NCBI GenBank assembly: GCA_964562405.1
Contig: CAZLTC010000003.1
Span: forward strand, 7,036 to 52,557
Source of the DNA: an uncultured bacterium
GTDB lineage: Bacteria > Joyebacterota > Joyebacteria > Joyebacterales > Joyebacteraceae
Direction of reading: 5' to 3'
Length of the DNA stretch: 45,522 bases
In this document: in pieces, positions 1 to 45,522 of the stretch
How positions within the stretch are numbered: position 1 is the stretch's first letter
Layout: each line of letters opens with the position of its first letter
Program-made: the position numbers and the translations under genes
The notes under the pieces: model-generated
Databases searched by the model: none
Seen by the model: only the letters and a program-made list of their open reading frames with translations
Told to the model about the DNA's origin: nothing

Positions 1-148
1 TGATGGAGAGCGTGCCGCCGGAGTGGCCGGAGCCGGCCGCGTGGAGGGCTATCATGTCGTAGCCCCGCATCTCGTTCGCGGCCTCCTTGAGCTGCTCGAC
101 CGTGTACGCCTTGCGGACCTTCCCTGTCTTCGAGTTCAGAATCGCCAT
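1..148 (-). CDS. Transketolase, N-terminal part (runs off window start)
   Basis: Manual translation from ATG at 148: MAILNSKTGKVRKAYTVEQLKEAANEMRGYDMIALHAAGSGHSGGTLSI. GSGHxGG motif of transketolases; GGAGG RBS upstream. Confidence 0.85.
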   Translation of the reverse strand, partial: MAILNSKTGKVRKAYTVEQLKEAANEMRGYDMIALHAAGSGHSGGTLSI

Positions 149-261
149 CTGGTGCTTTCCTCCGTTCGTCTGGGGCCGTATGGCCTCGTCCGATAAAGGA
201 CACCGGTTTCTAAGGGGAAACGCGCCGAATCGGCCCAGCAGTAGGGCCGATTGAGCAATCT

Positions 262-290
262 AGGATAGCATCTGCGGGCGTGGGTGTAAA
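262..290 (-). promoter_or_regulatory. Sigma70-type promoter for transketolase
   Basis: TTTACA-N17-TATCCT with TGn extended -10 on minus strand; 9-bp hairpin (228-252) just downstream. Confidence 0.6.
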
Positions 291-316
291 GCGCAGTAGT
301 GCGTGCAGAGCACGCC

Positions 317-1582
317 TCAGCGGACGAATCCGAGTTTCCGGAGGCGTGCCGCCTCCGGACGGGGCATTCTCACCTTCATCTCGACGAACTCATCACCATC
401 TGTCCTTGAGAGGACCTCCCCGTGTGCGTGGACGAACGCGACGGTCTTCCCGTCGGCCACAGGGATGGACAGCTCCACAAGCTCCTCGCGGCTCTCGACG
501 AAGGCGGTCATGGCCCTCCGCACCTCCTCGAGTCCGGTCCCCTCGGTTGCGCTCGTGAAGATCGCGCCCGGGTACTTCGCCTCGAGCCGCTCCATCTCAT
601 CGCCGTACCGGAGCCGGTCGACCTTGTTGAACACGATCCTCGTCGAGATCTCGGACGCTCCGATCTCGTCAAGGACCTCGTTGGCCAGCTCGAGATACCG
701 CTCGCAGTGCTCGCGCGACACATCGACTACGTGTAGAAGGAGGTCCGACTCGGCGACCTCGTCGAGCGTAGCGTGGAAGCTGACCACCAGGTGATGCGGA
801 AGCTTCTTGATGAGGCCGACGGTGTCTGTCAGGAGCGCCTCGTGACCGCCCGGCAGCTCGATGCGGCGCGTGGTGGCGTCGAGCGTGGCGAAGAGAAGGT
901 CCTCCGTGAAGACGTCGGCGCCGCTCAGCGCATTCATCAGAGTCGACTTCCCCGCGTTCGTGTAGCCGACCAGCGCCACTCGGGTCGTACCCTCTCGGCT
1001 CTTGCGCTGAACCGCCCGGTCGACCTCGACCCCCTTCAACACCTTCTTGAGGATGCGGATGCGCTCGTGCACGGCACGGCGGTCGCTTTCGAGCTGCGTC
1101 TCCCCGGGCCCTCTCGTTCCGATCCCGCCACCGAGCCGCTCGAGGTGGTCCCACAGCCGGCGGAGCCTCGGCAGCTCGTATTCGCACTGCGCAAGCTCCA
1201 CCTGCGTCCTCGCGACCTTCGTCCGCGCGCGCCTCGCGAAGATGTCGAGGATGAGTTCGGTGCGGTCGATGACCTTGAGCTCCGTCGCCTTCTCTACCTC
1301 TCGTGCCTGCGCCGGCCTGAGGTCGTCGTCGAACACGAGCAGGTTCGCGTCGTGGACCGCGGCCGCCATCTTGATGCGTTCTATCATCCCGCTTCCGACG
1401 TAGGTCTTCCCATCGATGCGCGTTCTGTTCTGAACGAAGCGGTCGACGACGGTCGCGCCGGCCGTGCGCGCCAGCTGCGCCAGCTCATCGAGCGACTCGT
1501 GCTCGTCATCGACCGTCGTGGCGGGCAGGCTCACTCCCACGAGAATCGCCCGCTCGTCGCTGGGCGTGTGTTCCCCTTTGAT
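317..1582 (-). CDS. hflX: Ribosome-splitting GTPase HflX (start probably ATC at 1582; alternative TTG at 1624)
   Basis: ERAILVG N-terminus, LILDIFARRA, GGIGTRGPGETQLE, GYTNAGKS (G1), LFATLD, DTVG, NKVD motifs. Confidence 0.95.
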   Translation of the reverse strand: MKGEHTPSDERAILVGVSLPATTVDDEHESLDELAQLARTAGATVVDRFVQNRTRIDGKTYVGSGMIERIKMAAAVHDANLLVFDDDLRPAQAREVEKATELKVIDRTELILDIFARRARTKVARTQVELAQCEYELPRLRRLWDHLERLGGGIGTRGPGETQLESDRRAVHERIRILKKVLKGVEVDRAVQRKSREGTTRVALVGYTNAGKSTLMNALSGADVFTEDLLFATLDATTRRIELPGGHEALLTDTVGLIKKLPHHLVVSFHATLDEVAESDLLLHVVDVSREHCERYLELANEVLDEIGASEISTRIVFNKVDRLRYGDEMERLEAKYPGAIFTSATEGTGLEEVRRAMTAFVESREELVELSIPVADGKTVAFVHAHGEVLSRTDGDEFVEMKVRMPRPEAARLRKLGFVR

Positions 1583-1668
1583 GTCGTCCTCCTCGCTGTC
1601 CCGTCGCGCCCGGCCGAACCGCAACGGTGGTGGTCGGCCACGTCGCGGGCCGATGGCGCAGGCGGCGA

Positions 1669-2202
1669 TCAGTCGTTCTGGAAATCCATCTCCACTTCGC
1701 TGGCATCCGGGCTCTGGAACTGCCCGTCCTCTGAGAACCGGAACGTCTTGGACAGCGCTCCGTTGCTGACCCTTGCGCTGCCCGAGAGATTCCAGTGATG
1801 GTCGGAGCCATCCAGATACTGCTCCACGCCCTTGCCGATACCCTCCCACGTCACCGTGAACGGTATGGCGACCTCCGCACTTCCACCCGCCGGGACGAAG
1901 ACCTCCTGCGGCATTCGGCCGTTGGCCATCTCAGTGCCGTCAACATCCACCTTGTATTCGAGCCGCCCGACGTTCGCCCCGAATCCGTTTGGGTTGGACA
2001 CGCCCACGTTGAGCAGCAGCTCAACGCCGTCCAGCGACAGGCCGTCGATCTCGACGCTGTTCAGCGTCACCTTGGGAGGCATCACGCTCGCGCACGAGGC
2101 TAGGAGCGCCCCGCAGGCGACTAGGGCCGCGCAGCGGACACGAACTGCTAGTGCCGTCCCGCGGCGGGTCGAGACCGCGCCTCGTCCTTCTGTCACTCTC
2201 AT
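1669..2202 (-). CDS. LEA type 2 / WHy domain lipoprotein
   Basis: Lipobox LLASC; V-S-N-P-N motif typical of LEA_2; beta-rich pattern. Confidence 0.8.
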   Translation of the reverse strand: MRVTEGRGAVSTRRGTALAVRVRCAALVACGALLASCASVMPPKVTLNSVEIDGLSLDGVELLLNVGVSNPNGFGANVGRLEYKVDVDGTEMANGRMPQEVFVPAGGSAEVAIPFTVTWEGIGKGVEQYLDGSDHHWNLSGSARVSNGALSKTFRFSEDGQFQSPDASEVEMDFQND

Positions 2203-2247
2203 GTCCCTGCTCCTCTGCCGTCAGGTTCGCCTTGTAAGCTCCACCGC

Positions 2248-2718
2248 TCAGTCGGGCGTGTTCTGCTTCATCAGCCCGGCCAGCTCAACGATGATACCCT
2301 CGACTGCCTTCCTGACCTCCGGACACATGGTGCCACCGAGCTTCGTCGACGCCGCCTGAACCGCCACAAGATAGACGTCCGCGCCCGTGTCCTCCTTCAG
2401 GATCGACATGAACATCGAAAGCGGCGGCGCGTGTGTCCCGATCATGAGACCGCCGACATCGTCGGACGAAGCGATGCGAACCTCTCCGGGCTCGCCGTCA
2501 AAATCGGCCGCGTCGATGAGAATGATCGTGTCCGGCGCGGCGCGGCGAACCGGCGCCACGAAGTTCTCAGGCGCCTGCCCGCCGTCGAAGACGCGCGTCG
2601 GGAACTCCCGAGCCAGCGCCTCGGCGACCGTGGGGCCAGCCGCGTCGTCGGCCTTGAGGACGTTGCCAAGCCCCATCACAACGACACGACCCCGCGCAAT
2701 GCCTGGTAGAGGTATCAT
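2248..2718 (-). CDS. hycI: Hydrogenase maturation endopeptidase (HycI-like)
   Basis: GLGNVLKADDAAG, PEN, IDAADF and THxxPL motifs of the HycI/HybD family; start uncertain. Confidence 0.85.
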   Translation of the reverse strand: MIPLPGIARGRVVVMGLGNVLKADDAAGPTVAEALAREFPTRVFDGGQAPENFVAPVRRAAPDTIILIDAADFDGEPGEVRIASSDDVGGLMIGTHAPPLSMFMSILKEDTGADVYLVAVQAASTKLGGTMCPEVRKAVEGIIVELAGLMKQNTPD

Positions 2719-2932
2719 GTTCCCCTGAAGGGAGCTCGCATCAGTCAGCGCCACATCGCCTCTGTGCTGCTCACAGCCAGCGCTGCTCCGTCCACATGGC
2801 CAGCGATTAAACCACATCTAGGCGGCGTTCTCCACGCCCGTCAGAGCGACAGGCGGAAGCAGTTGTGTGCGGCTGCGGCGGCTGGTATCTTCGCTCATCC
2901 CCAATATGGCTCCGTGTGGAGGAGATGAGGCC

Positions 2933-3700
2933 GTGGAGAGGAACGACATCCCTATACTCGAGCACGACCCCTCGCCGACCGCGGTCATCGAGCCCTCGTG
3001 CCACGTCAAGCCGATCGATGCCCCCGAGCACTGCGTCCCGTGCTTCTTTCAGGACGTCATCGACGGGCTCGTGGAGCAGGGTCGCCTCAAAGAGATCGCG
3101 GCGTTGGGCTCCGAGATGGGCAGACACCCTCTCTACGAGATGGAGGTGGACGGTCGCAGGGTCGCCGTGCTGCAGCCCGGCCTCACGGCGCCGTTCGCCG
3201 CGGCCATGCTCGAAGAGGTCATCTGTCTGGGGTGTCGCAAGTTCGTCGCGTGCGGCGGGGCCGGCGTCCTCCTTCCCGACATCCACGTCGGGCGCGTCAT
3301 CGTTCCGACCTGCGCCATCCGTGACGAGGGCACGTCCTACCACTACCTCCCCCCGGGCCGCGAGGTCGAGCCTGCGCCTGAGGCGCTCGCCGCCATTGAA
3401 GCGGTGCTCACCGAGCACGGCGTCGACTATCTGAGCGGCAAGGTGTGGACGACCGACGCCATCTACCGGGAGACGCGCGACAAGGTCGAGCGGCGGCGCG
3501 AGGAAGGCTGCATCGCTGTCGAGATGGAGGCCGCAGCGTTCTTCGCAGTGGCCAGGTTCCGCGGGGTCACGTTCGGGCAGATCCTCTACGGTGGTGACGA
3601 CCTGAGCGGTGAGGAGTGGGACCATCGAGGATGGCAGAAGCACGGCACCGTGCGCGAGGGGCTGCTGTGGCTGGCGGTGGAGGCGTGCCTTAGGATGTAG
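2933..3700 (+). CDS. Nucleoside phosphorylase (uridine/purine phosphorylase family)
   Basis: GGAG, AIRDEGTSYHY, WTTDAIYRET, VEMEAAA motifs; GTG start after GGAGGAG. Confidence 0.9.
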   Translation: MERNDIPILEHDPSPTAVIEPSCHVKPIDAPEHCVPCFFQDVIDGLVEQGRLKEIAALGSEMGRHPLYEMEVDGRRVAVLQPGLTAPFAAAMLEEVICLGCRKFVACGGAGVLLPDIHVGRVIVPTCAIRDEGTSYHYLPPGREVEPAPEALAAIEAVLTEHGVDYLSGKVWTTDAIYRETRDKVERRREEGCIAVEMEAAAFFAVARFRGVTFGQILYGGDDLSGEEWDHRGWQKHGTVREGLLWLAVEACLRM

Positions 3701-3714
3701 GGCCAGAGGATGCT

Positions 3715-4281
3715 ATGACAGACATGCCCGTCATCATCAGATCCGAACGCCTGGTGCTGCGTGAGTTCGTCGCCGAGGACTTCGGCGCGGTGCACGAGTA
3801 CGCCACCGACCCGGAGGTCGTACGCTTCATGCCGTGGGGGCCGAACACCGAGGACGAGACGCGCGCGTTCATCGAACGCTCGCTGGAAGCGCAGCGCCGG
3901 GAGCCGCGCAGAGCATTCGAACTCGCCGTGACGCTCGCGGAAGGCAGCCGGTTGATCGGCGGATGCGGCATCCGCGTCTCTGCGCCGTCCGACCTTGGCG
4001 CCGACATGGGCTATTGCCTGAGACGCGACTGCTGGGGTCGTGGGCTGGGCACCGAGGCAGCGCGCGCGATAGTCGGCTTCGGGTTCGAGCGGCTCGGCAT
4101 GCACCGCATCATAGCCACGTGCGATACGAAGAACGTGGCATCAGCGCGCGTGCTCGATAAGACCGGAATGAGAAGAGAGGCACACTACCGCGAGGACTCG
4201 CTCATACGAGACGAATGGCGTGACTCCTACCTCTACGCCATTCTGGAGCGTGAATGGAGGTCCTGCCGTGGAGACGCGTGA
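3715..4281 (+). CDS. GNAT N-acetyltransferase, RimJ/RimL type
   Basis: ERLVLREF, MGYCL...WGRGLGTEA, NVASARVLDKTGM. Confidence 0.9.
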   Translation: MTDMPVIIRSERLVLREFVAEDFGAVHEYATDPEVVRFMPWGPNTEDETRAFIERSLEAQRREPRRAFELAVTLAEGSRLIGGCGIRVSAPSDLGADMGYCLRRDCWGRGLGTEAARAIVGFGFERLGMHRIIATCDTKNVASARVLDKTGMRREAHYREDSLIRDEWRDSYLYAILEREWRSCRGDA

Positions 4282-4825
4282 CTACACCGGCGGCGAACGA
4301 CCCGACCGGGCAAGGATCGAGATCGACCGGACGCCGATGATGATAATGCTGGTCCTGATCGTCGTCGCGGTGGTCCAGTTCGCCCACTACTACGCCAAGC
4401 TGCCGGAAACGCTCGCCACGCACTTCAACATGGCCGGGCAACCCAACGGCTGGACCGGCAGGGCCGGGTTCATCGCAACGATGGGCGCCATAGAGGCATT
4501 CTTCGTGATCGGCGCGTTCCTGTTCACGAGGTTCGCCGCGAGGATCCCGACGAGCGCGCTCAACATTCCAAACAGGGACTACTGGATGGAGCCCGCGCGC
4601 CGGAGCGACAGCCTGAAGTTCGTCTGGAGCCACATTCTCTGGATCGAGACGATCACGCTGGCGTTCCTGATCGTTGTCGCCGAGGTCGTCTTCCGGTCCA
4701 ACCTCACCGGGGGCACGCCCGCGCTCCCGGGTGACTTCTTCTATGTCCTGGTGGTCTTCGTCGTGACGATCGGCTGGCTGGCCATCCGCATCCTCTTGAG
4801 GTTCAGAAGGCACGGACTGGACTAG
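4268..4825 (+). CDS. DUF1648-domain membrane protein
   Basis: YAKLPETLATHFNMAGQPNGW motif, NIPNRDYW, about 4 hydrophobic helices. Confidence 0.75.
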   Translation: METRDYTGGERPDRARIEIDRTPMMIMLVLIVVAVVQFAHYYAKLPETLATHFNMAGQPNGWTGRAGFIATMGAIEAFFVIGAFLFTRFAARIPTSALNIPNRDYWMEPARRSDSLKFVWSHILWIETITLAFLIVVAEVVFRSNLTGGTPALPGDFFYVLVVFVVTIGWLAIRILLRFRRHGLD

Positions 4826-4833
4826 ACGACCAC

Positions 4834-5829
4834 TCAGCCTTCCCTTATGCGGACGTCTCCGTCGCTCGTCCTGACGCGCAGACTGCCGCTGCCTCCGCGC
4901 ACCCGGCCCGAGGCCATGTGGTCGTCCTTCATGTAGTCCTGAGGTTCCGGAACGTCGATGCTCACACGCCCGTCATCGGTCTTCACGCGGAACGAGTAGG
5001 AGCTTCCGGCCGGCATCGATACAGTGACATGTCCGTCGTCCGTCTCGATATCGACGTCCTTGACCTCGCCCGAGCTGATCCCGACATCCACGTCGCCGTC
5101 GGCCGCGCGCACGCGTACGGAGCCCGCGTCGGCGAGACCCAGCGATACATCGCCGTCGTCGACCGAAACGTCGAAGCTGCCTCTCGAGTCGCTGACGCTG
5201 ATGTCTCCGTCCTGGAGATCGAGCTTCGCGATCAGAGGACCGCATCCGGACAGGCGTACATCGCCGTCGTCTCCCGACAACCGCAGCTCGCCCGACAGGC
5301 CGATCACGGTGACATCGCCGTCGTTCGTCGAGACGCTCGTACTTGCGGCGGCAACGTCGTCGAGCAGCACATCGCCGTCGCTGACTGAGCAGTCGATCTC
5401 GGCACGCCAGTCCGCGATCTCGACGTCGCCGTCGTCCCCGTCGATCTCGAGCTTGACCCACGCGGGCGCCTTGATGGTGTACGTGTACTCGTAGATGCGG
5501 ATGGACTGGAACATCGAGGGGCCGCTCGGCAACATGTGCCCCACGACGCTGACGACGTTCTCGCCGAGCTCGAACTCCACGTCGAAGTCGGGGTCCTCTC
5601 CCACGCCGAGGCGGGTAACGTCGGCACGGCAGCGGACGGCCACGTCTATGACGTTCTTGTCCCACGGGGTTATCGTGACGTCCCCGTCACCGCTGTGAAG
5701 CTCCAGACGGAAACCCTCGCTGACATCGAAGCTCTGATGAAAGTCCCGGTCGATGCTGGTCGCCCTGGAGGGCGTGGAGACGACCCCGAGCATTGCGAGA
5801 GCCATGACTGCTACAAATGCACCGTTCAT
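4834..5829 (-). CDS. Exported DUF4097 family beta-strand repeat protein
   Basis: Signal peptide MNGAFVAVMALAMLG; many xxDGDVxV repeats; GGGAGG RBS. Confidence 0.8.
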   Translation of the reverse strand: MNGAFVAVMALAMLGVVSTPSRATSIDRDFHQSFDVSEGFRLELHSGDGDVTITPWDKNVIDVAVRCRADVTRLGVGEDPDFDVEFELGENVVSVVGHMLPSGPSMFQSIRIYEYTYTIKAPAWVKLEIDGDDGDVEIADWRAEIDCSVSDGDVLLDDVAAASTSVSTNDGDVTVIGLSGELRLSGDDGDVRLSGCGPLIAKLDLQDGDISVSDSRGSFDVSVDDGDVSLGLADAGSVRVRAADGDVDVGISSGEVKDVDIETDDGHVTVSMPAGSSYSFRVKTDDGRVSIDVPEPQDYMKDDHMASGRVRGGSGSLRVRTSDGDVRIREG

Positions 5830-5902
5830 CTCACGACCTCCCTGCGGAATGGGACTGTGACCTGACGCACTTAGCGGCCCGGATTGGCTCGTACACAAAC
5901 TG

Positions 5903-5930
5903 AGACACCCGCGGACGGGTGATGGTTTCC
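5903..5930 (-). promoter_or_regulatory. Possible ECF-sigma promoter upstream of DUF4097 gene
   Basis: GGAAAC-N17-TGTCT (AAC-N18-GTC spacing). Confidence 0.35.
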
Positions 5931-5949
5931 TCAGGGCATCAACTAGCGC

Positions 5950-5978
5950 TTCACCGCAGCCTGAGGCCGTGATAGCAT
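5950..5978 (+). promoter_or_regulatory. Possible sigma70 promoter for oligoendopeptidase
   Basis: TTCACC-N17-TAGCAT with TGn extension. Confidence 0.4.
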
Positions 5979-6019
5979 TGATTCTCAGCAACCTGAACAG
6001 GAATCGAGGAGGTGCGCGC

Positions 6020-7837
6020 ATGGCGGAAGCAAAGGGCAACCTGCCCCACTGGGATCTCTCGAACGTGTACGGCGGGCTCGACGCAGCCGACTTCAAGGCC
6101 GACTTCGAGCTGCTCAAGGGCTACCTTGACAAACTGGAGAAATATGAACAGGCGCACGGGATAGGCAAGCTCGAGGCGCCGCCCGGAGATCCGGCTGCAA
6201 CCGGGGAGGTTCTGGGTGGCATCCTCGGTATGCTCAACGACACCCTGCTCACACTCTCGACGCTGAACGCCTACGTCTACAGCTTCGTGTCTACCGACTC
6301 GCGCAACACTCTCGCCGCCCGCAGGCAGAGCGAACTCGAGCAGCTTCAGATCCGCTTCCGCAAGGTCTACGTCCCCTTCGAGGCCTGGGTGGGCTCGGTC
6401 GCACCGGTGCTCGACAAGATCGTCGAGACATCTCAGGTCGCTAAGGAACACCGTCTGGCCCTCAAGGACATCGCCGACGAGAGCAAGTTCCGCATGACCG
6501 CGGAGATGGAGGCGCTCGCGTCGGAGCTCGTGATGTCCGGAGGCGGCGTCATGGACAAGCTCCAGGAGCGCGTCACGAGCCAGCTCAAGATGCCGTTCAC
6601 GGACAAGACCGGCAATACCAAGCAGCTGCCGATGACGATGCTGCGCAACCTCGCCAACGACTCAGACCCGGACGTGCGCAAGCGCGCCCACGACGTCGAA
6701 CTCAGAGGCTGGGAGTCGATACGCGAGCCCGTCGCCTTCGCGATGAACGGCGTCAAGGGGACGGCCGTGACGCTAGCCAAGCGGCGAGGCTACGAGGACG
6801 TTCTCCACTGGTCGCTCGAGATGAACAAGATGGACCGAGCCACGCTCGACGCGCTCATGGGCGCGATGAAGGACTCGTTCCCCACCTTCAGGCGTTACCT
6901 CAAGAGCAAGGCCGAGAAGCTCGGTCGTCAGAAGCTCCCGTGGTGGGACATGATGGCGCCGGTCGGCTCGGTGGAACTCAAGTACACGTGGGATGAACTC
7001 AAGGCGTTCGTGGTCGAGCAGTTCGGGACGTTCAGCAGCGAGCTTGCCGACTTCGCGAGGAACGCCTTCGAGCACAACTGGATAGATGCGGAGCCCCGGG
7101 ATGGCAAGATCGGAGGCGCGTTCTGCATGCGCGTCCCCAAGGTCAACGAGTCGCGTGTGATGTGCAACTTCGATGGGAGTTTCGACCAGCTCTCGACGGT
7201 CTCGCACGAACTCGGACACGGGTTCCACAACTACTGCCAGATCGGGCTTCCCATGATACGCGCCGGCTCACCGATGACGCTCGCCGAGACGGCATCCATC
7301 TTCTGCGAGACGCTCGTGACGAACGCGGCCCTTAAAACCGCGAAGCCCGAGGCGCAGCTGGGCATCCTCGAGAACCAGCTCATCAACGCGACGCAGGTCA
7401 TCGTCGATATCTACTCGCGCTTCGTATTCGAGAGCGAGGTCCTGAAGCGGCGCGCGGAGGCAGAGCTGTCGGCCGACGAGTTCTGCGAGATCATGGTGGA
7501 CGCGCAGAAGAAGACCTACGGCGACGGGCTCGACCAAGAGCATCTGCACCCGTACATGTGGCTTCTGAAACCCCACTACTACTCGTGCGACTACAACTTC
7601 TACAACTTCCCATACGCCTTCGGCCTGCTGTTCGGGCTCGGCGTCTACGCTCTCTATCAGAAGGAGGGCGAGGCGTTCATCCCAAGGTACAAGGAGCTGC
7701 TGCGGAGCACGGGTGAGGGCAAGGCCGCCGACCTTGCAGCGAAGTACGACATCGACATCCGTTCACGGGGCTTCTGGGAGGACAGCATCAAGGTGCTCGC
7801 GGCGCAGGTCGACAGATACTGCGAGCTTGAGGGATAG
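6020..7837 (+). CDS. M3 family oligoendopeptidase F
   Basis: LPHWDLS N-terminus, GKIGGAFC, HELGH zinc motif, LAETASIFCE, FYNFPYAFG; GAGGAGG RBS. Confidence 0.93.
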   Translation: MAEAKGNLPHWDLSNVYGGLDAADFKADFELLKGYLDKLEKYEQAHGIGKLEAPPGDPAATGEVLGGILGMLNDTLLTLSTLNAYVYSFVSTDSRNTLAARRQSELEQLQIRFRKVYVPFEAWVGSVAPVLDKIVETSQVAKEHRLALKDIADESKFRMTAEMEALASELVMSGGGVMDKLQERVTSQLKMPFTDKTGNTKQLPMTMLRNLANDSDPDVRKRAHDVELRGWESIREPVAFAMNGVKGTAVTLAKRRGYEDVLHWSLEMNKMDRATLDALMGAMKDSFPTFRRYLKSKAEKLGRQKLPWWDMMAPVGSVELKYTWDELKAFVVEQFGTFSSELADFARNAFEHNWIDAEPRDGKIGGAFCMRVPKVNESRVMCNFDGSFDQLSTVSHELGHGFHNYCQIGLPMIRAGSPMTLAETASIFCETLVTNAALKTAKPEAQLGILENQLINATQVIVDIYSRFVFESEVLKRRAEAELSADEFCEIMVDAQKKTYGDGLDQEHLHPYMWLLKPHYYSCDYNFYNFPYAFGLLFGLGVYALYQKEGEAFIPRYKELLRSTGEGKAADLAAKYDIDIRSRGFWEDSIKVLAAQVDRYCELEG

Positions 7838-7908
7838 GTGAGCCGCGCCGCCGCTCGAAGGCCTGAGCGGCAACTTCGCGTCCCAAAAGACCGAATCAGC
7901 CTCACGAC

Positions 7909-7942
7909 AACAGGGGCGGCTCACCTCGAGCCGCCCCTTGTT
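7909..7942. terminator. Likely bidirectional intrinsic terminator
   Basis: AGGGGCGGCTC / GAGCCGCCCCT inverted repeat with T-containing flanks, between convergent genes. Confidence 0.65.
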
Positions 7943-8001
7943 CATCACATCCAATGCCGTCGGCCTCGCGCGCGGGACTCCCGCCCTCAACGCACCACCG
8001 T

Positions 8002-9888
8002 TCAGCACACCTTAAGAATGACCAGCGTCACATCGTCGGCCTGGATCTCGAGCTGCGAGAAGTCGCGCACCGCCTTGAGGAGAGCCTGGCCTATCTCCTC
8101 CGCCGACTCATTCCGATGCTCGGTCACGATCCTGATGACGTTCCCAAGCTCGAACTCCTCGTCACCGGGGTTCCTCGCCTCAGTCACGCCGTCGGTGTAG
8201 AGGCAGAGCACGTCCCCGGGCGCGAGCTGCTCCTCGGCCACGTCGTACTCCGCGTCGGGGATGAACCCGAGCACGAAGCCACCCTCCTCCAGCTGCCGGC
8301 AGTCCCCGTCCTGCGAAACGAGTATCGGGTTATCGTGCCCGGCGCGGACGTACCTCAAGAGGTGCGTCTCCTTTTCGATGGCGCCCAGGAAGAGCGTCAC
8401 GAACTTGCCGGCGTCGGTGTTGCGGTGGACGAGCCGGTTCAGATTCTGAGCAGTACCCTTGATATCAAAGTCCGGCTGGAACGCGTGGCAGTGGAGCCCT
8501 GCCTGCACGTTCGACATGAGGAGCGCGGCGGGCAGGCCCTTGCCCGAAACATCGGCGATCGTGAAGACGAGCGGTCTGCCTCCGTCGAGGTCGATCACGT
8601 CGTAGTAGTCGCCCGAGACCGCTAGCGAACTCACGTTGATGCCCCAGACGTCCAACCCCTTTACCTCCGGGATCTCGTCGGGGAGGAACCTCTCCTGTGT
8701 CCGACGCGCGGTCTCGAGTTCCTTCCTGACCCGCTCGTTCTCGACGGCCTCCGCGTGCAGCTCCTTCGTCGTCTCTACGTGGTTGCTCACCAGAGCGAAC
8801 GACGCGGAGAAGAGCAGGCTGCCCAGAACGAGTCCGCCCGGAAGGACGATGTCGGCGCGGGCGTGAAGGAAACCGGTCGCCACGAGGCAGGCGGCTATGA
8901 CGCCTATGGCGGTGAACGCCGCGAACGCAGGACGACGCCGCGACATCAGGAGCACGCAGGCGACACACCAGATGACGATCCAGGCGAGCGTTATCGGCCA
9001 CGCGGCGTCCCTTATGGGCGCGCCCCGCAGCAGAGTCTCCGTGATGGCGCCGAGAACGACAACTCCCGGCAGGCCGAACGCCTCGACGCCTCCCCCTATG
9101 TCCTGAAGCCTCGGCACGGTGACGAAGTCGGTCGACGGGTCGTCGACGAGGCCCACGAGCGCGATGCGGCCCTTGACGACTGACAGCGCCTCGGGGTCCT
9201 CGTTGTAGACGTCCTTGTACGACACGACCGGGATCGTAACGTCCATGGACGGGAACTCGATCGGGATGTTGCCCTCAACGTCAACCCCCGCGAGCCTCTC
9301 GGGCAGCGACTCAAGCCCGAGCCTCGTCAGGCGAGAGTCCCTGTCGAATCGCCTCACGGTCCCGTCGGAATCGGTCTGGACGTCCGCCACGAACGCGCCC
9401 TGCGCGGCGGACATCAGGAGCGAGTCGGGCTGGCTCGCCGTCAGGAGCACCGCCGTGTCTCCGGAACGCGCCGACCTGCGCTCCTCACGAAGCGACATCA
9501 CGAGGAACACTTTGCCGGATGCGCGGATGGCGTCGGCGAACCTTGTCGGCGGCTCGTCGAACGTGTCGCCGCCTAAGGACAGGTCGAACACGATCGCGCG
9601 CGCGCCCGCCTTGTCGAGGATCTCGACCATGCGCGCGTGCTTGTCGGTGTGCCTGGACAGAGGAAAGACGGGCGAGTCGAACAGCTGCTCACGCGTCGGC
9701 CTGTCGATGCCGACGACGGCGACCTCCGTCCACGGAGCCACGGGCCGCTTGGAGTGGAAGTAGTTGAAGAAGCGCGCGTCGAGCGGCGCCCAGAAGATGG
9801 GGCGCGCCAGGTATGCGAGCGGTATGAGATAGATGAGAGGGAGCAGGCGTCTGAGCCTGCTCCCGTGGAAGATGCCTCCGAATGTCAC
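8002..9888 (-). CDS. CHASE2 sensor - 3TM - PP2C/SpoIIE (RsbU-like) Ser/Thr phosphatase
   Basis: CHASE2 hallmarks VAVVGID, GARAIVFD, DSDGTVRR, GRIALVG, LPGV; 3 TM helices; PP2C motifs SGDYYD, IADVSGKG, AGH, LYTDGVTEA, DDVTL. GTG start overlaps upstream stop (GTGA). Confidence 0.9.
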   Translation of the reverse strand: MTFGGIFHGSRLRRLLPLIYLIPLAYLARPIFWAPLDARFFNYFHSKRPVAPWTEVAVVGIDRPTREQLFDSPVFPLSRHTDKHARMVEILDKAGARAIVFDLSLGGDTFDEPPTRFADAIRASGKVFLVMSLREERRSARSGDTAVLLTASQPDSLLMSAAQGAFVADVQTDSDGTVRRFDRDSRLTRLGLESLPERLAGVDVEGNIPIEFPSMDVTIPVVSYKDVYNEDPEALSVVKGRIALVGLVDDPSTDFVTVPRLQDIGGGVEAFGLPGVVVLGAITETLLRGAPIRDAAWPITLAWIVIWCVACVLLMSRRRPAFAAFTAIGVIAACLVATGFLHARADIVLPGGLVLGSLLFSASFALVSNHVETTKELHAEAVENERVRKELETARRTQERFLPDEIPEVKGLDVWGINVSSLAVSGDYYDVIDLDGGRPLVFTIADVSGKGLPAALLMSNVQAGLHCHAFQPDFDIKGTAQNLNRLVHRNTDAGKFVTLFLGAIEKETHLLRYVRAGHDNPILVSQDGDCRQLEEGGFVLGFIPDAEYDVAEEQLAPGDVLCLYTDGVTEARNPGDEEFELGNVIRIVTEHRNESAEEIGQALLKAVRDFSQLEIQADDVTLVILKVC

Positions 9889-10790
9889 TCGTCACCCCGA
9901 GCTTCGAGCAGGTCCTCGTAGGCTTGCTTGTACAGGCCGATGTCGGCGAACGCCCTCGCCCGCCACATACGCGCCGAGCGCGACTGCGACGGCGACGCCA
10001 CCGCAGCGTCGAACCTGTAGATGGCCTCCTCGTGAAGGCCCGATGAGAGCAGCAGCACGCCGGCTTCGAGGTCGCCCAGCGTATCTATCGCCTGGTCGAG
10101 CCTCTGCTCCTCGTCCGGCGTCATGACCACGAAGGAGCGCCATCCGGACTCGCCCTCCCAGCCATCAGCGTCGGGCTGCACCTTCCAGACGTACTCCTCG
10201 CCGGGCAACAGCTCCTCGAGCACCGCACCGTTGTCGCGGACGACGCGCGTCATCTCGTCACCGTCGGCCGGCGCCACCGTCAGCACGTAGCTGTCGACGC
10301 CCGGCACTTCACTCCAGAAGAGCCTCGCGTCCTCAGCCCTCACTCGGCCGTCCTGCGCGGGTATCATCTGCGTCGGCGCCTCGGTGGGCAACGCCCAGTC
10401 CCGGACGGTCCGTGTCCGGAGAGGCTGTCTGCGGCTTTCGCCGATCCAGTCGGCAAGCTGCATGCGGACCCACGAGGCCAGATCCCCACCGGCCCCGCCG
10501 CCGCCCGCGAACTGCATCTCGCCCGGTCCCACCAGGTTGAACTCGTCTCCGACCGGAGTGAACCCCGTGCACCTGGATCCCGTCCTGGCGACGACCGTGT
10601 CGCCATCGCGCAGCACCAGCCCCTCGCGCGCCGGCATGTCCCCTTCGCCGCGCTTCACGACCACATCACCGGAGACGGACACGACGAGCCCGCCCGGGGA
10701 TTCGGAGGACCATGCCGCTATGGGCAGGAAGAGACACAGGCAGAAAAGCACGAGCGCCATGTGGAACCTGCGTGACGAAACGAAATGCAT
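9885..10790 (-). CDS. Exported hypothetical protein B (FecR-like N-domain, DUF928/FnIII-like middle, helical C-terminus)
   Basis: Signal peptide; GLVVSVSGDVVVKR...GLVLRDGDTV FecR-like pattern; clear paralog of 10986-11915; AAAGGAGG RBS. Domain names are pattern-based inference. Confidence 0.7.
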   Translation of the reverse strand: MHFVSSRRFHMALVLFCLCLFLPIAAWSSESPGGLVVSVSGDVVVKRGEGDMPAREGLVLRDGDTVVARTGSRCTGFTPVGDEFNLVGPGEMQFAGGGGAGGDLASWVRMQLADWIGESRRQPLRTRTVRDWALPTEAPTQMIPAQDGRVRAEDARLFWSEVPGVDSYVLTVAPADGDEMTRVVRDNGAVLEELLPGEEYVWKVQPDADGWEGESGWRSFVVMTPDEEQRLDQAIDTLGDLEAGVLLLSSGLHEEAIYRFDAAVASPSQSRSARMWRARAFADIGLYKQAYEDLLEARGDE

Positions 10791-10799
10791 GCTGCCTCC

Positions 10800-10835
10800 T
10801 TTGGGGGACTGCTGCTCTTTGGGGACTGCTGCTCT
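10800..10835. repeat. Tandem 17/18-bp direct repeat abutting an RBS
   Basis: GGGGACTGCTGCTCT at 10804-10818 and 10821-10835. Confidence 0.9.
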
Positions 10836-10870
10836 CGTCAGAGCCCGGCGCGGGTCTTCGACCGCGCATT

Positions 10871-10908
10871 CATAGACAATTACAAGCCACGGGCGCTGCA
10901 GGTTCGAA
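10871..10908 (-). promoter_or_regulatory. ECF-type promoter-like motif, copy 2
   Basis: TTCGAACCTGC-N12-TTGTA-N6-TATG; identical blocks and spacing to 12001-12038. Confidence 0.6.
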
Positions 10909-10985
10909 GGAATGCCGGGCCCGCAGGCCGATCTCAAGCCCGCCGGCGGCCCCTCCGATGCCCCTCGCTCCCGGAGCGACCTCCG

Positions 10986-11915
10986 CTACTGCGTCGGCTC
11001 GGCCTCGTTCCGGCTCCTGACCAGGTCTTCGTAGGCGTCGTGATAGAGCCCTATCTCGGCCATCGTCTGAGCGCGCCACTTCCGGGCGGACGCTCCCTGG
11101 CTCGCGGACGCCACCGCGGCGTCCAGCCGGTAGGCCGCCTCCTCGTGCAGGCCGGCCGACAGAAGCAGCACGCCGGCCTCGAGGTCGCTCATCGCGGAGA
11201 CCGCGGCGTCGAGCCCGTCCTCCTCCTCGGGGAGCATGACGCGGAACCCGCGCCACTTGGACTGACCGGTCCAGCCCTCGAGCGCCGGCATGACCTTCCA
11301 GACATACTCGCGCCCTGGGACCAGATCATCCGCGATCAGCCTGTGACCCCTTACGCTCCGGCTCGTCTCCTCGCCATCCTCGGACACGAACGTCACCAGA
11401 TACCGATCGATGCCGGGCACCGTCCCCCAGTAGAAGACGGCGCTGTCGGGGCGCACCTGGCCGCCGGGCGCCGGGATGATGGGCGCCGGCGTAAGCGTCT
11501 CGACCTCCCAGTCACGCTTGAGAGTGCGGGTGACGATGGGCTGCCGTCTGCTCTCGCCGATCCACTGCGTGAGCTGGCGACGTACCCAGAGCGTGACCCG
11601 GTCGAGCATGCCGTCGACCTCGGACCTGGCCAGACGGAGCTCGCCTGGACCGGGCAGGTCGAACGGCTCGCCCGACGGCGTGAAGCCTGTGCAGCGGGCG
11701 CCATCAGAAGCGCGGACGATGTCTCCATCCTGGAGGACAAGGCCCTCGGTCACGGGCTCGTCACCATCTGGACGCTCTACGATCACGTCGCCCCGCACGG
11801 ACACGACAACGCCCGAGGACGGGGCCGTCGGTGCGCCGTTCGCAGGCTCGGCCGCCACCACAGACGGTCCGGCGACGATGAGCCCGACGGTCATGCATAG
11901 GAGAACGTATCTCAT
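10986..11915 (-). CDS. Exported hypothetical protein A (paralog of protein B)
   Basis: Signal peptide MRYVLLCMTVGLIVAG; GVVVSVRGDVIVER...GLVLQDGDIV; shares CTGFTP, WIGESRRQP, YVWKV and DLEAGVLLLS with B; CAGGAGG RBS. Confidence 0.7.
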   Translation of the reverse strand: MRYVLLCMTVGLIVAGPSVVAAEPANGAPTAPSSGVVVSVRGDVIVERPDGDEPVTEGLVLQDGDIVRASDGARCTGFTPSGEPFDLPGPGELRLARSEVDGMLDRVTLWVRRQLTQWIGESRRQPIVTRTLKRDWEVETLTPAPIIPAPGGQVRPDSAVFYWGTVPGIDRYLVTFVSEDGEETSRSVRGHRLIADDLVPGREYVWKVMPALEGWTGQSKWRGFRVMLPEEEDGLDAAVSAMSDLEAGVLLLSAGLHEEAAYRLDAAVASASQGASARKWRAQTMAEIGLYHDAYEDLVRSRNEAEPTQ

Positions 11916-12000
11916 ACGCCCTACCTCCTGAATGCCCGCTGCCGCAGTGCGGCGGAGTGCCACGCTCACGATGCTACCTCACACGGGCGGGATTCCCAAC

Positions 12001-12038
12001 CATAATGAACTACAATCAACGAGGAGGGCAGGTTCGAA
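12001..12038 (-). promoter_or_regulatory. ECF-type promoter-like motif, copy 1
   Basis: TTCGAACCTGC-N12-TTGTA-N6-TATG about 86 nt upstream of the protein A start. Confidence 0.6.
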
Positions 12039-12095
12039 CAAACAAGTGGCCCGCCACGGGACAGGCGGGCAGGAGCCTCGACCGTTCGCAGGACG

Positions 12096-15000
12096 CTAGT
12101 TGCGCTCCCCTATGAGGACGAACGCGGACCAGAAGTACGGGTGTTCGTATGGGTGGTAGCCTTCTTCGTCGGTGTACGAGCGAAGCCAGGCCTTGGCCTC
12201 GCGGAGCGCGTCGGCCTTGCTCATTCTGAGGCCCGGTTCACCGCCGCGCTCGTCGGTGTAGGCCCCGAGCCTGTTCTCGTAGAACCGGCGCATGAGAAGC
12301 GAGGTTGCCGTGTCCTCGACCTTCCAGAGGCTCACGAGCATGCCGCGAGCGCCGGCCTGAAGGAACGCGTGGGCGAACCCTATGTACCCCTCGCCGACGA
12401 CCTCCTTGCCGAGGGCTGTCTCGCACGCGGAGAGCGTCACGAGGTCGCAGTCCAGACTCCACTCGCGAACGATCTCGCCCGCCGTCAGGAGCCCGTCGTA
12501 GATGCGACGGCCGGCCAGCGCAGACTCGAGCGGGTCTGGAAGCCCGACCTGCGACAGCACGAGAGCCGACTGATCCGGCCGTTCATCGTCGACCAGCGCG
12601 TGAGTCGCCAGGTGGATGATGCCATAGTCGCGGAGCGCATCCTCCGAAGCCAGCTCCACAAGCTCCTGCTCGGTGGCGTCCGGGCCCAGCAGCACCGTGG
12701 CGTCGTCAGACAGGGACGAAAGCGACAGGACCTCGGCCCTCGAACCGAGCAGGCGCGGCAGCCCGTCGACCGAGGCGCGCTGGGTTCCGGCGCCCCGTTC
12801 GGCTCCCCGCACGCCGTCGGCGTCGGGTGCACGACCATCGCGTTGCCCATCCTCAAGCTCCATCGCATCGAGGTCCGCCTCGGTGAACGGAGGATCGCCC
12901 ACGAGCAGCATCGCGTCGGTCCTGCCCGCACTCTCACCGCGTTCCTCGAGCCAGGCGTAGACGGTGGCCGACGGCGCGTAGGAGACCGCGAACCTGTCCC
13001 CGACGAGGACACCGTCCGCATCGACGAGCGTCTCGATGGGAAGCCCAAGCACCGCTCCCGACGGCAGGACGACCAGCTCCGCGGCTCCATCGAGCGCGGA
13101 TGCGAGCGGCTCCAGGCGCTCGCGCCAGAGCGCCCGCGCGTCCCTGGAGAGCCCCGCGCCGGAAGACGACGGGTCGGAGAGCTGCTCGCGGTACTTCCCG
13201 TATTTCCTCTGAATCGACCGCACGGTCGCGCCGGAGGTGCTCCCACAACGTGCCCACGCGACCGATCCGCTGTTTCTGATCACGTAGCCCCACGACTCGA
13301 CGTTGCCGTCCCCCACGTCGGCGTCTATCCATCCAACGATGGCCGTGGCCTTGTCCAACACGCTCTGTATCCGCTCCAGCGGGAACAGGTGTCCCTCAGT
13401 CACGGGATGCGACTCAGCAAGCCTGGCCTGGAAGACGCTCCAGTCGGCCTCGGTCTCGAGCAATCTGTGCCGCGTCTCCTCGGCAAGCCGCGCGGTCTCT
13501 CCCGTCGTGTCCGACGCCGCCGCGTCCGCGTAGGCGGCGAGTTCGCCATCCAACTCCGCCAGGGCCGACCTCAGAGAATCCTCGCGCGCAGACTCCGCGG
13601 GAGAGAGCACGCGCTCCTCCGCTGTCATGAGCAGGTCCGCGAGCGTGCGCGCCAGGGCTCTCTCCGCCGCCGGCCACGCGTCGTCGATCTTGCCCTGCTC
13701 GAGGCGAGAAACCGCCAGCGCGACGAGCGGCGGCCGGAGCCTGAGCGCCATCGTGGCGCTCGACATTCCTGCGCCCGCACGCAGCCTGGCCGCGTCATAC
13801 GTCGTCGCGGCCTCCATCAGCGTCTGCTCGGCCGCGGCCGCGTCGCCCTCTCGCAATTCCAGATGCCCGATGCTGCTCAGGTTGTACGCCACCGCCGCGC
13901 TCTGCGTGCCCAGCGCCCGCGAGCGGATATCGAGCGCCTCGCGGTAGAGCGCAAGCGCTTCGTCCAGCCTGCCGACCTCCTCAAGGAGAGACGCCAGGTT
14001 CGAAAGGTCGGTGGCCACCTCAACGTGGTCGCTCCCCAGGAGCTCGCGGTGCATCGCGAGCGCCTCTCTGTAGAGCGGCTCGGCCTCCTCGTACTTGCCC
14101 GCGGCCTGAAGCGCATGGGCGAGCCCGGTAAGGCTGACCGCAACCTCGGGGTGTCGGTCGCCGAAGGCCTTGCGCCGGATCTCCAGCGACTCACGGAAGA
14201 GCGGCTCCGCTCCAGCGTAGTCGCCCTCGCTCTCCAGCGTGTGCGCGAGATTGTGGAGCGCGAACGCGAGGTCGGGGTGGTCGTTGCCGAGCGTGGCGCG
14301 ATAGATCTCGACCGCCTGCCTGTGAAACTCCTCGGCCTCCGAGTACTCGCCGCGGGCCGCTAGAAGAGCCCCCATGTTGCTCAACGAGAGCGCGACGTAC
14401 GGATGCTCATTCCCAAGCACGGCCTGCCAGATAGCAGTCGACCTGCGCAGGAACGGCTCGGCCGCGGCGTAGTCCATCCTGTCGTAGTAGAGGCTCGCCA
14501 GAGCGTTGAGGCTCGAAGCAACGTCTGGGCTCTCCTCTCCCAGCGCGGCCCGCCGCACCTCGAGCGCGCGTAGCAGGTCGCGCTCAGCCTCGGGGTAGTC
14601 TCCGAGACGCTGGAGGAGCATCCCAAGATTGGCGGTGATGGCGGCGACGTTGAGGTCGTCCTCCCCAAGCGCGTCGGTCAGGATGTCGAGGCCCTCGGTT
14701 ATGTCCTCCTTGGCCTTCTCGAGGTCTCCCGTGGCTTCGTAGAGCATGCCGAGGTTGTTGAGCGTGGCGCCGACGTACGCGTGGTCGGGACCCAACAGCT
14801 CGCGCCTGACGTCGAGGGCATCCAGGAACAGCGGCTCGGCCTGTTCGTACTCGCCGCCGTACTGCAGGAGCGACGCCAGCTCGTCCTCGGCTGCGGCCGT
14901 GGCGAGATGTCTGTTCCCGAAGTGCTTCCTGTACAGCGCCAGACGCCCGCGCGCGGCCTCCGCCCCCTCCTCGTATGACCCCTGCATCCAGGACTCCTCC

Positions 15001-15398
15001 ATGGCAACGCCCAGGCTGTCTGCCCGCGCCAGCTCGGCCCGCGCGCCCTCCGGAAGACCGGCGGCGAACTGGAGCGTCTCGACTAGCTGCCGCGTATCCT
15101 CGACGTCCAGCACCGTAGCCTCTGCCTCGCCCCTCACAACCTCCAGTAGCTCGTTCGCCAGGGCCGCCGCGCCCGTGTAGTCGCCTGCCAGGCGCAGCCC
15201 CATGATCCTCTGCGAGAGAGCGTCCGGATCGGCGCACGTCGAGGCGCCGTCAGGCTCGACGGAGATGGAATCGGCGGCCGCGCCCTCCGACTCCACAGCG
15301 ACACGCTCGTCCGAGCCCACGGATGCGCACGGGGCAAAGAAGATGAGCGCGGCGACGGCAGCCGTCGCCGCGACGAAGGTCCGGGGTCGTGGCGTCAT
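12096..15398 (-). CDS. TPR-CHAT caspase-like protease 2
   Basis: N-terminal signal-like helix; about ten 42-aa HPxVAxSLNNLA-type TPR repeats; catalytic IHLATHA (His) and LSACETALG (Cys); LVSLWKV; HPYFWSAF. Confidence 0.92.
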   Translation of the reverse strand: MTPRPRTFVAATAAVAALIFFAPCASVGSDERVAVESEGAAADSISVEPDGASTCADPDALSQRIMGLRLAGDYTGAAALANELLEVVRGEAEATVLDVEDTRQLVETLQFAAGLPEGARAELARADSLGVAMEESWMQGSYEEGAEAARGRLALYRKHFGNRHLATAAAEDELASLLQYGGEYEQAEPLFLDALDVRRELLGPDHAYVGATLNNLGMLYEATGDLEKAKEDITEGLDILTDALGEDDLNVAAITANLGMLLQRLGDYPEAERDLLRALEVRRAALGEESPDVASSLNALASLYYDRMDYAAAEPFLRRSTAIWQAVLGNEHPYVALSLSNMGALLAARGEYSEAEEFHRQAVEIYRATLGNDHPDLAFALHNLAHTLESEGDYAGAEPLFRESLEIRRKAFGDRHPEVAVSLTGLAHALQAAGKYEEAEPLYREALAMHRELLGSDHVEVATDLSNLASLLEEVGRLDEALALYREALDIRSRALGTQSAAVAYNLSSIGHLELREGDAAAAEQTLMEAATTYDAARLRAGAGMSSATMALRLRPPLVALAVSRLEQGKIDDAWPAAERALARTLADLLMTAEERVLSPAESAREDSLRSALAELDGELAAYADAAASDTTGETARLAEETRHRLLETEADWSVFQARLAESHPVTEGHLFPLERIQSVLDKATAIVGWIDADVGDGNVESWGYVIRNSGSVAWARCGSTSGATVRSIQRKYGKYREQLSDPSSSGAGLSRDARALWRERLEPLASALDGAAELVVLPSGAVLGLPIETLVDADGVLVGDRFAVSYAPSATVYAWLEERGESAGRTDAMLLVGDPPFTEADLDAMELEDGQRDGRAPDADGVRGAERGAGTQRASVDGLPRLLGSRAEVLSLSSLSDDATVLLGPDATEQELVELASEDALRDYGIIHLATHALVDDERPDQSALVLSQVGLPDPLESALAGRRIYDGLLTAGEIVREWSLDCDLVTLSACETALGKEVVGEGYIGFAHAFLQAGARGMLVSLWKVEDTATSLLMRRFYENRLGAYTDERGGEPGLRMSKADALREAKAWLRSYTDEEGYHPYEHPYFWSAFVLIGERN

Positions 15399-15414
15399 GG
15401 ACTGAGCTTCCTCC

Positions 15415-18400
15415 CTAAGACCGGTCCCCGATCAGCACGAACGCCGACCAGTAGAATGGATGATGGTACGGACGCCGGCCGGCCTCGTCCGCGTAGTCCC
15501 GAAGCCAGAGCTTGGCCTCCCTGAGCGCGTCGGCTTTCGCCATCGGTGCCGCGTCTGAACCGAACAGGTTCGCGTAGAACCGACGCATGAGCATCGAGGT
15601 AGCACGGTCCTCCACCTTCCACAGGCTGACCAGCATGCTGCGCGCGCCCGCCTGCATGAATGCGTGTGACAGACCGATGTAGCCCTCACCTCCGGCCTCG
15701 CGCCCGAGCGCTGTTTCGCATGCCGATAGAGTAACAAGGTCGGCGCTCAGGTTCCACCCTCTGACGATCTCCCGGGCGGTCAGGACGCCGTCGCAGACGC
15801 GCCGCCCCTCGGCCGCCGCCACGACCGGGTCGGGAAGGTCCTCCTGCGACAGCACGAGCGAGGACAGTCCGGGCACGCGGTCGTCAACGTGCGCGTGCGT
15901 GGCGAGATGCACGATGCTCAGCTCGCCCAGGCGTCCCGAATCCGACAGCTCCTGTAACGCGGTCTCCGAGGCGTCGGCACCGAGAAGCACGAGCGGGTCG
16001 TTGACCACCTCTTCGATGGCGAGCACCTCATCGCGGCTCCCCGCGAGCCGCGGGAGCTTCCCCAGGAACGGAGGGTCGCCCAGGAGGAGAGAGCCGCGGC
16101 GACCCGAGACCCTCGTGTCGCGAGACCTGAGCCACGCGTACAGGGTGCACGACGGGACGTACGACATGGAGTAGCTCTCGCCCAGCGGCGCTCCGGCGTC
16201 CGCCACGAGCGCCTCCAGGGGCACCCCAAGCGATGGTCCCGAGGGGATCACCACGAGGTTCCGGACGCCAGCGAGCGCCTCCATGAGAGGTGCGAACCTG
16301 GCCTTCCAAAGCTCCGCCGCGTCGAGCTTGATGCCGAGCTCGGTCGATTCCGGATCGGACAGCTCTCGCGCGAATGCGGCGAAGACACTCTCCGTCGTCG
16401 AACCGGACCCTTCCGGCGGACCAAGGTGCACCCAGAAGACCGGACCGTCGTCTCGGACCACGTAGCCCCACGACTCCTGGGCGCCACGCCCGTGCTCGAC
16501 GTCGATCCACCCGACGATCGCGATCTTGGAGTCGAGCGCACGCTGGACCTCAGAAAGCCCCAGAGCGCTCCCTCCCGTGACCGGATGCCTCTCCGACATC
16601 TCACGCTGGAAGGCGCTCCAGTCTGCCTCTGCATCCAGAAGCCTGGTGCGCGCCACTGCGGCGGACACCCGCGCGACGGCCGAATCGCCGGAGGCCCCGC
16701 TCAGACGGTACGCGGAGAACTCCGCCTCGCAGTCCGCAAGCACGCTTCTCAAGGACTCCTCACGGGCCGACTCGGTCCCGCTCAGGTCGCGGACCGACGC
16801 CTCGGTAAGAAGGTCCGTGAGCGTTCTGGCCAGCGCCTTCTCTGCTGCGGGCCAGGCCTCGTCAATCTTGCCGAGACCCAGTTTGACCTCTGCGAGGTCT
16901 GCATACGGACTGTCAAGGAACGTCGCGCGGGAGACGCCGGTGCCCACGCGGAGCCGCGCTGCGTCGTAGACCGCACAGGCCCTCTCGAGCACCGGCTCGG
17001 CCCCCTCGTAGTCACCGCCGGCCTTCAGCGACACTCCCAACCTGTGCAGCGTGGCCGCGACGTGCGGGTGCTCCTGGCCCAGAACTGAACGGCGGATGTC
17101 GAGCGAGCGGCGGTAGAGCGAGTCCGCCGCGGAGTAGTTCCCAGTAAGGTACCTGACCTCAGCCAGCGTAAAGAGGTTCGTCGCAGTGTCCGGGTGACGC
17201 TTGCCCAGAAGCGCGGTCCTCATTTCGAGAGCCTCCGTCAACGTCGCGAGGGCGGCGTCGAGGTCGCCCTTCGCCTTCTGGAGAACTCCCAGATTGTAGA
17301 GGCTCGATGCCACGATCGGGTGTTCGCCGCCGAAAAGCCTGCGGCGCATCGCGAGCGCCTGTTCGTAGAGCGGCTCCGCGCCAACGTAGTTGTCCTGCGC
17401 GTAGAGCGTGGCCGCCAGATTGTTCAGGCTCTGGGCGACGTCGGGATGCTCGTCGCCCAGCACCGATCGTCGGAGAGCGAGCGCCTCGCGGAACAGGGGC
17501 TCCGCCTCTCCGTAACTCCCCTGAGAATAGAGAAAGGCCGCGAGGTTGTTGACGCTCTGGGCGACCGCGGGATGGCCCTCACTGAGCCGGCGACGCCTGA
17601 CGGCCAGCCCGGCCCTGTAGAGCGGTTCGGCGGCGGCGTAGTCCCCGCGGTCCTTCAGCACCGCGGCGAGCGCGTTCATGGCCTCCGCGGCCTCCAGGCT
17701 ATCGTCGCCGAACTCGCCGCGGCGGACCGCGAGAACCTCTCTATAGAGAGGCTCCGCGCCCGCGTAGTCCCCGCGAGCCCGTCTGACGCCGGCCAGGTTG
17801 AGGAGACACGAGACCGTCACCGGGTCGCTCTCGCCGAACGCCGCGGTCAGGAGCCCCAGCGCCTCCTGCAGAAGCGCCTCCGCCGCCTCGTAGTCTCCCT
17901 GCGAGTAGCGCAGCGATGCAGCGTTGTTGATCGCGAGCGCCACCTCAGGATGTCCCTCTCCCAGAGCCGCGCGCTTGAGCTCCAGCGACTCCCTGAAGAG
18001 AGCCTCGGCGCCGGGAAGGTCTCCCCCGGCGGCAGTGAGAGCAGCGAGGTTGTTGAGCGTCGTCGCAACCTCATAGTGGTCGGGTCCGAGCACGCTCCGG
18101 CGCAGTCCGAGTTCCCTCTCGAGCACCTCCGCGCCGTCCGAGAAGCGGCCGGCGCCCCAGAGGACCTCCCCCTCACGCGCCAGGCTGTCGGCCCGCGCCA
18201 GCAATGCCCGCTCTTCCTCGGGCAGTGCCGATGCGAACCTCATCGTCTCGAGCACGCGCTCCGCATCCTGAACCTCGTAGTCGGCGACCAGCGAATCGGC
18301 GCGAACGATCTCAACGATCTCGGCCGCCAGCTCGGCCGCGGACGAGAAGTCCCCCTCTACCCTGAGGACCTCTATCCTGTCCTCAAGGGCGGAGCGGTCC

Positions 18401-18486
18401 TCCAATGTGTCGTCGGAGGCGCAGGCGAGCGCGGAGACGCACACCAGGACCACTACGATGATCTGGCGGGTCGCATTCGTTACCAT
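15415..18486 (-). CDS. TPR-CHAT caspase-like protease 1
   Basis: Signal peptide (possible ALAC lipobox); about ten TPR repeats; VHLATHA and LSACETALG catalytic motifs; HPFYWSAF. Confidence 0.92.
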   Translation of the reverse strand: MVTNATRQIIVVVLVCVSALACASDDTLEDRSALEDRIEVLRVEGDFSSAAELAAEIVEIVRADSLVADYEVQDAERVLETMRFASALPEEERALLARADSLAREGEVLWGAGRFSDGAEVLERELGLRRSVLGPDHYEVATTLNNLAALTAAGGDLPGAEALFRESLELKRAALGEGHPEVALAINNAASLRYSQGDYEAAEALLQEALGLLTAAFGESDPVTVSCLLNLAGVRRARGDYAGAEPLYREVLAVRRGEFGDDSLEAAEAMNALAAVLKDRGDYAAAEPLYRAGLAVRRRRLSEGHPAVAQSVNNLAAFLYSQGSYGEAEPLFREALALRRSVLGDEHPDVAQSLNNLAATLYAQDNYVGAEPLYEQALAMRRRLFGGEHPIVASSLYNLGVLQKAKGDLDAALATLTEALEMRTALLGKRHPDTATNLFTLAEVRYLTGNYSAADSLYRRSLDIRRSVLGQEHPHVAATLHRLGVSLKAGGDYEGAEPVLERACAVYDAARLRVGTGVSRATFLDSPYADLAEVKLGLGKIDEAWPAAEKALARTLTDLLTEASVRDLSGTESAREESLRSVLADCEAEFSAYRLSGASGDSAVARVSAAVARTRLLDAEADWSAFQREMSERHPVTGGSALGLSEVQRALDSKIAIVGWIDVEHGRGAQESWGYVVRDDGPVFWVHLGPPEGSGSTTESVFAAFARELSDPESTELGIKLDAAELWKARFAPLMEALAGVRNLVVIPSGPSLGVPLEALVADAGAPLGESYSMSYVPSCTLYAWLRSRDTRVSGRRGSLLLGDPPFLGKLPRLAGSRDEVLAIEEVVNDPLVLLGADASETALQELSDSGRLGELSIVHLATHAHVDDRVPGLSSLVLSQEDLPDPVVAAAEGRRVCDGVLTAREIVRGWNLSADLVTLSACETALGREAGGEGYIGLSHAFMQAGARSMLVSLWKVEDRATSMLMRRFYANLFGSDAAPMAKADALREAKLWLRDYADEAGRRPYHHPFYWSAFVLIGDRS

Positions 18487-18580
18487 GGCGGGCCTCCATT
18501 GCGAGCGAGGCGAACACTAATGTGAACTCGCTTGCTGCCCGATACCCGAAGACGACCGTGGGCCGGGCACGCCCCCCTAC

Positions 18581-19333
18581 TCAGGAACGCCCGCGGTGTT
18601 TGGCCACGACGATGATGTTCTCGCTGGAGTCGGTGTATGAGGAAAGATCGAAGTCGCCGTAGAGGTTGCTGATCTCGAGGCCTGCGTACTCGAACGCTTC
18701 CTCGATCGCCTCGACGGTCACGACGGCGCCGCTGTCGCTCTCCTTGATGGTGACGATCGAGGTCCTGCCTGGGATGTGTTCCTTGAAGAGCAGATCGTAC
18801 GAGACGGTGTCCGTCGCTTCGTCGTAGGTCTGGGCGATGAAGCGTATAACGATGCGGCCCCCGGCAAGCTCCCGCCTCTCGGGACCGAGGACCCTGGTCT
18901 GTCTCAGGGCGGACGGCGACGCGATGTCAAAGGCGAAGACGCCGTCCTCGGCCAGATGCCTGGCCGCGTTGTGGAATATGCCGCGCAGGTCGTCGACCGT
19001 ACCTGCCTGCACCGCTCCCGACGCCGAGTAGACGAACCCGAACTCCTCCTCGAGATCGAACGACAGCATGTCCGCCAGGAGCAGTCTGCAGCGACCGCTG
19101 ACGTCGGCGTACAGCTCGCGGCGCTTGCGCTTTGCCTCGCGCAGCATGGCGATCGAGTTGTCGATCCCCACCACGTCCCTACGCAGGTTCGCGATCTCGA
19201 GGAGCACGCGACCGGTGCCCACGCCCAACTCCAGGACCTTCCCGGTGGTCCGGCCGGCGAGGTCCAGGTAGAACTGCAGGTTGCCCTTCGTGTCGAAGCT
19301 GTCGTAGTACTCCGCCGTGTCATCGTAGCCCAT
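18581..19333 (-). CDS. Class I SAM-dependent methyltransferase
   Basis: AEYYD, VLELGVGTGR motif I, GIDNSIAML, ADM; GGAGGGG RBS. Confidence 0.88.
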   Translation of the reverse strand: MGYDDTAEYYDSFDTKGNLQFYLDLAGRTTGKVLELGVGTGRVLLEIANLRRDVVGIDNSIAMLREAKRKRRELYADVSGRCRLLLADMLSFDLEEEFGFVYSASGAVQAGTVDDLRGIFHNAARHLAEDGVFAFDIASPSALRQTRVLGPERRELAGGRIVIRFIAQTYDEATDTVSYDLLFKEHIPGRTSIVTIKESDSGAVVTVEAIEEAFEYAGLEISNLYGDFDLSSYTDSSENIIVVAKHRGRS

Positions 19334-19508
19334 GTGCTCCCCTCCACGCAGTCCTCTCCAGAATAGCACTTTGCCGAAGGACATTCACCATCTTCGCCAG
19401 TGTGCCGCTCTCGACAGCAACGGTCTGGGATTGTACGCTCTTCGATATCGACTGGCCAACAACATGCTGAGGCGTCCTTCATGAACATAGCACGGAGGTG
19501 AGAAGCAA

Positions 19509-19928
19509 TTGCCTGTGGTGACAGCCACCATCAGCGCGCGCACGCGCGGCGACGGCGATGCGATCGACATCACGATGGACCTGGCCGAGGCAGTCAGGGA
19601 GAGCGGTCTACTGGACGGCGTGGCCACGCTTTTCATCGGCGGTTCCACGGCGGCGATCACCACCATCGAGTATGAGCCTGGCGCCGTGTGCGATCTCCAA
19701 TCCGTCTTCGAGGAGCTAGCTCCCAGGGACCGGGACTGGAAGCACCACCTTCGCTGGGGCGACCACAACGGCCACAGCCACGTCAGGGCTGCCATGCTCG
19801 GACCAAGCCTCTCGGTCCCCTTCGTAGGCCAGGAGCTGTCACTCGGAACGTGGCAGCAGGTGGTGCTGGTGGATTTCGACTGCAGGCCAAGGACACGCGA
19901 GGTCGTCGTACAGATGATCGGAGAGTGA
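19509..19928 (+). CDS. yjbQ: YjbQ/UPF0047 family protein
   Basis: GSTAAITTIEYEPG, NGHSHVRA, LGTWQ motifs; TTG start after GGAGG. Confidence 0.88.
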   Translation: MPVVTATISARTRGDGDAIDITMDLAEAVRESGLLDGVATLFIGGSTAAITTIEYEPGAVCDLQSVFEELAPRDRDWKHHLRWGDHNGHSHVRAAMLGPSLSVPFVGQELSLGTWQQVVLVDFDCRPRTREVVVQMIGE

Positions 19929-19956
19929 CGTCGGGACGGGCGGCACACAAGAGAAC

Positions 19957-19978
19957 GGGCCGCCACATCCGGCGGCCC
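19957..19978 (-). terminator. Probable terminator hairpin between convergent genes
   Basis: GGGCCGCC/GGCGGCCC stem followed on minus strand by GTTCTCTT. Confidence 0.45.
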
Positions 19979-20051
19979 CTCGTCATGCCGTTCATGCCGT
20001 TCCCGGGGCCCACCACGCCGCGCGTGAGCCATGCGGGCAGGCCGAACGCCC

Positions 20052-20645
20052 CTACTTGCGGTAGAGTGCCTTTATGGTGGACCAGGTCTCTATGTCAGTG
20101 TCGGATGGCAGCCTGGGATCGTACCCGGGGGTGCCGTGGTCGCCCGCCCCGAAGGTGTTCTCGGTCTCGGTCTGCCAGCAGGCCCCCGAGTTGTTGTCCC
20201 CACACCAGTCGTAGTACAACGCCACGCCGTTAGGAATGCTCGACCAGCCGTTCGTGCCTGGGGTCCATTCCACCTCGTCGACGAGCTGGGCCAGTTCGTC
20301 ATAGATGACTATCTCGTCATCGGAGTTGCCCAGATAGAAGCCGCTGCACTCGTAGTCGAGGTCCACGCCGCCGTTGAGGGCCGGGTCTGCGTTCTTCCCG
20401 AATACGACGAACCCTCCGGCCGGCACGATGACGTGCTCGGTCACTTCGCAGTCATCGGTGTCGAGGTCGATGATGTGGTACCCGTACATGTCGATCGGCG
20501 CGGGCCCCTCGTTGTAGATCTCGAACCACTCACCGTACGTGTCCGAAACCGCGGACGGGTTCGGCATGATCTCGGTGATGACGAGCTCCGCTCCGGCGGG
20601 GAGAACGCACAGTGCGAGCACTGCGGCGATAACAATCCCCCTCAT
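20052..20645 (-). CDS. Secreted lamin-tail-domain protein with C-terminal TWSTIKALYRK motif
   Basis: Signal peptide; LVITEIMPNP...GEWFEIYN, LGNSDDEI, GTPG motifs; AAGGAGG RBS. Confidence 0.85.
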   Translation of the reverse strand: MRGIVIAAVLALCVLPAGAELVITEIMPNPSAVSDTYGEWFEIYNEGPAPIDMYGYHIIDLDTDDCEVTEHVIVPAGGFVVFGKNADPALNGGVDLDYECSGFYLGNSDDEIVIYDELAQLVDEVEWTPGTNGWSSIPNGVALYYDWCGDNNSGACWQTETENTFGAGDHGTPGYDPRLPSDTDIETWSTIKALYRK

Positions 20646-20764
20646 CCTGCCTCCTTCCCTCGCACGCGCTGGACGAACGGGGAGCGCGCGAGCCCCGCTC
20701 ACTTCCATACATTAGTATACCATGTTCCGGCTTGTCAAGCACGCGCGGGCCTCAGCAGAGGCCA

Positions 20765-20794
20765 TTGCCCCGAACGGGCCCGCCCTGCTATCAT
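20765..20794 (+). promoter_or_regulatory. Sigma70-type promoter for epimerase/nucleoside hydrolase pair
   Basis: TTGCCC-N18-TATCAT with TGn extended -10. Confidence 0.45.
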
Positions 20795-20832
20795 CCGCGT
20801 GTTAGGGCCTTTCCAGCTCAACGGGAGAACCC

Positions 20833-21672
20833 ATGCGAGTCATCGTGACAGGCGGAAGCGGGCTGGTCGGCAGGCGCATAGTGCCGCTCCTTTCCGCAGA
20901 CCACGACGTCCTGAACCTGGATCTCAGGCCCCCCGTGGACGGCTCGTCCTCGGAGTACCTGTCCTGCGACATACTCGACGCGGGCACCGTCCGCAGCGCG
21001 GTGGAAGGGGCCGACGCTATCGTCCACGCGGCCGCCATCCCCGGCCCCAAGTTCGGGATGACCGACGACATCTACCTCACCAACATAGAGGGTACGCGGA
21101 GGGTAGCCGACGCAGCGTTCGCGGCGGGCATCCGCCGCTTCGTCAATATTTCAAGTGAGTCCGTGCTCGGGTTTGCGTTCGGGGCCGGCAGGATCAGGCC
21201 CAAATACTTCCCGATCGACGAGGAGCACGTGCTCGCGGCCATCGACCCCTACGGGCGGAGCAAACTCATGGCCGAGGAGTCGCTGACGGACAAGCGCCCT
21301 CCGGAGGCCGTGGTCGTCAGCTTGAGGCCCTCCTGGGTCTGGGTCGAGGAGGAGTACGCGCAGTGCCGCCGTCTCACCCACGACCCGGGGCAGTGGGTGG
21401 GCGGCCTGTGGTCGTACATTCACGGCGACGACCTGGCGGAGGCGGTGAGGCTCGCCCTGGAGAAGGAACTCCAACCGGGACACTATCCTCTGTACATTAC
21501 GGCCGCCGACAACGGCACCATCTTCCGCACAAGAGAGCTCGCCCAGAAGCACTACCCGCAGACGACCTTCCGCCCCGGCATTGCCAGGTACGGCGGACTC
21601 ATAGCCGGCCGGGAGGCGATGCGGCTGCTCGGATTCTCCCCCAAGCTCACCTGGCGCAGGTTCCTGGAATGA
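20833..21672 (+). CDS. NAD-dependent epimerase/dehydratase (extended SDR)
   Basis: VTGGSGLVG Rossmann motif, HAAA, YGRSK catalytic motif. Confidence 0.9.
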   Translation: MRVIVTGGSGLVGRRIVPLLSADHDVLNLDLRPPVDGSSSEYLSCDILDAGTVRSAVEGADAIVHAAAIPGPKFGMTDDIYLTNIEGTRRVADAAFAAGIRRFVNISSESVLGFAFGAGRIRPKYFPIDEEHVLAAIDPYGRSKLMAEESLTDKRPPEAVVVSLRPSWVWVEEEYAQCRRLTHDPGQWVGGLWSYIHGDDLAEAVRLALEKELQPGHYPLYITAADNGTIFRTRELAQKHYPQTTFRPGIARYGGLIAGREAMRLLGFSPKLTWRRFLE

Positions 21673-22628
21673 CGCCCGCGCGGATCATCATCGACGCCGA
21701 CACGGGTGTGGACGACGCGCTCGCTATCGTGCTCGCCGCCCATTCGCCGGGGCTGTCGGTCGCAGCCATCACGGCGGTCGCCGGCAACGCGGAGGTCGGC
21801 GAGTGTGCAAGGAACGCGCTGCTGCTCGCCGAGTCGCTCTGGCCCAACAGGACTCCGATCGTGTCTGAGGGCGCATCCGCCCCCCTCGACATACCGCTCA
21901 CGACGGCTCCGGAGGTTCACGGGGATGACGGACTTGGCGGATCGAGGGGCTCGCTTCGGCCGCCCCGCATGATCCGCGCGACGGCGCCGGCCCACGAACT
22001 CCTGCTCGAGCTGGCCAACATGGCGCCGGCTGAGCTGGTCCTCGTGGCCACCGGCCCCTTGACGAACCTCGCACTGGTGCACAGGGAGCATCCCGACGCC
22101 CTGGCCTTGTTCCGCCGGATCGTCGTGATGGGAGGCGCGTTCTCCGTCCCCGGCAACACCGGACCGGTCGCCGAGTTCAACTTCTACGTCGACCCGCTGG
22201 CCGCGGACACGGTCCTCGGGCTGGGACTCGACATCACCGTCGTTCCGCTCGATGTCACGACCACCGTAAGCGTAGCGCGCGACGAGCTGGACAAACTGCC
22301 CGCCTGGTCGGAGTCGCTCGACGCGAAACCGGGCACGCTTCCGGCGATCATCGCCAGAGCGCTCGACCACTACATCCGATACCAGTTCTCCGAATCGGGA
22401 TTGAACGCGGGGTACATGCACGACCCGGTGGCACTGTGCGCCGCCCTCGCGCCCGGACTCATCGGCACCCGGGAGATGGCCGTCCGCGTCGTGCTCGACG
22501 GGCCCGACCGCGGCCGCTCTGTCGAGGCCAATGACAGCCGCCCGCCCGTGCGGGTTGCGGTCAACGTTGACGCTACGGCGATGCGGGCGCTCATCCACAG
22601 GCGCGTGCTCGAGCCATTGTTCGGGTAG
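21669..22628 (+). CDS. Inosine/uridine-preferring nucleoside hydrolase
   Basis: DADTGVDDA, HGDDGLG, TGPLTNLA, AEFNFYVDP, MHDP; ATGA overlap with upstream gene. Confidence 0.92.
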   Translation: MTPARIIIDADTGVDDALAIVLAAHSPGLSVAAITAVAGNAEVGECARNALLLAESLWPNRTPIVSEGASAPLDIPLTTAPEVHGDDGLGGSRGSLRPPRMIRATAPAHELLLELANMAPAELVLVATGPLTNLALVHREHPDALALFRRIVVMGGAFSVPGNTGPVAEFNFYVDPLAADTVLGLGLDITVVPLDVTTTVSVARDELDKLPAWSESLDAKPGTLPAIIARALDHYIRYQFSESGLNAGYMHDPVALCAALAPGLIGTREMAVRVVLDGPDRGRSVEANDSRPPVRVAVNVDATAMRALIHRRVLEPLFG

Positions 22629-22704
22629 ACCGAACCCCGATCCTCCTCGCACGTGCTTGTCCGGTTGGGTCCCCCTAGGGCGGCCCGCTTCGCTTGGCAT
22701 CGCT

Positions 22705-22818
22705 GACGACGCGCGTTCATGCGCGTCGTCGCGCTGCACGCACGCCTACGGGGGACACCAACCGGACTCACCGCGCACATAGCCGAGCGGGGGTGGGATC
22801 TCTCCCACCCCCGCTCGG
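22705..22818. terminator. Two hairpins between convergent transcription units
   Basis: 10-bp stem 22705-22730 and perfect 16-bp stem 22783-22818 (GAGA loop on minus strand); no clear U-tract. Confidence 0.5.
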
Positions 22819-22847
22819 AGTCTGCGTTCGTCTGCTGCCGCCCGCGC

Positions 22848-23453
22848 CTACCCCAGCCAGTCCTCCGTCAGGTAGACCTCCCGCCTGCAGGCCGGGCACA
22901 TGATCATGTAGGAGTCTTGGCGGCCGATCGGCTTGTCTTCCGGCCGAGCCGTCGGGTCCTGGGTCGCGCCGAAGCGCTGGTGAAGCGCCACCAGGAGCGT
23001 CGGGTTCGCGACCGCAAGCGAGCCGACCTTCCGCGCGATCCACTCCAGGTGTTCGCGGGTCGTGATCACATCGCCGCAGTGCTCGCAGCGAACGAGTTCT
23101 TTCTCGACCGACGTCACCGCCTGAGCCCTATCGAACACCGCCAGCGCAAAATTGTGCGAGAGCTGGATGCCCTTCTTGGTGGTGCACATCGCCTCGCACT
23201 GGCCGCAGTAGATGCAGTTGTCGAAGTGGTGAATGAGCGTCCGGGTGTCCCCCTCGTCGACCACGTCGATCGTCCTCGCCGGACACACCTCCGCGCACGC
23301 ACCGCAGCCTATGCAGTCCTCCTCGCTGTAGAGCGGCTGGCCGCGGAACGCCTCGGCCGGCTCCAGCGGCGTGAAGGGGAACGTGGTAGTGTACGGTCCC
23401 TTCACGACGGCGGTGAGGGCTTCCTTGAGTTCCCGAAGCTTCGGTTTCTTCAT
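22848..23453 (-). CDS. Hydrogenase 4Fe-4S subunit (NuoI/MbhN/HycF-like)
   Basis: FRG, CIGCGACAEVCP, CIYCGQCEAMC plus extra CEHC...CPAC. Confidence 0.88.
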   Translation of the reverse strand: MKKPKLRELKEALTAVVKGPYTTTFPFTPLEPAEAFRGQPLYSEEDCIGCGACAEVCPARTIDVVDEGDTRTLIHHFDNCIYCGQCEAMCTTKKGIQLSHNFALAVFDRAQAVTSVEKELVRCEHCGDVITTREHLEWIARKVGSLAVANPTLLVALHQRFGATQDPTARPEDKPIGRQDSYMIMCPACRREVYLTEDWLG

Positions 23454-23519
23454 CTCGGATAGTCTCCCCGGGGGATCTCACCCGCGAGCCGAAACGCCCG
23501 CGCGGGCCCTTGGGCCCCG

Positions 23520-23855
23520 CTAGTGCCCCACGTCCTCCCTGTACTTGTCGATAACGCTGCCGCGCCAGAGTGGCACGCCGGATAGGTGCGCGCCTCTCGC
23601 AAGTGCGTGGCTTCCCGTCGGCGAGGTCCACAGCACGAAGACCGCCGCCAGGAGCGCCTTGATGCCCATCGCCGACCAGCCACTATGGACGAGCACGCCG
23701 ACCAGGATGAGGCAGGTCCCCAGCGTCACGCACTTCGTCGCGGCCTGCAGCCTGTTGTAGACGTCGGGAAGACGGATGAGGCCGATGGCCCCGACGATAT
23801 CGAAGAACACGCCTATCGATATGAGGATGTACGGTGCGACTCCGCCGTTACTCAT
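23520..23855 (-). CDS. mrpG: Mrp antiporter subunit G (MbhC-like)
   Basis: GLIRLPDVYNRLQAATK, TSPTGSHALARGA. Confidence 0.9.
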   Translation of the reverse strand: MSNGGVAPYILISIGVFFDIVGAIGLIRLPDVYNRLQAATKCVTLGTCLILVGVLVHSGWSAMGIKALLAAVFVLWTSPTGSHALARGAHLSGVPLWRGSVIDKYREDVGH

Positions 23856-24102
23856 CGAATCCCCTCCCCTCCAGGTACTTCGCAAGAGCCAGCGTACCGA
23901 TGAAGGACAGGAGCGCCCATGCGATCGCCACGTTCAGGTAGTAGTCCTTGCCGGTGATGAGCCCGAACACCCCGCAGATCCCAACCACCATCACGCCGAT
24001 AGTGTCGATCGCCACTGCCCTGTCGGGAGCCGTCGGCCCCCTGGCCACCCGAAAGAGGCAGATGAATGTCCCGATGATCAGGAGCATAAGGAACGTCTGC
24101 AT
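23848..24102 (-). CDS. mrpF: Mrp antiporter subunit F (MbhB-like)
   Basis: GPTAPDRAVAID, LLSFIGTLALAKYL. Confidence 0.9.
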   Translation of the reverse strand: MQTFLMLLIIGTFICLFRVARGPTAPDRAVAIDTIGVMVVGICGVFGLITGKDYYLNVAIAWALLSFIGTLALAKYLEGRGFDE

Positions 24103-24605
24103 CAGTCGAAAACCCTCCTCAAGGTGACCTCGAAACGCCCGGCGATGTCCCGGGTCATTGCCTCCGTGTCCTCGAGATTCTCGTGAACGTTGATCCAGTG
24201 CACGTACAGCCAGTCGTCGATGATGTCGACCGTGAGCGTGCCGGGCGTCAGTGTGATCGAGTTCGCCAGGAACGTCTTGGCCTCATCGGTCTTGAGCGTC
24301 GTCTTGATCTTCACGATGCCGGGCCTGATCGGCATGTTCGGGTGGACCACCCGGTAGAGCACGTCGAAGTTAGCAAGGATGATCCAGAACGAAAGCGAGA
24401 TCATGTGCATGAGCGCCCAGAACCACCGCACCGGACTGAAGAGCCTCTCCACACGCCTGGGAAGCAGTCCCGAGAGCAGGAATGCGAACAGGACCGCGAT
24501 GACTGCCCCGACGATGACTCCCTGCACGTCGAGCGACCACGTGAGGAGCATCCACAGGGCGAAGATGATGATGAGATCGAGAAGTCTTCTTTTCAATCGT
24601 TCCAT
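24102..24605 (-). CDS. mrpE: Mrp antiporter subunit E (MbhA-like)
   Basis: PIRPGIV, LANSITLTPGTLTVD, LYVHWI. Confidence 0.92.
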   Translation of the reverse strand: MERLKRRLLDLIIIFALWMLLTWSLDVQGVIVGAVIAVLFAFLLSGLLPRRVERLFSPVRWFWALMHMISLSFWIILANFDVLYRVVHPNMPIRPGIVKIKTTLKTDEAKTFLANSITLTPGTLTVDIIDDWLYVHWINVHENLEDTEAMTRDIAGRFEVTLRRVFD

Positions 24606-24621
24606 CGGACTCTCCACCCCC

Positions 24622-26166
24622 CTAGCCGAGGACCAGCTTCACGTACTCAGCGCTGTTCAGAAGTGCATCCCTGGCCGGGCCGAGCATGCGCTCCCCGACC
24701 GCGGGCTGTGTGACGGCGAGTATTCCCAGGCCGACACAGACGATCGCAAGCAGGATCAGAGGAACGTACATCGCCGCGGGGACCTCGTGGGCCTTCTCGA
24801 CGCTCTTGCCGACGTCCCCGAAGATGATGTGCCTCTGCACCTTCACGTAGTACACCAGAGTCACGAACGCCATCGCGATGGCCACCCCGCCGATCGCGAA
24901 GTGCCCCGACTTGACGACCGCGACGATGATGATCAGCTTGCTCCAGAACCCGCTGAACGGTGGCACGCCGGCTATCGACAGCGCGGCCAGATTGGTCGTG
25001 GCGGCCGTTATCGGCATGCGCTCGCGCAGCCCGCCCAGGAGCTTCAGATCCCTCGTCCCGGTCGCGTACTGTATGGCGCCGGACGAGAGGAAGAGGAGCG
25101 ATTTGAACGACGCGTGGTTGATGAGATGGAAGAGCCCGCCGAAGATCGCCAGCGCCGCCAGTGAGCGTGACCCGCCCATCGCGAGGATCTTGGCTCCGAT
25201 GCCGAGCCCGAGCGTGACATAGCCTATCTGTCCGATCGAGCTGTACGCCAGGAGCCTCTTGAAGTCCCACTGCCCGACCGCCATGAGCCCGCCGAGCACT
25301 ATCGACATCACCGAGAAAGCGATCATCGCGTTGGCGATGATGAGCGAGCCCGGCTGCGTCGGGGCGAACCCGAACACGTTGAAGAACACGCGGCACATGG
25401 CGTAGACGCCGAGGCTCTTGATGACCACGCCCGACAGCATCGCCGATATCGGCGCCGGCGCCGACGGGTGCGCGTCCGGCAGCCACGCGTGGAACGGGAC
25501 GACCGCGGCCTTCAGCGCAAATCCCATCAGGAAGAGCGCGGACGCCAGCAGAAGCGCGGGATTCATCCCCGGTCCCGCCCACTTCGTGCTGATCTCCCTG
25601 GCGACGTCCGCCATGTTCAGCGACCCGGTGACCGCGTAGACGGTCCCGATCGCGAAGAGGATCATCACCGAAGCGACGCTCCCCAGGATCAGATACTTGA
25701 AGCCGGCCTCCAGCTCGTCTGCCTCGACTCCGAACGCGACCAGCGCGTACGAGGCGATCGACGCGACCTCCAGGAAGACGAAGAGGTTGAAGAGGTCGCC
25801 CGATATGACCACGCCGTTCATCCCCGCCACCATGAGCATGAAAAGCCCGTAGTACTTGTCGAGCCCCGTGTACTCCTTCATGTACTTGAGGGAGAAGATG
25901 ATGCACAGGAAGGCGATGACGTTGATGGCCACCAGAAGAAGGATGGAGAGCCCGTCCGCCACGACCGCAATGCCGATCGGCGCCACCCACTTCCCCATGT
26001 AGAGCACCGTCGCCGGCCCGCCTATCGCCATCAGCGCCATCACAGCCAGCACGGCCGTACTCGCGGTAGCCAGGACCTCACCGCTCTTCTTCCACCACAA
26101 TGCGAGCATCGGGATGAGAAACGCGGCCGCGAGCGGGATCGCTACATACAGCGGGATAAGGTTCAT
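24622..26166 (-). CDS. mrpD: Mrp subunit D / MbhH-like antiporter subunit
   Basis: GDLFNLFVFLEV, KAAVVPFHAWLPDAHPSAP, KRLLAYSS, GVPPFSGFWSK. Confidence 0.9.
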   Translation of the reverse strand: MNLIPLYVAIPLAAAFLIPMLALWWKKSGEVLATASTAVLAVMALMAIGGPATVLYMGKWVAPIGIAVVADGLSILLLVAINVIAFLCIIFSLKYMKEYTGLDKYYGLFMLMVAGMNGVVISGDLFNLFVFLEVASIASYALVAFGVEADELEAGFKYLILGSVASVMILFAIGTVYAVTGSLNMADVAREISTKWAGPGMNPALLLASALFLMGFALKAAVVPFHAWLPDAHPSAPAPISAMLSGVVIKSLGVYAMCRVFFNVFGFAPTQPGSLIIANAMIAFSVMSIVLGGLMAVGQWDFKRLLAYSSIGQIGYVTLGLGIGAKILAMGGSRSLAALAIFGGLFHLINHASFKSLLFLSSGAIQYATGTRDLKLLGGLRERMPITAATTNLAALSIAGVPPFSGFWSKLIIIVAVVKSGHFAIGGVAIAMAFVTLVYYVKVQRHIIFGDVGKSVEKAHEVPAAMYVPLILLAIVCVGLGILAVTQPAVGERMLGPARDALLNSAEYVKLVLG

Positions 26167-26169
26167 CGG

Positions 26170-26517
26170 CTATCCCCTCAGCTTGCTGATCTGTGACATG
26201 TCAAAGGTTCCGTGCTTCTCGTAGAGCCTGATGCACATGGACACCATTAGAGCGAGCACCCCCAGCCCGATGACGATGGACGTCAGCACGAGCGCCTGCG
26301 GAAGAGGATCGACGAACCGCGCCAGCATGCTGTCCGTTGTCCCCTTGTCGACGATCGGAGCCACCCCGTTGTGCTTGTACCCGATGATGATGAGGTAGAG
26401 GTTAACGGCGTAATCCATGATCACCACGCCGATGACCTTCTTGACGATGTTCTTCTTCGCCACGAGGCAATACAACCCCATCGTGAGCAGAACCACGCAC
26501 AGAAAGTAGACCGTCAT
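26170..26517 (-). CDS. mrpC: Mrp subunit C (MbhG-like)
   Basis: KNIVKKVIG, DPLPQALVLTSIVIG. Confidence 0.92.
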   Translation of the reverse strand: MTVYFLCVVLLTMGLYCLVAKKNIVKKVIGVVIMDYAVNLYLIIIGYKHNGVAPIVDKGTTDSMLARFVDPLPQALVLTSIVIGLGVLALMVSMCIRLYEKHGTFDMSQISKLRG

Positions 26518-26969
26518 GATAGCTCATCCTCGATCATGGACCTGAAGGAACGCCTGCGGAAGATGGCGAGCGCCGAGAAGACAAGGAAGAGCGACGTGCC
26601 GACCTTGAACGCGATGGCGATATTGATCGGGAGGATCATGCCGGCGCTCATGAGCCGGAACTGCTCTCCCCTCCCGAAGATGTTCATGAAGAAGTACCCG
26701 CCCGTGACACCCAGCCACCCGATGGTAAGGAACGCGAGCGCGCCCGCGGAGTCGAGCACGTGCGCCGTTCTCTCGCCGAGGCGGGAGAATGCGACCTCTT
26801 TGCCCTGAGCGAGCAGAAGGAGGATGAACGCGCAGGCGATGATGACGCCCCCGGCGAAGCCGCCGCCCGGTGTCAGGTGGCCGTACAGAACGATGTACGC
26901 GCCGAAGATGACGATGAAGGCGACGACGAAGTCGGTGATGGTCTTGACTATCAGCGTGAGTCCCTTCAT
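26514..26969 (-). CDS. mrpB: Mrp subunit B (MbhF-like)
   Basis: YGHLTPGGGFAGG motif. Confidence 0.9.
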   Translation of the reverse strand: MKGLTLIVKTITDFVVAFIVIFGAYIVLYGHLTPGGGFAGGVIIACAFILLLLAQGKEVAFSRLGERTAHVLDSAGALAFLTIGWLGVTGGYFFMNIFGRGEQFRLMSAGMILPINIAIAFKVGTSLFLVFSALAIFRRRSFRSMIEDELS

Positions 26970-27523
26970 GCCGTCGCCACCTCCCTCTTCGCTCTCTTCC
27001 CGTCCTTGCGGAGCAGAGCGAGCGCTCCAAGGATGGACCCGAACAGGACCGTCGCCTCCCCGAGCGTGTCGTATGCCCTGTAGTCGAGGATCACCGACGT
27101 CACGATGTTGGCGGCATGCGTCTCCGGGAGACCCCTCATCACGTACACCCTCGACACCCTCATGATCGGCTCTCCGAACTGCGGGAAGCCCTTGCTCCCG
27201 AAGATCATCGCGCCGAACCCCAGGATCAGTCCGAAGAAGATCAGTGAGACGATGACCGCCAGCGTGTCACGGTGCAGGTCGACGGCAGTGTTGTCGAGGA
27301 GAATGGTTCCCCTAATGAGGATGACGAGAACCAGAATCTCCACGACGAGCTGTGTGATCGCAATGTCGGGCGCCCCGAGGAACAGGAACGCAACCGACAG
27401 GGCGAACCCGACGGCGCTCACCGAGATCACGGCCGAAAGGAGGTTCCTGGTCTCAATGGCGACGATGGAGCCGATCACCATGAAGATCAGGAGCATGTAA
27501 AGCTGAGGAGTGATGTTTTCCAT
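26966..27523 (-). CDS. MbhD/MbhE-like fused subunit (MrpA C-terminal equivalent)
   Basis: LGAPDIAITQ and NIVTSVILDYRAYDTLGE motifs. Confidence 0.85.
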   Translation of the reverse strand: MENITPQLYMLLIFMVIGSIVAIETRNLLSAVISVSAVGFALSVAFLFLGAPDIAITQLVVEILVLVILIRGTILLDNTAVDLHRDTLAVIVSLIFFGLILGFGAMIFGSKGFPQFGEPIMRVSRVYVMRGLPETHAANIVTSVILDYRAYDTLGEATVLFGSILGALALLRKDGKRAKREVATA

Positions 27524-27582
27524 CTAGCGTCTCCCGCCTCTCGCCCATCCATGGAAGTACCACGTCAAAGAAACGTCTTCTG

Positions 27583-29478
27583 CTACTGCGCGTTCACAAG
27601 CTGCCTTAAGAGCGTGCTCAGAAGAGCGAACACGATGGCGCCCAGTCCGATCACGGCCCACGACAGATAAGTGGACAGGACGCCGTTGTGCAGCATCTTG
27701 AGGCCGTTGACGATGCCGCCTCCGAGCCTTCCTCCCAGCACGTAGACGTCGAACACTCGCTGCTCCGCGTTCGCGAAGAGCCCCGCCAGCCCCTTGGTCT
27801 CGCGAATCGTGTTGTAGAAGCCTGTTCCCGCCACGTGCATCGAGTCCATGCTCGCGGGGGGCCTCGTCCCTCCGATGAAGACGTGGCCGGTGCGCATCTT
27901 GGTCATCCTGCCGACCAGGAAGACCAGGAACCCGAAGACGAGACCCAGGAGGATCAGCGTCGTTGCGGTGCCCGGGCTCCAGAAGCCGATCGCGCCCAGG
28001 TCGAGCCCGCCGGTCGCGCTTACGCCGATGGCGCCGTGCACGATGGGGTTGATGAACCTGTCGATCGGGAACTTGGCCCAGACGCCGAACCCGATGCAGA
28101 GGATGGCCAGCACGATCATCGGGACCTGCATGGCCCACGGCGCCTCGTGCACGCGGCTGAACCTGCTCGGCTTCTGACCCAGGAAGGCCGAGTAGAGGAC
28201 CTTCACGAACGAGGCCAGTGTCAGCGCACTTCCGAAGAGCGCCGCGATCAGGAAGATCCAGTACGACGACACGCCCCGCGAACCGAGTTCGACGAGGCCC
28301 GAGTAGACCATCCACTTGGATACGAACCCGTTGAACGGCGGCACGCCGGAGATCGACACCGCAAAGATCGCGGTCGCGATGAATGTCACGGGCATGGCCC
28401 GAGCGAGGCCGCCCAGCTCCTTGAGTTCGGTCGTCCCGGTCTCCTTCTCGATCGAGCCGGCCGAGAGGAAGAGTCCGGCCTTGTAGATGGCGTTGTTCAG
28501 CATGTGGAAGAGACCGCCCGCGATGCCTATCGGGATGCCCGTCCCAATGCCAAGGATCATGTACCCGACCTGGCTCACCGCGTGGTATGAGAGCAGCACC
28601 TTGAGGTCGTGCTGGATGAGCGCCATCAGGACGGCGCCGACGATGGTCACGGCGCCTATGATCATGAGCAGCATCATCATGCCGAAGCCGACGCTGAAGA
28701 TATCGAGGCTGATGCGGGCCAGCAGATAAATGCCCAGAAGCTTGTCGATGGCGGCGGGCAGGAGCGCCATGACCGGCGTCGGCGCGCCCTTCGCCGCGGC
28801 GGGGATCCACGTGTGGAACGGCATGGCCCCGGCCTTGGTGATGGCGCCGATCATCATGAGAATGTAGATGGTGGTCGTCATGCCGTCGCCGACGAAGATG
28901 GAGAGCTTGTCCATCGAGACGGTGCCGTAGCGGGCCCAGATCATGGCTACGGCAATGAAGAGCGCCGCGTCCGAGAGCCCAAGCATGATGAAGCTCTTCG
29001 CCGCCCCCTCCGCCGCCTGCATCTTCTTCAGGCCGATGTTCACGTACACGAAGAGGATGGCCGTCAGCGCTTCCCAGAAGATAAGGAGCACGAGAAGGCT
29101 GTTCGACAGGGCCGCCCCGACGCTCGCCGCCACGGTCCACAGCAGGAACGCGTAGTAGCGCCTGCCGTCGTACTCACGCGTGAGCCACGAGATCGAGTAG
29201 AGGCCGACCCCTAACCCGAACAGCGCGATGAACAGGATGATGAACGCGCTGAACTGGGTCAGTAGAAGGTCGAACTGGATCGAAAGCCCTCCCAGAGCCA
29301 CCAGGTCCTTCACGTACGAAATCGGCCAGTGCCCGAAGAGCCGGAGCGCGGCCACGAACGTCCAGACGAGGGCGATCAGGCTCAACGTCTCCCGGACGCC
29401 CTTCACTCTTCTCGGAACGAGAAGACAGAGGCCGCCCGCCAGGGCCGGGACGACGATCGGTACGAGCAACTGTGGCAT
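27583..29478 (-). CDS. Second antiporter-like subunit (NuoL/MrpA/HyfB-type)
   Basis: Start MPQLLVPIVVP; IFWEAL, KAGAMPFHTWIP, LSYHAVSQVGY, GVPPFNGFVSKW. Confidence 0.88.
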   Translation of the reverse strand: MPQLLVPIVVPALAGGLCLLVPRRVKGVRETLSLIALVWTFVAALRLFGHWPISYVKDLVALGGLSIQFDLLLTQFSAFIILFIALFGLGVGLYSISWLTREYDGRRYYAFLLWTVAASVGAALSNSLLVLLIFWEALTAILFVYVNIGLKKMQAAEGAAKSFIMLGLSDAALFIAVAMIWARYGTVSMDKLSIFVGDGMTTTIYILMMIGAITKAGAMPFHTWIPAAAKGAPTPVMALLPAAIDKLLGIYLLARISLDIFSVGFGMMMLLMIIGAVTIVGAVLMALIQHDLKVLLSYHAVSQVGYMILGIGTGIPIGIAGGLFHMLNNAIYKAGLFLSAGSIEKETGTTELKELGGLARAMPVTFIATAIFAVSISGVPPFNGFVSKWMVYSGLVELGSRGVSSYWIFLIAALFGSALTLASFVKVLYSAFLGQKPSRFSRVHEAPWAMQVPMIVLAILCIGFGVWAKFPIDRFINPIVHGAIGVSATGGLDLGAIGFWSPGTATTLILLGLVFGFLVFLVGRMTKMRTGHVFIGGTRPPASMDSMHVAGTGFYNTIRETKGLAGLFANAEQRVFDVYVLGGRLGGGIVNGLKMLHNGVLSTYLSWAVIGLGAIVFALLSTLLRQLVNAQ

Positions 29479-29495
29479 CTCTCTACCCCCGGAGA

Positions 29496-30668
29496 CTAGG
29501 AGTTCCTCTTGAGCTCTTCGGTCTTGGCGTGCGAGAGCGCGATCAGGTCCTTGCCGGACATCGCCGGCCGCCCGTCGGGCCCGAGCACCGCCATGCGCTC
29601 CGTGCAGCTGTAGCACGGGTCGATGATGGCGAATATGAGGACGGCATCCGAGATCGACTCGCCCTTCACACGCGGCCTGAACGACGGGATGTTGCAGAAC
29701 GTCGGCGCCCTCATCTTGTGGCGCTCCGGCATGTTCGTCCCGTTGGACCTGATGAAGTGGAACGTCTCGCCGCGAGGCGCTTCGATGTGGCCGATGCCCT
29801 CGCCCCGCGGTATCTCGCGTACCTCGTTGGCGATGGGCCCGGACGGGAGCTTGTTGATGCACTGCTTGATGATCTTGACCGACTCGAGCATCTCGAGAAG
29901 GCGAACCGCGGCCACCGCCAGGCAGTCGCCGGCGGGCTGCACGATGACGTTCCAGTCGACCTCGGAGTAGGCGCCGTACGGCTCGTCTCGCCTGACGTCG
30001 ATGTCCACTCCGGAACCCCTCGCAGTCGGGCCCAGGGTGCCGTACGCGATGGCGTCCTCCTTCGTGAGGATGCCCACGCCCTTCAAGCGGCCGAGGATGA
30101 CCGGGTCGTCGAGGATGGCGTGTAACAGCATCTCGGTCTGCGCGGCGAACTCGTCCATGGCCTTCAGGACGCCCGGCCAGACATCGTCGGGCACGTCGCG
30201 CCTGACGCCGCCAGGGCGGTACCACGCGTAGTTGTTTCTGTTGCCTGTTATGGCCTCGAGCGCGTCCAGAACGGGCTCGCGGTACTTCCAGCCCCACATG
30301 AATACGGTCCAGTACCCGAGGATGTGCCCGCCGAGACCGACCCAGAGCATGTGGCTGTGAAGTCTCTCCAGCTCGTGCACGATTGTGCGCAGGTAGCGCG
30401 CGCGGTCGGTCGGGCCTACGCCGGCGATGTCCTCCATCGCCCTGCAGGCCGCCCAGGCGTGCGAGGCCGAGCAGATGCCACAGATCCTCTCGACGAGGAA
30501 CGTGTCCTGGTCGTAGGTCTTCTCCTGCGCGAGCAGCTCGATGCCCCTGTGGATGCGCCCGAGGTCGATGTCGGCGTCCTCTACCGTCTCACCGTCCACG
30601 TAGAGCGAAATGTACTCCGGTTCCTCAAGGACGGGATGGAACGGGCCGATCGGTATGAGCGTGCTCAT
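29496..30668 (-). CDS. Group 4 [NiFe]-hydrogenase large subunit
   Basis: GPFHP; L1 ERICGICSASH; EAPRGE; L2 DPCYSCTER followed by a 32-aa C-terminal extension. Confidence 0.93.
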   Translation of the reverse strand: MSTLIPIGPFHPVLEEPEYISLYVDGETVEDADIDLGRIHRGIELLAQEKTYDQDTFLVERICGICSASHAWAACRAMEDIAGVGPTDRARYLRTIVHELERLHSHMLWVGLGGHILGYWTVFMWGWKYREPVLDALEAITGNRNNYAWYRPGGVRRDVPDDVWPGVLKAMDEFAAQTEMLLHAILDDPVILGRLKGVGILTKEDAIAYGTLGPTARGSGVDIDVRRDEPYGAYSEVDWNVIVQPAGDCLAVAAVRLLEMLESVKIIKQCINKLPSGPIANEVREIPRGEGIGHIEAPRGETFHFIRSNGTNMPERHKMRAPTFCNIPSFRPRVKGESISDAVLIFAIIDPCYSCTERMAVLGPDGRPAMSGKDLIALSHAKTEELKRNS

Positions 30669-31097
30669 CTACTCGTCCCTCCTCATCGCGTGGAAGTCGG
30701 CGGGGCGATCGTGCGAGGAGAGTATCTTCCGGGGGTCCGGGTGTCCGGTGAACTCTACCCCCAGGAAGTCGTAGATCTCTCGCTCGATGAAATCCGCTGC
30801 TGGATAGTACTTTGCCAGGGAGTCGATCTTCGGGAACGGCTTGTCCAGCGTCGTCCTTATGTTCACGACCGTTCCGTCCCTGTCGATGGCGAAGTGATAC
30901 AGAAGCTCCACACCCGTGCTCCTGTCGCTGCCCGTCGCGGTCGCCAACCTCCCGTGCGCCACCTCGTACATGTGCCTCGTCACGGGGATCCAGTCGTCGT
31001 TCGAAACGGTGACGAACGCGCGGCGCTCGTTCCGCTCGAAGATGTCGACACGGTCCCCGAACTTGGCCTTGAGTCCCTCAAGAACTTGCTTGCTCAT
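30669..31097 (-). CDS. NuoC/MbhK-like hydrogenase subunit
   Basis: ELLYHF, EREIYDFLGVEFTGHPDPR. Confidence 0.9.
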   Translation of the reverse strand: MSKQVLEGLKAKFGDRVDIFERNERRAFVTVSNDDWIPVTRHMYEVAHGRLATATGSDRSTGVELLYHFAIDRDGTVVNIRTTLDKPFPKIDSLAKYYPAADFIEREIYDFLGVEFTGHPDPRKILSSHDRPADFHAMRRDE

Positions 31098-31150
31098 TGT
31101 CTCGTCACTCCCCTGGCCGTAACCGTGCGGTCAGCGCGGCAGGCTCGCCC

Positions 31151-31564
31151 CTAGAGCTTCCCAATGAGTTTGACGATGCCATCTATGATCGCCTCGGGCC
31201 TCGGGGGACAACCTGGAACGTATGCGTCCACGGGGATGTGCTTGTCGACAGGCCCCGCGAAGTTGTAGCCGTCTTTGAAGATGCCGCCGGTGCAGCCGCA
31301 CGCGCCCAGGGCGACGACCGCCACGGGCTTCGGCGCCTGCTCGTAGGCCTCGATGAGCTGCGGCACGACCTTGCGAGGAACACTTCCCGACACGAGGAGA
31401 ACGTCGGCGTGCTTGACGCTCCCAACGAGCTTGATGCCGAAGCGCTCCACGTCGTACTTCGGGCACAGGCAGTCAAGGACTTCTATGTCGCAGTTGTTGC
31501 AGGCTCCGGCGTTCAGGTGGAAGACCCACAGCGACTTCTTGAATCCCCATTTGGTAGCACCCAT
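31151..31564 (-). CDS. Group 4 hydrogenase small subunit (NuoB/MbhJ-like)
   Basis: CNNCDIE, YDVERFG, GAC, PGCPPRPE. Confidence 0.93.
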   Translation of the reverse strand: MGATKWGFKKSLWVFHLNAGACNNCDIEVLDCLCPKYDVERFGIKLVGSVKHADVLLVSGSVPRKVVPQLIEAYEQAPKPVAVVALGACGCTGGIFKDGYNFAGPVDKHIPVDAYVPGCPPRPEAIIDGIVKLIGKL

Positions 31565-31585
31565 TCGTTCACCGCTCCGTTCGAT

Positions 31586-32524
31586 CTAGAACCCCGCTAT
31601 CGCGAAAACCATGCCGATGATGGCGAGGACGGTGACAGGTCCCCAGAAGAAACGCACGGCCTGGTCGATCCTCACCCTGGGATTCGTGTTCTTTATGAGT
31701 ACCGCGACGGTCACGATGATCACGTACTTGACGATCGTGTAGAGCAGACCCCACCCGGTCAGCTGCAGGCCGCCCCAGAAGATGGTGATGAAGAGAATGG
31801 GCAGCGTGAAGAGCATCATCGCCTGGGTGACCTTCACGACGGCCAGCGCCGGGCCCGAGTACTCCATGTGCGTCCCGTCCATCAGCTCGGTCTCCGCCTC
31901 CGGAATGTCGAAGGGCGGGTAGGTAAGCTTGGCCTGCATGCAGAGCAGGCAAACGATGAACGCGATGATGCAGGACGGGTTGCCGAGCAGGACGCCGTGA
32001 GCATCCTGGTAGTTGATGATGGCGTCCAGCCTGAGCGTCATCGGCGAGATCTTCGTGACGGCCGTGAAGATGGCGATCACAAAGGGTAGCTCGTAGGCCA
32101 GCACCAGCTTCATCTCCCGGCTCGCGCCCACGCTCGATAGCGGATTGGACGAGGCGGACGCGCCGATGATCATCCCGAGAGACGGGATGGTGAGCAGATA
32201 GATGACCGCGATCAGGTCGCCCACGAACCCGACATCCTTCATGTTCGTGAGCCACAGCAGCATCGACACGACACCGACCGCCGCGAGACCGGCCAGAGGG
32301 GCCAGCAGGAACCCGGTCCTCTTCGCGCCCTCGGGGATCACGATCTCCTTCCCCATTAGCTTGAGGATGTCCGCGAAGGGCTGATACCACGGTGGTCCGA
32401 CCCTCCACTGCACACGCGCGCTGACCTTCCTGTCCACCCACGTGGTCAGAAGGCCGACCGCGGCCGTGAACAAGAGGCCTGGGAAGATCAGGAAGTAGAA
32501 AACCATGCTCAGTGTCGAAGCCAT
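31586..32524 (-). CDS. NuoH/MbhM/HycD-like membrane anchor
   Basis: DRKVSARVQWRVGPPWYQPFADILKL, PFDIPEAETEL, PRVRIDQ. Confidence 0.92.
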   Translation of the reverse strand: MASTLSMVFYFLIFPGLLFTAAVGLLTTWVDRKVSARVQWRVGPPWYQPFADILKLMGKEIVIPEGAKRTGFLLAPLAGLAAVGVVSMLLWLTNMKDVGFVGDLIAVIYLLTIPSLGMIIGASASSNPLSSVGASREMKLVLAYELPFVIAIFTAVTKISPMTLRLDAIINYQDAHGVLLGNPSCIIAFIVCLLCMQAKLTYPPFDIPEAETELMDGTHMEYSGPALAVVKVTQAMMLFTLPILFITIFWGGLQLTGWGLLYTIVKYVIIVTVAVLIKNTNPRVRIDQAVRFFWGPVTVLAIIGMVFAIAGF

Positions 32525-32572
32525 CCTGTTACCTCTCCGTTGGTCCTAGCGAAGCATCCGGAACCGAGAGCC

Positions 32573-33055
32573 CTAGCGCTGACGCCGCACCGTCTTCTCC
32601 ACGGAACGACCGCCCCTCATCGGTCTGCCTTTCTGAGCCTCGATGTCGCTTATGTCCTCGAAGGTCCTCGCCCCCGACACGCACGTCCCGGCGCACATCG
32701 AGTCCTTACCGTCGAGCGTCCGCCAGCTGCAGAGGTCGCACTTGGGCATCGTGTGGCGTGTCTTGATGAGGTCGATGGCCCCGAACGGGCACGCCTGCGC
32801 GCACGACGTGCAGCCGCTGCACTTGATATTGCTGCGGATCACGAGCCCGTCGTCCCGCCGCTTGATGGCCTCCTGCGGGCACGCGGCCTCGCAGAGGGGC
32901 TGCTCGCAGTGCCTGCAGTTCATCTGCAGCACCGTGTTAACCAGAACCTGCGAGGCCTCGAGATGATCCTGGTCGTTGTGAGAATAGAAGCACGCCGCGA
33001 TACAGCTCCTGCAGCTGATGCAGCGTCCGTAGTCCAGGACATTCCTCTTGTTCAT
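32573..33055 (-). CDS. Multi-4Fe-4S electron transfer protein (HydN/HycB/FdhB-like)
   Basis: CISCRSCIAAC, CRHCEQPLCEAACP, CSGCTSCAQACPFG, KCDLC...CAGTC. Confidence 0.88.
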   Translation of the reverse strand: MNKRNVLDYGRCISCRSCIAACFYSHNDQDHLEASQVLVNTVLQMNCRHCEQPLCEAACPQEAIKRRDDGLVIRSNIKCSGCTSCAQACPFGAIDLIKTRHTMPKCDLCSWRTLDGKDSMCAGTCVSGARTFEDISDIEAQKGRPMRGGRSVEKTVRRQR

Positions 33056-33109
33056 CCAGATCTCCCGGTATGAGCGGCGCGGGCGGTCAAGACCCCACGC
33101 CCACACCTT

Positions 33110-34792
33110 CTACGCCTCGGCCGTCACCTTCGCCCTGGAGGCGGAAACGTCGAACCACCTCGTGCTCGGATTGGCCGTCCACTTCAGAAGACCCCTGGCG
33201 TCGGGCACGTAGCTCGGAATCGCTACAAGGCCGCCGGGCATCCTGCTCGTGACTATCGCGATGATGCGTGTCTCGCCACGGTCGGTCGAGAGTGACACCG
33301 TGGACCCCTGTTCAACCTCGAGGTCGCCTGCGGCGCCCTCGCCGATCCAGATCTCGCAGTACGGCGAGATCGACTGGGCGAAGCTCATGCGTCCCGTTAT
33401 GGTGCCGTCCCATCTGTGGAGCGGGCTTATGCCCTCGACGAGACAGAGCTCGCCGTCCTTCGACGAGGCGGGACGACTCAGCGCGCCGGCGACGTCGACC
33501 TGGAGCGGCGGGTGCTCCGCTACCGCAACCTTGCCCAACGTCGCGCCTAGCTCTTTCGCGATCGCCGCGAGCATCTCGCGGACCGGGGCCGCGTCGCCCT
33601 GGGGCGCCGTGACCGGCGACACCGAGGTTGCAATCCCGAAGGACGCCGAATAGCTCCCCTCGATCTCGGTCCACACCGCCTGTGGCAATCCCACGTCACT
33701 GTGCTTCGTCACGTCGTTCTCGAACACCGACGACGCGACGAGAAGCTCGAGCCCCTCGACATCGTCTGCGCCGAGCGCGCCGGGATACAGCTGAAGGATA
33801 TCGGGGCCGAGAACAAGCAGCCCCTTTATGGTTCCATCGGACACACCCTTGAGGATCTCAGGCACCGTCCGTGCCGAGCCGACGCGCTCGAACGCGCCTA
33901 TCGCGTTGCCCCCTCGGAAGAGCGGCGCGTACTTGCCGCCAACGGCCTTCGCGAGATCGGACGCGAGCTTACCAATGAGATATCCGGACGTCGAGTCTCC
34001 GAGTCTGGAGGAGGCCATGACCACGACCTTCCCCTGCTCCTTGATATGCTTGGCAAGCGACACAAACTCGCGCTCAGACATGCCCGCGGCTTCCGCCGCT
34101 TTCGCCGCCGATACGTCCGGGGCACCCTGCGTGTTCATCGCGCGGAGCAATCCGCCCAGCACCACGGGCTCGGCGCCCGGGGCGGGCGTCATCTGCCTGT
34201 CGGCGAACCAGTCGGTGTTGCTGCGATACGGGTTGATCGTGAAGATGCGGTTCGAGCGTGTGCGGTGGCGCGCCTCGATGACGCGCTTGGCGATGCACGG
34301 GTGGCCCCAGAAGACGTCGCCTATCAGGATGAAGCACTCACCGGCGTCCACATCCTCGGGGGTCGCGTCGCCCGCCCCGCCTCCCATGAGGAGGGGAAAG
34401 TCGTTGCCGTCGTAGGCGACGGCTATGTTGCTGGTCCCGAGCGAAGCTGCGAACGACGCGGCCGCCTCGTAATCCTCGTTGGAAAGCTCGGTCCCGACGA
34501 TCACGCCCAGCGCTTCGCCGCCCTTGCTCTCCTTTATCTCGACAAGCTTGCCCGCGGCCTTGGTCACACCGCTCGCCCACGGAACCCTTCGCCTGTTGAC
34601 CGTCGCCGCGAGGAACCTCTTGGGGTGCGTCAGCAGCTCGTGGTTGTAGTGTCCGCGGACGCACAGCGCGCCCCGGTTCTGACGCGCCTCGGGATCGAAA
34701 TCGACCCGGACAGGTACGCCCGCGTCCACCTCCATCGCGAACCCGCACTGGAGGGAACAGAAGAGACACGACGCCTTCTTGATCTCTGGCAT
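33110..34792 (-). CDS. Molybdopterin-oxidoreductase-fold protein (FdhA/NuoG-like), probably non-catalytic
   Basis: N-terminal CLFCSLQC...LCVRG 4Fe-4S motif, SNED, WTEIEGSY, C-terminal molydop-binding-like domain; no Cys/Sec-His at the FDH active-site position. Confidence 0.75.
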   Translation of the reverse strand: MPEIKKASCLFCSLQCGFAMEVDAGVPVRVDFDPEARQNRGALCVRGHYNHELLTHPKRFLAATVNRRRVPWASGVTKAAGKLVEIKESKGGEALGVIVGTELSNEDYEAAASFAASLGTSNIAVAYDGNDFPLLMGGGAGDATPEDVDAGECFILIGDVFWGHPCIAKRVIEARHRTRSNRIFTINPYRSNTDWFADRQMTPAPGAEPVVLGGLLRAMNTQGAPDVSAAKAAEAAGMSEREFVSLAKHIKEQGKVVVMASSRLGDSTSGYLIGKLASDLAKAVGGKYAPLFRGGNAIGAFERVGSARTVPEILKGVSDGTIKGLLVLGPDILQLYPGALGADDVEGLELLVASSVFENDVTKHSDVGLPQAVWTEIEGSYSASFGIATSVSPVTAPQGDAAPVREMLAAIAKELGATLGKVAVAEHPPLQVDVAGALSRPASSKDGELCLVEGISPLHRWDGTITGRMSFAQSISPYCEIWIGEGAAGDLEVEQGSTVSLSTDRGETRIIAIVTSRMPGGLVAIPSYVPDARGLLKWTANPSTRWFDVSASRAKVTAEA

Positions 34793-34820
34793 GTCGGTTA
34801 ACCTCTCAAGCGAGAAGCCC

Positions 34821-35666
34821 CTAGAACGGATCTTCGAACTTCGCCACCTGCGCCGCGGTCATGACGGGGCCGTCCTTGCAGATGTAGTGCTCGCCCATCA
34901 TGCAGTGCCCGCACTTGCCGAGCCCGCAGCTCATGTTCCGCTCCATCGAGTGATAGATGTTCTCGGGCTTGAAGCCTTTCTGGAGAAGCACCATGTTCAC
35001 GAACTTGAGCATGATCGGAGGCCCGCATACACACGCCACGGCGCTCGGGGCGTGGAACGGAAGCTCCTCGACGTCGACCGTCGTTATCATGGGCAGGCCG
35101 TCCAGCAGCACGGTCACGACGCCGACCGTGCCTTTCCACTCGGGATGCGGCTCGTCTATAGTAAGGAGGACCTCGGTGTTCTTCTTCTTCTCCCACTCGG
35201 GGAGCAGGTCCTTGTAGACGATGTCCTCCGGTGTCCTGGAGCCGTAGCGTATCGAGATCTTCTTGAACTTGTCGATCTCGTCGAAGAGCGCGAGGATGAG
35301 CGAACGCAGCGGCGCCAGGCCGACGCCGCCTCCCACGATGAGGATCTCCTTGCCGTAGAAGTCCTGCATATTGTAGCCGTTGCCGTACGGGCCGCGGATC
35401 CCGACCGTGTCCCCCACCTTCATCTTCTCGAGCGCCTGCGTCACTGCCCCCACGCGCATGATGGTGATCTCGAGGGTGTCCTTCACGTTGGGGTTGGATG
35501 ACGGCGTGAACGGCGCCTCGCCGACTCCCGGCACGGTCAGCTCGACGAACTGGCCGGCCTCGAACGTGACCGGCTCCTTGGGACGGAACCGATACGTCGT
35601 GATGTTCGGCGTCTCGGGCTTGATATCCTCGATCACGCTCTCGATTGGCCTGTACAGATTCTTCAT
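34821..35666 (-). CDS. FAD/NAD(P)-binding 2Fe-2S oxidoreductase (AsrB/HydG/FlxA-like)
   Basis: GQFV...GEAP, RGPYGNG, GGGVGLAPLRS, CGPPIM, ERNMSCGLGKCGHC...CKDGPV; ATGA overlap. Confidence 0.9.
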   Translation of the reverse strand: MKNLYRPIESVIEDIKPETPNITTYRFRPKEPVTFEAGQFVELTVPGVGEAPFTPSSNPNVKDTLEITIMRVGAVTQALEKMKVGDTVGIRGPYGNGYNMQDFYGKEILIVGGGVGLAPLRSLILALFDEIDKFKKISIRYGSRTPEDIVYKDLLPEWEKKKNTEVLLTIDEPHPEWKGTVGVVTVLLDGLPMITTVDVEELPFHAPSAVACVCGPPIMLKFVNMVLLQKGFKPENIYHSMERNMSCGLGKCGHCMMGEHYICKDGPVMTAAQVAKFEDPF

Positions 35667-36730
35667 GCCTTCGCCTTCTCCGTGAGGACGTGCTTGATGG
35701 CCTCTCTCATGTCGATCCTGCCCATGCACACGTCGATGCATCTGCCGCACCCGGTGCACGTAACGAGGCCGTATCTGTCTCGCGTGTACTCGAACTTGCA
35801 GCGAAGTCTGTTGCGCAGTCTCTCGGCGAGCGCGGGCCTGGAGTTCCCGCCGCCTCCGGTTCGCGCGAAGCCGATGGACAGGCAGGTGTCCCAGTTGCGC
35901 GTGCGCTCGTATCCGCCCGTGGCGCGCTGGTCTACCAGCAGGAAGCACGTGCAGGTCGGGCAGCATCGATTGCAGGCCGAGCAGGCCACGCAGTTCTGGG
36001 TCACCTCCATCCAGGACTCGAGCGTCCCTTCGAGGTCGTACTTGTCGTACTGCTCGTCGACCGCGAACTCGGCGTTGTGGCGGTTGATCGCCTCGGCCAC
36101 CGAATTGCGATTGCGATTGCGCTCGTCGAGATGCTCGGGACGGACCTCCATGAGCAGGTCGTCGTTCCCGGCCAGAAGCTTTTCGCCCTTCTCGGAACCG
36201 ACCGTCACGATGAAGCCCGACTCGATCGGGGCGAGATTCAGGTCGAACCCGTCCTTGGGATAAGGCTCGCCGCCGACGCGCGTGCAGAAGCAGGTCTCCT
36301 TGGCCGCGGTGCAGTCGAGCGACACGATGAACGCATTCTCACGCTTCTCGATGTAGAACGGGTCGTCGTACTCCTCGGTGAAGTACTTCGTGCTCCAGTA
36401 GACCTTGTCGAACTTCTGGAGTCCTCTGACGTCGCAGGCCCTCGGCCCAACGATGACCGTCGACGGCGCATCCACGTGCGCCTCAGCTTCACTCGACGGG
36501 TACTTCGCGACGACCTCGCGTGGGTAGAAGAGGAACGACTTGGGAGGATGAGCGGGCGCCGCGCCCTGGAGGTGCACGTTCTCTGGAACCACGTCGCCGA
36601 CGAGCTCGTAGTCGGGCGTCTCCTCGTGGTTCATGATGTCGAACGTCACCGGGACGTAGACGCGATGGTCCTTGGCCCACCTCCCGATCAGCTTCAAGAG
36701 GTTCTCTCTTCCGATGAAGACTTCTCTCAT
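35663..36730 (-). CDS. 4Fe-4S subunit (AsrA/HydB-like)
   Basis: RACD, DPFY, CFC, CVACSACNRCCPTCTCF, RNWDTC, CTGCGRCIDVC. Confidence 0.9.
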   Translation of the reverse strand: MREVFIGRENLLKLIGRWAKDHRVYVPVTFDIMNHEETPDYELVGDVVPENVHLQGAAPAHPPKSFLFYPREVVAKYPSSEAEAHVDAPSTVIVGPRACDVRGLQKFDKVYWSTKYFTEEYDDPFYIEKRENAFIVSLDCTAAKETCFCTRVGGEPYPKDGFDLNLAPIESGFIVTVGSEKGEKLLAGNDDLLMEVRPEHLDERNRNRNSVAEAINRHNAEFAVDEQYDKYDLEGTLESWMEVTQNCVACSACNRCCPTCTCFLLVDQRATGGYERTRNWDTCLSIGFARTGGGGNSRPALAERLRNRLRCKFEYTRDRYGLVTCTGCGRCIDVCMGRIDMREAIKHVLTEKAKA

Positions 36731-36895
36731 CGTGCCATGCCCTCTCAGTTTGGAGTGACGCGACAGTCGCTTCCGGGCCCGGTGCTCACGTAGGAGCGGC
36801 GCGCGACCCTCATCCGTCCCCGGCCATGCAGAGACCCCGCGCCGCTCCCGTATCGGGAACGGGCCCGGGGTCAGATCATATGCCGCGCGCGGGCA

Positions 36896-36950
36896 GAAAA
36901 AGGCGTGACGCCCAAGCCTGCAAGTAACACTCAGCCCTTCCACTGATTGC
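36896..36950 (-). ncRNA. Candidate Na+-I (DUF1646-like) riboswitch with intrinsic terminator
   Basis: RNA AUCAGUGGAAGGGCUGAGUGUUACUUGCAGGCUUGGGCGUCACGCCUUUUUC: P1 UCAGU/GCUGA with purine loop, CAGG..UUGGG element, GGGCG/CGCCU hairpin plus U-run; located 5' of an Mrp operon. Family match is from recollection of the consensus, not computed. Confidence 0.6.
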
Positions 36951-37019
36951 TGCTCGCGGGTCGAACGAAGCCCCAACCTCTGCGAAGATAGTACCGGGTC
37001 GGGGATTATGGTCACAGGG

Positions 37020-37049
37020 AGTTTATCGTCGGAAGCTCATATGCGTCAA
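37020..37049 (-). promoter_or_regulatory. Sigma70-type promoter of the hydrogenase/Mrp operon
   Basis: TTGACG-N18-TAAACT; implies a ~280-nt leader. Confidence 0.55.
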
Positions 37050-37080
37050 GCGTAAAGACCCGCATGTTCCCGGAGGCGGA

Positions 37081-38025
37081 CTACTCCTTGGGAGAGAGGA
37101 ATCTGAGGTCGAGCGCGCCGTCGCCGGCCTTCTTGTCGAACACGTACTTGCGCACGCGCGCGAGGACCTTCTCCATGGTCTCCAGATACATGCGCTCCCG
37201 AACTGCCGACGGGGTCTTCCGGTATTCGGTGCTTATCGCGCGGAAGCGCTGCGCTTCGCCCTCCGCCCTCGAGATCTTCTCTGAACGGTAGCCGGTCGCT
37301 GATGCGAGAAGACCCGCCGCATCGCCCCTTGCGGTGGGAACGACGCGGTTCTGGTATCCCTCCGCCTCCTGGATGATCCTGTTCCGGTCCTCGCGGGCGC
37401 TCGCGACCTCTCTGAACGCGTCGGCGACCTCGCGCGGAGGGTTGGTCTCCTGCAGGTGCGCGGCCACGATCTCGATGCCCGCGCCGTACTCGTCCAGCAC
37501 CACCTGCGCTCGCTCCTTAACGGCGGTGGCTATCTCGACCCTCGCGGTCGTGAGGATATCATCGACCGGCATGCGGCTGATCTTCTCGGTGAGCACGGAC
37601 TCGCCGACACGCCTCACCAGCCAGTGCGGCTCCTCACAGGCGAACAGAAAGTTCTCGGGGGACTTGACGACGTACTGTATCAGAAGCTGTATCTCTATGA
37701 TGTTCTCATCGCCCGTGACGAACTGGGCCTCGCGCGGCTCGGGTGTCAGTCCGCGAAGCTGGTCTATGATCTTGTAGCCCACGCTCATGCGCTTGATCGA
37801 GGTCACCTGCGGCGTATCAACGACATCGACCGGCCAGGGGATCCTGTAGTGGATCCCGGGCGCTACCGACGATCGGACCACGCGACCGAATCGGCGTACG
37901 ACCCCTCGCTCATCCGACTGGACTACGTAGATGCCGGAGAGGAGATACAGACCGACTGCCGCGAGAAGGGTCAGCCGCGCCATCCGCCTCACGCGCGAGA
38001 ACCCGGCCGACATGTCGGAGCGCAT
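37081..38025 (-). CDS. hflK: HflK (SPFH) FtsH modulator
   Basis: GVVRRFGR, PGIHYRIPWP, TGDENI, PPREVADAFREVASARED, ARGDA, RMYLETME; start uncertain. Confidence 0.88.
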   Translation of the reverse strand: MRSDMSAGFSRVRRMARLTLLAAVGLYLLSGIYVVQSDERGVVRRFGRVVRSSVAPGIHYRIPWPVDVVDTPQVTSIKRMSVGYKIIDQLRGLTPEPREAQFVTGDENIIEIQLLIQYVVKSPENFLFACEEPHWLVRRVGESVLTEKISRMPVDDILTTARVEIATAVKERAQVVLDEYGAGIEIVAAHLQETNPPREVADAFREVASAREDRNRIIQEAEGYQNRVVPTARGDAAGLLASATGYRSEKISRAEGEAQRFRAISTEYRKTPSAVRERMYLETMEKVLARVRKYVFDKKAGDGALDLRFLSPKE

Positions 38026-38137
38026 GGTCACCACGGTCGCTCCGCCATCGCCACCCGCGACGCGCTCGAGGCCTTCGCCCGCGCTCCCCCGCGCGTCTCC
38101 CGGCCCGCCGTCTCTCTGGCCCGGACCCTCCATTCGA

Positions 38138-39019
38138 CTATCGTCCCTTCCTGTTCAGGAGGTCGAGAAGCTCGGAGTCCGAGGACAGGATCACCGTCGT
38201 CTTCTCGTCGAGGAACTTGCCGTACGAGTCCAGCTTCCGCGTGAACTTGTAGAAGTCGGGATCGGCACTGAACGCCCCGGCGTAGATGCTCGCGGCCTCG
38301 GCGTCGCCCTCTCCCCTTATCCCCTCAGCCTGGCGATACGCATCTGCCAGGATCTCCTGCTTCTCCCGGTCGGCCTCCGCGCGGATCCCTATGGCCTCCT
38401 CCTCGCCCTCGGACCGGTACCGCATCGCGATCCTGCCGCGCTCGGCCCGCATCCTGTCGAAGACGCTCTGCTTGTTCTGCTCAGGGAAGGCCAGCCTCTT
38501 CATCCTCACGTCGGCTATCTCTATGCCGAAGCTCGAGGCCGCGGTCGCGCGACACGCGGCGGTCACGGAGTCCATGATGGTCGCTATCCTCATCTCCCCG
38601 GGCACGATGGAGACCAGCGCGTGCAGCTGATACCGCCCGAGCGCCGCGCCCAGCTCCGACGCGATGATGTCGGCCATCCTCACCTCGGCCCCCGTCCTGT
38701 CGTTGACGGTCTCGAGGAAGCGCTTCGGATCGTCGATCCTCCACGCCACGAACGCGTCCGCCACGATGTTCTTCTTGTCGTTCGTCAGAAACTCCACGGG
38801 CTTCGGATCGTAGACCAGGAGTCTCTTGTCGAAGAACCTCACCGCCTGGACCGGCTGCGGCGCCTTCCAGTGCAGACCCGCATCCTCGATGACCCTCGTC
38901 GGCCGCCCGAACTGCGTTACAATCGCCGTCTTCGTCTCGTCCACGACGAACACGGACGTTCGGGCGATGAGCAGCGCGATCACGATCGCGGCCACGAGGT
39001 AGAACCAGCGTTTCTCCAT
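38138..39019 (-). CDS. hflC: HflC (SPFH) FtsH modulator
   Basis: FVVDET..AIVTQFG, TNDKKN, VFDRMRAER, YRSEGEE, RGEGDAEA, DPDFYKF. Confidence 0.92.
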   Translation of the reverse strand: MEKRWFYLVAAIVIALLIARTSVFVVDETKTAIVTQFGRPTRVIEDAGLHWKAPQPVQAVRFFDKRLLVYDPKPVEFLTNDKKNIVADAFVAWRIDDPKRFLETVNDRTGAEVRMADIIASELGAALGRYQLHALVSIVPGEMRIATIMDSVTAACRATAASSFGIEIADVRMKRLAFPEQNKQSVFDRMRAERGRIAMRYRSEGEEEAIGIRAEADREKQEILADAYRQAEGIRGEGDAEAASIYAGAFSADPDFYKFTRKLDSYGKFLDEKTTVILSSDSELLDLLNRKGR

Positions 39020-39104
39020 TGTCTCGCTCCGTGTGGTTCGGTCGGACCTCGTCACGAGTCGGACGGTCCAGACCGTGCGCCGGCCAGGCCCGGCGGCCCG
39101 GCGG

Positions 39105-40823
39105 TCAGTCGAGCTTCGTCGCGGTCCCCAGCGTTTTGTCGAACATGCGGATGTCGTAGCCCTTGAGGTCGACGCCGCTCCCGATGACGAACTTCTCGAC
39201 GTTCCTTAGAAGCTCCTCCATCGTCTCGATGTAGAGCCTTGTCTCCGTTATGTCCTTGGCCTTCTTGTACTCGCCCGCGAGTGCCAGGAATCTATCGGCG
39301 TCGCCGTGTGCCTTGTCGATGCGCTCCGCGCGATAGCCCTGGGCCTCGAGCACGAGCCGCTTCGCGTCTCCGCGAGCCTTCGGCACGGTGTCGTTCTCGT
39401 AGGCAAGCGCTTCGTTGATGATCCTGTTCTTGTCCTCCCGCGCGCTCGAAACGTCCCTGAACGCCGACACGACCTCAAGCGGCGGGTGCATGTCCTGAAG
39501 ACGGACGCCCACGATCTCGACCCCGGCCCCCGCATCTCCGACCAGGCGCTCGAGGCCCGCCGCCAGCGCGGTCTCGAGCGAGTCGCGGCTGGTGGTGAGG
39601 ACGTCCTCGATGGGGAGCGAGCCGATGACCTCTCCCATGACCGATTCGGCGGCCAGCTTCACGAGGTCTTGCGTCGAGGCGACGTTGAAGAGGTAGTCGC
39701 TCTCGTCGGACACTCGATAGAGGACGACGGCATTCACGTCGACGACGTTCTCGTCGCCGGTGAGCCTGAGCGCCTCCTCGGGCCGTTTCTCGTAGGTGCC
39801 GGCCGCGTGCCTGCTCTCCCACATCGTGGCGTAATACTCGGCCGCGACATCGGTAACCGCTGCCGGGACCGCTCTCGTCTCGAATCCGAGTTCGATGCGT
39901 CTGACGAAAGGCATGTCCACCCTTATGACGCGGTCTGCCGGCCACGGCGCCTTGAAGTGCATGCCTGGAGGAACCGGGTCTCCGAAGGCGCGCCCCCATC
40001 TGAGCACCACGCCCGAACGGCCCGGGCCCACGAAGTAGACGCCGGAGGACACCCAGACGGTGATGAGAACCAGGACAAGCCCCTGGGCGAGCCGTCTGCG
40101 CGAGCGCGGGTTCGCGACCAGGCCTCGGAGGAACGAGGCGGCCCGCGGCGCGCCCACGCGGGTCAGCGCTTCGCGTGCCGCGCGCACGGGCGCCCAGCCG
40201 TACAGGGCGAGGAACGGCGCGGACTCCATCACGCTGCCATCCCTGAGGCCGCGCACCGCCGCCACGATGATCATCGCACCGGATTCCACAATGAAGAGAG
40301 CGACGACGACGGCAGCGAGCCTGTCCAGCCCAATCCCTATCGCGTGGCCCATCAGGCCTACGATGACGGCCCCCGTCGTCCAGGTGTCGATGCGCGAGTG
40401 ATGGCCGTCTGCGACCAGCGACGGGCTCCCGGTCTCACGGCCGACGTGAAGCTTGTACTGTGCTGCGTAGTAAGAGACGAACGCGGCGATGATGCTGCCG
40501 CCGATGGCGAGAGGGAGTCTGGTTATGACGGAGCCTGTGACGCCCGAGACCTTGCGGAATATGCCGACGGCGGCCCACAGGATCAGGCCGCCGATGACGA
40601 GCGCCGCAAGGTTCTCGACGAGCGCGAGACTCTTGCTTCCCTCGCGGCGGGATATCCGCGCACCGGCCCACACGACGGCGGAGGCCGCGATGTCGGATCC
40701 GGAGTGCCAGGCGTCGGCCAGTAGCGCGAGACTGCCTGACAGCATTGCGAGCGTGACCTTGAGCGCCACGAGGCCGACGTTGATGCCGACCGACACGAGC
40801 GCCGTTCGCTCTATACGGTTCAT
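39105..40823 (-). CDS. Cation diffusion facilitator TM domain fused to HflK-type SPFH domain
   Basis: N-half: SGSLALLADAWHSGSD, SPSLVADGHHSRID; C-half: PGMHFKAPWP, LTGDENVV, PPLEVVSAFRDVSSARED, RLYIETME. Confidence 0.85.
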   Translation of the reverse strand: MNRIERTALVSVGINVGLVALKVTLAMLSGSLALLADAWHSGSDIAASAVVWAGARISRREGSKSLALVENLAALVIGGLILWAAVGIFRKVSGVTGSVITRLPLAIGGSIIAAFVSYYAAQYKLHVGRETGSPSLVADGHHSRIDTWTTGAVIVGLMGHAIGIGLDRLAAVVVALFIVESGAMIIVAAVRGLRDGSVMESAPFLALYGWAPVRAAREALTRVGAPRAASFLRGLVANPRSRRRLAQGLVLVLITVWVSSGVYFVGPGRSGVVLRWGRAFGDPVPPGMHFKAPWPADRVIRVDMPFVRRIELGFETRAVPAAVTDVAAEYYATMWESRHAAGTYEKRPEEALRLTGDENVVDVNAVVLYRVSDESDYLFNVASTQDLVKLAAESVMGEVIGSLPIEDVLTTSRDSLETALAAGLERLVGDAGAGVEIVGVRLQDMHPPLEVVSAFRDVSSAREDKNRIINEALAYENDTVPKARGDAKRLVLEAQGYRAERIDKAHGDADRFLALAGEYKKAKDITETRLYIETMEELLRNVEKFVIGSGVDLKGYDIRMFDKTLGTATKLD

Positions 40824-40914
40824 GCGCACCCTCACTCACTACCTGCCCGACGCCCCGGACGAAGCCCTTGTGGCACTCTGGTCCGCGGCAGTCCGACTCC
40901 CGAGGGTAGTCCTG

Positions 40915-43341
40915 CTAGTCCTCCGACACGACGCGGGCAACGTCGGTCACGTGGTCGCCCTCTCCAAGATGAATGACCGTGACGCCCTGCGTGTTGCGAC
41001 CGATCACAGATATGCCGGAGACGGGGAGCCTGATCATCAGGCCGTTGCGAGTCATGATCATGAGCTCGTCCGTGTCGTTGACGACCTTCACGGCGACCAC
41101 CGGGCCGTTGCGCTTCGTGGTCTTGATGGAAATGACACCCTTGCCGCCGCGGCGAGTCACCCTGTAGTCGTGGATGTTGGTCCTCTTGCCGTAGCCGTTC
41201 TCGGTGACGGAGAGAATGGTTCCGCCCTCCCCCACTATGACGGCCATCGAGACGACCTCGTTGCCCTTCTCGAGCGATGTCCCCTTGACGCCCCGCGCGC
41301 TCCGCCCCATCTCCCTGACGTCCTGCTCGTGGAAACGGATCGCCTTGCCCCGCTTCTTACCCAGCAGGATGTCGCACGATCCGTCGGTCATCGCGGCGTC
41401 GATCAGCTCGTCGCCCTCGTCGATGCCCATCGCTTTGATGCCGCCGCGCCTGGGATGCGAGAAAGCGGACAGCCGCGTCTTCTTGATGATGCCGTTGCGG
41501 GTCGCCATGACAATGTAGTGGTCGTCGTCGAACTCGCGCACGGGCACGAAGCCCTTCAGGCACTCGCCTTTGTTGAGCTGAAGTATGTTGACGATGGCCT
41601 TTCCCTTCGCCGCGCGCCCGACCTGCGGGATCTCGTGGACCCTGAGCCAGTGGCACTGCCCGGTCTGGGTGAAGAAGAGGATGTAGTCGTGGGTCGAGGC
41701 GATCATCATGTGTTCGACGAAGTCGTCTTCCTTCGTGCCCATGCCGGTCACGCCCTTGCCACCGCGCGCCTGGCGGCGGTACGTGCCGACCGGCAGCCTC
41801 TTGATGTAGCCCGAGTGCGAGATCGAGATGGCCATGTCCTCTTCAGCGATCAGGTCCTCGATCGAGAAGTCGGTCGTCGCCTCGACGATCTCCGTACGCC
41901 GGTCGTCCCCGTATGTCTCTGCCGCCTCGCGTAGGTCGTCCTTGATGATGGCGAGCACCTTGGCACGACTCTCAAGGATGCTCTTCAGGTAGGCGATGAG
42001 CTTGATGGTCTCCTTGTACTCGTCCTCGATCTTCTTGCGCTGGAGACCTGTGAGGCGCTGCAGGCGCATGTCGAGGATCGCCTGCGCCTGGATCTCCGAG
42101 AGCTTGAACGTCTTCATGAGACGCGTGCGGGCCTCGTCGACGTCCTTGGCCTTCTTTATGAGCTGGACGATCTCGTCGATGTGGTCGAGAGCCTTCTTGA
42201 GGCCCTCCAGGATGTGGGCGCGCGCCTCTGCCTTCGCCAGGTCGAACCTCGTCCTCCTGACGATGACCTCCTCGCGGTGCGCGACGAAGAGGTCGAGCAT
42301 CCGCCGAAGGGTCAGGACCATCGGGACGCCGTCGACGAGCGACAGCATGTTGGCGCCGAACGTGGTCTGCATCTGCGTGTGCTTGTAGAGCTGGTTCAGG
42401 ATGACCGCCGCCTGCGAGTCGCGCTTCAGGTCGATGACAACGCGGATGCCGTCGCGGTCTGACTCATCGCGGATGTCCCTGATGCCCTCGATCTTCCCGT
42501 TTCGCACTAGGTCGGCGATGGCCTCGATGAGGTTGGCCTTGTTCACCATGAAGGGAATCTCGGTGATGATGATGCACTCCGCCCCGTTCGCGTGCGTCTC
42601 GACATTCGCCTTCGCGCGCACGATGATGCGGCCTCTGCCGGTAAGGTATGCATCCCGAATCCCTGCGCGGCCGAAGATGATGCCGCCCGTCGGGAAGTCC
42701 GGACCCTTCACGATCTTGAGAAGTTCCTCGTCCTTGACCGCCGGCTCGTCTATCACCCGCGTGATGCCCTCGACCAGCTCGCGCAGGTTCTGGGGCGGCA
42801 CGTTCGTCGCCATCCCGACCGCGATGCCGGACGCCCCGTTCATGAGGAGGTTGGGTAGCTTCGCCGGGAGGACGACGGGCTCCTGCCGCGTCTCATCGTA
42901 GTTCGGGACGAAATCGACCGTATCCTTCTTGATGTCGGCCATGAGGTCTCCGGCGATGCGCGTCATGCGCGCCTCCGTGTACCTCTCGGCCGCGGCGCTG
43001 TCGCCGTCGATCGACCCGAAGTTCCCCTGACCGTCAACGAGCGGATAGCGAAGTGAGAACTCCTGTGCCATTCGCACCATCGCATCGTAGACCGCCGACG
43101 TGCCGTGGGGGTGGTAGTTGCCGGTCACGTCGCCGGATATCTTGGCCGACTTCCTGTAGCCCTTGTTGTGGGCAAGTCCCAGCTCGTCCATCGCGACGAG
43201 GATACGCCTCTGCACGGGTTTGAGCCCGTCGCGCACGTCGGGAAGAGCTCTCGACACGATCACGCTCATCGCGTAATCGATGTAGGACTTCTTCATCTCA
43301 TCTTCGATGACTACTGGGAGTATCTTCTCGGTCTGTGCCAT
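40915..43341 (-). CDS. gyrA: DNA gyrase subunit A
   Basis: [27 protein letters not shown] catalytic Tyr, GyrA-box QARGGKG, beta-pinwheel repeats. Confidence 0.97.
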
Positions 43342-43361
43342 CGTCCCCCTACCCGATCAAC

Positions 43362-45522
43362 TTATACGTCCAGGTTGCGCACGTGCTTGGCGTGCGTCTC
43401 GATGAACTTCCGGCGCGGCTCTACCGCGTCGCCCATCAGGATGCTGAACGTGTGGTCCGCTTCGGCCGCGCTCTCGATCGATACCTGCAGCATGACGCGA
43501 CGCTCCGGGTCCATCGTGGTCGCCCAGAGCTGCTCGGGATTCATCTCACCAAGTCCCTTGAAGCGCTGGAGGTCCGCGCCGTCACGTCCGACGCGCTTCA
43601 GTGTCTTCTCGAGCTCCTTCTCATCGTAGCAATAGTACTCTTCCTTCCCCTTCTTCACGCGATAGAGAGGGGGCTGAGCGATGTAGAGGTGCCCGCTCTC
43701 GATAAGCTCGACCATGAACCTGTAGAAGAACGTCAGCAGCAGCGTGCGGATGTGGGCGCCATCGACGTCGGCGTCGGTCATGATGATGGTCTTGCCGTAC
43801 CGGAGTTTCGTGATGTCGAAGCCCTCGTCGTCACCGTCTCCGGTTTCGCTCACGCCGGTTCCGAGAGCCGTGATGATCGTCCCTATCTCGATGTTGTGAA
43901 AGACCTTGTCGAGGCGCGCCTTGAAGACGTTCAGGACCTTGCCTCGGAGCGGGAGTATCGCCTGGAAGCGGCGGTCTCTTCCCGACTTCGCGGAGCCACC
44001 GGCCGAATCGCCCTCGACCAGGAATATCTCGCAGTGCTCCGGGTCGGTGATGGAACAATCGGCGAGCTTCCCGGGTAGCGACCCGCTCTCGAGCACCGAC
44101 TTTCTTCGCGTGAGGTCGCGGGCCTTCCTCGCGGCCGCCCGGGCCTGGGACGACGAGACGGCCTTCGATACGATCTTCCTCGCGACCGACGGCGTCTCCT
44201 CGAAGAACTCCTGCAGCCCCTCCCCCACGATGGATGCCACAACGCCCTTGACGTCGTTGTTGCCGAGCTTGGTCTTGGTCTGCCCCTCGAACTGGGGCTC
44301 CTTGACCTTGACGCTGACGACGGCCGCGAGGCCCTCGAGGCAATCGTCGCCCGACACGTTCTCGTTGCCCTTCCCGAGGAGGTTGTTCTTCTCGCCGTAC
44401 GTGTTGATCGTGCGGGTGAGCGCCTGCTTGAAACCCGTGAGGTGCGTGCCGCCCTCGACCGTGTTGATGTTGTTGGCGTACGAGTAGATGCTGGCGCGGT
44501 ATGTGTCGTTGTACTGGAGCGCGATCTCGACCACCGTGTCGTCTCTCGTCTTCTCGAAGTGCACGATCTTCGTGTGCAGCACGTTCGTGTTTTCGTTCAC
44601 GAACTTCACGAACTCGCGCAGACCGCCCTTGTAGCGGTGCTCGACCTTCTCGCCGCTCCGCTCGTCCTCTACGGTGATCGTGAGGCCGGCGTTCAGGAAG
44701 GCAAGCTCCCTGCAGCGCGACGCGACCGTCTCGAAATCGAATTCGGTCTCTTCGAAGACCTCGCTGTCCGGGAAGAACGTCGTCTTGTTGCCGCTCTTCT
44801 TGCGCTTGCCGATCGGCTTGACCTTTTCCTCCGGCACGCCGCGCACGTAGTTCTGAGCGTACACGATCCCCTCGCGGGCGACCTCGACCCGGCACCACTC
44901 CGAAAGAGCGTTCACGACGGAGACGCCGACGCCGTGCAGACCGCCCGAGACCTTGTACGAGTGCTTGTCGAACTTGCCACCGGCGTGGAGGACCGTCATC
45001 ACCACTTCGAGCGCCGACTTCTTCTGTGTCGGGTGCCTGTCGACGGGGATGCCGCGCCCGTTGTCCTCGACCGAGACGCTTCCGTCCTTGTGGATGACAA
45101 CACCGATCTTGTCGCAGTAGCCGGCCATCGCCTCATCCACAGAGTTGTCAACCACCTCGTAGATGAGATGATGGAGACCGCGCCGTCCGGTGTCGCCGAT
45201 GTACATCGCCGGGCGCTTGCGAACGGCCTCGAGGCCCTTGAGGACCTGGATGTGCTTCGCGTCGTACGACGCATCGTCCACATGCGTCGCCGACTGCTCG
45301 ATGGGAAACTCCTCGGTGACGACCTTCTCGATGTCGACCGGGACCGCGGCGGCCTCGATGGGCTCCTTCGAGCCCGACTCGGGCGCGGCCGAGGACTTCA
45401 CGCCGGTCGGCTTCTTCTTCGCGCCCGCGGCCTTCTTGCTCGGCGCCGGCTTCTTCTTGCCGTCCACCTTCTTCTTCGAAGCGCTCGCCTTCTTCGCCGG
45501 TGCCGGCTTCTTCTTGCCGTCC
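43362..45522 (-). CDS. gyrB: DNA gyrase subunit B (frame open to window end)
   Basis: [67 protein letters not shown]. Confidence 0.97.
45408..45522 (-). repeat. 57-bp-period coding repeat ([11 protein letters not shown]...KKK) in GyrB N-terminal extension
   Basis: CCGGCTTCTTCTTGCCGTCC at 45446-45465 and 45503-45522. Confidence 0.85.

Follow-up and report, generated by a model that had tools for sequence, protein, structure and literature searches.

A recurring gene set encoding TPR-CHAT proteases, MtxA-like proteins and a CHASE2-PP2C receptor probably forms an extracytoplasmic sensing device

The window, a 45,522-nucleotide stretch of DNA from an uncultured salt marsh bacterium, contains five co-oriented genes on its minus strand, which we recovered as open reading frames at exactly the coordinates given in a first-pass annotation. 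The features are as follows, in window positions.

15415-18486, minus strand: CHAT1, 1023 aa, predicted exported TPR-CHAT caspase-fold protease
about 15424-16320, minus strand: CHAT domain of CHAT1, with H860/H864 and C923
12096-15398, minus strand: CHAT2, 1100 aa, predicted exported TPR-CHAT protease
about 12105-13142, minus strand: CHAT domain of CHAT2 (Pfam)
10986-11915, minus strand: P3, the "upstream" MtxA-like partner, 309 aa from the likely start ATG 11915
10986-11969, minus strand: widest extent of the P3 reading frame, opening at GTG 11969
11613-11825, minus strand: predicted P3 N-domain, residues 31-101, a small beta-sandwich resembling the LapA/MpIBP retention module (plug)
11517-11615, minus strand: P3 linker, residues about 101-133, a helix and then a low-confidence stretch with WIGESRRQP
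11538-11564, minus strand: WIGESRRQP motif in the P3 linker, residues 118-126
11001-11489, minus strand: P3 FN3 (143-226) and TPR-like helical domain (229-305), the MtxA-C-like half
9885-10790, minus strand: P4, the "downstream" MtxA-like partner, 301 aa from the likely start ATG 10790
9885-10937, minus strand: widest extent of the P4 reading frame, opening at TTG 10937
8002-9888, minus strand: CHASE2-3TM-PP2C receptor phosphatase, 628 aa
about 8953-9804, minus strand: receptor CHASE2 domain (Pfam)
about 8776-8997, minus strand: receptor TM cluster (hydropathy)
about 8008-8574, minus strand: receptor SpoIIE/PP2C domain (Pfam)

CHAT1 and CHAT2 share a TPR_12/TPR_10 plus CHAT architecture in Pfam (TPR_12 at 6.5e-91 and CHAT at 3.4e-65 in CHAT1; CHAT at 5e-60 in CHAT2), and the TPRs of CHAT1 resemble kinesin light chain. 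Every close relative retains the CHAT2 type, with orthologues of 65-79% identity in L001-L004. When 11 CHAT proteins drawn from the window and the related loci were aligned, H860, H864 and C923 (CHAT1 numbering) were invariant in 11/11, confirming the intact His/Cys dyads described previously. A hydropathy script, used for all signal-peptide and TM calls, found one N-terminal hydrophobic signal-peptide-like segment in all 11, and the orthologue from L011 carries the peptidoglycan-binding domain PG_binding_1, in agreement with the earlier proposal that the CHAT proteins are exported. CHAT1 is possibly a lipoprotein, as its predicted signal peptide ends in ...SALAC. Peptidase_C93, the LapG-type protease, was not found in the host genome, which leaves CHAT as the one dedicated cysteine protease of the periplasm that we saw next to the partners.

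The TPR-CHAT proteins could instead serve for sensing or as scaffolds, cutting only themselves or no protein at all, with the partners merely bridging to CHASE2. DdvA, the sole characterized periplasmic TPR-CHAT protein according to the account in PMC11506125, has its dyad in the resting state, its autoproteolysis in trans is a proposal only in that account, and a self-cleavage loop could be provided by the variable acidic insert that we observed in the CHAT domains, where it separates the GDPPF block from the LPRLPGSR block. However, the invariance of the dyad and its surrounding blocks in 11/11 proteins argues for catalysis, and neither a membrane anchor nor an anti-sigma domain was detected in the CHAT proteins here by Pfam and hydropathy; we consider this explanation improbable, slightly more so than the release scheme discussed below.

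P3 and P4 are paralogues with 52% identity, and 30/30 aligned members of their family carry a single N-terminal hydrophobic signal-peptide-like segment by hydropathy, as expected from their initial description as two paralogous exported proteins. They are small proteins with predicted Sec-type signal peptides. The family comprises ~94 clusters, none of which contains a Pfam domain. Their labeling as FecR/DUF928-like was rejected, because there was no Pfam match even at E<=10; no sequence test agreed with the label, and the fold check points to MtxA-like proteins with a retention-module-like N-domain. The AF2 model of P3 (pLDDT 82.6) had PDB 4Z29 (MtxA) as its top Foldseek match (E 1.6e-8, TMt 0.70), and 4Z29 was also top by VIA (Z 14.6, rmsd 2.9, 156/169) over the FN3 plus TPR-like half, being the only PDB entry to span both C-terminal domains of P3. 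This likeness is invisible to sequence search, as 4Z29 was not among the HMMER hits at E<=10; against the PDB, the partner profile matched fibronectin (1.6e-8) and tenascin-R (2.4e-5), and it also matches FN3 repeats of giant proteins. In a tree of the family, P4 and the "down" copies of L001-L004 form a starred clade of their own, and the partner gene was duplicated in at least two independent events.

The modeled P3 N-domain (pLDDT 91.8) had a single standout match, 5IX9 (Z 9.5, rmsd 2.0, 66/76 aligned; next row Z 4.0), with Foldseek TM scores of 0.78/0.74. 5IX9, the MpIBP plug, is the template that was used to model the LapA retention module, as presented in bioRxiv 10.1101/198937. NCBIfam retention_LapA gave weak matches in 13/30 partner members, at 18 bits versus a cut-off of 50, and also in 6/14 control genomes; the suggested likeness to a retention module rests on a 66-residue fold match together with sub-threshold sequence matches. 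The linker that follows has pLDDT <50 at residues 101-103, 106-108 and 114-133, with a helix at 104-119; it shows the highest mean conservation of the five partner regions (3.15 versus 2.71-3.11), and its WIGESRRQP is the sixth most conserved 9-mer of the family. This linker is the candidate protease or binding site. In LapA, too, a helix and then a flexible stretch with the LapG site are described after the retention module (bioRxiv 10.1101/198937), and this shared layout indirectly favors the idea that CHAT cuts the partner. The partners lack the TAAG dialanine site and adhesin repeats and are not T1SS adhesins; given also their predicted Sec-type signal peptides, the Lap analogy is structural only.

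The start of the receptor gene overlaps the P4 stop codon, GTG with TGA in GTGA at 9885-9888, which bears out the translational coupling noted previously. Its CHASE2 domain (1.9e-23; 83.8 bits versus a cut-off of 26.3) and SpoIIE/PP2C domain (2.7e-48) were both found by Pfam, with three TM-like segments between them at residues 298-365 by hydropathy, as anticipated for a CHASE2-3TM-PP2C protein. The acidic PP2C motifs are conserved across 26 receptor sequences. Most of the 63 receptor relatives found are CHASE2 plus SpoIIE; two carry a histidine-kinase output instead, on a sensor that is 48-49% identical, which fits an input domain with interchangeable outputs. Elsewhere in the host genome are five SpoIIE phosphatases and three STAS proteins, the gene of one adjoining an RsbW-like kinase and that of another adjoining an ECF-type sigma factor; with the acidic motifs kept, the RsbU-type output suggested at first pass is plausible. 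No STAS/RsbW gene was found linked to any of the loci, an observation against the proposed mechanism.

These features also bear on a Lap-like, inside-out device, in which the receptor would tether either the protease or the partner to the membrane, proteolysis would free the FN3/TPR body of the partner to act on the cell surface or within the periplasm, and the main output would be extracytoplasmic rather than the phosphatase. The retention-module-like N-domain and flexible linker, arranged as in LapA, are compatible with such release, as is the Lap system itself, where inner-membrane LapD controls a periplasmic cysteine protease (both as outlined in bioRxiv 10.1101/198937). However, the cytoplasmic domain here is an enzyme, a PP2C that retains its catalytic motifs, and not a ligand-binding receptor module, the histidine-kinase swap is typical of outside-in sensors, and the partners are small Sec substrates without adhesin repeats. 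We regard both the inside-out arrangement and the release of the partner body as improbable.

The order CHAT, partner, receptor was constant across 12 related loci. The receptor follows the partner in 10/12, the other two contigs ending just after the partner, and a CHAT gene precedes the partner in 10/12, the remaining two contigs having 841 and 446 bases of sequence upstream of the partner match. The order is kept down to 41-49% partner identity, in records labeled Eisenbacteria, Krumholzibacteriota and Effluviviaceae. In L009, no CHAT gene lies in the 841 bases available upstream of the partner, which stands as an observation against the module; the genome of L009 has seven long CHAT matches on other contigs. 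Of the 31 phylum genomes analyzed, 10 encode the partner, the same 10 have CHASE2 over the cut-off and long TPR-CHAT (E<=1e-47), and the other 21 have none of the three. All CHASE2 and partner genes of the host genome (94.65% complete) are at this locus: one encodes CHASE2 and two encode partners. The five genes are thus real and recur as a set, as the first-pass annotation had expected. Its reading of the layout as two protease-substrate pairs feeding one receptor is unsupported, because the number of CHAT genes changes among loci independently of the number of partner genes: 1+2 in L001 and L007, 1+1 in L010 and L011, and 2+2 here. Its signaling interpretation overall is retained as regards export, dyads, recurrence and a plausible PP2C output, while the FecR/DUF928 label and the two pairs are not.

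It is very unlikely that the genes are neighbors without a common function. CHAT2, P3 and P4 are spaced by intergenic gaps of 126-195 bp, and a terminator-like hairpin lies 3' of CHAT2, both making a single transcript uncertain and counting against the module, though hairpins in total were not above chance (3 found versus 3.6 expected). Against mere proximity stand the fixed order in 12/12 loci, even at the lowest partner identities, the phyletic pattern of the three parts (10/10 versus 0/21) and the coupling of P4 to the receptor.

We therefore propose that the gene set is probably an unstudied outside-sensing device and, with good confidence, that three kinds of part function jointly as one extracytoplasmic module: exported caspase-fold cysteine proteases of the TPR-CHAT type, one or two per locus; likewise one or two MtxA-like proteins, also exported, with a retention-module-like beta domain, a conserved flexible linker, FN3 and a TPR-like domain; and an inner-membrane CHASE2 receptor whose output is a cytoplasmic PP2C phosphatase of the SpoIIE/RsbU type. 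The MtxA-like protein would be the periplasmic partner of the CHASE2 domain, as a co-receptor or tethered ligand. The kinesin-light-chain-like TPRs of the protease would read the cue, and CHAT would cut the partner in the conserved linker that joins its plug-like N-domain to the FN3/TPR body, much as LapG cleaves LapA just past the retention module; that this linker is the substrate is a tentative assignment made by analogy. The cut would change what CHASE2 has bound and so switch the PP2C, which would dephosphorylate an anti-anti-sigma protein of the STAS type whose gene lies in another part of the genome. We advance the whole mechanism just as tentatively; it offers a testable idea of what the long-mysterious CHASE2 sensor type detects.

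The alternative to which we give most weight, while still thinking it unlikely, is that the MtxA-like proteins are stable CHASE2 co-receptors and that CHAT acts on another target: it might make a peptide ligand from a foreign or envelope protein, or cut the receptor itself. Long TPR arrays are suited to capturing protein ligands, and S. meliloti CHASE2 cyclases are described as answering a protein signal (plant uL2) via outer-membrane NsrA (PMC13001267). The independent variation of CHAT and partner copy numbers favors the same alternative, as does a second CHASE2-PP2C in a relative (G007:C173), which has TPR and beta-propeller proteins and no CHAT nearby, so that a CHASE2 receptor can operate with exported partners of another kind. 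Stable co-receptors, however, give no account of why the flexible linker ranks among the most conserved partner parts or why the N-domain resembles a module that is known to lie ahead of a protease site, and long TPR-CHAT genes are confined to those of the 31 phylum genomes that have the partner. We tentatively prefer cleavage of the partner linker by CHAT.

The only precedent that we found in the literature for the gene set is a pair without known function, MtxA and a CHASE2 cyclase. The mtx cluster occurs in Magnetospirillum/Magnetococcus, with mtxA immediately 5' of the gene for a CHASE2 adenylate cyclase (PMC4439547) and a third gene called "Sel1 domain-containing protein" in the description of PMC5088516; the structure of MtxA is PDB 4Z29 (PMC4439547, PMC5088516). 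MtxA (313 aa versus 301-309 aa) resembles the partners in its signal peptide, N-terminal beta domain, protease-labile hinge, FN3/Big domain and TPR-like domain, and in having its gene directly 5' of a CHASE2 receptor gene; neither has a known function. Trypsin trims MtxA to delta1-141 (PMC4439547), at the same hinge as the partner linker. The systems differ in receptor output (cyclase there, PP2C phosphatase here), in the duplication of the partner and the one or two TPR-CHAT genes upstream here, and in showing no sequence similarity between MtxA and the partners by HMMER. Exported accessory proteins beside a CHASE2 receptor (N-TM, CHASE2, 3 TM, output) are also found in the "BiofilmReg" operons of Burkholderiales and P. 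aeruginosa, which pair a LysM/FecR protein with a CHASE2 histidine kinase (PMC5192318), and in S. meliloti, where SMc02177 (FecR) lies near cyaD1 (PMC5498481). Unlike P3/P4, the accessory proteins of these systems are genuine FecR proteins by Pfam, and, unlike here, no protease is described for these operons in those accounts. Two published null results count against the proposed module: deletion of mtxA, in the only relatives tested, gave no phenotype (PMC4439547), and SMc02177 is reported in PMC5498481 to be dispensable for signal perception.

The Lap system shares with this locus a plug-like beta domain (5IX9, Z 9.5), then a helix and a flexible conserved stretch, and a periplasmic cysteine protease and inner-membrane receptor, here co-encoded. 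It differs in that LapG is transglutaminase-like whereas the protease here is a caspase-fold CHAT, in that LapD is a c-di-GMP-binding GGDEF-EAL protein whereas the receptor here is CHASE2-PP2C, and in the T1SS, RTX adhesin and TAAG site that this locus lacks. RsbU, RsbP and SpoIIE are partner-switching phosphatases. The receptor resembles them in its SpoIIE-family PP2C and the helical linker before it, in a genome with STAS and RsbW-like genes, and differs in its periplasmic CHASE2 input and in the lack of linkage of those genes to the locus.

The closest parallels for the proteases are two other TPR-CHAT systems. DdvA, as described in PMC11506125, is likewise a periplasmic TPR-CHAT protein whose His-Cys dyad is canonical, and its proteolysis is proposed to set off a transmembrane signal leading to a sigma factor. 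DdvA has a membrane anchor and carries an anti-sigma domain of its own in the same chain, whereas the proteases here are free and exported and the membrane step would fall to a separate CHASE2-PP2C. Craspase (type III-E) is cytoplasmic and RNA-guided, and at this locus PADLOC gave a generic TPR match only, with no CRISPR context; its TPR-CHAT protein Csx29 cleaves Csx30, freeing a sigma-factor regulator (as summarized in PMC11506125), and so, as in our proposed mechanism, a TPR-CHAT protein cuts a dedicated co-encoded partner to control transcription.

Five minus-strand genes lie between a peptidase M3 gene (5969-7837, plus strand) and a methyltransferase gene (18581-19384, minus strand), and their reading frames and Pfam domains fall exactly where the first-pass annotation had placed its five-gene cluster.

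Genes of the cluster
15415-18486, minus strand: CHAT1, an exported TPR-CHAT protein of 1023 aa, a TPR_12/TPR_10 array and then CHAT
12096-15398, minus strand: CHAT2, the second exported TPR-CHAT protein, 1100 aa, a TPR_12/TPR_10 array and then CHAT
likely start ATG 11915, minus strand: P3, the upstream of two paralogous exported partner proteins, 309 aa
likely start ATG 10790, minus strand: P4, the downstream partner, 301 aa
8002-9888, minus strand: the receptor, with CHASE2, three TM-like segments and a SpoIIE-type PP2C domain

The two partner starts were chosen because the N-termini of relatives are conserved there. The CHAT genes are spaced by 16 bp, and the GTG start of the receptor gene overlaps the stop codon of P4 (GTGA). 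Intergenic distances of 126-195 bp, together with a hairpin behind CHAT2, leave a single transcript in doubt. This GC-rich hairpin, with 7 pairs and a weak T tail (12049-12070, minus strand), lies 26 bases past the CHAT2 stop and may separate the CHAT genes transcriptionally from the partner and receptor genes. A promoter and terminator scan gave counts not above those of shuffled sequence.

The window is chromosomal, high in GC (about 65%), and from an uncultured bacterium whose closest relatives are records labelled Candidatus Eisenbacteria. Sequencing runs containing this DNA are mostly labelled salt marsh metagenome, with no RNA run among those listed. Within the genome from which the window comes (2.65 Mb in 139 contigs, 94.65% complete), CHASE2 is encoded once, the partner twice, and a long CHAT protein twice, every one of these genes being at this locus. 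PADLOC returned a generic TPR match only, and we therefore do not count the locus as a member of a defence system. Elsewhere in the window, a membrane-bound hydrogenase/Mrp-like complex (24379-32524, with 2248-2817 and 33110-37015) includes two Proton_antipo_M proteins, MbhD/MbhE, a Complex1_49kDa/NiFeSe large-subunit-like protein, and a NuoH-like NADHdh protein; with the nearby HycI-type maturation protease, formate-dehydrogenase-like molybdopterin oxidoreductase, and Fe-S/FAD proteins, these genes resemble an energy-converting unit of the formate-hydrogenlyase or Mbh type. Three consecutive SPFH/Band_7 genes follow at 37081-40835, the third of which (39105-40835, 576 aa) has an N-terminal Cation_efflux (CDF) transporter domain, an unusual fusion.

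When a profile of the partner family was searched over contigs from one genome per species, 84 stretches matched the pattern and 12 were confirmed as related loci, carrying the labels Eisenbacteria, Krumholzibacteriota, Effluviviaceae, or simply "bacterium". Searches by tblastn with the window proteins, together with maps of the reading frames, revealed the same order in all loci, with CHAT first, the partner next, and CHASE2-PP2C last. Ten of the 12 have a CHAT gene ahead of the partner; at the other two (L009 and L012), no CHAT match was found in the 841 and 446 bases available before the partner match, and each of these two genomes has 7 CHAT matches elsewhere, on different contigs. Ten of the 12 likewise have the receptor after the partner, the contigs of L006 and L008 stopping just past the partner. 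The five-gene set is real and conserved, and the recurrence in other genomes that had been expected of it was borne out by these 12 loci with constant order.

Within the phylum, the partner was present in 10 of 31 genomes (7 of the 20 high-quality ones), and the same 10 contained a CHASE2 match over the cut-off and CHAT matches at E<=1e-47 (frames of about 450-1300 aa); since the 31 genomes are kin, this co-occurrence describes a pattern and does not amount to a statistical test. One additional, sub-threshold CHASE2 match was seen in a further genome (G014). Most of the 29 CHAT-positive genomes also have a different, short CHAT protein (~500 aa) that is unrelated to the linkage pattern.

The number of each component varied between loci.

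Copy number of the components in the window and at related loci
Window and L003: 2 CHAT, 2 partners, 1 receptor
L001: 1 CHAT, 2 partners, 1 receptor; methyltransferase directly upstream
L007: 1 CHAT, 2 partners, 1 receptor; giant surface protein upstream
L010: 1 CHAT, 1 partner, 1 receptor
L011: 1 CHAT, 1 partner, 1 receptor; plus a divergent CHAT/C25-like gene on the opposite strand

The first-pass annotation had read the window as two protease-substrate pairs feeding one receptor. We reject this pairing because partner number is independent of protease number: CHAT and partner counts do not track each other (1+2, 2+2, 1+1). A maximum-likelihood tree of 20 partner sequences showed that the P3 and P4 types form two well-supported clades common to the window and L001-L004, and that the partner pair of L005, L006, and L007 goes back to a duplication of its own (clade support 98/94). 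Independent duplications suggest that two partners have been repeatedly favoured, and the paired partners perhaps act as a heterodimer.

At two of the loci, the gene immediately ahead of CHAT, in the same orientation, encodes a giant exported protein (L007:61-5451, 1796 aa; L006:117-6410, 2097 aa). These proteins have Big_9, cadherin-like, beta-helix, and NIDO domains and a FlgD_ig tail, and could be surface proteins connected to the module or mere neighbours.

Both CHAT proteins match Pfam CHAT (PF12770) far over the cut-off of 24 bits (220.8 bits, E 3.4e-65 for CHAT1; 203.8 bits, E 5e-60 for CHAT2), and in both the domain comes after an N-terminal array of TPRs, which are kinesin-light-chain-like. 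The His/Cys dyads, which had been described as intact, are invariant across all 11 aligned CHAT proteins from the window and the loci, as are the His motif vHlATHa and the Cys motif LSAC; the residues concerned are H860/H864 and C923 in CHAT1 numbering, the presumed catalytic His being one of H860/H864. A search of PDB sequences with the CHAT half (E<=10) gave chance matches and nothing relevant to solved TPR-CHAT proteins of the separase/craspase/DdvA type. Within the CHAT domain, a variable acidic low-complexity insert lies between the GDPPF and LPRLPGSR blocks (about 12560-12760 in CHAT2; alignment columns about 1327-1385). It is found in CHAT2 and most orthologues, is absent from CHAT1 and the L010 protein, and could be a regulatory or self-cleavage loop.

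Export was judged by a hydropathy script. A single N-terminal hydrophobic segment, with basic residues before it and small and then acidic residues after it, was found in 11/11 CHAT proteins (window and loci) and in 30/30 aligned members of the partner family, in agreement with the signal-like N-termini noticed earlier on the CHAT proteins. The segment of CHAT1 terminates in SALAC, a possible lipobox, and the CHAT2 N-terminus fits a lipobox poorly. As independent evidence for a periplasmic CHAT, the orthologue at L011 has a peptidoglycan-binding domain (PG_binding_1, 6.4e-15) N-terminal to its TPRs.

The receptor matched Pfam CHASE2 (PF05226) with 83.8 bits against a cut-off of 26.3 and SpoIIE/PP2C (PF07228) with 164.9 bits (E 2.7e-48) against a cut-off of 25. 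CHASE2 lies between an N-terminal hydrophobic stretch, which follows RLRR and fell below the hydropathy threshold of 1.6, and a cluster of three TM-like segments at residues 298-316, 323-341, and 347-365. Across 26 receptor sequences, the acidic residues of the PP2C motifs DVSGKG, TDG, and DD show little or no variation: D446 is the same in all, and conservation reaches at least 90% at D427, D430, D566, D618, and D619. We take these acidic residues to be the metal binders.

In two metagenomic relatives (P0299 and P0300), this CHASE2 sensor (48-49% identity over residues 25-320) is joined to a histidine-kinase ATPase domain instead of the PP2C, and P0299 has HisKA as well. By sequence, they represent an output swap on a conserved input, and a sensor shared with histidine kinases supports CHASE2 as the input and an outside-in direction of signalling. 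In a relative, a second CHASE2-SpoIIE receptor (690 aa, CHASE2 2.7e-50) lies in another setting (L014, G007:C173:4000-19000, 3005-14656), beside two Reg_prop beta-propeller proteins of ~1000 aa with FlgD_ig tails and two TPR proteins. Neither CHAT nor an MtxA-like partner was found around this receptor, and there are therefore at least two kinds of CHASE2-PP2C neighbourhood in the phylum.

P3 and P4, which are 52% identical, had been labelled FecR/DUF928-like, a label for which Pfam gave no sequence support on either count. At E<=0.01, no domain was found in P3 or P4 save a weak TPR_16 match in P4, and at E<=10 an hmmscan against all of Pfam-A listed only fn3, TPR_16, and ANAPC3, so we rejected DUF928. 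FecR (PF04773) was likewise rejected at the sequence level, there being no match of the profile to P3 or P4 at E<=10; the profile gave a single unrelated match (1.54) in the genome of the window and none in the 31 phylum genomes. No FecR-named chain was among the matches listed for the model of the partner N-domain, an absence that is compatible with the fold.

A profile search of 1.84 billion representatives returned full-length relatives of about 300 aa together with many giant proteins that matched repeatedly at profile positions of about 140-230 alone; these repeats are fn3 by Pfam. Against the PDB, the family profile matched fibronectin and tenascin-R, and one distant relative gave weak FN3/TPR matches only. 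Six distant relatives are annotated solely as "hypothetical protein".

An AlphaFold2 model of P3 (pLDDT 82.6, pTM 0.71) revealed the architecture behind these matches.

Regions of the P3 model
residues 33-95: confident beta domain
residues 101-133: low confidence, includes a helix at 104-119
residues 143-226: FN3 domain
residues 229-305: five helices

The sole solved structure covering both C-terminal domains of the model is MtxA of Magnetospirillum (PDB 4Z29, in which MtxA residues 25-141 are missing). Foldseek aligned the two over 173 columns (E 1.6e-8, TMt 0.70, rmsd 3.7), and VIA-align superposed model residues 142-306 on chain residues 137-305 (Z 14.6, rmsd 2.9, 156/169 residues); the VIA-align matches that came after cover the TPR part alone (Z<=11.9). 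On the predicted model, then, the partners are MtxA-like proteins: the N-terminus is signal-like, their length (309 and 301 aa) falls in the range of about 300-313 aa, and in the C-terminal half an FN3/Big domain is joined to a TPR-like one as in MtxA. With the family profile and with a distant member, 4Z29 was not among the HMMER hits at E<=10; the likeness lies in structure, architecture, and gene context, and is invisible to HMMER. As to context, the partner gene adjoins the CHASE2 receptor gene in the window and in 10/12 loci.

A separate model of the partner N-domain, built with 18 sequences from the window and the loci (pLDDT 91.8), had one standout match, the "cell surface anchoring domain" of PDB 5IX9 (VIA-align Z 9.5, rmsd 2.0, 66/76 residues, the next match having Z 4.0; Foldseek TM 0.78/0.74, E 0.049). 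Going by this model, the N-domain has the fold of a LapA-type retention module plug. With the NCBIfam model retention_LapA (NF033682), weak matches at E<=0.1 were obtained for 13 of 30 family members, the best of them at 1.4e-4; every other NCBIfam model matched at most one of the 30. Since the partners score 18 bits, far under the cut-off of 50, and 6 of 14 control genomes also have weak matches, this sequence signal only corroborates the fold. An N-domain profile had 0 hits among PDB sequences, and in a word-limited search for the domain in longer proteins all 52 of its matches belonged to the same ~300-aa family, with no other architecture. Each mature partner contains just one Cys, located in the N-domain motif CTGF (Cys75 of P3, at about 11691-11693 of the window, with an equivalent in P4), and conservation of this residue among 30 family members is at least 90%. 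One conserved Cys in a periplasmic protein hints at a disulfide with a second chain, such as the other paralogue or a different component.

Between the N-domain and the FN3 and TPR-like half of P3 is a linker with the motif WIGESRRQP. Its pLDDT is under 50, and it has the highest mean conservation of five defined partner regions (3.15 vs 2.71-3.11). A conserved stretch with a low-confidence fold is as expected of a linear recognition or cleavage motif, and its near-invariant R-D-W might be read, as a tryptophan-acidic motif, by the kinesin-light-chain-like TPRs.

The sequences establish three kinds of extracytoplasmic component that are encoded side by side throughout, a protease whose catalytic residues are intact, and a receptor with an enzyme as its cytoplasmic output. 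These results suggest how the module could work. The MtxA-like partner would bind CHASE2; CHAT would cut the partner hinge upon something bound by its kinesin-light-chain-like TPRs; and the change at CHASE2 would switch the PP2C, which would then act on a STAS protein. More generally, we propose tentatively, and rate as rather unlikely, that a periplasmic CHAT cleaves a dedicated MtxA-like protein in the conserved hinge following its LapA-type plug and that this cut is the signal read by CHASE2. CHASE2 would thus sense a processed, self-encoded protein, a Lap-type plug and cleavable linker would be re-used for transmembrane signalling rather than for adhesin release, and the protease family and the output (PP2C, kinase, or cyclase) would be interchangeable. 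The idea of a protease-gated CHASE2 input now has, from the predicted structures, a specific structural rationale.

For the output, the genome of the window encodes candidate parts of an RsbU-type partner-switching pathway, 5 SpoIIE phosphatases and 3 STAS proteins, one of the latter beside an RsbW-like kinase (contig C28), one immediately before an ECF-type sigma factor (C49), and a third on C6. Neither these five phosphatase genes nor the STAS and RsbW-like kinase genes are linked to the locus. On C49 (L018, 1591-2458), the STAS protein of 95 aa is followed by the ECF-type sigma factor (Sigma70_r2 + r4_2) and a family-less protein of 252 aa; the five SpoIIE phosphatases may have in it a downstream target for partner switching.

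The locus is probably an uncharacterised envelope-sensing module, and it unites CHASE2, an MtxA-like protein, and a free periplasmic TPR-CHAT in a small genome with a single CHASE2 gene. If CHAT does cut the partner hinge and so alters CHASE2 binding or PP2C activity, this would explain a widespread receptor class and bring the bacterial envelope into the range of caspase-like proteolytic signalling. If not, Eisenbacteria-like bacteria still have in this locus an accessory sensing module that is conserved and well defined. To our knowledge, MtxA has a structure yet no function, and there is no free periplasmic TPR-CHAT protease with a known substrate. In a literature search covering few subscription journals, we found no description of exported CHAT proteases together with CHASE2.

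Several known systems share parts with this locus. In the passages cited here, the DdvA anti-sigma factor is the only characterised periplasmic TPR-CHAT, and its proteolysis was proposed rather than demonstrated (PMC11506125). FecR-type proteins are described beside CHASE2 kinases in Burkholderiales (PMC5192318), and CHASE2/DUF928 neighbourhoods are mentioned for Nostoc (PMC5587647). CHASE2 ligands are called unknown in parts of two papers (PMC5192318, PMC10581220), with the exception of a plant protein signal that, by the account in PMC13001267, is sensed via NsrA by S. meliloti CHASE2 cyclases; the dispensability of SMc02177 for signal perception, as given in a section of PMC5498481, counts against the proposed mechanism.

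The N-domain and linker invite comparison with LapA. As excerpted from bioRxiv 10.1101/198937, 5IX9 is the N-terminal domain of MpIBP, on which the LapA retention module was modelled; behind that module comes a flexible region that contains both a helix required for binding LapG and the TAAG site, where LapG, a periplasmic cysteine protease, cuts. In contrast, the partners are 300-aa proteins with Sec-type signal peptides, not T1SS RTX adhesins, and neither P3 nor P4 has a TAAG dialanine site, differences that count against the proposed mechanism. A Peptidase_C93 or LapG-type protease was not found in the genome of the window.

According to passages of PMC4439547, MtxA is a 313-aa protein in which a signal peptide and an N-terminal beta region precede Big/FN3 and TPR domains, trypsin trimmed it to delta1-141, and a CHASE2 adenylate cyclase gene follows mtxA; the same passages report no phenotype for an mtxA deletion, which counts against the proposed mechanism. 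The mtx cluster, as outlined in part of PMC5088516, consists of genes for a Sel1-domain protein, MtxA, and the cyclase. We regard the locus as a variant of the MtxA/CHASE2 theme in which the output is a PP2C and components are duplicated.

Follow-up and report, generated by a model that had tools for sequence, protein, structure and literature searches.

The leader of the hun hydrogenase operon described here carries a previously undescribed cis-regulatory leader RNA motif, which is of a familiar kind and has a narrow taxonomic range (Candidatus Eisenbacteria). It is composed of an irregular 52-nt hairpin with a strongly conserved sequence (the core hairpin, or hairpin 1) and, further downstream, of a very stable GC-rich terminator-like hairpin (hairpin 2). 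This element is probably a functional, lineage-specific and cis-acting leader RNA of the operon; the more specific proposal that it governs read-through into the hun genes is, in our estimation, evenly balanced. The hairpin element matched none of the 4227 families of Rfam 15 and no description of it came up in full-text searches on Eisenbacteria hydrogenases and DUF1646 riboswitches. Likewise, no description of an RNA leader controlling a group 4 hydrogenase complex was found in the literature on NiFe-hydrogenase riboswitches and leaders, covered at abstract level. DNA-binding proteins account for most of what is known about how group 4 hydrogenases are regulated, and Hun complexes, which are found widely in subsurface bacteria, are biochemically uncharacterised. 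A conserved control element indicates that the Hun complex is tightly gated by the cell, and the leader RNA, being accessible to in vitro work even though the organisms are uncultured, provides an experimental handle on the inducing signal.

The hun operon and the layout of its leader

In the window (the whole stretch of 45,522 nucleotides that was analysed), the order of features on the minus strand is the stop codon of an SPFH/Band_7 gene (37081), a promoter-like site, a leader of ~283 nt and the ATG that opens the operon (Table 1). Analysis with Pfam, NCBIfam and translation bore out the hydrogenase/Mrp operon of the first-pass annotation, including its count of 17 genes. Judged against passages of Glass et al. 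2021, the gene content is that of a Hun-type group 4 [NiFe]-hydrogenase: a single cluster unites HunAB (AsrAB-like), Mrp-like subunits and a group 4 core whose large subunit bears the two CxxC motifs. Both cysteine motifs of the [NiFe] large subunit are present (RICGICSASH and DPCYSC). In those passages (bioRxiv 10.1101/536078), the same gene set is presented as a predicted hydrogenase-Na+/H+ antiporter complex, Hun.

Table 1. Features of the leader and of the hun operon in the window
Feature	Position	Strand	Basis
Sigma-70-like promoter: -35 TTGACG (37049-37044), 18-nt spacer, -10 TAAACT (37025-37020)	37020..37049	(-)	motif scan
5'-proximal hairpin P0, CCCCGACC...GGUUGGGG	36971..37004	(-)	fold -14.4 kcal/mol, z -1.41
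Conserved irregular 52-nt hairpin (core hairpin, hairpin 1)	36913..36964	(-)	covariance model R1, 76.1 bits
CAGGCUUGGG, quoted in the first-pass annotation; present	36920-36911	(-)	
GGGCG-UCA-CGCCU hairpin (36913-36901) and U-run (to 36896)	36896..36913	(-)	genus-specific part of variable spacer
GC-rich terminator-like hairpin (hairpin 2), GACCCCG.GCC.GUUCCCG-AUA-CGGGAGC.GGC.CGGGGUC	36833..36872	(-)	fold and covariation
Tail after hairpin 2, UCUGCAUGG	36832-36824	(-)	sequence
Shine-Dalgarno GAGAGGG	36746-36740	(-)	first gene, HunA/ShyB-like
ATG start codon of first gene	36730-36728	(-)	protein homology starts at residue 1
17-gene Hun-type operon	22848..36730	(-)	Pfam, NCBIfam and translation
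Operon genes 1-4: HunA/ShyB-like (AsrA-like) Fe-S protein, AsrB/HydG-like FAD/NAD protein, truncated Fdh-alpha-like molybdopterin-domain protein, 4Fe-4S protein			
Operon genes 5-8: NuoH-like subunit, small subunit (NuoB-like), 30-kDa subunit (NuoC-like), [NiFe] large subunit			
Operon genes 9-17: MrpA/NuoL-like, MbhD/E, MnhB, MnhC, MrpD, MrpE, MrpF, MrpG, NuoI/HycF-like Fe-S protein			

Several genes of the region called for separate remarks. The large subunit (29496-30668, minus strand) scored near NuoD models, with 315.9 bits vs a cut-off of 360. The MrpA/NuoL-like gene (27583-29499, minus strand) was obscured by overlapping ORFs: a 538-aa ORF at 27524-29140 is without family match, and the frame of a 904-aa ORF, read from 29499, corresponds to Proton_antipo_M (185 bits). 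Family matches are likewise lacking for the two ORFs (21552-22739 and 21151-21552) that directly follow the operon. Also 3' of the operon are genes for a 1023-aa TPR-CHAT protein and a lamin-tail-domain protein (15415-18486 and 20052-20708, both on the minus strand).

The start of the first gene is well delimited, residue 1 of the ATG-initiated protein coinciding with the start of homology in 22 of the 23 related loci (the contig of the 23rd ends before the gene). A longer ORF from a GTG at 37015 was rejected as the true gene since the ATG at 36730 marks the onset of homology. Several genera (L012-L020; window equivalent 36731-36756) display, ~25 nt ahead of the start codon, a small hairpin, CAAGC-GAGAGG-GCUUG, which holds the Shine-Dalgarno sequence in its loop. 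This hairpin repeats the GCGAG...CUUGC letters found at the base of the core hairpin and is missing in the window's genus.

The promoter and the ~280-nt leader proposed at first pass are both present. TTGACG/TAAACT is the only sigma-70-like site between 36500 and 37400, where 0.1 would be expected, and the predicted transcription start lies near 37013. A site of the form TTGAC[AG]-N17/18-TAnnnT occurred 52-71 nt 5' of the core hairpin in 36 out of 36 unique related leaders, and a hunA-like gene was found 150-270 nt 3' of this hairpin wherever the contig allowed the check. The region of P0 was hairpin-like across genera, with a sequence differing between genera (alignment A1). At the other end of the leader, the distance between hairpin 2 and the ATG was reduced to 56 nt in one genus. 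This leaves no room for a second promoter and, together with the conservation of the promoter in all 36 leaders, means that transcription of the operon must cross both hairpins.

Two conserved hairpins and the spacer between them

The paired part of the core hairpin (36917-36960) reads CC.GCGAG.AGCA.UCAGU, loop GGAAGG, GCUGA.UGUU.CUUGC.GG, with three 1x1 mismatches, and folds with -19.1 kcal/mol (z -1.88). The hairpin UCAGU-GGAAGG-GCUGA reported at first pass (36946-36931) is present far beyond chance and proved to be the apex of this longer structure. When the leader DNA was searched against relatives, 22 of the family's 24 other genomes gave matches. In genera other than that of the window, one block of ~48 nt upstream of the gene start matched with 82-96% identity, the remaining leader having diverged.

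A covariance model, R1, was built from 26 unique copies of the core hairpin. It gave exactly one match in the window's genome (76.1 bits) and one match per genome in 30 of the 31 genomes of the family; a query of the whole phylum (Candidatus Eisenbacteria) returned the same 31 genomes. None of 120 genomes from other families gave a match (E<=0.01, stricter filters), including 18 that possess a HunA/ShyB-like homologue with 31-41% identity. When 185,579 species genomes were scanned with a strict motif, 23 loci emerged, each from a genome labelled Candidatus Eisenbacteria or from an unclassified MAG, and a metagenome scan contributed 10 further loci, corresponding to 7 new unique leaders. These two collection scans required the exact motif of the 3' strand, on which the 36-sequence alignments were anchored as well, and the unbiased denominators are those of the 31 genomes. 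The hairpin was followed on its 3' side by a hunA-like gene in 22 of the 23 genome loci and in 7/7 new metagenome leaders, the remaining contig ending too early.

Conservation was distributed unevenly over the core. Its 3' strand, TGTTACTTGCNGG, was exact in 29 of 30 genomes, the sole exception carrying a C-to-T substitution by which a G-C pair becomes G-U. With 23 distinct rows and 16 pairs (368 cells), core alignment A3 had 97.8% of its cells in standard pairs and 8 cells unpaired. Seven pairs varied on one side only, always from A-U to G-U or from C-G to U-G (28 cells); one G-U pair was kept in 22 of the 23 rows and no pair was changed on both sides. The 5' strand varied solely by pairing-preserving changes. 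Mismatch and internal-loop positions varied freely, transversions included. The structure of the core stem rests on one-sided changes because no double-compensatory pair occurred. As evidence this is weaker than compensatory changes; the substitution pattern nevertheless fits a folded RNA, and a symmetric DNA operator poorly. To this extent the first-pass annotation is borne out: a structured, RNA-like element is conserved before orthologous operons, which makes a cis-regulatory role plausible.

Among the 31 genomes, a single one (G005, 100% complete) lacked the core; it kept the promoter (TTGACA) and the operon, and hairpin 2 was also missing. Its leader (L076, G005:C13:44236-46435, 1240-1500) consists of ~200 nt of unrelated sequence.

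Three other identities were considered for the core and rejected. A repeat element is ruled out by the fact that both hairpins are single-copy in the genome. A leader peptide or small ORF does not agree with the lack of ATG, the TGA found in two frames and an invariance at the nucleotide level. A CsrA-type GGA loop was dismissed since the loop is without GGA in several genomes.

Hairpin 2, which had been overlooked at first pass, is the conserved terminator-like element of the leader, and not the GGGCG-UCA-CGCCU hairpin with its U-run. It folded with -34.7 kcal/mol (z -4.11), and none of 200 shuffles did as well. Compensatory changes, with both sides altered, were recorded for 8 of its 13 pairs, and 94.7% of the cells were paired in the 36 leaders. 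For the whole structure, 58 cells were changed on both sides vs 13.9 +/- 3.1 in shuffles, a count that none of 500 shuffles reached; controls slid by 1-3 columns were 34-46% paired vs 96.5% for the true structure. The U-tract after hairpin 2 is short: most relatives display UUUCUGUGUG as the tail, the window has a U-poor UCUCUGCAU instead, and the terminator scan did not flag hairpin 2.

The spacer between the two hairpins measured 40-47 nt (52 nt in one case) in 36/36 leaders, despite a diverging sequence. It is in this spacer that the first-pass annotation had placed its terminator. The letters of GGGCG-UCA-CGCCU and of the U-run are there, and their folding did not rise above chance: -8.9 kcal/mol, z -1.45, with 22 of 200 shuffles equally good, and one terminator-like site found by the scan vs 0.6 +/- 1.0 expected. 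Both are recognisable only within the window's genus (g1) and are replaced by unrelated sequence in other genera. The spacer of 11 of the 36 leaders (e.g. L072, L006) contains CAGGAUCACC, with a 16S 3'-end-like AGGA(Y)CA motif, which we take to resemble the 3' end of 16S rRNA; it is absent from the window.

Proposed control of read-through into the operon and competing explanations

The read-through proposal may be set out as follows. Transcription would begin at the conserved promoter, near 37013, and the nascent leader would form the sequence-conserved 52-nt hairpin. After a spacer of fixed length, the very stable GC-rich hairpin 2, with a short U-rich tail, would fold and could stop or stall RNA polymerase ahead of the operon. 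An effector would recognise hairpin 1 through its invariant 3' strand and GAAAGG-type loop, and would set the amount of transcription passing hairpin 2. For this role we favour a protein, or the transcription complex itself, over a small ligand, on the model of nut/put/LoaP-type leaders, because the stem letters are invariant, the internal loops are variable and there is no competing helix. Conservation, an RNA-type pattern of substitutions, the location within the leader and the joint presence of the two hairpins are what the comparison shows; termination at hairpin 2, its modulation by hairpin 1 and the kind of effector involved are points that we infer, since no conserved antiterminator pairing was found.

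The search for such a pairing was carried out with the 5' half of hairpin 2 blocked. The 3' half then paired with different partners from genome to genome and no common alternative emerged; hairpin 2 itself was better than the alternatives by 9-21 kcal/mol. A P1-like helix joining the flanking CGACCC to the 5' half of hairpin 2 appeared in 22 of 36 truncated folds and was retained as no more than speculation, being weak (-2.5 to -12 kcal/mol) and devoid of covariation. Sequestration of the Shine-Dalgarno sequence by a conserved pairing was equally ruled out, as the leader segment that pairs best with the ribosome-binding region differs between genomes. No consistent complement was seen when alignments A2 and A4 were inspected by eye for pyrimidine tracts, in the spacer or hairpin 2, that might form a pseudoknot with the GAAAGG loop. 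A search for a NusG paralog of the RfaH/LoaP type gave one PF02357 match only, in a genome that is 94.65% complete, and no candidate binding protein for the hairpin was identified.

The best placed of the competing explanations, though a rather unlikely one, sees here a riboswitch of a new class, responding to a small molecule or an ion. Its aptamer would be the 52-nt hairpin, possibly together with the spacer, and a ligand, which could be linked to the enzyme (Na+, Ni, a redox cofactor or formate), would decide termination at hairpin 2. Single-hairpin riboswitch classes exist, and the layout of a leader RNA followed at a fixed distance by a terminator-like hairpin speaks for such a switch. 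Yet the combination of invariant stem letters and variable internal loops is the reverse of a typical aptamer, hairpins 1 and 2 show neither overlap nor conserved competing pairing, no Rfam family was matched and there is no pointer to any particular ligand.

A further argument in favour of a riboswitch comes from Rex. HunA-like loci elsewhere adjoin Rex or Rex-box-like sites: a Rex gene (NCBIfam, 205 bits) stands directly 5' of the HunA-like gene in one genome (G136; L100, G136:C22:3350-4000), and two TTGTGA-N6-TCACAA-like boxes were seen by eye before that of another (G067; L098, G067:C2:24600-25300). In a third (G141; L099), neither a Rex gene nor a Rex-box-like palindrome was seen upstream. 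The upstream regions of these three HunA/ShyB-like genes, which belong to other phyla, are short and AT-rich. The Rex N-terminal domain was present in only 7 of the 31 Eisenbacteria genomes and in 0 of 5 from the window's genus, and the Rex operator had no match in the window at up to 2 mismatches. Since Rex accompanies HunA-like loci elsewhere and is scarce in Eisenbacteria, an RNA could have taken over metabolite sensing. With three loci examined, candidates for full hun operons, this hints that redox state, and not Na+, is the usual input for operons of this type.

On a broader view, the element might represent a new, Eisenbacteria-confined class of regulatory RNA that gates an energy-converting hydrogenase. 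It would act either as a riboswitch for an enzyme-linked signal (the state of a redox cofactor, Na+ or Ni), in place of the Rex-type protein control seen beside HunA-like genes elsewhere, or as a put/nut-like RNA that makes polymerase terminator-resistant over the 14-kb operon. This is put forward tentatively, as a possibility rather than an expectation.

An element of mRNA stability or processing, without control of read-through, seems improbable. The hairpins would in that case shield the 5' end of the 14-kb transcript (e.g. from RNase E) or define it (e.g. by forming an RNase III site). The great stability of both hairpins, the lack of a switch pairing and the length of the operon mRNA would all be accommodated. 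Protection alone, however, accounts neither for the 3' strand and loop of hairpin 1 being invariant base by base nor for the fixed spacing.

We consider it very unlikely that the conserved block acts as a DNA operator, in which the imperfect inverted repeat AACAnTCAG-N8-CTGAnTGTT would bind a transcription factor and block elongation. Its invariant sequence, its dyad symmetry and its occurrence once per genome before one operon are in line with such a site. The site, however, lies ~50-100 nt downstream of the inferred transcription start, and its arms tolerate exactly those changes that RNA pairing allows (A-U/G-U) and that break DNA symmetry, one G-U position being itself conserved. Conservation is furthermore asymmetric between the arms, and the window is without Rex-type box.

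Even less credit is given to an independent trans-acting sRNA of ~180 nt, extending from the promoter to hairpin 2, with the operon expressed only by leakage. A promoter, a structured RNA and a strong 3' hairpin do resemble an sRNA gene, but the element always lies directly upstream of hunA, at a distance of as little as 56 nt and with no second promoter before the ATG, and the genome lacking the element (G005) uses the same promoter for its operon.

The original proposal, a Na+-I (DUF1646) riboswitch acting through the GGGCG-UCA-CGCCU/U-run terminator, retains almost no credibility in spite of its apparent fit with the operon, which includes an Mrp-type Na+/H+ antiporter module. Hun is predicted to move H+/Na+ in passages of Glass et al. 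2021 (bioRxiv 10.1101/536078), and passages of PMC9337991 describe the Na+-I class as acting through terminators. The covariance-model check was negative all the same. No family among the 4227 of Rfam 15 matched the whole window at gathering score in cmscan, and a permissive scan of 36650-37150 (E<=10) retrieved four chance-level matches only (mir-674 twice, SNORD66 and TP73-AS1). At E<=10 over the whole genome, RF03071 (Sodium) had nothing on the window's contig, its best matches being of 16.2 and 13 bits on other contigs vs a cut-off of 40.5; in control genomes, it gave one match above cut-off. Likewise, RF03057 (nhaA-I) had nothing on the window's contig, the best match elsewhere in the genome reaching 20.5 bits vs a cut-off of 37.

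The anatomy differs as well. Na+-I riboswitches are described in passages of PMC9337991 as made of two extended stems, of which P1 has conserved nucleotides at its base and P2 in its loop, and as having a terminator stem whose formation excludes the aptamer's P2 (an ON switch). Here, the conserved part is one hairpin of 16-18 bp, and the second hairpin of the proposed pair is confined to one genus. The switch formerly suggested, with the U-run terminator and an alternative AGGC/GCCU pairing, found no support. No overlap of aptamer and terminator was seen in the leaders, the terminator-like hairpin lying 40-52 nt downstream with no conserved competing pairing. In the main text of PMC9337991, the word 'hydrogenase' has no occurrence. 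Membership of the Na+-I class is rejected, and nothing in the leader analysis points to Na+ as signal or coupling ion. A tempting mis-annotation is thereby corrected: there is no support here for Na+ as the coupling ion.

Comparison with known systems

The operon closely resembles the Hun operons of Glass et al. 2021 (bioRxiv 10.1101/536078), as presented in passages of that paper. It shares with them the AsrA/B-like HunAB, an optional molybdopterin-domain protein, the group 4 [NiFe] core and the Mrp-like subunits, as well as the gene order and the CGIC motif at L1 of the large subunit. It departs from them at L2, which is CYSC here vs CYCC in the Atribacteria HunG. A leader RNA is absent from the description in those passages, where 'promoter' has 0 occurrences.

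With Na+-I riboswitches (RF03071), the element has in common that it is a small structured RNA of a 5' leader; according to passages of PMC9337991, that class acts on transcription termination and some of its members precede bioenergetic or Na+-related genes. In contrast, the present element consists of one long hairpin, has no covariance-model match and does not overlap with the terminator-like hairpin. It also occurs in a different phylum, those listed in the same passages being Firmicutes, Proteobacteria, Acidobacteria and Verrucomicrobia.

Classical attenuators and the expression platforms of riboswitches display the same succession of promoter, conserved structure, GC-rich hairpin with a U-containing tail and first gene. 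They differ by a conserved competing antiterminator helix, which was sought here and not found.

A last comparison concerns the leaders of processive antitermination systems (lambda nut/BoxB, HK022 put, EAR and LoaP-dependent leaders). The present element is distinguished from them by the absence of any Rfam match (any such families held by Rfam included) and of a second NusG-family gene in a genome that is 94.65% complete. Leaders of the nut, put and LoaP types comprise a sequence-specific hairpin in the leader of a very long operon, then a terminator, and no switch by alternative pairing. The likeness lies in that same arrangement of a specific hairpin, a long operon and then a terminator.
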